Positions 1-42,027 of a stretch of 42,027 nt of DNA are shown here, in pieces. This stretch comes from Candidatus Woesearchaeota archaeon (GTDB lineage: Archaea; Nanobdellota; Nanobdellia; SCGC-AAA011-G17; ARS1403). Position 1 is the first letter of the stretch. Each line of letters opens with the position of its first letter. The DNA lies in contig CAYIWL010000002.1 of assembly GCA_964367085.1 (NCBI GenBank), positions 1 through 42,027 of the forward strand. Reading direction: 5' to 3'. Below the pieces are notes generated by a model. It ran no database searches. It was not told where the DNA came from and saw nothing but the letters and a program-made list of their open reading frames with translations. A program made the translations under genes and the position numbers.

Positions 1-117
1 CGATTGCTCGCCCATAATTTATTTGGGTGCTTTAAGGAGATTTAGGACTAAGCTATGTGTTGGATATGATTTATATATCAGAGAAATCTTTTTATAGGGT
101 TTGCATTTTAGAATAAT

Positions 118-1185
118 ATGCCTAAATCCCTTGTTTACGAACCACTAACTTCCAAGCAATATACCTCTCTCATATCAGGTTTTTTCTCTCGTGATCTAAT
201 CTCCTGGATACAGCAAAGACACGAAAACCCAACTGCAGAGCTTGAAGTAGGTTATAGCAAAGATAAGTCTTCGATAGTTGGCCATGGAAACTTTCTAACA
301 TTGACTGATTCTGGCTTGTATGTTAAAAAAGGGCATATTGATTTTAAAAAACGAGCAAGGAGTTTAGAAATATCTTTACTTGTAGAATCCGATCAAGAGG
401 ATATAAGCCTTAATTCTCGCTATCATTTTAATGCATCTCTAGATGATGTTTTTGAAGATTCAAGTACCCTTTATTTTCATTATAACATCTTTGATATTAG
501 ATCTCCACTTTACTCTCCATTGTTGCTCTCCACAGATTTAACAAGAGGTATTGTTTTAAAAGAAAAAAGAGAAGCAGTGAATAAAATAACCGAAAATTCA
601 TCAAGAGAAGAGATTATTGCTTATCTTAGAGAGATTGCTTTCAGGAAAATAGACGGACAAAAAGGCATGTCTGCTACAGATATAGCCATTGAAAGGAAAG
701 AAACCGTTGCTAATACAATAAACATAAAGAACAGGCTCGGCATAGAACCAATTGAACGACAAGGAAAAAAAGAAATTCTTAGCCCTCAAGATACGTATTA
801 TTTATTGCATAGGCCTAGAAAAACAATTTCTTTATCGGAATTGCAGGACACCTTTGGCGTAAATGGCCCGGACACTTCAATACTGGAAAGTTTGGGGCTT
901 CTTGATCTGCATGGCAATATCCCTAGAAAAGGAGTATTAAAACTATATGATGAATTATTCTCCATTGAATCGCTGGCACTTGAAGATGGACATTCTCAGA
1001 TGGTACCATTATTTGCCTTAGCTCAACAACTCCATGTAGACCCATCTAAAATTAATCAAGCGCTTAAAGAATTGAGTATTGAATTCATAGTTGATGAGAA
1101 TCAAGACTTGCCAATTCCTTCAGTAAGTGAAGAGGATTCTGAAAAAATTAGGAATTATATAAGATGCTTACAAGAGACCAAATAG
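118..1185 (+). CDS. hypothetical protein, upstream partner of the sigma-70-like gene
   Basis: 355-aa ORF. TATA-like tttatatat (70-78) and ttttatag (90-97) lie just upstream. A 22-nt overlap with the next ORF suggests one transcript. C-terminal stretches (ISLSELQDTFGV.., VPLFALAQQLHVDPSKINQALKEL) resemble excisionase/MerR-type HTH. No family recognised by eye. Confidence 0.55.
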   Translation: MPKSLVYEPLTSKQYTSLISGFFSRDLISWIQQRHENPTAELEVGYSKDKSSIVGHGNFLTLTDSGLYVKKGHIDFKKRARSLEISLLVESDQEDISLNSRYHFNASLDDVFEDSSTLYFHYNIFDIRSPLYSPLLLSTDLTRGIVLKEKREAVNKITENSSREEIIAYLREIAFRKIDGQKGMSATDIAIERKETVANTINIKNRLGIEPIERQGKKEILSPQDTYYLLHRPRKTISLSELQDTFGVNGPDTSILESLGLLDLHGNIPRKGVLKLYDELFSIESLALEDGHSQMVPLFALAQQLHVDPSKINQALKELSIEFIVDENQDLPIPSVSEEDSEKIRNYIRCLQETK

Positions 1186-2972
1186 AAAAGAGGATTTTAG
1201 AAATAGATCCAGCCAAATGGTATGATGTAAAAACTCTTTCTATAAATGGATTTTTAGATGAAGGATTTCGATGGGAGCGCTATTTTTTGCATAGGGGTGA
1301 TATGATCTTGGGTGGGTCGCTGACTTATTATCTAAAGGGATTAAACGGCATATCCTATGACAATAAGGATTACATAAATACTTTCACATTAGCAGACGTT
1401 GTTGGGGATAACCTTTTTGATTATTTAAAACAAAGCCCGCAATTGGTAACTACTGCTGTTTTCGACGGAACACCAATGCAATTCGTATTTACTGGTAAAC
1501 TAAAATCCTTGCAGCACTTAATAAATGAACAAACAAAAGAACAGGATGCTTTAGCAATCTTACCAAAATTATCTATTGATCCCAGCATAATAGCCTATAT
1601 AAACTATAATTCAGAAAAAGCTGTTGAGCAGTTAGCAGAGGACACTGGATTAGATCCATCCTATGTAGAAGCATTGATGTATAAACTTTTGCTAAGAAGC
1701 GACCTCACAACAGAAAGGGCAACCGCATTAAAAAAAAGGATAGATGACTTAGGAGAAGAAGATCAACAAACAAGAGCACATTTCACGCCAAGTATAAGTG
1801 TTTTAAGATTTTTTGGCGACAGAAAATCAGAAAATCAATCTAGAAAGGTTCAATATAGTATCCAGGAAGCCATGAAGATATCCGGGAGGCCATATGAAGA
1901 AATCTCAAGAGCGATTGATGCTGGAGTGTTAAAAGTTCGAGTTATCTCTCCAGAAAGAACTGAGAGGATCCACACATATTCTATTAGCAGCTCTTCTCTA
2001 GAAAAATTCTGTAAAAATGGATATGTTCCTCCAATTATGACTAGAAGGGAAAAGATATTAGCAAAAAAGAAGAAACCTGTTTTTCGATCTAAAAATGAAG
2101 AATGGATGTCTTTTAGGTCTTTATTGAATTCTCCATTGTCTATACTGCAGAGGGATATTGATTCAAACGAGATTCTTACAAAAGATGAAGAAGTTGAATT
2201 ACTTCATAGGATAAAAGAAGGGGACACTTTGGCACTGAATGATTTAGTGGAAGCCCATATCCCTTTTCTTGTTGGCATGGCTCGACAATATGATTGGAGG
2301 TCTCATAATTTAGAATTAAAAGATTTAGTGCAAGAAGGTGTTTTTGGCTTATGCGAATCAGCTCATAGATGGAATCATGAAATGGCAGTAAATAAAGAAA
2401 CAGGTAAACCTTATAATTTTCAAAGTTACGCTATATGGTGGGTTAGAAGCTTTATTGGAAAAGCACTTGTACATGGGCAGGCAGTGTCAGAACATAATGA
2501 TGTATTTAATAGTGGAAGCAAAGTATTAAGAATTTATAATTTCTTGGCGCATAATTTTGAGAGATTTCCTACACCGGAAGAAGTAGCAAAGGAAACAAAA
2601 GTACCATTGCATATAGTAAATAAAATCCTTAGCCACAATAAAAGGGGTCTTTCTTTTGATAGAAAACTCAGAGAGGATGAGGATGAAAACCTTTACAGTG
2701 TAACGCAAAATGAACAAGCTGAGGAAGAATCCAATGAAATATTTAGAAATGCAGACAGGGAAGATGTTAGAGCCATAATAGATGAATTGCCTAATAGAGA
2801 AAAAGAGATATTAAAACTATATTTTGGAATCGGCACAGATCATCCATTAACACTAGCGGAAATAGGGAAGATGAAAGGATTGACAAAAGAAAGGATCAGG
2901 CAGATAAATGAGAAAGCATTGGATAAATTAAAGCATCCTTCTAGAATAAAAAGATTAGAAGAACTTCTTTAA
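1164..2972 (+). CDS. sigma-70 family protein (RpoD-like regions 1.2-4.2) with ~335-aa N-terminal extension
   Basis: The C-terminal ~267 aa read as canonical sigma-70. Motifs: ILTKDEEVELLHRIKEGD (1.2); LVEAHIPFLVGMARQY and DLVQEGVFGL (2.1-2.2); FQSYAIWWVRSFIGKAL (2.3-2.4); RFPTPEEVAKETKVP (3); LPNREKEILKLYFGIG..LTLAEIGKMKGLTKERIRQINEKALDKLKHPSR (4.1-4.2). The N-terminal part contains an HTH-like stretch, YSIQEAMKISGRPYEEISRAIDAGVLKV. Confidence 0.85.
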   Translation: MLTRDQIEKRILEIDPAKWYDVKTLSINGFLDEGFRWERYFLHRGDMILGGSLTYYLKGLNGISYDNKDYINTFTLADVVGDNLFDYLKQSPQLVTTAVFDGTPMQFVFTGKLKSLQHLINEQTKEQDALAILPKLSIDPSIIAYINYNSEKAVEQLAEDTGLDPSYVEALMYKLLLRSDLTTERATALKKRIDDLGEEDQQTRAHFTPSISVLRFFGDRKSENQSRKVQYSIQEAMKISGRPYEEISRAIDAGVLKVRVISPERTERIHTYSISSSSLEKFCKNGYVPPIMTRREKILAKKKKPVFRSKNEEWMSFRSLLNSPLSILQRDIDSNEILTKDEEVELLHRIKEGDTLALNDLVEAHIPFLVGMARQYDWRSHNLELKDLVQEGVFGLCESAHRWNHEMAVNKETGKPYNFQSYAIWWVRSFIGKALVHGQAVSEHNDVFNSGSKVLRIYNFLAHNFERFPTPEEVAKETKVPLHIVNKILSHNKRGLSFDRKLREDEDENLYSVTQNEQAEEESNEIFRNADREDVRAIIDELPNREKEILKLYFGIGTDHPLTLAEIGKMKGLTKERIRQINEKALDKLKHPSRIKRLEELL

Positions 2973-3036
2973 GATCAATTATATACTAGAGAATATAAAT
3001 CCAAAGGTTTTTAAATAAAAAAAGTAACTTCTAATT

Positions 3037-4812
3037 ATGAAATCCCAGAAAGTCGAGCATGGAATTGAAGCTATCAAGGAAGAGAATCTTGATGAAATAA
3101 AGAAAAATCTTCAGGAAGCCAAATCCAAAATAGACAAGTTTCAAAAGGCTCTTTTAAAGAAATTTGACAAATACGTTCTTGGAATTGCACTGCTTCCTCC
3201 AAAGAAGGAGGATAAAGGCAAAGTTGACTTGTTTGTCCTGTTTGATGATAATGACAGCAAGAAGATGAACAAACTTGATTTGAGAGACAGGCTTGTTTCT
3301 ATAACTAAAAATATTGCCAGCGAGATTGACAAAGACTTCGTTGTTGAAGTTGTTTTGCTCAGTGAGTTGAAACAGGATTGCTTTGACAGCAAATGGGAAT
3401 TAGTCGGCTTGATTGGAATTGGGATGATAATTTATGATCCTAATGATTTGCTTGCCGCAGTAAAGATAAGCGAAGTTCATAGAAGCATGGTGCTGAAGAA
3501 ATTTGACAAGTACATTGTTAGCTATGTTGCTGCCGGAAGCTTGTTCAGAGGAGAGAAAGCGAATGACATTGACGTTTACATAATTGTCGACGATACAGAC
3601 GTGAAAAGAATGCCTAGATTTGAGCTAAAAGAAAAATTAAGAGCAATAATAATAAGCCAGGGTTTTGAAGCGAGTGCGATTACAAAAGTTGACAAGAAGT
3701 TTCATATCCAAGTTTACATACTTACAGATTTCTGGGAGGGAATTAAAGATGCGAATCCAGTATTCTTTACTTTCCTGAGAGACGGTGTTCCTTTGTATGA
3801 CCGAGGGGTTTTCATGCCATGGAAATTAATGCTTGAGATGGGAAGGATAAAACCAAGCCCTGAAGCTATAGATGTATTTATGAGCACTGGCGAAAGAATT
3901 TTGGAAAGCATTCAATATAGATTAAGAGACATTCTTGAAAAAGATATTTATTGGGCTGTTTTGAACCCGAGCCAGGCAGCCTTGATGCTGTATGGAGTTA
4001 ATCCTCCTACGCCTAAAGAGACAATTGACTTGATGGAAGATATTTTTGTTAAGAAAGAAAAACTTCTTGAGAAAAAATACGTTGATATCCTCTCAAAAAT
4101 AAGAAAATGGTACAAAGATTTAGAGCATGAGAAAATCAAAAAGATTTCTGGAAAGGAGATTGATCTGCTTTTAAAAGAAAGCGAGGATTATCTTGCAAGA
4201 ATAAGAAAATTATTTGACCAGATTGAGAAGAAAAAAGAGGAGGAAGATATTTTACAAATTTATGATGCTAGTAGGAAAATTGTCGGCGATATTTTGAGCA
4301 TGAATAAAATCAAATCAAATGAGCTTGAAAAAGGGCTTTCCAAACTTGTAGATAAAAATGAATTGGATAAAAAATTACTTGTGATGTTTAAAGACTTGAC
4401 AAATGCAAAAGTAGAGTACAAGAAAGGAAAATTATCAAGAGCTGAAATTGACAAGGTAAGGAAGGATTCAAGATTATTTATGAGAATCTTAATTGATTAC
4501 ATCCAGTTAAAGAGAGCTAGAGAGCTGGACAGGATAACTGTAAGGGTTAAATATGATAACAAGCTCGGAGAAGTGATGATGTTTGACGAAGTAGCTTTTA
4601 TAATCGAGGACAGCGCTAAAAAGGATAAAATTGGAAAAGGTAAAGTAGGAAAAGACGGAAGCATACTTGGAGTTGAGCAGTCAAGCCTTGAAGAATTTGA
4701 GAACTTTGTAGTCAAGGAAAAGATTCCAAGAAATGTGTTTGTAAAAGAAAAAACCTTTGAGAGCCTGAAAGCTATTTTCGGTAAAGAAATAGAGATTTTA
4801 GTTGGGTATTAA
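3037..4812 (+). CDS. tandem nucleotidyltransferase (MNT-like) domains fused to a HEPN-like helical domain and a coiled-coil tail
   Basis: Two KFDKY..-headed NTase-like modules. The first is degenerate (GIALLPP..VDLFVLFDDND). The second is canonical (AGSLFRGEKANDIDVYIIVDDTD). A following helical region (PSPEAIDVFMSTGERILE..YWAVLNPSQAALMLYGVNPPTPKE) is paralogous to ORF 16303-17106. Confidence 0.6.
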   Translation: MKSQKVEHGIEAIKEENLDEIKKNLQEAKSKIDKFQKALLKKFDKYVLGIALLPPKKEDKGKVDLFVLFDDNDSKKMNKLDLRDRLVSITKNIASEIDKDFVVEVVLLSELKQDCFDSKWELVGLIGIGMIIYDPNDLLAAVKISEVHRSMVLKKFDKYIVSYVAAGSLFRGEKANDIDVYIIVDDTDVKRMPRFELKEKLRAIIISQGFEASAITKVDKKFHIQVYILTDFWEGIKDANPVFFTFLRDGVPLYDRGVFMPWKLMLEMGRIKPSPEAIDVFMSTGERILESIQYRLRDILEKDIYWAVLNPSQAALMLYGVNPPTPKETIDLMEDIFVKKEKLLEKKYVDILSKIRKWYKDLEHEKIKKISGKEIDLLLKESEDYLARIRKLFDQIEKKKEEEDILQIYDASRKIVGDILSMNKIKSNELEKGLSKLVDKNELDKKLLVMFKDLTNAKVEYKKGKLSRAEIDKVRKDSRLFMRILIDYIQLKRARELDRITVRVKYDNKLGEVMMFDEVAFIIEDSAKKDKIGKGKVGKDGSILGVEQSSLEEFENFVVKEKIPRNVFVKEKTFESLKAIFGKEIEILVGY

Positions 4813-6305
4813 TCATAACTAACCGCCCCTTTCTTGTAACTTTCTTGTCCTGCTATAACCTGTCTTGCGTATTCAATATTAATTTTTGTTCTTTCTTTAG
4901 CTGATCCTAAATAATTTTCCAACTTTCCTTGCAATACTCGTCTTTTATTTTCTGGAAGAGATGAATATAATTCTCTAAATTCGGAATCCACTAATGAAAC
5001 ATCTAATAATTTTCTTCTTTCTTTCTTTGCTCTTCTTCCAATCTCTCTTACAAAATCATGTCCTACTCCATATTTTGAATGAATCCAGGCTTCTCCCCTT
5101 AGTATTGCTACCATTGCTTCACTTGGATTTTCTCTTACTACATTTAGATTTCTTTCAATAACATCTTCATTGATAGAAAGTTGAGTTAAACATCTATTTA
5201 CTCTCACAAAAGACTCATATGTTTCTGTCATCATCAATTGAGGTTGATACCTTGCTGATTTTGAGCCTCTTAAATCTCGTTGTAGATCTGTTGATATCAT
5301 CCCATATAACAAGCGCATTCCGCTTTCAACAATTGCTGGCGTTCCAGCCACGTTTTCATAATCAATAGGATTATTCTTTGTTGCATCAGCACTTGATCCT
5401 CCTAATCTTTCAGCATTATCTCTTGATGTTACTTCATTAACTGCAGAGGAATATAAAATTCTTATGTCATTTGTAAAATCACCTAAAACATGAATTAAAG
5501 TTGTTAAACTATTTCCAACATCAGCTAATCTTTCTTTTTGAACTATTTGCGATGCCGTATAATCTGGGTTTAAGCCTAGTTTTTCAAGAACTCTCTTTTC
5601 AAATTCCATCGATCTTCCTTCTCCAATAACCATATCTATGCTTGCTCCTGTTCCAACAATGCCTGAAATTTTTCCTTTTAGTCTTGAGAAACTTCTATCT
5701 GTTTCAGATACTCTATCTGCTATTCTTGCTGCATAGCTTGAAATTGTCAATCCGAATGTAACTGGAGATGTGTCTTGCAAATGTGTTCTCCCTATTTGCA
5801 TAATATCAGCTGACCTTTCGCTAATATCACATAATTTTTCTATTGTTTTAGCTATTTCTGGCTTTATTGCTTCCTTCCATGCTTTTTTAAATAGATAAGA
5901 ACGAGCTGTGTCTAATATATCATAAGATGTCGTTCCAGGATGGAGCAAGGCTTTTGTTTCTTCAGATACATATCTTCCTATTTCTTCTATAACCGCTAAC
6001 TGATCATGTCTTGTAACTTGTTCTTCGAGAAGGGTTATATTTAATGGATTTATTTTGTCAAATGCTTTTTCAACTTCATCTAGATGTCTTTGTTTTGCTT
6101 GTCCAAATTCTACTCTTGTTTCCAGTAAAACTTTTTGAATATGAACACAGCACCTCCACTCTGCTTCAGCACTGAGATAATCAGCTAATTTGGCTGAGGT
6201 TTTCACATACTTGCCATCGTCTGGAGAAATAGATCTTAATGAATGCCTTCTAAAAATTCTTTCTTCATCATCTAACTTCGAAACTAAATCAATATCTTTA
6301 TCCAT
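4809..6305 (-). CDS. purB: adenylosuccinate lyase
   Basis: Fumarate-lyase-superfamily motifs GRTHLQDTSPVTFG and GGSSADATKNNP (a divergent form of SSxMPxKxNP). 498 aa. Adjacent to purC and purE. Confidence 0.8.
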   Translation of the reverse strand: MDKDIDLVSKLDDEERIFRRHSLRSISPDDGKYVKTSAKLADYLSAEAEWRCCVHIQKVLLETRVEFGQAKQRHLDEVEKAFDKINPLNITLLEEQVTRHDQLAVIEEIGRYVSEETKALLHPGTTSYDILDTARSYLFKKAWKEAIKPEIAKTIEKLCDISERSADIMQIGRTHLQDTSPVTFGLTISSYAARIADRVSETDRSFSRLKGKISGIVGTGASIDMVIGEGRSMEFEKRVLEKLGLNPDYTASQIVQKERLADVGNSLTTLIHVLGDFTNDIRILYSSAVNEVTSRDNAERLGGSSADATKNNPIDYENVAGTPAIVESGMRLLYGMISTDLQRDLRGSKSARYQPQLMMTETYESFVRVNRCLTQLSINEDVIERNLNVVRENPSEAMVAILRGEAWIHSKYGVGHDFVREIGRRAKKERRKLLDVSLVDSEFRELYSSLPENKRRVLQGKLENYLGSAKERTKINIEYARQVIAGQESYKKGAVSYD

Positions 6306-6311
6306 TTTAGA

Positions 6312-7427
6312 TTAAGCTACCAACTGGTAAACAATTCTTTCTATGCCTGAAACAATTCTTTCTTCATTTGATCTTAAATCTGATTCAAATCTTTTCCCCA
6401 ATAAATGCTGAATTCCTTCGATATATCTAACCGCTATTTGTGCTCTTTGTTCATCTGTATAACCTTTTTCTCCTTCAGAAAATCCCCTTGCAAATTCTTT
6501 TGAATATGATCTAGGATCAAGCTCTTTTACTTCTCCTCTTGCTAATTTTTTTAGTTGTTCATCATAATCATTTAAAAGCCAGAATCTTGAAGAGTCCATA
6601 GTCCAGATTTCATCTTGAGAAACAATTTCTCCTCTTTTGTTTATTCCATGTTCTGTTTTAGTGTCTACTGCAATCAATCCTTTATCTTTTAGAAATTGCG
6701 ATACTATTCCAAAAGCAAACAATGAGCTGTTTCTTATTTGAGCATATTGTTGTGGTGTGCATATTCCATTTTGAAATAATTGCTCTGGAGAAACTGATTC
6801 ATCATGCTCACTTGATTTTGTTGATGGTGTATCCATTATATAAGGCAATATACCATTTGTTACAAGGTTATCTGGGAGTATATGCCCGCAGAAATTTCTA
6901 CCACCTTTAATATAATGCTGATATAAAGAAGTTGATGTTGAGCTCTTAGCCATGTATGCTCTGAGAACGTTTTCGAATGAGATTTGTCTTAAATTTTCTG
7001 CTGCGATTACAATTGAATTATCTGGCAGTCCATCGACTTCAAATTGAGACGTTCCAATAGCAGAGCTGAGCATTCTCCTCATATAATTATGATTTACTGC
7101 AAGAATCTGATCCTTGAATGGAATCTCTCCCCTATTTATATCATGTGTTGATATCCTCTTAGTCCTGACCATAATTCTTAAAGGCAAACCACTCTTTGTT
7201 TCAAGAGCTGGATTTTCAAATTCGATCCTTTGCCCCTTTTTATCAATATAATCTACCCTTCCGCCAAAAATAGAATCAGAAACTTTTCCTGGTCTAACTT
7301 CGAATCCTTTTAATTTAGGAATTAAACCAGAATCTAGAATTTCTTGAGTAGATTGTATCTTGTCATCTTGTTCCATATATCCATACACTAATCTTCTTGC
7401 TTCATCCTGCGTTAAGAAATCTTTCAT
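6312..7427 (-). CDS. purC: SAICAR synthetase, long form
   Basis: KRISTHDINRGEIPFKDQIL (cf. DRISAFD..IP.KG), MDTPSTKS, and a C-terminal extension typical of long PurC. Start abuts the purE stop with zero gap. Confidence 0.8.
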   Translation of the reverse strand: MKDFLTQDEARRLVYGYMEQDDKIQSTQEILDSGLIPKLKGFEVRPGKVSDSIFGGRVDYIDKKGQRIEFENPALETKSGLPLRIMVRTKRISTHDINRGEIPFKDQILAVNHNYMRRMLSSAIGTSQFEVDGLPDNSIVIAAENLRQISFENVLRAYMAKSSTSTSLYQHYIKGGRNFCGHILPDNLVTNGILPYIMDTPSTKSSEHDESVSPEQLFQNGICTPQQYAQIRNSSLFAFGIVSQFLKDKGLIAVDTKTEHGINKRGEIVSQDEIWTMDSSRFWLLNDYDEQLKKLARGEVKELDPRSYSKEFARGFSEGEKGYTDEQRAQIAVRYIEGIQHLLGKRFESDLRSNEERIVSGIERIVYQLVA

Positions 7428-8009
7428 TTAGTCACTTCCGCTTCCATACATTCTTTGAAAATTAACATCCGCTTCTCTGAGGGAATTTATCTTAATAACA
7501 TTTTCTTTTCCTAATAACTCTCTGAATTTTGGATTTACCCCAGAATACATTTGTGCTATAAATCTTCCAACATTTGTAGATCTATAAATTGTGGAATTAG
7601 AACTTCCTGGAGGATTTAATAAACATGTTCTGTTTTCTAAGCCATCTGGCGGACAACTTATTACTGGACCAAATGAATGATATGATAATGTTCCTGATAA
7701 AGCATCTAAACCACCAGCGACGGCAACATAAGCAACTGAACCACTAACTTCATTGTATTCTCTAATTACTGCTTCTAACTCACTTGGTTGTTTATGTGCT
7801 GAGAAAATTCTTATATCAAAAGGAATTTCATATTTTTGCAATGATTTAACTACTTCATCAATATGATTTTTATCACTGTCAGAACCAGCCATGATAACTG
7901 CACATCCTGTGTTTGATTGCATTACTTCTCTAAATTCTTCTCTAAATTTTTTACTTACCATGTCCGACTTATTTTTGATAACAACTTTATAAATATTTAT
8001 ATTTCTCAA
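7428..8009 (-). CDS. purE: AIR carboxylase, class II PurE-like
   Basis: IMAGSDSD, FSAHKQP (SAHK rather than the class I SAHR), VAVAGGLDALSG, and PVISCPP as in the AIRc half of eukaryotic PAICS. The real start is probably the internal ATG at 7961 (MVSKKF..). Confidence 0.85.
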   Translation of the reverse strand: MRNINIYKVVIKNKSDMVSKKFREEFREVMQSNTGCAVIMAGSDSDKNHIDEVVKSLQKYEIPFDIRIFSAHKQPSELEAVIREYNEVSGSVAYVAVAGGLDALSGTLSYHSFGPVISCPPDGLENRTCLLNPPGSSNSTIYRSTNVGRFIAQMYSGVNPKFRELLGKENVIKINSLREADVNFQRMYGSGSD

Positions 8010-8051
8010 TTTCTATTTTTAAGAATTAAGAATTCATCATTAGAAATCTTT

Positions 8052-8561
8052 TTATTTTTCTATAATAATTTTAGCTCTTGTAATAATTACTCTTGCTAAC
8101 TCTAGAATTTCTTGGTAGAGATCATCTTTAATTGAAAGCTCCGTCCCATACTGATACTGTTCTCTAATCTCTATTATTGTCTTTTCACTGATATCTTCGG
8201 TGTTAAGGGCTGCCATCTTATAAATTATTTCTTTTTCTAAGTCGATTTTATTTTCCTCTATTAAGCTGTAAATTAGTGCGAAAGTACATTCCTGATTTCT
8301 AGATTCATATCCGAAATTTGTAGCAATTGCCAGCAAACAGTGATACATTGCATAAAATACTGTGCTTGAGCTTATGTCAGAGAAATTTCCTCTGTTCAGA
8401 TACTCTGTCGCACTAAAGTAGTGTTCTGCTTTTTTGATATGATCTCTTGCTTTTGATTTGTCAGGCTTAACCTTTGCTAAACCGCGATGCTTTCCAGACT
8501 CTTTGAGTTCTCTTTCAGATTTTTTCAAGCACCATTCAACTTTGTTCTTTGCATGACTCAT
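8052..8561 (-). CDS. HEPN domain protein (partner of the adjacent nucleotidyltransferase)
   Basis: 169-aa all-helical protein (ARDHIKKAEHYFSATEYL.., AMYHCLLAIATNFGYESRNQE). Its start lies 1 nt after the stop of the upstream NTase gene, the classic MNT-HEPN arrangement. Confidence 0.7.
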   Translation of the reverse strand: MSHAKNKVEWCLKKSERELKESGKHRGLAKVKPDKSKARDHIKKAEHYFSATEYLNRGNFSDISSSTVFYAMYHCLLAIATNFGYESRNQECTFALIYSLIEENKIDLEKEIIYKMAALNTEDISEKTIIEIREQYQYGTELSIKDDLYQEILELARVIITRAKIIIEK

Positions 8562-8562
8562 T

Positions 8563-9150
8563 TTACATGGGTTTTAGTGAATCAATTATCACCTCTTCTC
8601 CAAAAACAATAATCCCTTTAAGGGCATTAAGCAGGACTTTATCTTTCTTTCTTATGTTTCTGGCAAAATCTTCTTTAGTCTGATAGAGGGGGTGGATTTT
8701 TTTAATATTTATCTTGTTTATCCCATCTATTTCTGCTTTCACTTTTGAAAATCTTTTTTGATTTGTAATTATCATGATGTCTATATCTTTGGCTTCCTGA
8801 TGCTTTTTTAAAACAGAGCCGAACATAATTGCAGCGTCGGCATTTTTTATTTTCTTAATTTCAGAAATCCATACCTTGACATAGTGATGCGAGCCCTCTG
8901 CTTCTCTCATCAGCAGGAACTTTAGGTATTGTCTTGCATAGTCATTGCTAAAATTAAATCTGAAGAACTTAGCTTTTCCCTTTTCATCCGATATTATTAC
9001 ATCTTCTTTTTCAAGTTTCTTTGCTATCTTTAAAGCTCCCATTGAGCTTATACCAATATGATGAGCAATACTATTTGCATTATACTCTAACTCGGGGGTT
9101 TTGAATATTGTAAGTACAAAAAGCATTTCATTATCTGTTATGTTTCTCAT
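8563..9150 (-). CDS. winged-HTH fused minimal nucleotidyltransferase (MNT)
   Basis: N-terminal wHTH (SIAHHIGISSMGALKIAKKLEKEDVI) plus NTase motif MFGSVLKKHQEAKDIDIMIIT (GS..DxD). Confidence 0.75.
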   Translation of the reverse strand: MRNITDNEMLFVLTIFKTPELEYNANSIAHHIGISSMGALKIAKKLEKEDVIISDEKGKAKFFRFNFSNDYARQYLKFLLMREAEGSHHYVKVWISEIKKIKNADAAIMFGSVLKKHQEAKDIDIMIITNQKRFSKVKAEIDGINKINIKKIHPLYQTKEDFARNIRKKDKVLLNALKGIIVFGEEVIIDSLKPM

Positions 9151-9151
9151 C

Positions 9152-9187
9152 TAAACTCACAGTTTATATATATAAACTTATAGTTTA
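9152..9187. promoter_or_regulatory. operator-like pair of inverted repeats TAAACT-N3-AGTTTA, spaced 21 bp, overlapping a TATA-like core
   Basis: TAAACTcacAGTTTA (9152-9166) and TAAACTtatAGTTTA (9173-9187). The central 18-bp perfect palindrome AGTTTATATATATAAACT is at 9161-9178. The site is immediately upstream of the wHTH-MNT start (9150). Confidence 0.45.
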
Positions 9188-9305
9188 TAAAGGTTTTGAT
9201 GCATTATATTAGGCATTTTTAGTATAGGTGAGTTGAGACTCTGTAGTGGATTTCCATAAATTTTTTTAGAAATCTTTTTAAAGACTTTATTCAAGCTATT
9301 GTAAA

Positions 9306-9563
9306 ATGAAAGCAAGAATTGCAAGTTTTAGAAGGAGCAGGAGAAGGCAGAATACTAGGCAGATAATTCTTAAAGTTGAAAACATAAACTCTAAGGAAAA
9401 AACAAAAGACTTGATCGGGAAAACAGTTATCTGGAAAAGCCCTGCTGGAAAAGAGATAAAAGGGAAGATTAGCAGCTACCATGGGAATTCCGGGAATGTA
9501 AGAGCGATATTAGAAAGAGGAGTTCCAGGACAGGCAATTGGCGAGGAAGTTGAGATAAAATAA
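9306..9563 (+). CDS. rpl35ae: 50S ribosomal protein L35Ae
   Basis: 85 aa. SFRRSRRRQNTRQIILKVENINSKE..LIGKTVIWKSPAGKEIKGKI..HGNSGNVRA..GVPGQAIGEEVEI matches the archaeal L35Ae pattern. Confidence 0.9.
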   Translation: MKARIASFRRSRRRQNTRQIILKVENINSKEKTKDLIGKTVIWKSPAGKEIKGKISSYHGNSGNVRAILERGVPGQAIGEEVEIK

Positions 9564-9564
9564 A

Positions 9565-9870
9565 ATGGTAAGATATACAAATCAGGATCTTTCAAGGAAA
9601 ATATTGCAATATTATGATCCAGCTATAAAAATCGGTAATGGTGAAATTTACCAGTATATTGCTGGATGGATTGACAATCAGCCTGAAGAAATTAATGTTT
9701 ATGATAAGGTGATGATTTTTAGAAAACCCTTGATTAGTGTTGATGGCAAGGTAATGAAAACTCAAAGGCTTCGGCTTATCCTTTTTCGCGCAACTCATCC
9801 AACTGGGTTATATGGAGTTAAATCTGGTAAAGCAGATAACTCTGGCTTGGAAAATAAATTAACGACGTGA
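9565..9870 (+). CDS. hypothetical protein embedded between ribosomal protein genes
   Basis: 101-aa ORF. Its ATG lies 1 nt after the L35Ae stop and it ends 4 nt before L10e. No family recognised. Confidence 0.5.
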   Translation: MVRYTNQDLSRKILQYYDPAIKIGNGEIYQYIAGWIDNQPEEINVYDKVMIFRKPLISVDGKVMKTQRLRLILFRATHPTGLYGVKSGKADNSGLENKLTT

Positions 9871-9874
9871 AAAA

Positions 9875-10402
9875 ATGGCAACACTAAGAAAATTCAAATG
9901 CTACAGAAATGTTACGAGAGCTTACACTAGAAAGAGCAAATACAAGCCAAAAGCTTATGTCAAGGCAATTCCTAATTCTAGACTGGTTAGATATCACATG
10001 GGAGATGGTCGCAAGCGGTTTACTCATAAAATTGATCTTGTTACTAAAGAAAGAGTGCAAGTAAGAGATAATGCTTTAGAGAGTGCAAGGCAAGTCAGCA
10101 ACAGAAGATTAGAAAATGCGCTTGGAAGAAATGGATATTATTTCAGAATAATGGTATATCCTCATCATGCTTTACGCGAGAATAAAATGTTAGTGGGAGC
10201 AGGAGCGGATAGAATGCAAACAGGAATGCAGCAGGCATTTGGTAAAGTTATTGGAATAGCTGCACAGCTTAGGAAAAATCAAAGTATTTTTACTGTCTAT
10301 GTAAACCAAAGTGGAATAGAGGCTGCTAAAGATGCTTTGAAACATGCGAATCACAGGCTTCCTTTCAAGTCCTTAATTGTGATAAACGAGATAAAACAGT
10401 AG
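9875..10402 (+). CDS. rpl10e: 50S ribosomal protein L10e (uL16)
   Basis: KCYRNVTRAYTRKS.., YFRIMVYPHHALRENKMLVGAGADRMQTGMQQAFGK; archaeal/eukaryotic L10e signature. Confidence 0.9.
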   Translation: MATLRKFKCYRNVTRAYTRKSKYKPKAYVKAIPNSRLVRYHMGDGRKRFTHKIDLVTKERVQVRDNALESARQVSNRRLENALGRNGYYFRIMVYPHHALRENKMLVGAGADRMQTGMQQAFGKVIGIAAQLRKNQSIFTVYVNQSGIEAAKDALKHANHRLPFKSLIVINEIKQ

Positions 10403-10490
10403 CATATTTTATTTGTTGTTCTTTGTGAGTAGTTATGATAGAAAGGTTTAAAAACTGAAAATCCGGAGGTAAACTTTGAGGTTTTAAAAA

Positions 10491-10859
10491 ATGAACTGTG
10501 AATGTGAACAATTATCGGATTTAAGAGAAAAAAGCGACGATTTAAGAGACTTGGGGGAAAAAGTTAGAGAATATGCAGAAATAGATCCAACCGAGCCTTT
10601 TTTAAGAAACGCTCTTGCTCAGAGAGTTCAAGTATACATAGATGGTGCTGAGGATTATACTAGTTCATTTATTAAGGCTTGCAGTGACGGAAGAATATAT
10701 TCAAGGATTAAGGGCTTAAGGTTGAATTCGGATATGACTCATTTGGCTGCAGTCTCACAGAATATGTTCCAAAAAGAGCTATATCCTATTACATATCATT
10801 GCGCTCAATGTGACGAAGAATTGCTAGGCGAATTAGATGAAGTTCAAAATCCAGAATAA
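10491..10859 (+). CDS. hypothetical acidic Cys-containing protein
   Basis: 122-aa ORF with an N-terminal CxC (MNCECE) and a C-terminal CxxC (HCAQCDEE). No family recognised. Confidence 0.4.
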   Translation: MNCECEQLSDLREKSDDLRDLGEKVREYAEIDPTEPFLRNALAQRVQVYIDGAEDYTSSFIKACSDGRIYSRIKGLRLNSDMTHLAAVSQNMFQKELYPITYHCAQCDEELLGELDEVQNPE

Positions 10860-10882
10860 ATTCTATTCGCTAAAACTTAGAA

Positions 10883-11095
10883 GTGATGGAAGATTATATA
10901 AAGCAAGCTTGTAATCTCGATTATATGGAAAATACTAAACTCATTTTAGATAAGCTCGACAGCATTAAAGAAGAGTTGGATTATATCAAAAGTCATGTAG
11001 TAGATCTTGACGTGGTACTTACAAGAGATGATTTAGAAGCATTGAAAGAAGCTGAGGAAGACTTTAAGAGGGGAAAAACAAAGAGGCTGGCTTGA
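10883..11095 (+). CDS. putative antitoxin of the downstream RelE/ParE-like gene
   Basis: Small helical protein ending ..LTRDDLEALKEAEEDFKRGKTKRL, typical of archaeal RelE-partner antitoxins. Its stop abuts the toxin start. The ATG at 10886 is the likely true start. Confidence 0.5.
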   Translation: MMEDYIKQACNLDYMENTKLILDKLDSIKEELDYIKSHVVDLDVVLTRDDLEALKEAEEDFKRGKTKRLA

Positions 11096-11360
11096 GTGTA
11101 TTCTGTTCATGCATCTGAACGTGCAAAGAAGTTTCTTGATAAATTAGACGAGCATTTGCGGTTAAGAATAGAGGGAAAAACTCAAAAATTTAAGTAAAAA
11201 TCCTGTACCAAGTGATTCAAAATTTATTGGTAGAGATGAAAATGGAGAGAAAATATTTCGGTATCGTATAGGAGACTACCGAGCATTGTATAAAATAAAT
11301 GAACATGAGGATGTAATTCTTATATCAAAAATTGATAAGCGACCAAAAGTCTATGATTAG
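11096..11360 (+). pseudogene. RelE/ParE-family toxin interrupted by a +1 frameshift
   Basis: The GTG-started frame gives VYSVHASERAKKFLDKLDEHLRLRIEG.. with a stop at 11195-11197. The next frame, from ~11175, reads EKLKNLSKNPVPSDSKFIGRDENGEKIFRYRIGDYRALYKINEHEDVILISKIDKRPKVYD*. Joined, the two give a full-length RelE-like protein. The shift maps to the GGG/AAAAA run at 11173-11179. Confidence 0.7.
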
Positions 11361-11394
11361 AAAGTACGATGCTTAAAATTCTAGTCTTTAGATC

Positions 11395-11661
11395 TCACCT
11401 AATCTTCATTCTAAGCTTTCTTAACTCATTGTCATATTCTTTTGAGCCTTCTATTAATCCATCTACTTTCAGTTTCTCTCTTAATATCTTCCAGACATAA
11501 GGCAACTTTATTCCTTTTTCTCCGCCATGTCTGATAGCTACGGTTCCAATTACATATCCCTTGTAAACTGCTTTATAATCTCTATGAGCTTTCACCAAAG
11601 TTATTCTCAAATCTGTGAGAAATGCTAGTGTTTCGTTGAGCTTCATTAACGGAGCTGGCAT
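11395..11661 (-). CDS. hypothetical protein
   Basis: 88-aa ORF convergent with the RelE locus. Only a weak HicA-like feel (AIRHGGEKGIKLPYVWKILRE), so not called. Confidence 0.4.
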   Translation of the reverse strand: MPAPLMKLNETLAFLTDLRITLVKAHRDYKAVYKGYVIGTVAIRHGGEKGIKLPYVWKILREKLKVDGLIEGSKEYDNELRKLRMKIR

Positions 11662-11751
11662 AAAATCATTATAGTTGAGTTATATTTATAATTATCCATG
11701 CCACGAGCTGTTTCAGAAAAGAATATTAATAAGAAACTTATCTCTTAGGCA

Positions 11752-13107
11752 ATGGAAAACGTTATTTGGCTTAAGGATCTTAATAAAAACGATGTGGAAA
11801 TATCCGGGGTGAAGGGAGCTTATCTTGCAGACCTCTATAATAAGAATTTTCCGGTTCCTAATGGTTTTGTTGTTTCTACTGACGCATTTAAAGAGTTCAT
11901 GGAGTCGAATAATATCTCTAGCGAGGTTAAAAAGATTTTGAAAAACCTTAACTTCGAAAACATTGATGAAGTTGGAAGAGCGTCTGAAAAAATTAAAAAC
12001 CTTATAATGAGAGAGAATATTTCTAAATTACTTGAATCTGAGATCTTTGAAGCTTATGAAAATTTGAATGTGAATGAAGATGTTTTAAGAGCGAGCAGCA
12101 ATGTCCTTAGCCTTATTAAGAGCGGAAGGAGCAATGCAATTGTTTCTGTTAGATCTAGCAGTGTTTTTGATCTGCCCGGAGCATGCAGTAATTTCCTAGG
12201 CATTCTTGGAAGTAAGAATTTGATAAACTCAGTAAAGGAATGTTGGAGCAGCCTTTACAGCGTCGGTAATATCCTGAACATGAAAAAAAATAATACTGAT
12301 AATTCTCTTGCTGTTCTTGTCCAGAAACTTGTTGATACAAATAAAAGCGGGATTGTTTTGAGCTCTAATCCTATGAACAGAGAAAATGAGATGATAATTG
12401 AAGCTGCTTTCGGCCTTGGTCAGCTGATAACGAGAGGAGAGATTAGCCCGGATATCTATTTAATCGACAGCAACTTGAGAGTTAAAGGAGAGCTGATTGC
12501 CAAGAAAAAATTAAAATTGATTAGAGATTTGAATACTAACGAGATTGTAAGAAAAAAATTAATTGAAGAGCGTGAGAAAAGAGTTTTGCAGGCCTGGGAG
12601 ATTGAAGATATTTCCAGACTAACTCAGAAGATTGAAAGAGTTTATGACAAACCTGTAATTATTGAATTCGGGATTGGAAAAAAGATAGAAGTTTTTCATG
12701 TAAGGCTTTTTGATTTCCAGGAGATAATTGACAAGGATAATTTAAACGGAGAGATTTTAGTTCGTGGGGTTGGCGGAAGCCCTAAGATAAATAGCGGGGT
12801 TGTTTCAAATTCTGAAATTATTGTTTGCGAAACTGCTGATCCTAGGCTAGTTGGAATGATTGACAAAGTAAAAGGCGTTGTTGTAAATGAAGGAAGCTTA
12901 GGAAGCTGTTTAGGGATCTTGTGCAGGCAGCTAGGAGTCCCTTTTGTCATTGCTGAAAATTCCACTGCTCTGCTTAATAGAGGACTGATTGTTACTGTTG
13001 ATGGTGTTGGCGGGAAAGTTTACAAAGGAGAAGTGAAAGAAAGAGAAGAGAAAATAAAAATTAAAGATGAAAGTAAAAGTTATGGGTTTGAAGTGCTGGA
13101 TTTGTGA
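11752..13107 (+). CDS. PEP-utilising enzyme-like two-domain protein (PPDK_N ATP-grasp plus swivel domain) lacking the catalytic His
   Basis: N-terminus VKGAYLADLYNKNFPVPNGFVVSTDAFKEF (cf. GGKGANL..G.PVP.GF). The C-terminal swivel motif reads EGSLGSCLGILCRQLGVPFV where GG.T.HAA..AR..G.P is expected. The Cys codon at 12907-12909 occupies the phospho-His position. There is no PEP/pyruvate TIM-barrel domain. Confidence 0.7.
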   Translation: MENVIWLKDLNKNDVEISGVKGAYLADLYNKNFPVPNGFVVSTDAFKEFMESNNISSEVKKILKNLNFENIDEVGRASEKIKNLIMRENISKLLESEIFEAYENLNVNEDVLRASSNVLSLIKSGRSNAIVSVRSSSVFDLPGACSNFLGILGSKNLINSVKECWSSLYSVGNILNMKKNNTDNSLAVLVQKLVDTNKSGIVLSSNPMNRENEMIIEAAFGLGQLITRGEISPDIYLIDSNLRVKGELIAKKKLKLIRDLNTNEIVRKKLIEEREKRVLQAWEIEDISRLTQKIERVYDKPVIIEFGIGKKIEVFHVRLFDFQEIIDKDNLNGEILVRGVGGSPKINSGVVSNSEIIVCETADPRLVGMIDKVKGVVVNEGSLGSCLGILCRQLGVPFVIAENSTALLNRGLIVTVDGVGGKVYKGEVKEREEKIKIKDESKSYGFEVLDL

Positions 13108-13147
13108 AAACGAAATGCTTATATACACACTATAGATATATAATTAT

Positions 13148-13351
13148 ATGACAACAACAATTCAAGTGCAGGATACAACTTTAGAACTCCTAAAGAAATT
13201 GAAGAATGAAACTAAATCTAATTCGTATGATGAAGCAATAAAAAAGATAACTATATCCAGAGCAAAAAATGAATCTTTATACGGATTTTTAGGCAAGAAA
13301 TCAAGAAAGTGGATATTGAAAGATTTGAGAGACAAAAATGACCGATTCTAA
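13148..13351 (+). CDS. vapB: VapB-like antitoxin
   Basis: 67 aa, TIQVQDTTLELLKKLKNETKSNSYDEAIKKI. Overlaps the PIN gene by 14 nt. Confidence 0.6.
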   Translation: MTTTIQVQDTTLELLKKLKNETKSNSYDEAIKKITISRAKNESLYGFLGKKSRKWILKDLRDKNDRF

Positions 13352-13715
13352 GTTTCTTGATTCTTCTGCATGGCTTTCCTACTTCTATGCTGAGAATATT
13401 AAGATTAAAACCGTTGTAGAATCCGATGATTTTTTATTGAGCTCTGCACTTTCTATTTTTGAGATTAAGCTGAAAATGTTAAAAGATAAAAGGCAGCTTT
13501 CCGAAATTCAGCAGTCTCTGGACTTTCTTAAGAAGAGAAGCTTAGTACTTTCTGTATCTGAAGATGTGGCCCTAAATGCCGTAGAAATCTCCTTTAAGCA
13601 TTCTCTCCATGCAATTGATGCCTTGATCTATGCGTCTGCAATTAAGAAAAATGCGACTTTAATAACCCTAGATAATGATTTTAGAAGATTAGATAATGTA
13701 GTTATCTTAAATTGA
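13338..13715 (+). CDS. vapC: PIN-domain toxin VapC
   Basis: FLDSSAW.., ..FEIK.., AIDALIYASA, LITLDNDF: the four conserved acidic positions of a PIN domain. Confidence 0.8.
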   Translation: MTDSKFLDSSAWLSYFYAENIKIKTVVESDDFLLSSALSIFEIKLKMLKDKRQLSEIQQSLDFLKKRSLVLSVSEDVALNAVEISFKHSLHAIDALIYASAIKKNATLITLDNDFRRLDNVVILN

Positions 13716-13873
13716 TATATTCTATATTTAGACGGTCAAAAAAGGAGGTTTAGGTATTTGTAAATCAGACTCTAGGAAAAATATAGCCAATGACATATAT
13801 TTCTGGGTTACACTCGCACTTAATCTTTAGTTAAGCTTAAATTCATTATTTTTTATATTTTTTGAAAAGTAAA

Positions 13874-14345
13874 ATGATTAGCACTTCGCAAATTAGGATT
13901 ACGAGAAAAATATCAACTTCAGTTTCTGATGGCTTTAAGGGAGTTGGTTCTATTAGGTATGGTGTAAATGTTCCAAGGAGAAGAGATTCAGGATTTGGAT
14001 TATTAGTAGCTAGGATAGTTGATGATGAGTCTAGATGGCTGTTGCCAAAAATCGGGGAGTTAAAGATAGGGGATATCTTTGCTAGTATGATACATTTTTG
14101 TCCGAATAGTTATCCTTCTTATCCTGATCATCCAAAAAAGAATGACGAAAAAAAGAGGGGGAAAGGGGTCCGGCTCTGCTTTGCTTGAAGAGATGATATT
14201 TGATGCAAAAAATGAATTTAATGCAGCTGCAATAGTTGGAATTGGGGCTTCTTACTCGATGTCTAGATTTTTTGAGAAAAAAGGTTTTACAACGGTTTAT
14301 AGAGGAGAGCCGGACAGCCTTGGAACTTATTATAAACTTTTGTAA
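13874..14345 (+). pseudogene. GNAT-family acetyltransferase split by a frameshift in a G-run
   Basis: The upstream frame ends ..HPKKNDEKKRGKGVRLCFA*. The downstream frame reads KRGGKGSGSALLEEMIFDAKNEF..RFFEKKGFT (GNAT motif A plus C-terminus). Removing one G from G5 (14157-14161) or G4 (14165-14168) gives KRGKGSGSALLEE in a single ORF. Confidence 0.45.
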
Positions 14346-14396
14346 ATGATGCCTTGCTGTTTTTTTGCCAATCTCATAGAGAATAATATTTAATAG

Positions 14397-14729
14397 TTAA
14401 CTTTTCTCAATCACTAGTCTATCGGCATCTGGATGGATGTATGCTTCCTCTCCTTCTTTTAAATTGAGAAACTCTGCTATCCTTTTCGGAATCCTTACGG
14501 CTAAGCTGTTTCCTGTTTTTGCTATCTTTGTTTTTAGGCCTAAGCCCCAAATCCCTTTTTTCTTGGCAACGTTTTCAATCATTCTTGTTGTTTCTTCGTC
14601 AGTAAATGATTCATTACAAACATCACAAACATCTGCAGGAAATTTTCCTAGATAAACCCCAAACATTCTTTCATCTATTTCTTTTTTTCTTAAATTACCC
14701 TTATTGCACAATGGACATTTCATCTGCAT
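14397..14729 (-). CDS. Zn-ribbon (MqsA/YgiT-like) plus AbrB/SpoVT-domain fusion, antitoxin-like
   Basis: CPLCNKG..CDVCNES four-Cys ribbon, then TGNSLAVRIPKRIAEFLNLKEGEE (AbrB/MazE-type swapped hairpin). Paralogue of 14791-15147. Confidence 0.7.
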   Translation of the reverse strand: MQMKCPLCNKGNLRKKEIDERMFGVYLGKFPADVCDVCNESFTDEETTRMIENVAKKKGIWGLGLKTKIAKTGNSLAVRIPKRIAEFLNLKEGEEAYIHPDADRLVIEKS

Positions 14730-14790
14730 ATTACCACCTTAATTTTACAGTTATCACATAGCATACATCATCCATTTTTTACTTTGAAAT

Positions 14791-15147
14791 TTAATACTCA
14801 ATTGTTAATTTTCTTTCTCCTTCTTTATACACATATCCTTTACTTATTTTGTCTAGTCCTAATAATTGAGCGAACTTAGTTGGAAATCTTAAAGTTACAG
14901 TGTTCCCAGTTTTCCAAAACTTTATCTCTTTCCTTCCAATCCCCCACAATCCAGCTTCCTGTAGCTTCTGTTCAACAATCTGCATGCTCCAACTAGGCAG
15001 ATATTGGTCTCCGCACTTATCACATATCTCCACATCCAAAACCCCACAATCGATTTCATCTTGTATTACCTTCTCCTTTTCCCATCTAATTTTTCCTCCA
15101 CAAGGGCATGGAAACCTCATCTTCTTGATTTTTTCAATATCTTTCAT
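14791..15147 (-). CDS. Zn-ribbon plus AbrB/SpoVT-domain fusion, antitoxin-like
   Basis: CPCGG..CDKCGDQ ribbon, then TGNTVTLRFPTKFAQLLGL. Its start lies 1 nt after the stop of the DUF4258-like gene. Confidence 0.7.
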   Translation of the reverse strand: MKDIEKIKKMRFPCPCGGKIRWEKEKVIQDEIDCGVLDVEICDKCGDQYLPSWSMQIVEQKLQEAGLWGIGRKEIKFWKTGNTVTLRFPTKFAQLLGLDKISKGYVYKEGERKLTIEY

Positions 15148-15148
15148 T

Positions 15149-15409
15149 TCAAACCTCCATGACAGTTATTGGATAAATCTTTCTTATATCTTCTAATTGG
15201 AACTGCCTATAAACCACTTTAAACCATCTATATTCAGCAATAAAAGATCCGTCTTTTCTTAGCCTTTTAGCACCTTTTTGGACAGCTTCTTTGATTTGAC
15301 TTTCAAAAATTCCTCTTAATTGCATCCTATCAATAACATGTTCTACTCTCCTAATAGAATCTTTCCATTCCTTAATACCCTTATATTTTACGTTAACCTC
15401 AATTTCCAT
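15149..15409 (-). CDS. DUF4258-like putative toxin
   Basis: 86 aa. HVIDRMQLRGIFESQIKEAVQKG.. and ..IYPITVMEV resemble the DUF4258 pattern (HA..RM..RGI....V). First gene of a two- or three-gene unit. Confidence 0.55.
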   Translation of the reverse strand: MEIEVNVKYKGIKEWKDSIRRVEHVIDRMQLRGIFESQIKEAVQKGAKRLRKDGSFIAEYRWFKVVYRQFQLEDIRKIYPITVMEV

Positions 15410-15411
15410 AG

Positions 15412-15441
15412 AAGTATATAAAAGTATATAAAAGTATATAA
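15412..15441 (-). promoter_or_regulatory. three perfect tandem 10-bp units, each carrying a TATA-box-like TTTATATA
   Basis: AAGTATATAA x3 on the + strand; TTTATATACT x3 on the coding (-) strand. The repeats end 3 nt before the ATG at 15409. The distal box sits at about -33 to -26, which would give a leaderless mRNA. Confidence 0.55.
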
Positions 15442-15595
15442 ATCTTGCTACGGCTAGAATCGTGCAAGAGGGTAGTATGTAGAAGAAATTATCATAGTAA
15501 ATATGTAACTACTTTAAAGTAATATAATATAGAAAGCTTTATATACTAGCGCTTTTCTCTTTTTAGTATAAAATTAAGAAAATAGAGGTAAATAA

Positions 15596-16282
15596 ATGGC
15601 AGAAGAAAAACAAAATCAGGAACCAACATTAGAAAGCATAGTCGGAGAAATGAGGAATATATCTGGATTATCTTATGTTTTAAACAGTTATGACCTTGCT
15701 AAAGATCCAAGTGAGCAAGCTGGTCTATTAGACGTAGCTACGCGCATATTAAGCAATGAACAACCAGGAACTTCTACTTACGAACAAACATTAGGACAGC
15801 TAGAAGGAGACAGGGGTAGTGCTTATCTGAAATTAGAAGGCTCCAGGTCTGCTAGATTAAAGGGGATTGAAGCCGGATACAAGGCAAACAAAGATAAAAT
15901 CCTTGAAGCGATAGTTGAAAAATTCAATAAAGATTTGCAAGGTGCTAAAGACGTTAACGATGCCATAGCAAAAATCTCATATGCACTTCAGCAATTATTT
16001 GTGATTCCTGAAGTTTCTCAAGACGAGGCAAATCGGTATGCTGCTGACTCTTTAAGAAAAACAACTAAGATGCCTATACTTACAAAACCAGTTTATGGAA
16101 ATCCTGAAGAGATTAGGGATTTGAGATATAGACTAATTGCAAGTGAGTTCATCCAAGAAGAGAAAGGCAAAGATGAAAAGCCTTCATACAGTGTGAATAG
16201 AGAAAAACTGGCTAAATTAGTTGAGAACCCTGTAGCAGGATCAATACTGTATACAGCTGAAAAGCCAAAAGAGCAGAAATAA
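15596..16282 (+). CDS. hypothetical protein
   Basis: 228-aa ORF with a GAGGT Shine-Dalgarno-like motif 7 nt upstream. An oligo-T tract follows the stop (16283-16302). Confidence 0.5.
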   Translation: MAEEKQNQEPTLESIVGEMRNISGLSYVLNSYDLAKDPSEQAGLLDVATRILSNEQPGTSTYEQTLGQLEGDRGSAYLKLEGSRSARLKGIEAGYKANKDKILEAIVEKFNKDLQGAKDVNDAIAKISYALQQLFVIPEVSQDEANRYAADSLRKTTKMPILTKPVYGNPEEIRDLRYRLIASEFIQEEKGKDEKPSYSVNREKLAKLVENPVAGSILYTAEKPKEQK

Positions 16283-16302
16283 GTCTGCTTCTTTTTTTAT
16301 TT

Positions 16303-17106
16303 TCACTCAAATCTCTTAACCTGCTTCTTCATCTCAGCTACGAAGTCTTCTGCTTTTTCTCTTAGATCATCAATCTGCTTTCCATGCAATGATTTTACAT
16401 TTCCATGAGTTATGTTATGCGCCACCATATACATCTCCCTAAAGTAAGCAGGATATTTTGAATTTAATTTTGGCAGGACTTTTTTTAACATGTCATAAAC
16501 ATGTTCAGGAGATGGGGGAGAATGGCCTGCTGCCATTAAAGCTGCATGTGCTGCATCAACCATTGCCCAATATAATCCTTCTACAGCTCCAAGTATTGCA
16601 AATCTTGATCTTGATAAGTGCATAGGGGCTCTTTGAAGTGAAATATAAACTGCTTCTGGCGTCGGCCTGATTTTTCCTCGTCGCAAAAGAACTTTTAATG
16701 GAGAGAATAATCCGCCATAGTCAACTAAAGGCTCTCCGTATCTTAAAACATTTATTGCAACTGGATCTCCTTCTTTTATTTCCTTCCAGAAAGTTGAGAG
16801 CGTTACAGTATTGATATGCAAATCTTTCTTGTAACTTTGCTGAGAAATTAAAATTGAAAGCTCTTCTCTATACCATGCAATTAATTCTTCATCCCAGAGG
16901 ACAGTGCAATCATCTACAATAATTATTATATCGATGTCTGACTTTTTTGTTGCTGTCTGCTTTGCTGCTGATCCGAATAATGCTATTGATTTTATAACGT
17001 TTTGAAACTTTTTATAAGCTTTAATTGCAAAATCATAAGCAATTTCTTGGTCCGTTTCAAGAATTTTTTTCCTTACTTCACTCTTCTCAGGCTTTTTTGG
17101 CGGCAA
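16303..17106 (-). CDS. nucleotidyltransferase fused to a HEPN-like helical domain
   Basis: LFGSAAKQTATKKSDIDIIIIVDD (GS..DxD), then PTPEAVYISLQRAPMHL..LYWAMVDAAHAALMAAGHSPPSPEH. Same architecture as the C-terminal two-thirds of 3037-4812. Confidence 0.7.
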   Translation of the reverse strand: MPPKKPEKSEVRKKILETDQEIAYDFAIKAYKKFQNVIKSIALFGSAAKQTATKKSDIDIIIIVDDCTVLWDEELIAWYREELSILISQQSYKKDLHINTVTLSTFWKEIKEGDPVAINVLRYGEPLVDYGGLFSPLKVLLRRGKIRPTPEAVYISLQRAPMHLSRSRFAILGAVEGLYWAMVDAAHAALMAAGHSPPSPEHVYDMLKKVLPKLNSKYPAYFREMYMVAHNITHGNVKSLHGKQIDDLREKAEDFVAEMKKQVKRFE

Positions 17107-17172
17107 ATTTTCACCTCATTTTTTATTTTAAATTATTTGTATTATATGATATATATTAAAGTTTGGTTTGGA

Positions 17173-19122
17173 TTAGGTTTCTTCTTGTTGCGACGCTGCA
17201 AATCTACCTCGCTCTGGGGTTGTTGCAGTTCCTGCGAGTTCTCTTGGAAGTTGCGCGAAACCTGGAGCGCCATATAAGTCAATGTATTTCTGCGGCATCA
17301 TTTCCCCAAATCCAGACATGTAATGCCCCTGTGTCTCCCACACGTTTTCCCAGCTTGGCCCCAAATTATCGCGGTACAGCGGGCTTTCTAAATGCGACAG
17401 TGCATAGAGATGAGGAACTTCCTTGAAATTAGCGACAAATTCTCCAGCTTCCACAATTGCCTTGATATTTCTTTTTTTCTCATCAGACAAACTATCTTCA
17501 ATTTCTTTCAGCTGCTCTTTTATATTTACCCAGCCTTCTCCTGGAGGAAGATGGCTGTCTTCAAAGCCAAAGTTATCTGTTAAATGAATATGAGAAACGT
17601 GCTTTCCTATTTTTGCTGCTTCTCTCTTAATGTCTTCGTCGCTGTAGCCGTATTTTTTCAGCATGTAGATGTGCCCGACATCCCATGTAACTCCGATTAT
17701 TTTATTTGCAATCTCTTCTGCTTTTTTTTCGCTGATGTTTAGCTTCTTGTCTTTGGTTAGTTCTTCCCTAAATTTTTTCTTCGCATCTTCAATTGTACCT
17801 TTCAGCGATTCTGCCCTTGACAGCGGGAATTCTGGATAAACATTTTCCATGGAAATTATAGGAGCTTTTTCCCCATATTTTTTGTAAGCATACAGCGCAG
17901 CTTCGGTTATCGAGCTTGAGACTTTTTCCTTTGCGAATTGATCAATTGGAACCCAAGTCTCTGGCGCAGGAAGTTCTTCCACAGCCCTTGCGATTATTTC
18001 TGATTGCTCGTAAGTAGTATCCTTGTAGATTTTTATCAGGTTCTTTCTTTCTTCTGTAAGCTCCTTGTGTTCCTTTTCATTTCTTACACTTTCCAACTTT
18101 TTCCTGTTACCTTCCAGCTCATTAAAAACTCGTTTAATTTTGTTTTCATCATCTCTCATTTTATTTATCACATGTTTAAACTGTTCTTCATGTTGTCCCT
18201 TTTCAAATTCATCCTCATCTGTGTTGAATTTCTTGTATCTATTGTACATATCCTCTGCCAGGGAGCGGATATGCGTATAAGTCTCCTCCCTGTAGTTATC
18301 AACTTTTTTCTCCTCTACACTTAGTTTAGCCAGCTCCGTTTTTTCTTCTTCTGTAAGCAATTTCTTATGTTCAGCATTTCTTAATATATCCAATTTTTGA
18401 TTGTTGATATTACCAAATCTATCCTGCACTTCGTTCATTTCCTTCTTCCACTGCATGATCCTGAGCTTTTCATCGTCCCAGGAAGTCCTGTTCAAATTTC
18501 CAATAGAGTATTCAGGAGACCATGCCATTTTCTTTCCAGAGATGTATTCTTTCTCGCGATACCTAAATGGCTGCATCTGGCCAGTATCTTGATTCACAGC
18601 AATCATCTCTGATCTTTGATCCTGAATTGGTTTCGCTCCTTCTTTTATTTCCCCTCCTTCGTGTAATCCTTCTTTCTGCCATTTCATTGCCGGAAATCCG
18701 CCTGCATGAACCGTTATCGGGATATTTCCCTTTTCGTCAAGTGCATGTGCTCGGTCAATCACAGATTTTAATTTCTCAACAGATTCTTTTCTTTCATAAT
18801 CATTCCATCCTTGTTGAGTAAATCCTGCCAAGTCTAAATCCTGAATTGGTGCATGTAGTGTTGCTTCTGCTCCAGTCAGTTTGTTTAGTCTTTTCATCTC
18901 TGTAAAATGCTTTAATGGAACTTGATCTAGAAGTCGCTGATTCATTGCTCCGATTTCAACTGCTCTTAATCCCTGATTCAATCTAGAAGTCAATTCTCCG
19001 ATCTGGTTGGGGGTTTGAGGAGAAGCAGTTGCCCCTATTAATCCCGCTTGTATTTTATCAGATGTAAAATAATATTTTGAATCCATCGATCCGGCGTATT
19101 CTTTTTTAAAAATATCAGCCAT
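17173..19122 (-). CDS. xylose-isomerase/endonuclease-IV-like TIM-barrel protein with a ~230-aa charged coiled-coil insertion
   Basis: N-terminal half: LRAVEIG.., ATLHAP.., IPITVHAGG. C-terminal half: PIISMEN, GVTWDVGHIYM, HIHLTDNFGFEDSHLPPGEGWV (AP_endonuc_2-type metal ligands). Roughly residues 150-420 are K/E-rich heptad-like sequence. Confidence 0.65.
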   Translation of the reverse strand: MADIFKKEYAGSMDSKYYFTSDKIQAGLIGATASPQTPNQIGELTSRLNQGLRAVEIGAMNQRLLDQVPLKHFTEMKRLNKLTGAEATLHAPIQDLDLAGFTQQGWNDYERKESVEKLKSVIDRAHALDEKGNIPITVHAGGFPAMKWQKEGLHEGGEIKEGAKPIQDQRSEMIAVNQDTGQMQPFRYREKEYISGKKMAWSPEYSIGNLNRTSWDDEKLRIMQWKKEMNEVQDRFGNINNQKLDILRNAEHKKLLTEEEKTELAKLSVEEKKVDNYREETYTHIRSLAEDMYNRYKKFNTDEDEFEKGQHEEQFKHVINKMRDDENKIKRVFNELEGNRKKLESVRNEKEHKELTEERKNLIKIYKDTTYEQSEIIARAVEELPAPETWVPIDQFAKEKVSSSITEAALYAYKKYGEKAPIISMENVYPEFPLSRAESLKGTIEDAKKKFREELTKDKKLNISEKKAEEIANKIIGVTWDVGHIYMLKKYGYSDEDIKREAAKIGKHVSHIHLTDNFGFEDSHLPPGEGWVNIKEQLKEIEDSLSDEKKRNIKAIVEAGEFVANFKEVPHLYALSHLESPLYRDNLGPSWENVWETQGHYMSGFGEMMPQKYIDLYGAPGFAQLPRELAGTATTPERGRFAASQQEET

Positions 19123-19768
19123 GGTAACTCTTTATTTCACTCCTCCCCCTTTTTGCTTGTTTCAAATCTGAGCTAAGCCCGGTCAAATCTTCCTTTACCA
19201 TCTCATCTCTCAAGCTATACTGCTGCATATTTAAATTATCCCTTGCATCCATATAGTCTTTCCTTTCGCCTGCTCTTTGTTGGATTGCATGCTTTGACTC
19301 TGCTGTCGTCGTAAATCCTGCTTTTGTTGTCAGTCCAGATGTTTCCAATGACCTTTGAAATTCTGACTTTGTTGTTATATAATCTGCTTTTATATTTGAG
19401 CCGTAATCCTCCGAATATCCGCGCTGCCTGCTTTTTTGCTGCTCTGATTGCAAAGGTGATTGAGGAAGATTTGATGTTGGAATGGTTGATCTTGCCCTTG
19501 ACTGATAATCAACTAATCTTTCTGTGCTTGTTTCTGGAAGTCTTGCTCTCGGAATGCTCATTGCAATATGCTCTAGTGATGGAATATTTGAAGCTGTTTT
19601 TATTTCACTTTTTTTTCCTTCTGGTTTTTTGCTTTTCTTTTCTTTATCAATCAGTTTTTCTATTTCTTTTTTCAGTTCTTTATCATTTGTTTTCTTTAAT
19701 TCTTTTTCCAAATACTCTAGAGGATTCTTTTCTTTCTTGAGCTGCTCCAGAATTACTCTAATACTCAT
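19115..19768 (-). CDS. hypothetical protein, K/E-rich N-terminus and S/T/Q-rich low-complexity body
   Basis: 217-aa ORF. An 8-nt overlap with the downstream TIM-barrel gene suggests translational coupling. Confidence 0.45.
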   Translation of the reverse strand: MSIRVILEQLKKEKNPLEYLEKELKKTNDKELKKEIEKLIDKEKKSKKPEGKKSEIKTASNIPSLEHIAMSIPRARLPETSTERLVDYQSRARSTIPTSNLPQSPLQSEQQKSRQRGYSEDYGSNIKADYITTKSEFQRSLETSGLTTKAGFTTTAESKHAIQQRAGERKDYMDARDNLNMQQYSLRDEMVKEDLTGLSSDLKQAKRGRSEIKSYHG

Positions 19769-19818
19769 ACATAGATAAAATGAAAAGGCTTATTTAAAAT
19801 TATCTGAACCATGCTGGA

Positions 19819-21546
19819 TCATTCAGTAACCATGCCATGAGATTTCTTATATACGAGATAAATCTGGTATGCACTCCTTACAGATGCTTTCTTTGCTTCA
19901 TCTCTTGCCAACTTTCCAATCCAATTAAGATCTGGCTTTGGCTTGAATAATGATTGTAGCGGGTCGAAGATTTCTTTCGTTCCTTTTGATAATGAAGTTA
20001 GAATGTTTTCTTCTTTAGGCTTTAATTTCTTCATGATGTCTTTAATCTCTTTCTTATATTTCTCTATTGCTTTCTTATCTGACACGCTATTTATCAGCTG
20101 CTCTAATCTTTTTATTTTTTCTTCTGGGTCTTCTGTCTCTTTCTCTTCCTGCTCAAGATATTTTGCTATTTCATCCTGCATTGATTCAAGCGAATCTTTT
20201 GTCATGCTCTCAATTAATTCTAGACCTTGATATAATTCTTCTTTTTCAACTGCATTAACCTCATCTTCATCTAAACCGAAACCACGGAATTTTACATTTA
20301 CTCTTCCTCCTTGGGTGTAATGGTAGCCAGATTCTGATCTTGAAGTACTATGCGGGATAGTTCTATAAGTCATCGTAACTTCAACGCAAGAATAAATCTT
20401 CTTCGGCAGTTTAATATTGGCAAATTTATTCTTTGTAAATATGTAATTAGATGACGTTTTCGGGAGTACATCAGAAGGTCTCATTTCTTTCTTTCCAAAT
20501 AAACTGACTTGAAGCTGCATGTTGTTGAAAATAGAAACCAAATCCGCTGTCCTGTAGTCAGTAGACATTAACTGCTGTGCTGCTTTTAAATAAGGTCTAG
20601 CCCACTGAGAATAAAGTTTTAGAGAATTTACCTGCGATTTCAGATATGCTCTTTCTATTTTATATCTTCTTGTTAACTCTGTTTCTGATAATTTTTCCCA
20701 GGCGAGATATTCCTGTATTCTCGGAGCTAGAATTCTTTTAACCCTGTCATTTAAATCCATGCCTTCTCTTTTATCATCGCCCATAACCTCTTCTACTGAG
20801 TCTGCTGCCATGAACGCATCTCTTAAAGTTACAAATTGAAGCTGCTGAGCCATCATGTTTATGCTTCCTCTTCCTCTTTGGATATCAACTCTGTCCATCC
20901 AAACCTGCTTCAAGGATAATCTTGCATTATTTTTTTCTAAATCGTCATATGATTTTAGTTTTTTGTATAAATCTAATCTTTGATCAAATTCTTTCAAATC
21001 GTAGAGAATATTTATTATTGACCTTACCACTGAATTTATTGTTGTGAGCATCTTCATTGCCCTGTCCTGCATTATTGAAGCCCTTGTTCCTAAGTCTCCA
21101 AAGAACCCAGAGCCAACTGCTCCCTGAAATTCGTCTAATGTTTTCTTAACTTCCAATCCCGTCCCCCAGTAATTGTCGCGCATGTAATCGACTATCCAGA
21201 AATAAACCGGCTCCAAACCTTCTGAGAACGAGTCGTAAATTAATAAATATCCCGACTTGCCGTCGATAAAGCTTCCTAATCCTGATAGATCTGAAGGGGT
21301 CTTTTCACCAATTGAATAACCCATCTTTGTCGGGCCTATATCTATGTCTGCACTTGACTCTAAAGGAAGTGTGTTCTTTATTGCTGCTACGATTTTTGCA
21401 TCTCTTTCTTCTGAAGGAAGATTTTTGTATTTCTTGCTGTAATGTCTTATCAACGCTCTTTTAACTGTTGATTCTCCGAACTGTCTTTCATCTAGTTTTT
21501 CCAGCTCTTTTTGCCTTTGTTTTTCTGAAGAATCATCATCTGGCAT
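19819..21546 (-). CDS. large hypothetical protein, first gene of a three-gene operon
   Basis: 575-aa uninterrupted ORF with a globular-looking core (EPVYFWIVDYMRDNYWGTG.., TTINSVVRSIINILYDLKEF, ERAYLKSQVNSLKLYSQWARPYLKAA) and a charged C-terminal tail. No family recognised. Confidence 0.6.
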   Translation of the reverse strand: MPDDDSSEKQRQKELEKLDERQFGESTVKRALIRHYSKKYKNLPSEERDAKIVAAIKNTLPLESSADIDIGPTKMGYSIGEKTPSDLSGLGSFIDGKSGYLLIYDSFSEGLEPVYFWIVDYMRDNYWGTGLEVKKTLDEFQGAVGSGFFGDLGTRASIMQDRAMKMLTTINSVVRSIINILYDLKEFDQRLDLYKKLKSYDDLEKNNARLSLKQVWMDRVDIQRGRGSINMMAQQLQFVTLRDAFMAADSVEEVMGDDKREGMDLNDRVKRILAPRIQEYLAWEKLSETELTRRYKIERAYLKSQVNSLKLYSQWARPYLKAAQQLMSTDYRTADLVSIFNNMQLQVSLFGKKEMRPSDVLPKTSSNYIFTKNKFANIKLPKKIYSCVEVTMTYRTIPHSTSRSESGYHYTQGGRVNVKFRGFGLDEDEVNAVEKEELYQGLELIESMTKDSLESMQDEIAKYLEQEEKETEDPEEKIKRLEQLINSVSDKKAIEKYKKEIKDIMKKLKPKEENILTSLSKGTKEIFDPLQSLFKPKPDLNWIGKLARDEAKKASVRSAYQIYLVYKKSHGMVTE

Positions 21547-21607
21547 AATCCTGCTAATGCCTGTTTCTATAAAAACTTTTTTATATTAGAAGTGTCTTGG
21601 ATTTATC

Positions 21608-21955
21608 ATGGGAATTTTTAATTGGCTTAGGTCACGCAAAAAAAATGAGGATGATAGCGAGGAGCAGGCTTATAATGAAGACTTGGATGATGTAAAGACT
21701 GAAGTTCCTCCCTGGAGCAGGGGATATGAAGAAAAATTTCAGCAACGCCAAAATAGAACTGATAGATTTTCAGATGCTGGAAGAGAATGGGGGCAGGCGC
21801 AACAGCCTATGCAGCAATCTTCAGGAAGCAATGAGATTATTCTTGCTAAGCTTGATGTCATAAGCGCCAAACTTGATAATTTGAACCAAAGGCTTGCTAA
21901 TCTTGAAAGATATGCGGTTGATGATGAAAAAGATAAAAGCCGAGCACGATGGTGA
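21608..21955 (+). CDS. hypothetical protein with C-terminal coiled coil, overlapping lspA
   Basis: 115-aa ORF. ATGGTGA overlap with the lspA start. LAKLDVISAKLDNLNQRLANLERY heptads. Confidence 0.45.
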   Translation: MGIFNWLRSRKKNEDDSEEQAYNEDLDDVKTEVPPWSRGYEEKFQQRQNRTDRFSDAGREWGQAQQPMQQSSGSNEIILAKLDVISAKLDNLNQRLANLERYAVDDEKDKSRARW

Positions 21956-22344
21956 AAAAATTATTTGCAATTTCTCTTTTTGTTGTTATTCTCGATAGGA
22001 TTCTTAAGTTTTATTTCCTTGACCTTGAAAATGAATTTTTTATATTTAAGTACAGCTTGAACACTGGTGCTGCTTTTGGATTACTCCCTGGCTGGAATAA
22101 TTTTCTGATAGTCTTTAGCGTTATTGTTGTTGCATTTATCCTTTATCATAGGAAGAATAAAAAACTGGAAGCTGGAATGGGATTTTTACTAGGAGGAACT
22201 ATAAGTAATTTAATTGACCGGATCTTTTATCATGGCGTTGTAGACTACATTCACATTGACTTTTTGAATAACATATTTAATCTTGCTGACGTTGCTAACC
22301 TTATTGGAGCGGGGATTTTAGCTTATTATTTTTGGAAGGAATAA
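21949..22344 (+). CDS. lspA: lipoprotein signal peptidase (signal peptidase II)
   Basis: NTGAAFGLL, GGTISNLIDRI and VVDYIHIDF..IFNLADVAN: all LspA boxes, including both catalytic Asp positions. Four hydrophobic segments. Confidence 0.85.
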   Translation: MVKKLFAISLFVVILDRILKFYFLDLENEFFIFKYSLNTGAAFGLLPGWNNFLIVFSVIVVAFILYHRKNKKLEAGMGFLLGGTISNLIDRIFYHGVVDYIHIDFLNNIFNLADVANLIGAGILAYYFWKE

Positions 22345-22374
22345 CCTTAAAAACTTAGATTATTGCGATAATTT

Positions 22375-22575
22375 ATGGGAGAAGCAGTACCCTTAGAGAA
22401 TACTTTGGATCTCAAATTTGAAAACAAAGAGCAAGAGTTTAGATTTAGTAGGGTGGTATACGATGTACTTAATGACAGAGGGTGGTGTTATGAGCATAGA
22501 ATAGATTATGTTCAACCCGATGTTAGAAAAGTTGAACAAATTGTGTATCGTGAACTGTTTTTGAAATCAGTTTAG
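22375..22575 (+). CDS. small hypothetical protein
   Basis: 66-aa ORF in an otherwise empty interval. No family recognised. Confidence 0.35.
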   Translation: MGEAVPLENTLDLKFENKEQEFRFSRVVYDVLNDRGWCYEHRIDYVQPDVRKVEQIVYRELFLKSV

Positions 22576-22579
22576 TAGT

Positions 22580-23017
22580 TTAATTTTTTAGCCTTCTTTC
22601 TTTTGGAACAAAATTAAGTACCTTTCCTTCCTTGTATTTTCCAGTGCCGTAAAAATCGTTGTTGTTTTTTATCAGCACAAAGCCTTCAAATTCTTTATTT
22701 GTTTCTATGTCTCTTCCTCGAATCCAATTGTGCAGTTGCTCTTCATTGACTTCAAGAATGTTTTTTTTAGAGTTAGGACCGATTAGCTGTGAGCCCTCTA
22801 TAGTTAATCTTATTTCATTTTCAACGTTTGCAAAATATAATCCTAGAGAATTAATTCTTATCTTTGAGAGATCTATTTCTAAATCTTTATTGAAGATGAA
22901 TACTTTCTTATCCTGGTTTATGAAAAAATTATAATCTAAACTTCCTGAAAAACTGAATTGATCCTGCAGCTGCTTTAACAGAATTTTTCTTTCTTTGTTT
23001 GAGATGAGTTTTAGCAT
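22580..23017 (-). CDS. Nip7-like pre-PUA/PUA domain protein (ribosome biogenesis factor homologue)
   Basis: SLGLYFANVENEIRLTIEGSQLIG.., ..GFVLIKNNNDFYGTGKYKEGKVLNFVPKERRL matches the archaeal Nip7/UPF0113 plus PUA pattern. Confidence 0.7.
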   Translation of the reverse strand: MLKLISNKERKILLKQLQDQFSFSGSLDYNFFINQDKKVFIFNKDLEIDLSKIRINSLGLYFANVENEIRLTIEGSQLIGPNSKKNILEVNEEQLHNWIRGRDIETNKEFEGFVLIKNNNDFYGTGKYKEGKVLNFVPKERRLKN

Positions 23018-23523
23018 TTTCTAATTGTTTCCTGTTTTAAATCCAGCAAATCAATAAATCCTTTTCTGTAATCTGTAATTTCTTCATTATTAGTTTTTGA
23101 TATAAAATCAATTATCTTACTATTAAAAATTTCGGCTTTTCTTACCGTGTCTTCGACTTCTCTTTTTGATATAGTAAAATCGATGTAATACTGTTTGTCT
23201 ACTCTTTCTGTTTTTGCATTGAAGATTTCCTTATTATCCAATAGAAATACTTCTTTCAATAAAATTATTGAGGCAGAATGATTTTCTGATTTTATGCCTA
23301 CTTTAAAGAGTAATGCCAGGAGTAGGTAATACATACTATAATATGCAAGCCCGACAGATTCTTCAAGCTTGTCATTACTAAGCAGTATTTTGGCAGAAGA
23401 AAGATTGCTTTCTGATTTCTTGATGTAGGATTCTTTTATCTCCTCGCTTGGTTCAACTAGTTGTAGTTTCCCTTCTTTGCTGAGTTTAATCAAAAACCCT
23501 ATTTTTTTCATAATAGTATTCAA
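23011..23523 (-). CDS. HEPN domain protein
   Basis: Helical 170-aa protein (SNLSSAKILLSNDKLEESVGLAYYSMYYLLLALLFKVGIKSENHSASI). Overlaps the upstream NTase gene; the true start may be an internal Met. Confidence 0.7.
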   Translation of the reverse strand: MNTIMKKIGFLIKLSKEGKLQLVEPSEEIKESYIKKSESNLSSAKILLSNDKLEESVGLAYYSMYYLLLALLFKVGIKSENHSASIILLKEVFLLDNKEIFNAKTERVDKQYYIDFTISKREVEDTVRKAEIFNSKIIDFISKTNNEEITDYRKGFIDLLDLKQETIRKC

Positions 23524-24043
23524 CGCCTTTTATTATGACATGATTCTTTTCGATTTCTCTAATTAATGGATCTGATTTATCATACTCTCCGATTTTTATG
23601 CTTAACTTTGAACTAATTGAACTTAAGTCCTCTTTTATCACTTTATCCTTTGTCTCAATATAAACATCAATATCGCTCTCCTGCTTTGCTAAACCTTTAG
23701 CATATGAACCAAATAAGATAGCAAGTTTTATCCTTTTGTCTTCTTGTATTTTTTCTATAATTCTTCGTAGATTAGGATATTTTTTAAGTAGTTTATTTAA
23801 CTTGTAATTCTCAGAAGAGAGGATATAACTCCTTGCCTCGATCGTTTTCTTCAAGAAATATTTTTTGTTTTTTCCTTCTGTTTTGTAATCAACTACGTTC
23901 TCGGCTTGCAATTCTTTCATCTTCCTTGCAATAGCCATGTGATTTGTATTTAGCTTCTTTGCAATTCCTCTTATGTGATTGTCATTGCTGATTAGTTCAT
24001 TGATAATTTCCATTTTGTAACTTTTTTGTTTCATATGTAACAT
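23486..24043 (-). CDS. HTH-fused minimal nucleotidyltransferase (MNT)
   Basis: N-terminal HTH (IRGIAKKLNTNHMAIARKMKELQAENVV) plus LFGSYAKGLAKQESDIDVYIET. Second copy of the wHTH-MNT/HEPN pair in the window. Confidence 0.75.
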   Translation of the reverse strand: MLHMKQKSYKMEIINELISNDNHIRGIAKKLNTNHMAIARKMKELQAENVVDYKTEGKNKKYFLKKTIEARSYILSSENYKLNKLLKKYPNLRRIIEKIQEDKRIKLAILFGSYAKGLAKQESDIDVYIETKDKVIKEDLSSISSKLSIKIGEYDKSDPLIREIEKNHVIIKGVEYYYEKNRVFD

Positions 24044-24121
24044 TTATGTTCCAATTCTATTTAAGCTTTTCGTTGTTGGATATATGGTCTAGTCTAACTT
24101 TGTATTAATAAACTTAGGAAT

Positions 24122-24373
24122 TCAAGCAATTCTCTCATCAAGCTTTATTCCTTTTTCTTTTCTCATCTTTTCCTGGAATTCTCTTGCCTGTTTTTCTAAA
24201 TCAACTCCAAGCTTTTTCAAGGATTCGTTATGTGCTTGAATTAATTGCTCTACTATGTTTACTATTTTTAATAGTTCTTCTCTTTCCTTTGCTAGGGTTG
24301 CGATTGATCCTTTATGGAATCCTATCTGCTCGTCCTTGCTCATCTCTTGTTCTTTTGCCATTTTATCCTCCAA
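24122..24373 (-). CDS. small coiled-coil hypothetical protein
   Basis: 83-aa K/E-rich helical ORF, 10 nt downstream of the preceding gene. Confidence 0.45.
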   Translation of the reverse strand: MEDKMAKEQEMSKDEQIGFHKGSIATLAKEREELLKIVNIVEQLIQAHNESLKKLGVDLEKQAREFQEKMRKEKGIKLDERIA

Positions 24374-24383
24374 TAAATTATTT

Positions 24384-25070
24384 TCATCTCAAAATTGATT
24401 CAAGTTTTTCGTGCTTTGCCTTTTCAGGTTGATTAATTAGATGATCGTATAGTTCTCCAACTATCTCGCTTTTCTTGTTTCTAATCAAAGACTCATCCTC
24501 TTCGGTTGTAATCGGAACTTGATTATCTTCATTGTCTCTTACAGCTATTGATGTAATGTTTTCAGTTATTCCCTCAAACGACATCCCTAAATAACTGCGA
24601 TCATTTGTTACTTCTATGGATAGCATATCAAAGTGTGGATCTGCTTTTATGCGATCGAATCCTGGATAATCCTCGTTTATATTAAATAAGGTAACTTTGT
24701 AATTATTTTTGTCTATGAGAAAAGTCATCTCTTTTGTATGCCCCAAGTATCCTTGATTTGAAAGAGAGTTTCCTTCATCCTCTACAACTTCAGCTATGTC
24801 TCTTAATCTTTTTGTGAGAGGAGTTTCTTCTGGTCTATGATCTGAAGGAGTTAATCTTACGAAGAGTCCATTTATAAAAGCCCATTCAAAAAGTTTTGCC
24901 TCTCTTACATCATGATCCGATACTAGATAAATTGTTGAATCCTCTACGATTTTAGAGTATACTGGGCATTTAACTTCCGGCTGATTTGAATTTAAGTATT
25001 GTCCTTTAGCAGGTAGAGCATATAATGCCCCTGCTAATATTGCAGCTGCTAAATTTTTCATCACGTTCAT
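24384..25070 (-). CDS. secreted hypothetical protein
   Basis: Sec-type signal peptide MNVMKNLAAAILAGALYALPAKGQ. Start lies 1 nt after the receiver gene stop. Confidence 0.5.
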   Translation of the reverse strand: MNVMKNLAAAILAGALYALPAKGQYLNSNQPEVKCPVYSKIVEDSTIYLVSDHDVREAKLFEWAFINGLFVRLTPSDHRPEETPLTKRLRDIAEVVEDEGNSLSNQGYLGHTKEMTFLIDKNNYKVTLFNINEDYPGFDRIKADPHFDMLSIEVTNDRSYLGMSFEGITENITSIAVRDNEDNQVPITTEEDESLIRNKKSEIVGELYDHLINQPEKAKHEKLESILR

Positions 25071-25071
25071 T

Positions 25072-25431
25072 TTATCCTCCTAAGTGTTGTTTTAACATTT
25101 CTTCTAAATCGTCTAATTTGTATGGTTTTGATAAATAATCATTAGCACCTGCACCTAACATGGCGTCTCTGTTATCTAAGCCACTGACTGCAATAATTGG
25201 AGTGTTTCTATATTCTTGATATTCTCTGACTTTCTGACATAATGAGATTCCATCCATTTCAGGCATATTAGTATCTGTGATTATTAAATCCGGATTATAT
25301 CCAGCTAATTTTTCTAATGCATCTTTTCCATTTTCAGCGGTTCTTACTTCGTACCCTAAGGATGTCACTAGGATCTTACATAAGTTTCTAATCTGCTCAT
25401 CATCATCTACAATTAATATTTTTTTTGCCAT
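25072..25431 (-). CDS. single-domain response regulator (CheY-like receiver)
   Basis: ILIVDDDE acidic pocket, phospho-acceptor in LIITDTNMPEMDG, AVSG, LSKPY: a complete receiver-domain signature with no output domain. Confidence 0.85.
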   Translation of the reverse strand: MAKKILIVDDDEQIRNLCKILVTSLGYEVRTAENGKDALEKLAGYNPDLIITDTNMPEMDGISLCQKVREYQEYRNTPIIAVSGLDNRDAMLGAGANDYLSKPYKLDDLEEMLKQHLGG

Positions 25432-25433
25432 GT

Positions 25434-26042
25434 TTATTCCATAGGCAAGACTTCAATGTCTAAACCTCTCCTTTTTAAATCTTCATTAAATCTTTTATGA
25501 TTCTTTGGTGTGTATAATCTTGTTGCATACTTCAAATCTAATTCTCTTGGGACAAGCAACATACTCCCATTCCTTTCACTAAGCCCATTTCTTAACAATC
25601 CTTTTGGAACATGAAGTTCAAAAACTCCTGTATCTTGAGATTGACTTAAGTTTGATGTAATGTGTCCAACCGCTGTCATGTAAGAGGGGGTTAAAAAAAT
25701 AAAAAGTCTTCTTTCGAGTTCCTTATAGTCTATTTGTTTAATGTTATCCTGAAGATACTGAACGCCTAAATCCGCTAGCTCTTCATCAGACCAAGGTTTT
25801 TTTTCTTGGTTTTCCTCTCGAGCTATTGTCCTTTTACCTACCTCTGCGATTTCTTTTACTAGACTTCTATAGTCTTCTAGCTGCTTTTGATATACTCGTT
25901 CAATTGCGACTGCCCACTCCGGTCTTGGATCAATTGGGATCATTGTAAAACAGAACAGTTTTCCTGCCTCTAAAACTCTCTCCAAGTTGCGGGTTCCGTG
26001 AAAACAATTAATCCTTTCATTAGCTTCTACTTGTTCTGTCAT
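25434..26042 (-). CDS. hypothetical protein
   Basis: 202-aa ORF, tightly coupled on both sides (TAAAATG with the upstream small ORF; 2-nt gap to the receiver). Confidence 0.5.
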   Translation of the reverse strand: MTEQVEANERINCFHGTRNLERVLEAGKLFCFTMIPIDPRPEWAVAIERVYQKQLEDYRSLVKEIAEVGKRTIAREENQEKKPWSDEELADLGVQYLQDNIKQIDYKELERRLFIFLTPSYMTAVGHITSNLSQSQDTGVFELHVPKGLLRNGLSERNGSMLLVPRELDLKYATRLYTPKNHKRFNEDLKRRGLDIEVLPME

Positions 26043-26043
26043 T

Positions 26044-26187
26044 TTAGTTTTCTCCGTCTAATATTTTTATTTTTAATTCTACTAAGTTACTTGGCTTTAT
26101 TTTATTTTGCAAAACCTTCGGCAATATAATTATTGAATTATTTCCTTGTTTTGCTACTTTCTTTGTTATTGTAAATTCTTGTTTCAT
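26044..26187 (-). CDS. small AbrB/SpoVT-like DNA-binding protein (not in the ORF track, 47 aa)
   Basis: My translation: MKQEFTITKKVAKQGNNSIIILPKVLQNKIKPSNLVELKIKILDGEN*. The GNNSIIILPK core resembles the AbrB/MazE looped hinge. The stop lies 1 nt before the next ATG. Confidence 0.5.
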   Translation of the reverse strand: MKQEFTITKKVAKQGNNSIIILPKVLQNKIKPSNLVELKIKILDGEN

Positions 26188-26194
26188 TTTTGTG

Positions 26195-26551
26195 TTAAAA
26201 TAAAATCGGTATTCTATCTCCATATTTACGCTTCATCTCAGAAATATTTTCTGCAATATCTAACTTTAATTGTTTTGCATGCATTTTAGCATAACGCAAC
26301 CAATCACGTGCAGCACCTCTATCTCCATTTTCATAAAAATGCTCTGCGAATTGAAGTGCTACTTCTACACCAATTCGATGTGAAGTCTTTTGAATATCTT
26401 GTAAGGTAGATTCAGATCTTCCAAAAGAATTATCGGTTTCCGTGCAAAAATCCTCAACTATAGATCGTAAACCGGATTGTGCCAATTCTATAGTACCATG
26501 TTCAGCTAATGCGTAACAATGCTCTATCTTTGATTTAATATCCGATTTCAT
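26195..26551 (-). CDS. hypothetical helical (TPR-like) protein
   Basis: The ORF track starts at a TTG (26569). The ATG at 26551 (MKSDIKSK..) sits 2 nt after the stop of the upstream reading frame and is the more likely start. Confidence 0.5.
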   Translation of the reverse strand: MKSDIKSKIEHCYALAEHGTIELAQSGLRSIVEDFCTETDNSFGRSESTLQDIQKTSHRIGVEVALQFAEHFYENGDRGAARDWLRYAKMHAKQLKLDIAENISEMKRKYGDRIPILF

Positions 26552-26553
26552 TT

Positions 26554-27350
26554 TTAAAACAACCCGCAATTGTGATATATTGTTTTTAAATTTCCTTGCT
26601 CGTCTCTTATTATCTCTCTTACTTCATTAAAATTTTCATTTGAACAATATGCAGGAAGATAATTAAAAAATGATAATGTTGCGTCAGTTATCCATGGGTG
26701 CTTTAGTTTTGTTTCTATTCCTGAATGCCCAGCTCCAAATAACAGGCCAGCTTTAACCTTTTGGTTTTCTTTTTTATGTTTAGGAACTAAATATTGTGAA
26801 GTTTTTTTGCTATAGCCGCATCCCTTAGACTTGTTTCAGGACTCAAGAGAGGTAAATTTGATTTAGTATTGTAGTAATTTACAATGGGCGATATTTCTGA
26901 TTCCCCAGAATTGACAAGCATAGCTATATCGCTTGTTAAAAATGTTCCGACAATTCCTTTTAAGAAAGCTCTTCTTGATGGGTTTTTCGACAATTCTCTT
27001 ATTGAAGATTCTATTAGTCCTATCCCAACAGGAATAGGAATCGAATCCAATATCCTATAGGGCAATTGAGGTATATCAATAATAGACTGAGTAATATCCA
27101 CTCCGTATACTTTTGTCTCCGGACTTTCAGTTTTCAACTTTCTAAAAAGACCACTATATTGTCTATGTGTTGATAATTCATTTTCTAAGAAAGATTTGTC
27201 ACTGTGGTCCTCTTCATAGCCATCTTCAAACACAAAAAAGTCCAAATCAGAAAGATCTACGTTTCTAAAGATTGGCTCGCTCGATGTTAAATGATTTCCC
27301 AAACCTAAATAATACACTGCATCATCCGTTTCAAAAGTTCTAAGCGCCAT
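26554..27350 (-). pseudogene. TIKI/TraB/GumN-superfamily-like protein interrupted by a frameshift in an A7 run
   Basis: Frame 1 (187 aa) has GLGNH..FVFEDGY.. and ends ..LRDAAIAKKLHNI*. A Met-less frame continues ..VPKHKKENQKVKAGLLFGAGHSGIETKL.. to a stop at 26554. Adding one A to the A7 run (T7 on the + strand, 26802-26808) fuses them. Two GxxH motifs plus E and RD fit the TIKI/TraB superfamily; this call is tentative. Confidence 0.5.
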
Positions 27351-27353
27351 TTT

Positions 27354-28022
27354 CTAAACATAATCCTCCAAAGTTTCATAATTTCTTATTGGAATCGGTT
27401 CTGGAACAGGTTGAGGAATCCAGTCTCTTGCTCTTTCTCCTAATTCTGCTACTTTTTCTTTTGCTTTTTCATATGCTGTTTTCCAGAAAGGTTGTTTTTG
27501 CAATAGTTTAGGATCTCTCTCTTTTAGATACATTGAAGATGCAAGTCCTAAATAACCAAGACCTAATTCTGCTAGATCTGCTGTTTCTGCTGGCATTGGC
27601 TCCCCGTTGAAAAAGGAATTATAAATATCATAACCTACTTTTCCTAATAAGCCAACAGCTGATACAAGAAGTGGCAATCTTACAATTGGATTGGTGTATG
27701 TAGAAGGAAGAGAATCTCTAACCCTTATTTTGTTGTCTATATTCTCATCTCCTACCATGCCTGCTAAACCAAGTAAATTACGACCTGTATCCAGTCCACC
27801 AAAAGCACCTACTACCAATTCTAATTCTTGTAAATTTAATGGAGTTGATGCTGTGCCTGTAAGAATAATACCCGGAAGCCCAACAGCAGAACTTAAATGA
27901 TAAATATTCCTCCCTTTATCTTCCCATTTTTTAGCTATTTTACTGTATTGCCTTAAAACTTCTCTGTCTATAGCTTTAACAAATTTTACAGGCTTTGAGT
28001 TTAATAATGAATCAAGTGTCAT
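27354..28022 (-). CDS. hypothetical membrane protein with Gly-rich hydrophobic segments
   Basis: 222 aa. AVGLPGIILTGTAS, LVVGAFGGLDTG, LLVSAVGLLGKVG, LGLGYLGLASSMY. Confidence 0.5.
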   Translation of the reverse strand: MTLDSLLNSKPVKFVKAIDREVLRQYSKIAKKWEDKGRNIYHLSSAVGLPGIILTGTASTPLNLQELELVVGAFGGLDTGRNLLGLAGMVGDENIDNKIRVRDSLPSTYTNPIVRLPLLVSAVGLLGKVGYDIYNSFFNGEPMPAETADLAELGLGYLGLASSMYLKERDPKLLQKQPFWKTAYEKAKEKVAELGERARDWIPQPVPEPIPIRNYETLEDYV

Positions 28023-28024
28023 TT

Positions 28025-28207
28025 TTATCTTATGTAAATATCCAAGATTCTTCCGGCTAAATCCCTCTGCAATCTCTTTGGCATTTTAGCGTCTTCGTTT
28101 TCAACTTGGTCTTTTGTCCTTTTCTCTATTTCTTCTCTAACTACTTCCTGATCTTTTGATTGGACTCCTCTTGGAGCGCTGTTGTAATATGATGTTCTTA
28201 CGTTCAT
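28025..28207 (-). CDS. small charged hypothetical protein, first ORF of the operon
   Basis: 60-aa ORF with a 2-nt gap to the next gene. Confidence 0.35.
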   Translation of the reverse strand: MNVRTSYYNSAPRGVQSKDQEVVREEIEKRTKDQVENEDAKMPKRLQRDLAGRILDIYIR

Positions 28208-28356
28208 CTTTGTCCTCTCATAAATTTTGTTTTGTTATAATTTTGCTATAATAACTGTATATAAAGCTTTCGATTTTATACTACTTGAAAGTGGCTATAA
28301 TATGTTAAAGATAAATTAATTTCAGATGAAACCAGATAATAGGTTCAAATGAAAAG

Positions 28357-28374
28357 GTAGTATCCTGAAATTAT
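28357..28374 (+). repeat. solo IS end: 18/18-nt identity with the right terminal inverted repeat of the IS at 40610-41552
   Basis: GTAGTATCCTGAAATTAT equals the reverse complement of 41535-41552. It carries the three IRR-specific bases that distinguish IRR from IRL. A weaker opposite-facing copy (AAATTAATTTCAG) lies at ~28312-28324. Confidence 0.6.
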
Positions 28375-28462
28375 ATTATCCCAAAATGTTAGTTTTCCAA
28401 TGGGTCTTGCAGGTTATTTGTAGCAGAAAAGTTTATATATTGCAAATGTTTACAAATGTAAT

Positions 28463-28948
28463 ATGCTTGTCTCAAATACCTCAACTTTAATTTTGCTTGG
28501 GAAAGTTAATATGCTCTCTGCCATGTTAGATAATGTTAAAGAAATTGCAATTCCAAAAGTGGTTTACCATGAAATCAGAAAGAAAGATTCGTTCGAGGTT
28601 TTAACAATAAATAGAGAGGTTAAAAAAGGAAGAATTAAAGTTTTTGACATTGACAAGAAAGACTATGCAGGCATTATTAGGGAGTTTAAATTGGATGATG
28701 GGGAAGCAGCGGCTTATGCTTTGCTTAAGAAAATTAAAGGTAAAGCTATATTAACTGACGATGGAGAATTGATAAAATTGTGCAAGATTGATGGAGTTAG
28801 TTTCATGATATCGATGGCAGTCGTAGTTAAGATGTTTAAGAATAATAAGTTGAATAAAAGTGAAGCAATAGAAAAATTAGATAAATTGTATGATTATGGT
28901 AGGTACTCTGAAGAAATATACCGGTTTTTTAGATCGGAGGTGAGCTAA
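28463..28948 (+). CDS. PIN-like DUF3368-family protein (toxin-like)
   Basis: MLVSNTSTLILLGKVNMLSAML..IAIPKVVYHEI, GEAAAYALL, ILTDDGELIKLC: the COG2405/DUF3368 pattern. Confidence 0.7.
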   Translation: MLVSNTSTLILLGKVNMLSAMLDNVKEIAIPKVVYHEIRKKDSFEVLTINREVKKGRIKVFDIDKKDYAGIIREFKLDDGEAAAYALLKKIKGKAILTDDGELIKLCKIDGVSFMISMAVVVKMFKNNKLNKSEAIEKLDKLYDYGRYSEEIYRFFRSEVS

Positions 28949-28949
28949 A

Positions 28950-29237
28950 ATGGAAACTATATCAATAAGAATGGGAAAACTCAAAGAATTGGATTATCTT
29001 AGTAAATTATTGCATGAAAACAGGTCTGCAATTGTTAGAGATCTTTTAGAGGAAGGAAAAAAGATGAAAGCCATGAATTTGTACAAAAATAAAAAAATAA
29101 GCTTGGGACTGGGAGCTAAACTGGCAGGGTTAAATTTAAGTGATTTTTTGGATTTGCTAGAAGAGCACAACGTAAAGCTAAATCTAACTTTAGATGATGC
29201 CAAAATAGCTATGAAAAATGCAGACATCCTCCTGTAA
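28950..29237 (+). CDS. UPF0175-family antitoxin-like protein
   Basis: NLYKNKKISLGLGAKLAGLNLSDFLDLLEEHNV matches the UPF0175 core. It lies downstream of the PIN gene, the reverse of the usual order. Confidence 0.65.
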   Translation: METISIRMGKLKELDYLSKLLHENRSAIVRDLLEEGKKMKAMNLYKNKKISLGLGAKLAGLNLSDFLDLLEEHNVKLNLTLDDAKIAMKNADILL

Positions 29238-29332
29238 TCTGATGTACTTGTACAGGTAACCATAAAATATCAAATCTCTATTATAGCTTAAGTTCCACAA
29301 GGTTATTATAACTATCCATCAAAGTTATTTAA

Positions 29333-31159
29333 ATGAAAATCCTGTTTCCTTATGAGAAGATTAGAGAGGTACAAAGTGACTTTATTAATGATGTTGCTAA
29401 AGCTGTTGGGCAGAAAAAACATTTGATTATGCATGCGCCTACTGGAATTGGAAAAACAGCTGGAGTGTTGAGTGCAGTTGTACCTCAGATTCTTGACAAG
29501 GATATGACTTTGTTCTTTTTGACTTCCAGGCATACGCAGCACAGAATTGCTGTTGAAACCCTTAAAGAAATTAGGAAAAAACATGGAGTGAACTTAAACG
29601 TTGTTGACTTGATTGGCAAGAGAAATATGTGCAGCCAGTTTGGCGCTGAGGCAATGGGAAGTCAATTCTATGATTTTTGCAAAACCATTGTTGAGAAAAA
29701 GGAGTGTGAATTTTATGAAAATACTTATAGTGACATAGGATTTAGTTTTGAAACAAGAAAGTTTTTGGAAGGAAGTAAAGATGTACTCCACGTTGAGGAA
29801 TTTCTTGATATTGCAAGGAAAACAAAACTATGTCCATATGAGCTTGCTATACTAAAATCTAAGAAAGCAAATGTTGTTATTGCCGATTATAGCTATGTGT
29901 TCAACCCTAGTATAAGGGAGGCATTTTTCAGGAAGAGCAATAAATTTCTGGAAAAAAGTGTGATTATTGTCGATGAAGCCCATAATCTACCCGGGAGATT
30001 GAGGGATATGATGAGTTCAAGTATTAGTGCATATGTTCTTGAGCAGGCGCTGAGAGAAGCTAAAGTTTATCCTGGGGCGTTAAGTATTTTGCAAAAAATC
30101 AAAGAAAGATTTGACGACATATGTGATGTTGAGAATGAAAGATTAGTTAGAAAAGACGAGTTTATTTTTGAAGGTGTTTCTGAATTTCTTCCTGTTCTTG
30201 ATATGATCTCTGAAGACTTACTCGAGAAAAAAAAGAGGAGTTTTACTGCAAGTGTTTCTGAATTCCTGAAGATGTGGCCCGGGGATGATAATGGGCATGC
30301 TAGATATGTTGAGAAAACTGTTTTTAAAGGGAGAGATAATTTCAAGCTGAATTACAAATGCCTTGATCCTAGTTTTTTGATGAGTGAGGTTATTGATAAA
30401 AGCTTGATTGTATTGATGTCTGGAACTTTAATGCCGCTGGAAATGTATCGTGACCTTCTCGGATTTAAAAATGAAAACGTTGAGCTGAAAGAATATGCAA
30501 ATCCTTTTCCTATGGAGAATAGATTGAATATGATTGTGCCTGAGACGACTACAAAGTATACAAAGAGGAGCAATGAAATGTTCAAACTTATTGCTAGAAA
30601 ATGCAGCGAGTTTTGCACTGCTATTCCCGGAAACATTTTAGTTCTTTTTCCAAGTTATGAAATCATGAAAGTTGTCAGTGAAAGTTTTTCTGTTGCCGGC
30701 AAGAGTGTTTTTAAGGAAATACAAGGAATGAATAAAGAAGATAAAGAGGAGATGCTAAAAAAATTTAAAGGATATAAAAACAGCGGGGCTGTACTTTTCG
30801 GGGTTGCTGGCGCGAACTTTTCTGAAGGAATTGATCTGCCGGGAGATGAGTTGAACGGGGTGATTATTGTTGGCCTTCCGCTGTCCCGTCCGGATTTGGA
30901 AACTAAAAGCCTGATAGAGTATTATGACCAGAGATTTAACAAGGGATGGGATTATGGATATATCTTTCCTGCCATGAAGAAAGTTGTGCAAGGAGCTGGA
31001 AGATGTATTAGAAGTGAGAAGGATAAAGGTGTGATTATTTTTTTAGATGAGAGATATAGCTTGGGGAATTATTTAAGATGCTTTCCTAAAGATTACAATG
31101 TGAAGATAACTAAACTTCCTGAGGAGCATATTAAAAAGTTTTTTGAGAACAAGGATTAG
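29333..31159 (+). CDS. xpd: XPD/Rad3-family 5'-3' DNA helicase with 4Fe-4S cluster domain
   Basis: Walker A HAPTGIGKT, DEAH box VDEAHNL, four Cys (NMC, DFC, KECEFY, LCPYE), C-terminal QGAGRCIRS. Confidence 0.9.
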   Translation: MKILFPYEKIREVQSDFINDVAKAVGQKKHLIMHAPTGIGKTAGVLSAVVPQILDKDMTLFFLTSRHTQHRIAVETLKEIRKKHGVNLNVVDLIGKRNMCSQFGAEAMGSQFYDFCKTIVEKKECEFYENTYSDIGFSFETRKFLEGSKDVLHVEEFLDIARKTKLCPYELAILKSKKANVVIADYSYVFNPSIREAFFRKSNKFLEKSVIIVDEAHNLPGRLRDMMSSSISAYVLEQALREAKVYPGALSILQKIKERFDDICDVENERLVRKDEFIFEGVSEFLPVLDMISEDLLEKKKRSFTASVSEFLKMWPGDDNGHARYVEKTVFKGRDNFKLNYKCLDPSFLMSEVIDKSLIVLMSGTLMPLEMYRDLLGFKNENVELKEYANPFPMENRLNMIVPETTTKYTKRSNEMFKLIARKCSEFCTAIPGNILVLFPSYEIMKVVSESFSVAGKSVFKEIQGMNKEDKEEMLKKFKGYKNSGAVLFGVAGANFSEGIDLPGDELNGVIIVGLPLSRPDLETKSLIEYYDQRFNKGWDYGYIFPAMKKVVQGAGRCIRSEKDKGVIIFLDERYSLGNYLRCFPKDYNVKITKLPEEHIKKFFENKD

Positions 31160-32040
31160 TTTTCCATCTCGTCTTCATCAACGTCTCTTTTTCTCATCTG
31201 CTTCTTGTGCTTCTTTGATTTCTTTTTTTGCACTTTTCTTTCTTCTTTGTGTTCTTCTTTCTTTATTACAGGACTTGCAGCAAGCTCTGTTTTTGCTTTC
31301 ATGTCGTCGAAAACCTTGTTTAGATGCTCTTCTTTGATTTCCGATTCCATGTTTTCCACTGCATACCTAAATGCTCTGTCTAATCTTTGCAGCAATCTTC
31401 TTGGATTCTTTGCAGAAAGATGCCATAGTTTTTTAATAATCTCGTCGCTGATAATGTTTGTGTTTCCAATTCTGTTTCTCACTAATGCGATTGCCTGATC
31501 ATCTGTCAGGTCTTTTATCTTCTGCAGGCCGTCATGACCAATTCTTTCTTTTATGCTATCATGAAGGTTTGTGTTACTATAATCTGTTCCTGTAAAAACA
31601 ACTGATTTTATATTTCCCTGGTCAAAGAAATATTTGATGCGCTCGGTGTTTACTGCTGACAGTTGCTGAGATTCGTCAAGCAAAACAATCATTTCTTTTG
31701 GCATCATTCCAAACAATTTCCCCCAGAACCCATATTTTCCTTTCAGCAGATCTTCGACGTTTAGTTCGGTGTCTATTCTGTTGCAGGAGAAATAAATAAC
31801 TTTTCCACGACCGCGGAACTTGGCAATTAGGTTTTTCATTATCGTAGTTTTTCCTGTTCCCAGCTTTCCTTCTATAAATGACATTGTTCCTGCTGGGATT
31901 TTATAATATAAATCTTCCAAAATCTGATCTTGGCCAAACACCTTATTATCAAACGGTGCCGGCTTTATTGTAAATGGGTTTGTGTAAAATCCAAGCTTTC
32001 TCCACCACATTGTTTCTTGCTCTTCTTGTTCATCTTCCAT
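31156..32040 (-). CDS. AAA+ ATPase, ExeA/ORC-like (AAA_22-type), with a poly-charged C-terminal tail
   Basis: LGFYTNPFTIKPAPFDNKVFGQDQILEDL.. then Walker A GKLGTGKTT and Walker B VLLDESQ. Tail: KKEEHKEERKVQKKKSKKHKKQMRKRDVDEDEMEN. The start is set at the ATG at 32040, 1 nt after the upstream stop (the track ORF begins at 32130). Its stop codon overlaps the XPD stop (TTAG). Confidence 0.7.
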   Translation of the reverse strand: MEDEQEEQETMWWRKLGFYTNPFTIKPAPFDNKVFGQDQILEDLYYKIPAGTMSFIEGKLGTGKTTIMKNLIAKFRGRGKVIYFSCNRIDTELNVEDLLKGKYGFWGKLFGMMPKEMIVLLDESQQLSAVNTERIKYFFDQGNIKSVVFTGTDYSNTNLHDSIKERIGHDGLQKIKDLTDDQAIALVRNRIGNTNIISDEIIKKLWHLSAKNPRRLLQRLDRAFRYAVENMESEIKEEHLNKVFDDMKAKTELAASPVIKKEEHKEERKVQKKKSKKHKKQMRKRDVDEDEMEN

Positions 32041-32041
32041 T

Positions 32042-32710
32042 TTATCTTTCTCCTTTTTCCAGGCTCCTGGCTTTTTCCCGAAGTTCTTCTGCTCGTTCAT
32101 ACAACTCTGCTGATGTTTCTTCGTCTCCATCCTCGTGAAATTCCTGAGCTTCCATATGAAGTGCTTCTGCTCGTCTGTAGAATTTTTCAGGGTTTCCTTT
32201 CCTTCTTGAAAAAGCTATTATCAATATTATTACTATTAGAACTGCCGCGGCTATCCCTATAACTTTTAAGTTCCCTTTCAGGATATTTGATATTGCTGCT
32301 GCATCTGGAAGTGTTTTTACATCTGTCTTTTTAGCACCGATTCTTTTTGCTTCCAATGACACAGTCTTATCGCTTGAAGAGATAAATTCAAATGAGAAAT
32401 CAATTTGATTGTCGTCATCAATGTCGATGTCTGCTTTTTTATCTTTTCCCACAACAGTAGCATAATTTGCAGGCATGATTGTCAGTTTGGCTTCGTTTTC
32501 TGAGACAGAATCTGCCTTTACAGTGTATTCTTCTGAATTGAACTGTAGGGTTTTTTCATCACCTTCGGACATTGAGAATTTTACTACGTCTAATTCATCA
32601 AGGTCGACATTTGCAGATAAAACTGCTGGCATTAGGATTAGGAGCAGTAAAAGCACTGCTTTTAGTAATGGTTTCATGACTAGGATGGAATGGAGTTTAT
32701 ATTTAAGCAT
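32042..32710 (-). CDS. type I membrane protein (signal peptide, extracellular domain, one TM segment, acidic helical tail)
   Basis: Signal LLKAVLLLLLILMPAVLSA. TM segment VIGIAAAVLIVIILIIAF followed by SRRKG. Coupled to the ATPase gene. Confidence 0.5.
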   Translation of the reverse strand: MLKYKLHSILVMKPLLKAVLLLLLILMPAVLSANVDLDELDVVKFSMSEGDEKTLQFNSEEYTVKADSVSENEAKLTIMPANYATVVGKDKKADIDIDDDNQIDFSFEFISSSDKTVSLEAKRIGAKKTDVKTLPDAAAISNILKGNLKVIGIAAAVLIVIILIIAFSRRKGNPEKFYRRAEALHMEAQEFHEDGDEETSAELYERAEELREKARSLEKGER

Positions 32711-32770
32711 TATTATACTGTAATGCAGATAAAATAGTAAATAGGTGTAATTGGGAATGAGTGGTTATAT

Positions 32771-32926
32771 CTATTGCTCGTCTTTATGATATAAATCTAG
32801 GGATATTATCTTATCCTCTTCTTTGAGATAAACGTAAGAAAGCCTGAACGGAGAGATATAAACTTCCATTGTTCCTTTTCTAGAATGCCTCATCGTTTTT
32901 CCAATATCTGGAGATTCTAATTTTTT
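32771..32926 (-). pseudogene. ParE/RelE-family toxin relic (C-terminal ~50 aa only)
   Basis: My translation of the open frame: KKLESPDIGKTMRHSRKGTMEVYISPFRLSYVYLKEEDKIISLDLYHKDEQ*. It fits the ..P.IG....G.R....Y.I.Y....D.I.I..I.H toxin C-terminus. No intact N-terminus or antitoxin is present. Confidence 0.35.
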
Positions 32927-32987
32927 CTAAGAAGGAAAGGCAGATGGAAAACGTAGTTGTCCATGTTCATAAAAATTAATTTTGTTT

Positions 32988-33362
32988 TTATTTCTTCTTT
33001 CTCATTTCAAAAGTCGAAGCTAAATCGATTATGTACTTTCCATTTGCCAGCTTGTAGATTAATGGCTCTCTCTGGAATAAATGCCTTATGTCTACTTCAA
33101 ATTTTCCAGGACTAAGTGTGCGAATAGATTCAAAATCAAGAATTACTGGTTTGTCGTCTTCAATACCAATCATCTCAAAGACGTCTTTCTCAAGCTTTTC
33201 TTTGTCCCTTAATGAAAGATTTTCTATCTTTTCTTCGGCTTCTTCAAGATGTTCTTTTCTAATAAAGAAGAAAAATTTGCTACCGCAGCTATTGCACCCG
33301 GTAAGGAGATTCTTTGAACCGTCTTCAAATAATTTATTGCATTTTACGCATTGATGTGGCAT
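32988..33362 (-). CDS. Zn-ribbon protein (DUF2072/COG3364-like)
   Basis: CVKCNKLF..GCNSCGSKFFFF. Third gene of the conserved archaeal GTPase trio. Confidence 0.65.
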   Translation of the reverse strand: MPHQCVKCNKLFEDGSKNLLTGCNSCGSKFFFFIRKEHLEEAEEKIENLSLRDKEKLEKDVFEMIGIEDDKPVILDFESIRTLSPGKFEVDIRHLFQREPLIYKLANGKYIIDLASTFEMRKKK

Positions 33363-33407
33363 AGTTATTTTTGTGTCTAATACTTTATCTTGCTGTTTTT
33401 TAGCTAA

Positions 33408-33788
33408 CTAGCGTCCTCTGCTGGATAAAAACAACTGAATCCTGTTAGGATCTTTCCTTATTTCTCTTACTATATTTGCAGGCCCGATTATAGTCAAACC
33501 GCGTCTTCTTCCGAAAATAGTTTCTATGAATAACTGCTTTAATCTATCTTGAATCTGCTTGCTGTTTTTTTCTAATGGATTAAATGAAGTGATTTCCACA
33601 CCTTTAAATTTGCTATCAATGATTTCCATGGTCTCTTCTATTAAGTCTGCTTCTTCTTGGGGTGTTAGAGTTCCTTCCATTAAAACCAGCTTGTTCTGCT
33701 TAACTATCTTGATTAGCTTTTGTATTTTTCTTTCTGAATCCAAACCAGAAACTTCTTCAAATGGAACATATTGCATTGTCAATGGCAT
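33408..33788 (-). CDS. DUF2073-like archaeal conserved protein
   Basis: 126 aa. Its start abuts the GTPase stop. Position and size fit the archaeal GTPase-DUF2073-Zn-ribbon cluster. Confidence 0.6.
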   Translation of the reverse strand: MPLTMQYVPFEEVSGLDSERKIQKLIKIVKQNKLVLMEGTLTPQEEADLIEETMEIIDSKFKGVEITSFNPLEKNSKQIQDRLKQLFIETIFGRRRGLTIIGPANIVREIRKDPNRIQLFLSSRGR

Positions 33789-34418
33789 TTATTTCACCAA
33801 CCTAAAAAGTTCTTTGTAAAACTGATCAATATTATTGCCGTATTCTGCTGAAACCCCAACAACCCTGTATTGCGGAAATGCTGCTTCTATCTTTTTTATA
33901 TTTGCTTTTTTCAAGTCAACTTTGTTTCCTAAGATTAAAACAGGGATATTGCGTGCTGCTAAATTTCCTATGATTGTAATGTTAACTTGATCATAAGGGT
34001 TTCTTGTAGAATCTAAAACTACTAGGACTGCATCCATATTATCTAGCCATTTAATCGCTTCTATTACCCCTTTTGTTGCTTCTTTTGCCCTTGTCTGCGC
34101 TTCTCTTTTCTCCATTCCCCTTTTGATGAATTCTTCATAATCAATTCTTGTTGCTATCCCTGGAGTGTCGATTAGATTAAAAGAAAGTTTTTTTCCGTTT
34201 GACTGGACAGTAACCTTTTCTTTCTGTTGTATCTCTCTAGTTTCATGGGGTATTGGCGAAACTTTTCCCATCTCTTCTCCTATCCAGTCCTTGCAAATCC
34301 TGTTTGCCAGCGAGGTTTTTCCTGCATTTGGCGGTCCGTAAATTCCAAGCCTTATATGCTTTTTATTTTTGAATATTAGAAGTATACCCGAAAGAAAATT
34401 TTTGAATTTTTTAATCAT
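33789..34418 (-). CDS. small GTP-binding protein
   Basis: G1 GPPNAGKTS, G3 DTPG, G4 GNKVD, G5 VSA. Confidence 0.85.
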   Translation of the reverse strand: MIKKFKNFLSGILLIFKNKKHIRLGIYGPPNAGKTSLANRICKDWIGEEMGKVSPIPHETREIQQKEKVTVQSNGKKLSFNLIDTPGIATRIDYEEFIKRGMEKREAQTRAKEATKGVIEAIKWLDNMDAVLVVLDSTRNPYDQVNITIIGNLAARNIPVLILGNKVDLKKANIKKIEAAFPQYRVVGVSAEYGNNIDQFYKELFRLVK

Positions 34419-34454
34419 TATTGCTTGAATTTATTCGAATGTTAATAAATATTT

Positions 34455-34670
34455 CTATTTCGTATCAATTATTTTTTTCTTGGACTTAAAACCTGACTTG
34501 ATATAGGCTTGTTTTCCAAAGTGTTTAGAAAGCAATTTGATAACTGCCAGATTAGCTTTATTATTTTCTGCCTTTTCTTTGACCTCAACTTTTAAAGTTC
34601 CATCATCTAATTGCTCTATTTTCTCTTTCTTGGCCTTGGTTTTCACCATGACCGTTATTGGAAATTCCAT
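34455..34670 (-). CDS. DUF167 (YggU-like) protein
   Basis: ITVMVKTKAKKEKIE..LKVEVKEKAENNKANLAVIKLLSKHFG...IKSGFKSKKKII follows the DUF167 pattern (..GKAN..l...L). Confidence 0.65.
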   Translation of the reverse strand: MEFPITVMVKTKAKKEKIEQLDDGTLKVEVKEKAENNKANLAVIKLLSKHFGKQAYIKSGFKSKKKIIDTK

Positions 34671-34938
34671 ATTGTATTGCCCTGCTTTGCTCGATTATTA
34701 ATGTGTAAATGCTTCCGATGTAACCTTCTGGATTAGGGTTTGTTCCTCCTAAATCAGAATAAAGATGTGAGAGTGCTTTTATAATCTCTTGTTCTTTTAA
34801 CGGCTGGTGTACTTCTAATCCCTTCCTTGTCTTTACCTCTCCGATTGTTTGAGAGACTTTTTCCCTTTCGACTAAAGCTCTTATTACGGTATAATCTATT
34901 CCTCTCAAAATATTTCGCCACGGTTTTAGATCTTCCAT
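34603..34938 (-). CDS. chorismate mutase (AroQ type II)-like protein
   Basis: LKPWRNILRGIDYTVIRALVEREKVSQTIGEVKTRKG..VHQPLKEQEII..LIIEQSRAIQ fits the AroQ helical pattern. The last ~24 codons overlap the DUF167 gene. Confidence 0.55.
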   Translation of the reverse strand: MEDLKPWRNILRGIDYTVIRALVEREKVSQTIGEVKTRKGLEVHQPLKEQEIIKALSHLYSDLGGTNPNPEGYIGSIYTLIIEQSRAIQYGISNNGHGENQGQERENRAIR

Positions 34939-35642
34939 TTTTCCAAAACTTCCTCTTCAATGAAATGGAGTTTTTTAGCAGGAATAATTAAACAATAGGG
35001 CGGTTCTCCGAAGTCTATCTCTTTAATATCTTTCATTTCACCGTATTTTACAATAAAATCTTCTGCACCAAGCCTGGCACATCCTATTGCTTTTCCCTTA
35101 ACACCCTTTTCTTCCAAATAAGTTAAAGCAGCTTTAATACTTAAATATTTGTCTTCTCCAGGATTTAGATCAAGCAAAAATAAAGTATGAGCATTTATCT
35201 TTAAGTTATCTTCTAAGATTTTAATTGGAGTTTCAATGTTTTTATTTTCAAATGGGATGCTTGCAGTTTTTCCGAAATTATACAACGATAGCCCTGTTAT
35301 CCCGACAGCAGTTAAGACAGATGCATTGTTGAAAATTTTAATTTCAATGTTTTTATTCTTGCAGTCATTGAACAAGCTAAGATGGGTTGTGGCTGAAAAT
35401 ACGTCTCCGACGATTAGGAAAGCAATGTTTTCTTTTTTAGCTTCGGAAACATCAAAATTCTCTACAAAGTCTCTGCCAACGTTTATTATCTTCTTATTGA
35501 TTAATTTTTCCAGAAGTTTTAAGCTGCCGTTCAGTATTGAAGTGTAATTTTCCAAGTAGACTTTTTTGCATTTTTTTAAAGCATCTACTGACTCTAAGCT
35601 GAAGCTTTTCTCGTTTAATCCTAGACCAATTAGATGTAGCAT
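34926..35642 (-). CDS. dphB: diphthine synthase
   Basis: MLHLIGLGLNEKSFSLES..KVYLENYTS, FLIVGDVFSATTH, HTLFLLDL, FGEPPYCLIIPAKKLHFIEEE: the archaeal/eukaryotic Dph5 pattern. Confidence 0.9.
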   Translation of the reverse strand: MLHLIGLGLNEKSFSLESVDALKKCKKVYLENYTSILNGSLKLLEKLINKKIINVGRDFVENFDVSEAKKENIAFLIVGDVFSATTHLSLFNDCKNKNIEIKIFNNASVLTAVGITGLSLYNFGKTASIPFENKNIETPIKILEDNLKINAHTLFLLDLNPGEDKYLSIKAALTYLEEKGVKGKAIGCARLGAEDFIVKYGEMKDIKEIDFGEPPYCLIIPAKKLHFIEEEVLEKWKI

Positions 35643-35651
35643 TTCAAAAAA

Positions 35652-35999
35652 TTATTTTGGCAGAACATTTACATCAACACAATCTTTGTCTTTTGCACCC
35701 TCATTGTCTGTCACTTCAAGGCATGCTGAAAAATAACCTACTGCGTGATATATGTGCATTACTTTTTCCCCTGTCGCTGTACTGCCATCATCAAAGTCCC
35801 ATCTGTAGCTTATTATCTCTCCATCATGATCATAACTTCTACTTCCATCAAAAGTAATTCCGTTTCCCGAATATATTGAATCTTCTGTTGATGCTATTAC
35901 TAATGCTCGCGGTTCATAATTTTCTGAAGGTCCATTAATACAGCTTCCAATGATTATCGGAGTTAGAACAATTGCTGTTAAACTTTTTAAGCTTTTCAT
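35652..35999 (-). CDS. small PKD-domain lipoprotein
   Basis: Signal peptide with lipobox IIIGSC. PKD motif ITFDGSRSYDHDGEIISYRWDFDDGSTATGEKVMHIY..GYFSACLEVTDNEG. Confidence 0.8.
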   Translation of the reverse strand: MKSLKSLTAIVLTPIIIGSCINGPSENYEPRALVIASTEDSIYSGNGITFDGSRSYDHDGEIISYRWDFDDGSTATGEKVMHIYHAVGYFSACLEVTDNEGAKDKDCVDVNVLPK

Positions 36000-36052
36000 C
36001 TTTACTGTTATTACAATAAGGTTTTTAAATATTTCTAGATTTTATATTTGAG

Positions 36053-36754
36053 ATGCTTGAAAATATTATTCAATCTTCTGTAAATAGAAGGGGTTTCCTG
36101 AAAATAGCATTTGCTTCCTCTGTTTTTGGATGTGGCAAAAATAAGATTGTGATCGAAGAACCAGAAAATGGGACTGACATCGAAAATAAAGTTTTCAGTA
36201 TTTTTGATTATTATCCCTTGGAGCAGGGTAATGAATGGATTTTCCAGAGAGGTAAGAGGGTAAGAGTTTCGTCTGTTAGTTGGGAGGGTGATAGGAAAAT
36301 TATCGAGATGATAGGGTTTTTAGGTGGTGAAGTTTCAGGATATACTTACTATGTTGAGGATGATTCGCTTTTATTGTATTCTACTAATGGCGGTGGAACG
36401 TCCTATGAACCTCCGATTAAAATGGGAACTTCTACCCTTCAGATAGGAGATAGTTTTACTACTGATTTTGATTATTATATGATGTTCAGTGATTGGATAA
36501 AAGTTGGAGGGGGAGAAAGCAAAATTACTGTCCTTCAACCTGAGAAGATAGAATCTGCGGCTGGCAAATTCAAGAATTGTTTGAAGATTGAACAGGTTTA
36601 TTTTAATGAGCTTTTCGGTGAGTTGATTAATGAGGCTGAGCCTGTTGTCCGCACTTATTGGTTTGCTAAAAATATTGGGATCGTAAAACTTGCTTCTTTT
36701 CTGCCAATAAGTGGACATTACAATGAATTTTATTTGGAGCAATACAAAGTATGA
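36053..36754 (+). CDS. Tat-signal plus lipobox surface protein, paralogue 1
   Basis: SVNRRGFLKIAFASSVFGC (RRxFLK then lipobox Cys). Shared domain motifs FSIFDYYPLEQGNEWIF, AGKFKNCLKIE, YWFAKNIGIVK. Confidence 0.7.
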   Translation: MLENIIQSSVNRRGFLKIAFASSVFGCGKNKIVIEEPENGTDIENKVFSIFDYYPLEQGNEWIFQRGKRVRVSSVSWEGDRKIIEMIGFLGGEVSGYTYYVEDDSLLLYSTNGGGTSYEPPIKMGTSTLQIGDSFTTDFDYYMMFSDWIKVGGGESKITVLQPEKIESAAGKFKNCLKIEQVYFNELFGELINEAEPVVRTYWFAKNIGIVKLASFLPISGHYNEFYLEQYKV

Positions 36755-37518
36755 AACTTGAAAACCTATTGGATAAAGAAATCAGTAGGAGAATGTTTTT
36801 GGCTGGCTTAGCTATGGAACTTTTCATTGGCTGTAGTGAAAATAAAATTACAAACCCTCGCAATCGTTATGATCCCGATCAAAATGATCAAAATACTAAA
36901 GAGCGTGATGATAAGTTTAATATTTTTGATTATTTCCCTCTTGAAACAGGCAATGAATGGATTTATGCGATAAAGGGAATTCCTAGCGAGAATAATGATA
37001 TTGATAGGGTGTTGTCTGTGAGAGATGATGTTGATAAAAAAGTTGTTGTCATAGGGAGTGGAAATGTGTCCTTGGGATCTTCTGCTAAGATGGAATACCA
37101 TCATATTTATTACATCCAAAATGGATCACTTCTTTCCTATGGAAGTGACTATGGAGATGACCATTTATACGTTGAGCCCCCTATTGTGGAAGGAAATTTA
37201 AGTATGAGTGTCGGAAGCAGGTTTGTTACTAATTTTAATTTCTATAATAAGATTAACTCCGACGAATGGAAGCATATGGGAAAGGGAGTAAGCACATTTA
37301 CTTTATTGTCATTAGAAGATATAGAAGTTCCTGTAGGAAGATTTGAAAACTGCTTGAGGATTGAAGGCAGAAAGAATTACAAATTCTTTGATGAATCAAT
37401 TGATAGGACCCCTATTGTTAAAACACATTGGTTTGCCAAGGGAATCGGGAAAGTAAAAACCTCTCTGGAGATATTGCAAGACTATTATGAATTCGAGTTA
37501 ATTGATTATAGCGTATGA
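36751..37518 (+). CDS. Tat-signal plus lipobox surface protein, paralogue 2
   Basis: EISRRMFLAGLAMELFIGC. FNIFDYFPLETGNEWIY, VGRFENCLRIE, HWFAKGIGKVK. ATGA overlap with paralogue 1. Confidence 0.7.
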   Translation: MKLENLLDKEISRRMFLAGLAMELFIGCSENKITNPRNRYDPDQNDQNTKERDDKFNIFDYFPLETGNEWIYAIKGIPSENNDIDRVLSVRDDVDKKVVVIGSGNVSLGSSAKMEYHHIYYIQNGSLLSYGSDYGDDHLYVEPPIVEGNLSMSVGSRFVTNFNFYNKINSDEWKHMGKGVSTFTLLSLEDIEVPVGRFENCLRIEGRKNYKFFDESIDRTPIVKTHWFAKGIGKVKTSLEILQDYYEFELIDYSV

Positions 37519-39074
37519 AACTAGAAGATATTTTGCACAATGAGATTAATCGAAGAGACTTTTTGATTAGATTAGCTGCTGCTTCTGCATTAGGGTGTAG
37601 TAGTGATAGTGATAATGGTTTTGGATATTATAAAAATGAGCCAAAAGAAAGATCTCCGACTCCTGGAGGGGGAGGCAGTTCTGGAAATAAAGATCCTGCA
37701 GGGGATTATACAAGAATAAAGGACTCTGGATATGTTGCACAGAGTAGCGTTGTGGAAAGAGGATATAATGGTATTGAATTCAGCAACAATTATGGCACGG
37801 AGGCAATTTATCCTGTTGAAGAAGACAGCGACGGAAATAGAACTTTTATTGGAGAAAATATTATTCTTGGTCTTTATGAGAATAGTACGGATATGATTGT
37901 ATCTGCTTATGATATGGAAAATAGATACTTACCCAATGTTGAATTTATATCTAAGAATGCATCTGGCAAGATTCTTGGAAGAAGAGAAATTGAATTGTAT
38001 CTGAAGGATAAATTAAACAAGGCGATAGAATTTGGAAGAAATGCTTTCATGAAAAATATAGAAAGCGCATTGCCTAATTACGACCCTGAGCATATTATTT
38101 CACTTCCTGGAGTTGTTTATCAGGGAGATTGGTCGTTCAACCAAGTTAAAAACTTAAATACTTTGATAAATGAAAGTAGTACTGTACTCACTTTTATCCC
38201 TGGGCCACATGTTCCTATAACAACTAAAATAAGTATTGCTACAGAAATCTCCGGTGGATGGCTGGATTCTATTGATGAAATAATAGATATGGTAAATGAA
38301 TCTACCTCACTTAATATAGACAAGGACTATAAGTTCAGTTGGTATATTGTTGGCGGAATCCATTTGATAGTTCCAAGCGAGCTAATTGACAGTATCAAAA
38401 GAAGAAATCCAAGATTTGGGGTCCTTGATTTTGTTCCTTTAGAAAGCGGGAATCAATGGAGTTATAACTCCAGCGAATTTGGAATTGCCAGGAGTACGAT
38501 AGAAACTAAGACAATTAATGACAAAAAAATTATCTCTGTTAGAAGCAGTACAGGGACGGCCAGTTACTATGGATATCGGAACGGCGAATTGAAACTTATG
38601 GGAGCTGATCACCCAAATAGCGGAGAGTTTTATTTTGAGCCAGGGGTAGTTATTGGGGACGACAGCATGAGATTAGGAGATGTTTTTGAAACAAATAGCA
38701 AGGTTATTTACAGAAATTACCCTGGTGTTGATGTTAACATTGTTGGAACCAATCAACTGGAAAAATTCGAGCATGTTTCTGTTCCTGCTGGTGAGTTTGG
38801 CGATTGCTTAAAAGTAAGAGAGATCTTGAACTTTAATGGTAGGAATAGGGAAACAGGAGAAGACATTTCGTTCATGGATACGGCATACTCATGGTCTGCA
38901 AAAAATGTTGGGACGGTAAAATCTAGGATAGAAGGTACTGGGATTTTAAGCAGACAAACCAGCGAGCTGCAGAGTGCTGAAATAAATGGTACGAGATTGC
39001 CAAAGATAATTGGCGGGGAGATTGTTCCGATCCTTATTGAAGCGTCCTCTGAACTATGCAGAAGACTCAGATGA
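37515..39074 (+). CDS. Tat-signal plus lipobox surface protein, paralogue 3 with an extra ~300-aa N-terminal region
   Basis: EINRRDFLIRLAAASALGC followed by a Gly/Ser linker. The C-terminal third carries FGVLDFVPLESGNQWSY, AGEFGDCLKVRE, YSWSAKNVGTVK. ATGA overlap with paralogue 2. Confidence 0.7.
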   Translation: MKLEDILHNEINRRDFLIRLAAASALGCSSDSDNGFGYYKNEPKERSPTPGGGGSSGNKDPAGDYTRIKDSGYVAQSSVVERGYNGIEFSNNYGTEAIYPVEEDSDGNRTFIGENIILGLYENSTDMIVSAYDMENRYLPNVEFISKNASGKILGRREIELYLKDKLNKAIEFGRNAFMKNIESALPNYDPEHIISLPGVVYQGDWSFNQVKNLNTLINESSTVLTFIPGPHVPITTKISIATEISGGWLDSIDEIIDMVNESTSLNIDKDYKFSWYIVGGIHLIVPSELIDSIKRRNPRFGVLDFVPLESGNQWSYNSSEFGIARSTIETKTINDKKIISVRSSTGTASYYGYRNGELKLMGADHPNSGEFYFEPGVVIGDDSMRLGDVFETNSKVIYRNYPGVDVNIVGTNQLEKFEHVSVPAGEFGDCLKVREILNFNGRNRETGEDISFMDTAYSWSAKNVGTVKSRIEGTGILSRQTSELQSAEINGTRLPKIIGGEIVPILIEASSELCRRLR

Positions 39075-39128
39075 AATATATTTTACCTTTCATAAAAACT
39101 TATAAGTTAAAACTCTTATAAAATAACT

Positions 39129-40241
39129 ATGCTAAAAAAACTTAGAGGACTAGCAGGAGCTTTGGCGGCTGTTTACAGTTTTACTGTTTCTAGTAGTAGT
39201 GCGCTTGATGATGCAGTTGTAATAGAGTTTGAAAATAAAAGTGTTATGAGCGACAATGTCGAGAATTTAAGATCTGGACTTCCTGACATGCTGAAAAACA
39301 AACTAGAAGGATTTTTTGAATTTATTGAAATAAGAAATCTGGAGGATTATAATTCTGACAGCCTCGGTGAGAAGTTTCCTGGATTGGATTTTCTTATCAA
39401 TGGCAGTTATAGCATCATTAATAGCAAGAATATTTCCATTAATAGTAAGATTATAAATTTGAAAACAGGAAAGACAGATACTCAATTGGCTGAAGGCTCA
39501 GTCGATGACTTGTTTATGCTTGTTGATAAGATTGTTAATGAGATGAAAACCGACTTGGGATATGAAAACAAAACAGGAAATGAATCTAGTGATATGGACG
39601 ATAGTTCAACGAGATATACCGATACTGGAAATAAGATGCCGCCTACTGAGCCGGATGCAGAAAATTACCGCAGCGGTTTCTCAGCTAGGAGGGATAGCTG
39701 GTCATTCGGCCCGATATTTGAGTTGAGTATTCCGGCAGGTAATGAAAGATTTAAGAACTATTATAATAATTCTTTTTCTTATGGATTTACATGGAAAAAA
39801 TCTCCTTTAGTAAATCTTGGCATTGCAGGACCAATCATACAATACAGGAGTTTCCCATTAGACCTTAACAAAGTTGCAGGCGAGATGGATGATGACTTTG
39901 ATGTTCTAGAAGGAGGCAATCTTTCCTTTTTTAATATCCGCGCAGGACTGAATTACTATGGCAATTTAGACAAGAATGTTGTGCCGGTTCTGACTGCTAA
40001 TGCTGGATATTATTGGGCCAAGTCTGATGAGTTATCTATTACTATTAACGGAGGGAAAATAGCATTGGCTAATGCAGACACAGATAAAAATTTTGGAATA
40101 CTTATAGGGGCAGGATTGGAGTTCCTAACAAGCAAAAATTTTTCATTGGAGTTAATTGGTTCTTATGAGCACGTGTTCATTGGGGATGGTTTTGACTTTG
40201 TTTCAGTAGGCGTTGGTACTAACTATTGGGGGGGAAGATAA
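39129..40241 (+). CDS. secreted protein: TolB-N/CsgG/LpoB-like N-terminal domain plus OMP-like beta-barrel C-terminal domain
   Basis: Sec signal ..FTVSSSSA/LDD. N-domain VVIEFENKSV..LPDMLKNKLE..FLINGSYSII..INLKTGK. The C-terminal ~190 aa shows alternating hydrophobic strands (NFGILIGAGLEFLTSKNFSLELIGSYEHVF..FDFVSVGVGTNYW), as in 8-10-strand OMP barrels. Confidence 0.5.
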   Translation: MLKKLRGLAGALAAVYSFTVSSSSALDDAVVIEFENKSVMSDNVENLRSGLPDMLKNKLEGFFEFIEIRNLEDYNSDSLGEKFPGLDFLINGSYSIINSKNISINSKIINLKTGKTDTQLAEGSVDDLFMLVDKIVNEMKTDLGYENKTGNESSDMDDSSTRYTDTGNKMPPTEPDAENYRSGFSARRDSWSFGPIFELSIPAGNERFKNYYNNSFSYGFTWKKSPLVNLGIAGPIIQYRSFPLDLNKVAGEMDDDFDVLEGGNLSFFNIRAGLNYYGNLDKNVVPVLTANAGYYWAKSDELSITINGGKIALANADTDKNFGILIGAGLEFLTSKNFSLELIGSYEHVFIGDGFDFVSVGVGTNYWGGR

Positions 40242-40558
40242 ATTTTCAACCCCTCAATCTGTCTAATCTTAGTCTCCTTAAAGAGATAAACTCTAAACTT
40301 ATCATCCACTTTTATTTTATTCATTGTTAAAATTTTTTTAATTCTGTGATAAAGCTGTTTTCCTTTTTTATCTAAGTCTGTCAGAATAACTGCTTCTTCG
40401 CAATTTTCAGGAAGCTTCTCAATTATGTTGTACAATCCTGCATTGCTCCCATTTAACGTAATGATATTTTTGCATCCCAAATTTTCCAATGCAATTTTGT
40501 CTTTTTTCCCCTCAACTATAATTGGTTTATCCTGAATTTTTTCAAGATGAGAATGCAT
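40223..40558 (-). CDS. small Toprim-domain protein (RNase M5/primase-like)
   Basis: PIIVEGKKDKIALENLG and AVILTDLDKKGKQLY: Toprim E and DxD motifs. Confidence 0.7.
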   Translation of the reverse strand: MHSHLEKIQDKPIIVEGKKDKIALENLGCKNIITLNGSNAGLYNIIEKLPENCEEAVILTDLDKKGKQLYHRIKKILTMNKIKVDDKFRVYLFKETKIRQIEGLKIYLPPQ

Positions 40559-40593
40559 AAAGTAACTATGTTTTGGGCATATAAAAGTTTATC

Positions 40594-40609
40594 GCAACAT
40601 TGAAATGCA
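40594..40609. repeat. left copy of the 16-bp direct repeat (target-site duplication) flanking the IS
   Basis: GCAACATTGAAATGCA abuts IRL. An identical copy at 41553-41568 abuts IRR. Confidence 0.8.
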
Positions 40610-41552
40610 TGTGTTATCCCGAAATTATTTCATAAGGCTGATTTAATCAGCTTTATGAAACTAAATAAATCTAAACTTCTTGAGACCTTAAAAAGGCTAA
40701 ATAATGGTGCTACTGCCTACCAAGCTAGGAAAGTAGCAAATATATCTGTAAGGAGAATTTATCAGATAAAGCAGATATATGAAGAAACTGGGGAGATTCC
40801 TGAAATAGGAAAGAGAGCAGGGCGTCCATGTAAAATGATTCAGCAATGGGAAATTGTTATTGTGAAAGAAGCTTATGAGAAATACAGAGTGTCAGCTGAC
40901 ACTCTGGAGAGAGTAATTAAGAGAGACTATGAAAAGCAAATTGCTCATAACAGGATTCATAAAATCCTGATTGAGCTTGGGTTTGCAAAACCCAAAGAGA
41001 AGAAAGATGTCAGGAAAAAGAAATGGATAAGGTATGAGAGAAAGCACAGCTTAACCGCAGTTCATATCGACTGGCATTATTATCAGAGCAAGTGGATTTT
41101 TGGTGTTGAAGATGATGCAAGCAGGAAACTGCTTGCATTGCTCGAATGCAAAAATGAGACTACAGACGAATCAATAAGAGGAATGAAGCTTGCCTTAAGG
41201 CATGGAAAAATAAAGCAGTGCATCTGCGATCATGGCCCTCAATTCATCAGCAATCTTGGAGGATATTCAAGATTTGCTGCATTCCTTCATGAAGAAGGGA
41301 TCAAGCAGATACTATACAGAGTCAAGCATCCGCAAAGCAACGGGAAGATAGAGAAGTGGTTTGACTGCTATGACAGGCATAGGAAAGCATTTAACAGCAT
41401 AGAAGAATTTTTGCATTGGTACAATGATATTAAGCCTCATAGAAGCTTAAATTTTGATGTGCTTGAGACCCCGTCTCAAGCCTTTATCAGGAAATTGAAA
41501 AAATGAAGATGGGAAAAAATCTATCGTTGGGAAATAATTTCAGGATACTACA
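40610..41552 (+). mobile_element. intact IS481-family-like insertion sequence (943 bp)
   Basis: Terminal inverted repeats TGTGTTATCCCGAAATTATTTC (40610-40631) and GAAATAATTTCAGGATACTACA (41531-41552), matching at 19/22 positions and with TGT ends. A single DDE ORF. Flanked by a perfect 16-bp direct repeat. Confidence 0.8.
40655..41506 (+). CDS. DDE transposase (rve/integrase core) with N-terminal HTH
   Basis: HIDWHY..GVEDDASRKLLA (D), CDHGPQF (D), HPQSNGKIEKWF (E), YNDIKPHRSL. The 15-nt palindrome GCTGATTTAATCAGC (40637-40651) lies just upstream of the ATG. Confidence 0.85.
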   Translation: MKLNKSKLLETLKRLNNGATAYQARKVANISVRRIYQIKQIYEETGEIPEIGKRAGRPCKMIQQWEIVIVKEAYEKYRVSADTLERVIKRDYEKQIAHNRIHKILIELGFAKPKEKKDVRKKKWIRYERKHSLTAVHIDWHYYQSKWIFGVEDDASRKLLALLECKNETTDESIRGMKLALRHGKIKQCICDHGPQFISNLGGYSRFAAFLHEEGIKQILYRVKHPQSNGKIEKWFDCYDRHRKAFNSIEEFLHWYNDIKPHRSLNFDVLETPSQAFIRKLKK

Positions 41553-41568
41553 GCAACATTGAAATGCA
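41553..41568. repeat. right copy of the 16-bp direct repeat flanking the IS
   Basis: GCAACATTGAAATGCA, identical to 40594-40609. Confidence 0.8.
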
Positions 41569-41604
41569 AGCAGATTTATAAATTACAAAATTTAATAAGA
41601 GGAT

Positions 41605-41988
41605 ATGCCTTCAAATAACGTGAAAGAATACTCTCCCATTTTGATTAGAATTTCAATTAGTCTGTTGTTTTTGTGGTTTGGTGCAACTCAAATTTTTAAT
41701 CCTGAATACCTTGCAGGCTATCTTCCAGATTTTATCCTTGCTTCTGATTACGCAAATAACTTTTTATTGTTGAATGGGGTTTTTGAAGTTGTTTTTGGAC
41801 TGCTGCTCTTAATTGGTTTGTTTACCAAAATTGCTTCATTGATATTGGCATTGCATTTGCTTGGAATAAGTTTCTCTTTGGGTTACAATGATATTGCTGT
41901 CAGAGATTTTATACTAAGTCTTGTTGCTTTTTCAATATTCTTGAATGGAAAAGATAAATTGTGTTTGGATAAGATTCTGTTACGTTAA
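41605..41988 (+). CDS. DoxX-like small membrane protein
   Basis: 127 aa with four hydrophobic segments. LIRISISLLFLWFGATQIF and VFEVVFGLLLLIGLFTKIASL resemble the DoxX family. Confidence 0.45.
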   Translation: MPSNNVKEYSPILIRISISLLFLWFGATQIFNPEYLAGYLPDFILASDYANNFLLLNGVFEVVFGLLLLIGLFTKIASLILALHLLGISFSLGYNDIAVRDFILSLVAFSIFLNGKDKLCLDKILLR

Positions 41989-42012
41989 CTAATGATGGAA
42001 ATCATTAGTTAA
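41985..42012 (+). terminator. perfect 12-bp stem / 4-nt loop hairpin spanning the stop codon, followed by a T-rich tract
   Basis: TTAACTAATGAT-GGAA-ATCATTAGTTAA, then gaaatttt. Whether this archaeon uses hairpins for termination is unknown. Confidence 0.3.
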
Positions 42013-42027
42013 GAAATTTTGATAAGA

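What the first reader, a model, noticed from the sequence alone, without database searches (positions are those of the whole stretch)
21949..22344. Bacterial-type signal peptidase II (LspA) with all catalytic boxes in an archaeal context, matched by lipobox substrates in the same window
The ORF has NTGAAFG, GGTISNLIDR and FNLAD, including both catalytic Asp boxes. Archaeal lipoprotein maturation is generally thought not to rely on Lgt/LspA homologues. This window also encodes at least four proteins with a lipobox Cys after a signal peptide: IIIGSC at 35652-35999, and VFGC, FIGC and ALGC at 36053-39074. That suggests a functional bacterial-style processing route acquired by transfer. lspA is translationally overlapped (ATGGTGA) by an unknown 115-aa coiled-coil ORF.
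Basis: partly seen in the sequence, partly recalled or inferred. Interest (0 to 1): 0.6.

Follow-up and report, generated by a model that had tools for sequence, protein, structure and literature searches.

The report
Bacterial-type lipoprotein peptidase in DPANN archaea
A tiny groundwater-type archaeon (Woesearchaeota/Nanobdellota) carries an intact bacterial-type lipoprotein signal peptidase, and elsewhere in its genome the matching lipid transferase Lgt; both genes are kept across almost the whole archaeal class, which contradicts the textbook statement that archaea have no homologues of these enzymes.

Summary
ORF 21949-22344 (+) is a genuine Peptidase_A8/LspA. Pfam gives 87 bits against a cut-off of 25. 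All 14 conserved LspA residues are present, including the catalytic pair D99 and D114. The AlphaFold model (pLDDT 90) matches only solved LspA structures.

The contig is archaeal: it carries archaeal/eukaryotic-type uL16, diphthine synthase and XPD. It is not a contaminant.

The same genome encodes Lgt (183 bits) on another archaeal contig. No Lnt was found.

This is not a recent transfer. LspA and Lgt each occur in 39 of 41 genomes of the same order. LspA occurs in 265 of 300 high-quality genomes of the class, including closed chromosomes. Whole families lack both genes together.

Signal peptides ending in a lipobox Cys are conserved in orthologues of candidate substrates.

lspA is translationally coupled to a clade-specific coiled-coil ORF, and this pairing is kept across the order.

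Databases already name these genes. Reviews from 2018 and 2025 nevertheless state that no archaeal Lgt or Lsp homologue exists, and I found no paper reporting these ones.

The lipid donor is unknown. Lgt carries a clade-typical H103F change. A bacterial donor lineage could not be identified.

Verdict: a new member of a known kind, and of real interest to archaeal envelope biology.

The parts
21949..22344 (+). lspA: lipoprotein signal peptidase II homologue, 131 aa, four transmembrane helices, catalytic pair D99/D114
   Evidence: Pfam PF01252 87.4 bits. TIGR00077 63.5 bits, below its 73.95 cut-off. PDB LspA 9emz/5dir at E about 3e-9. All 14 conserved residues present. AF2 pLDDT 90.1, and Foldseek hits only LspA 6ryp/6ryo/5dir with TMq 0.78-0.88.
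21608..21955 (+). Conserved upstream partner ORF, 115 aa, no TM segment. It has an MGIF..KK head, a TEVPPWS motif and a C-terminal amphipathic/coiled-coil helix. Its stop overlaps the lspA start by 7 nt.
   Evidence: No Pfam family. Found directly upstream of lspA, mostly with the same 7-nt overlap, in genus, family and other families of the order. ESM Atlas places it in Woesearchaeota-only hypothetical families.
21580..21588 (+). TATA-box-like element (tttatatta) about 24 nt before the ATG of the upstream ORF. It is a putative archaeal promoter for a leaderless two-gene transcript.
   Evidence: Read from the sequence only; inference, not tested.
35652..35999 (-). Candidate lipoprotein substrate: PKD-domain protein with signal peptide ending IIIGS|C
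   Evidence: N-terminus; PKD_4 75 bits; found by the census.
36053..36754 (+). Candidate lipoprotein substrate, paralogue 1: RRGFL...SVFG|C
   Evidence: N-terminus; census; distant homologues in G002 and G007 keep RR plus the lipobox Cys.
36751..37518 (+). Candidate lipoprotein substrate, paralogue 2: RRMFL...ELFIG|C
   Evidence: N-terminus; 41% identical to paralogue 1.
37515..39074 (+). Candidate lipoprotein substrate, paralogue 3: RRDFL...SALG|C
   Evidence: N-terminus; census; homologous to paralogue 1.

Best explanation
The ORF encodes an active, compact lipoprotein signal peptidase II (LspA). It is the second enzyme of a bacterial-type two-step lipoprotein maturation route that this archaeon and nearly its whole class (Nanobdellota: Woesearchaeota/Pacearchaeota-type DPANN) maintain. 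Shown: the archaeal setting, both enzyme genes, their conservation, and the conserved lipobox substrates. Inferred mechanism: precursors with a Sec-type signal peptide ending in a lipobox are exported. Lgt (G000 contig C17:5280-6017) attaches a glyceryl-lipid to the lipobox Cys. LspA then cuts just before the lipidated Cys using the D99/D114 aspartyl pair, leaving the protein anchored to the outer face of the membrane. No N-acylation step follows, because no Lnt was found. lspA is co-transcribed and translationally coupled with a small clade-specific coiled-coil protein of unknown role. The lipid donor is not known. The genome lacks detectable GGGP synthase and CDP-archaeol synthase and has a PlsC-like acyltransferase, so scavenged lipids, possibly bacterial-type phosphatidylglycerol, are a plausible donor. 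The genes were not acquired recently; they go back at least to the ancestor of the class.
For: Family and active site: Pfam 87 bits, and all 14 residues conserved in solved LspA are present. Fold: pLDDT 90, and only LspA structures match.

Archaeal contig: uL16 of archaeal/eukaryotic type, dph5 and Rad3/XPD lie on it.

Lgt: 183 bits, sitting next to an archaeal-type D-aminoacyl-tRNA deacylase. Against E. coli Lgt, E is 2.7e-29, with R143, N146, E151, G154, Y235, R239 and Y26 kept.

Conservation: LspA in 39/41 and Lgt in 39/41 genomes of the order. LspA in 265/300 high-quality genomes of the class. Both genes lie on closed chromosomes, for example CP066683.1.

Joint loss: 13 of 20 LspA-negative genomes also lack Lgt, by whole families.

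Substrates: about 8-9 lipobox candidates in the genome. The lipobox Cys is kept in 13 of 16 secreted DUF192 orthologues despite divergent signal peptides, and in distant homologues of the tandem family.

Operon partner: conserved across the order.

Origin: holding all archaeal LspA as one clade is not rejected and gives the better likelihood.

Controls: four model archaea lack both families.
Against: There is no biochemical evidence. TIGR00077, the strict lspA equivalog model, scores 63.5, below its trusted cut-off of 73.95. The protein is 20-50 residues shorter than characterised LspA, with trimmed extracellular loops. Enrichment of Cys at the +1 position in my crude genome census is weak (about 2.9-fold, p = 0.02). 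The partner enzyme Lgt has Phe where E. coli has His103, and that His is essential in E. coli. It is unknown whether a suitable lipid donor exists in an archaeal membrane. Seven LspA-negative genomes still have Lgt.
Confidence: 0.8

Rival explanations
1. The region is a bacterial contaminant contig or a binning error, so the LspA is simply bacterial.
For: The bin has 5.3% estimated contamination. The contig also holds a sigma-70 gene and other bacterial-looking genes.
Against: The same 42-kb contig carries archaeal/eukaryotic uL16, diphthine synthase and XPD. GC content is even along it. The local gene order (575-aa ORF, 115-aa ORF, lspA, PUA gene) recurs in independent archaeal MAGs. LspA and Lgt lie on closed archaeal chromosomes.
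Confidence: 0.01
2. lspA was picked up recently by this organism or genus from a neighbouring bacterium.
For: The more distant sequence matches include CPR bacteria such as Berkelbacteria, which share habitats with DPANN.
Against: The gene is present in 39/41 genomes of the order and 198/224 genera of the class sample, with identities falling smoothly from 84% to about 35%. Operon structure is conserved. The archaeal sequences can be held as one clade with a better likelihood.
Confidence: 0.03
3. The genes are real and old, but the pathway is not a lipoprotein route of the bacterial kind. For example, LspA acts as a general or specialised signal or leader peptidase. Or Lgt, with its H103F change, transfers something else, or is inactive while lipidation is done by an AliA-type archaeal enzyme.
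For: Lgt carries H103F, E202A and E243D in most of the clade, and H103 substitutions inactivate E. coli Lgt. Only a few substrates are predicted. LspA is trimmed and sits below the TIGR00077 cut-off. A clade-specific partner protein is coupled to it.
Against: All 14 substrate-binding and catalytic residues of LspA are kept. The Lgt signature motif and both catalytic arginines are kept. Lgt and LspA are lost together by whole families. The lipobox Cys is conserved in substrates.
Confidence: 0.12
4. About origin only: the pair is not a transfer from bacteria. It is inherited from a very early ancestor (of archaea or of all cells) and was lost or replaced by AliA/AliB in other archaea.
For: A single archaeal LspA clade is favoured, and no bacterial sister group is resolved. 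The archaeal Lgt and LspA clades are very deep, with identities down to 30-40%. Hong et al. suggest AliA might itself derive from Lgt (PMC12462473).
Against: Four model archaea lack both families, and published surveys found none in other archaea. This clade is known to hold many genes of bacterial type, including sigma-70, as also seen here. The trees here are unrooted and poorly resolved.
Confidence: 0.12

Closest known systems
Bacterial lipoprotein signal peptidase II (LspA; Pfam Peptidase_A8; solved: P. aeruginosa 5DIR, S. aureus 6RYO/6RYP)
   Same: Same fold: four TM helices plus a small beta element, TMq 0.78-0.88. Same 14 conserved residues, including the aspartyl pair. The same partner enzyme Lgt is in the genome. 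Substrates have the same lipobox design.
   Different: The host is an archaeon. The protein is only 131 aa against about 155-190, with shortened loops between TM1 and the NxGAAF strand and between the two Asp (D99 to D114 is 15 residues, against 18 in S. aureus). It falls below the strict TIGR00077 cut-off. It is fused into an operon with a clade-specific coiled-coil ORF not known from bacteria. The lipid on its substrates is unknown.
Bacterial prolipoprotein diacylglyceryl transferase (Lgt; E. coli 5AZB)
   Same: The genome's Lgt (C17:5280-6017) scores 183 bits on PF01790. It keeps Y26, G27, Y30, the signature motif (R143, N146, N149, E151, G154), Y235, R239 and R246.
   Different: It is 245 aa against 291, with a shortened head domain. 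It has H103F (F in 92 of 116 close archaeal homologues), G145A, E202A and E243D. G145A is also common in other Lgt.
Archaeal AliA/AliB lipoprotein lipidation system of Haloferax volcanii (arCOG02177/02178; Hong et al. 2025)
   Same: It serves the same cellular purpose, anchoring lipobox proteins on an archaeal membrane. That paper notes archaeal genomes with many predicted lipoproteins but no AliA/AliB.
   Different: AliA has only marginal similarity to Lgt, and its signal peptidase is unidentified. Here the enzymes are unambiguous Lgt and LspA family members. I could not test whether this genome also has an AliA homologue, because no reference sequence or model was available to me.

Membership tests
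LspA / Peptidase_A8 (signal peptidase II) | Significant match to the family profile over its full length | tested here: met
   PF01252 87.4 bits against a cut-off of 25, covering profile positions 1-141 of 142.
LspA / Peptidase_A8 (signal peptidase II) | Score above the strict equivalog cut-off of NCBIfam TIGR00077 (lspA) | tested here: not met
   63.5 bits against a cut-off of 73.95. It is the best hit, and all 22 hits are LspA models. NCBI nevertheless names close homologues 'signal peptidase II'.
LspA / Peptidase_A8 (signal peptidase II) | Catalytic aspartyl pair (S. aureus D118/D136; P. aeruginosa D124/D143) and the other 12 conserved residues | tested here: met
   D16, K20, N38, G40, G83, N87, D90, R91, V97, D99, F110, N111, A113 and D114 align to the 14 residues listed in PMC6952399.
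LspA / Peptidase_A8 (signal peptidase II) | Four-helix membrane fold with beta-cradle | tested here: met
   AF2 pLDDT 90.1, pTM 0.84. Foldseek matches only LspA chains at E <= 1e-6. The loops are shorter than in the solved enzymes.
LspA / Peptidase_A8 (signal peptidase II) | Cleaves lipid-modified prolipoproteins before the lipobox Cys; inhibited by globomycin | not testable with these tools
   Needs biochemistry or complementation.
Bacterial-type lipoprotein maturation pathway (Lgt then LspA, then optionally Lnt) | Lgt encoded in the same genome | tested here: met
   PF01790 183 bits at G000:C17:5301-5987, next to an archaeal-type tRNA deacylase. Lgt is present in 39/41 relatives.
Bacterial-type lipoprotein maturation pathway (Lgt then LspA, then optionally Lnt) | Lgt catalytic residues (E. 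coli Y26, H103, R143, N146, E151, G154, Y235, R239) | tested here: inconclusive
   All are kept except H103, which is Phe here and in most of the clade. H103 is essential in E. coli.
Bacterial-type lipoprotein maturation pathway (Lgt then LspA, then optionally Lnt) | Lnt (N-acyltransferase) | tested here: not met
   The best TIGR00546 hit is 29 bits against a cut-off of 132.9. Lnt is optional in the pathway (many monoderm bacteria lack it; established knowledge). The genome is 84% complete.
Bacterial-type lipoprotein maturation pathway (Lgt then LspA, then optionally Lnt) | Substrates with a signal peptide plus lipobox Cys | tested here: met
   About 8-9 candidates among 944 crude genes. The Cys is conserved in orthologues. 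Genome-wide statistical enrichment is weak (p = 0.02).
Bacterial-type lipoprotein maturation pathway (Lgt then LspA, then optionally Lnt) | Phosphatidylglycerol (diacyl, ester-linked) as lipid donor | not testable with these tools
   No GGGP synthase or CarS was found. A PlsC-like acyltransferase is present. These are hints only.

The most novel reading that the evidence does not exclude
A whole archaeal phylum-level lineage (Nanobdellota) runs a genuine Lgt-then-LspA lipoprotein pathway that has been adapted to its own membrane. Three features point to adaptation: the clade-typical H103F (with E202A and E243D) active-site changes in Lgt, the compact LspA, and the conserved coiled-coil partner translationally coupled to lspA. 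These would reflect use of an unusual lipid donor, either an ether-linked archaeal phosphoglycerolipid or bacterial phosphatidylglycerol scavenged from bacterial hosts. On this reading the genes are a genomic marker of what kind of membrane, and perhaps what kind of host, these uncultured archaea have.
Probability: 0.35. Interest if true: 0.8.

Novelty: new member of a known kind. Interest (0 to 1): 0.62.

Why it matters
The field's standing statement is that no archaeal genome encodes a homologue of Lgt, signal peptidase II or Lnt (PMC6098224, 2018; repeated in PMC12462473, 2025). The archaeal lipoprotein signal peptidase is still listed as unidentified. Here a large, globally common archaeal lineage carries unmistakable Lgt and LspA genes under long-term purifying maintenance, together with conserved lipobox substrates.

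This gives a concrete answer for at least the DPANN genomes that have predicted lipoproteins but no AliA/AliB. It also makes a sharp question testable with two small, clonable membrane enzymes: can Lgt-type chemistry work on archaeal ether lipids, or do these archaea have bacterial-type lipids?

The result adds an envelope pathway to the list of bacterial-type systems in Woesearchaeota (sigma-70, group I chaperonins). It also bears on the proposal that some of these archaea live on bacterial hosts.

Tried and rejected
- **Contaminant idea:** rejected on marker genes, conserved gene order and closed genomes.
- **Donor search:** a 78-sequence LspA tree with named archaeal and bacterial genomes was too poorly resolved (30 of 75 inner branches open) to name a donor. 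A 146-sequence Lgt tree of 50%-identity representatives could not be split by domain, because both halves contain Woesearchaeota-labelled sequences and most rows have no name.
- **Lgt signature residues as a domain marker:** G145A turned out to be common in other Lgt.
- **The search for related loci with the 72-sequence alignment:** failed for lack of a conserved stretch. The 14-sequence alignment worked.
- **Six LspA-bearing MAGs labelled 'Methanosarcinales':** this looked like a wider archaeal distribution, but it is a label problem. The genomes are 0.9-1.8 Mb, and the GTDB order of one of them (G325) shares genomes with this window's class sample.
- **Tat export of the RR-motif substrates:** no TatC or TatA in this genome, and no TatC in any of 41 relatives.
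- **First lipobox census:** the rule was too strict and missed two window substrates. The relaxed rule gives only weak enrichment.
- **Supplements:** those of PMC12462473 are not held as text, and those of PMC8204110 do not mention these families.
- **AliA/AliB homologues:** I could not search for them, because no model or reference sequence was available to me.
- **Literature:** eight searches found no report of Lgt or LspA in DPANN, and the text of a 2026 Nanobdellota preprint does not mention them.

Full report
**1. What is at the coordinates**

An ATG-started ORF of 131 codons runs from 21949 to 22344 on the + strand.
- It matches Pfam Peptidase_A8 (signal peptidase II) end to end, at 87.4 bits against a gathering cut-off of 25.
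- Every one of its 22 NCBIfam hits is an LspA model. The strict equivalog TIGR00077 reaches 63.5 bits, short of its 73.95 cut-off.
- By sequence alone it finds the solved LspA of P. aeruginosa (5DIR/9EMZ, E about 3e-9) and S. aureus (6RYO, E 2e-6).

**2. Active site and fold**

The S. aureus structure paper lists 14 highly conserved residues: D21, K25, N52, G54, G102, N106, D109, R110, V116, D118, F132, N133, A135 and D136. It gives D118/D136 as the catalytic pair, confirmed by mutagenesis (PMC6952399).

In alignments with 13 and with 71 homologues, the window protein has the equivalents D16, K20, N38, G40, G83, N87, D90, R91, V97, D99, F110, N111, A113 and D114. Eight of these are invariant and the other six are at least 90% conserved among the 72 sequences.

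The catalytic pair is therefore D99 (in GVVDY) and D114 (in FNLAD). This is a small correction that does not change the conclusion.

An AlphaFold2 model built from the 72-sequence alignment has mean pLDDT 90.1 and pTM 0.84, with four long helices and short strands. Against the PDB, Foldseek returns only LspA chains (6RYP, 5DIR, 6RYO) with TM-scores of 0.78-0.88 on the query. The next hit has E about 0.8.

The protein is a trimmed LspA: 131 residues against 155-190, with shorter extracellular loops.

**3. The context is archaeal, not a contaminant**

The window is one whole contig (C2) of an 855-kb, 72-contig genome, estimated 84% complete and 5.3% contaminated.

The same contig encodes:
- ribosomal protein uL16 of the archaeal/eukaryotic type (NF003239, 195 bits);
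- diphthine synthase dph5 (226 bits);
- a Rad3/XPD helicase with the HBB domain.

GC content is even, at 31-38% along the contig. Close homologues are named 'signal peptidase II [Candidatus Woesearchaeota archaeon]' or 'Nanoarchaeota archaeon' by NCBI.

LspA lies on closed archaeal chromosomes: archaeon GW2011_AR20 (CP010426.1), a Woesearchaeota chromosome (CP066683.1) and Pacearchaeota Pace33H (CP061211.1). In CP066683.1 (= G010, one contig of 736,802 bp), both LspA and Lgt are found.

**4. The rest of the pathway**

Lgt. The genome has one Lgt gene, at PF01790 183 bits, on contig C17:5301-5987 (ORF 5280-6017, 245 aa). It lies beside an archaeal-type D-aminoacyl-tRNA deacylase (PF04414, 202 bits).

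Against E. coli Lgt (5AZB), E is 2.7e-29.
- Kept: Y26, G27, Y30, the signature motif residues R143, N146, N149, E151 and G154, and Y235, R239 and R246.
- Changed: H103 to Phe, G145 to Ala, E202 to Ala, E243 to Asp.
- The periplasmic head is shorter.

Among 116 close archaeal homologues, the H103 position is F in 92, H in 17 and Y in 7. In E. coli every tested H103 substitution is inactive (PMC4728403). This is therefore either a tolerated lineage-specific change or a sign of altered chemistry. G145A also occurs widely in other Lgt.

Lnt was not found; the best hit is 29 bits against a cut-off of 132.9.

**5. Distribution: old and vertical, not a local acquisition**

- In 41 genomes of the same order, LspA is found in 39 and Lgt in 39. 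Among the high-quality genomes the counts are 24/24 and 23/24.
- In a 301-genome sample of the phylum (all in one class), LspA is found in 265 of 300 high-quality genomes and 198 of 224 genera. That tally includes two unpublished genomes, G268 and G269; nothing else here rests on them.
- Of 20 LspA-negative genomes, 13 also lack Lgt, and they do so by whole families: f45 3/3, f50 6/6, and f62, f71, f72 and f89. The 7 that keep Lgt include six from families (f36, f37, f44, f46, f86) where other members have LspA; no other member of the seventh's family (f56) appears in the listed rows. Assembly gaps or divergent copies are likely.
- Joint presence and joint loss is what a two-enzyme pathway predicts.
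- In the tool's control set, both families ring in all ten bacteria and in none of the four archaea (M. jannaschii, H. volcanii, S. acidocaldarius, M. acetivorans).

**6. Origin**

A pattern scan of one genome per GTDB species returned 80 named LspA loci. Three truncated ORFs were dropped, leaving 25 archaeal and 52 bacterial rows plus the window's own protein.

The maximum-likelihood tree is poorly resolved. The archaeal rows fall into two moderately supported groups plus two single rows, in a polytomy with bacterial groups. Forcing all 26 archaeal rows (the window's included) into one clade gives a tree with a log-likelihood 29.75 higher than the free quick search found, and an AU test does not reject it (p = 0.93).

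A single origin in the lineage is therefore the best-fitting reading. No bacterial donor can be named, and the tree is unrooted.

Six loci are labelled 'Methanosarcinales' by NCBI, but:
- the five of them checked have genomes of 0.9-1.8 Mb, and four of these five also have Lgt;
- five of the six have LspA sequences that sit among Woesearchaeota and Nanoarchaeota sequences;
- the GTDB order of one of them (G325) contains the same genomes as this window's class sample.

This is a labelling error, not evidence for LspA in methanogens.

**7. Substrates**

A crude census of 944 ORF-based genes finds about 8-9 such proteins in the genome. These include a DUF192 protein (C5:7122-7565, VSG|C), a cupredoxin (C34:8500-8943, VSG|C; Copper-bind 30 bits) and two proteins without a family. 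Cys at the +1 position is only about 2.9-fold over its background frequency (binomial p = 0.02). The census alone is weak evidence.

Conservation is stronger evidence.
- Among 16 secreted DUF192 orthologues from the order, 13 keep a signal peptide ending in a lipobox Cys: VSGC, LLGC, LTSC, LTGC, LSGC, LISC, IFGC, ISGC, IAGC, LAGC, LIGC. The rest of the signal peptide is not conserved, and cytoplasmic paralogues have no signal peptide.
- The two distant homologues (27-29% identity) of the tandem family in other genomes also carry RRD..L...LIFG|C and ...TLFG|C.

The twin-arginine look of that family has no machinery behind it. TatA and TatC were not found in this genome, and TatC was not found in any of 41 relatives. 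Export is presumably by Sec.

**8. Operon**

The 115-aa ORF at 21608-21955 has no Pfam family. It is nevertheless found directly upstream of lspA in the genus, the family and at least three other families of the order, usually with the same 7-nt overlap.

Its orthologues share an MGIF..(R/K)KK head, a TEVPPWS motif, a Q/E-rich linker and a conserved amphipathic helix, EIILAKLDVINAKLDSLNQRLANLERY. The ESM Atlas places it in Woesearchaeota-only hypothetical families of 63-932 members. It has no transmembrane segment, and its role is unknown.

A TATA-like tttatatta lies about 24 nt before its ATG, which would suit a leaderless archaeal transcript (inference only). The divergent 575-aa ORF at 19819-21546 (-) is also conserved next door.

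**9. Lipid donor (inference)**

The genome shows no GGGP synthase (PcrB family) and no CDP-archaeol synthase, and only a sub-threshold UbiA fragment at a contig end. It does have a PlsC-type acyltransferase domain protein (PF01553, 40.9 bits, C50:332-952). In the controls that family rings only in the ten bacteria.

With 84% completeness, absences are only suggestive. Castelle et al. 2021 argued that some Woesearchaeota and Pacearchaeota may be episymbionts of bacteria and carry bacterial lipid-related genes (PMC8204110). Scavenged bacterial-type phosphatidylglycerol is therefore a plausible donor. An ether-lipid donor, with the H103F change as an adaptation, is the alternative. Neither was tested.

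**10. What is known**

NCBI and JGI already annotate these proteins as signal peptidase II and prolipoprotein diacylglyceryl transferase.

In the literature:
- The 2025 study that discovered AliA/AliB says no archaeal homologues of Lgt or Lsp had been identified. It still lists the archaeal lipoprotein signal peptidase as to be found, and it notes genomes with many predicted lipoproteins but no AliA/AliB (PMC12462473).
- The 2021 DPANN protein-family paper reports sigma-70 and other bacterial systems, but not these enzymes, in its text or its two held supplements.
- Eight full-text searches and the text of a 2026 Nanobdellota preprint gave no report.

The library holds only open-access papers, so an earlier mention elsewhere cannot be excluded.

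**11. Verdict**

The enzyme is an ordinary member of a well-known family. What is unusual is the host lineage and the completeness and age of the pathway there. I rate it a new member of a known kind, with interest 0.62.

Noticed in passing
window 1164-2972 (+), with partner ORF 118-1185: A 602-aa protein with sigma-70 regions 2, 3 and 4 (RpoD-like; Sigma70_r4 60 bits) on this archaeal contig. An earlier agent of this scan has already followed it up, and Castelle et al. 2021 reported it for Woesearchaeota.
   Followed up: partly
window 36053-39074 (+); G002:C44 and G007:C49 homologues (L144, L145): Three tandem paralogues and two distant homologues all begin with an RR-x-F/L-L twin-arginine-like motif followed by a lipobox Cys. 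Yet TatC was found in none of 41 genomes of the order, and TatA and TatC are missing here. The conserved RR needs another explanation.
   Followed up: partly
G000:C17:5280-6017 (L002:1480-2217): The archaeal Lgt has Phe at the position of E. coli His103, which is essential there. Phe is the majority state in the clade (92 of 116). E202A and E243D accompany it, and the head domain is shortened.
   Followed up: partly
G000:C50:332-952 (L141): A PlsC-type lysophospholipid acyltransferase domain protein (PF01553, 40.9 bits) lies next to a truncated UbiA-like fragment. No GGGP synthase or CDP-archaeol synthase was found in the genome. This hints at handling of ester-type lipids.
   Followed up: partly
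window 19819-21546 (-): A 575-aa ORF without any Pfam family, rich in charged and coiled-coil-like stretches, is conserved divergently next to the partner-lspA operon in other families of the order (27-48% identity).
   Followed up: no
G000:C34:8500-8943 (L109): A small cupredoxin (plastocyanin/azurin family) with a signal peptide ending VSG|C. This is the same protein type as halocyanin, the classic archaeal lipoprotein.
   Followed up: no
L040, L041, L042, L048, L050, L061 (genome contigs records labelled 'Methanosarcinales archaeon'): Several public MAGs carry a Methanosarcinales label but have 0.9-1.8 Mb genomes. One of them shares its GTDB order with genomes from this window's Nanobdellota class sample, so the NCBI taxonomy label appears wrong.
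   Followed up: yes
window 23011-24043 (-), 8052-9150 (-), 16303-17106 (-): Three nucleotidyltransferase/HEPN-type units (Polbeta/NTP_transf_2 with HEPN), resembling MNT-HEPN toxin-antitoxin pairs, are scattered along the contig.
   Followed up: no
window 22375-22575 (+): A 66-aa ORF just downstream of lspA is detectable in two of three genomes of the genus (44-45% identity) and weakly (25%) in one other genus of the family. Whether it is a real gene is unclear.
   Followed up: partly
window 40655-41506 (+): An rve-type integrase/transposase (IS481-like) lies near the contig end.
   Followed up: no
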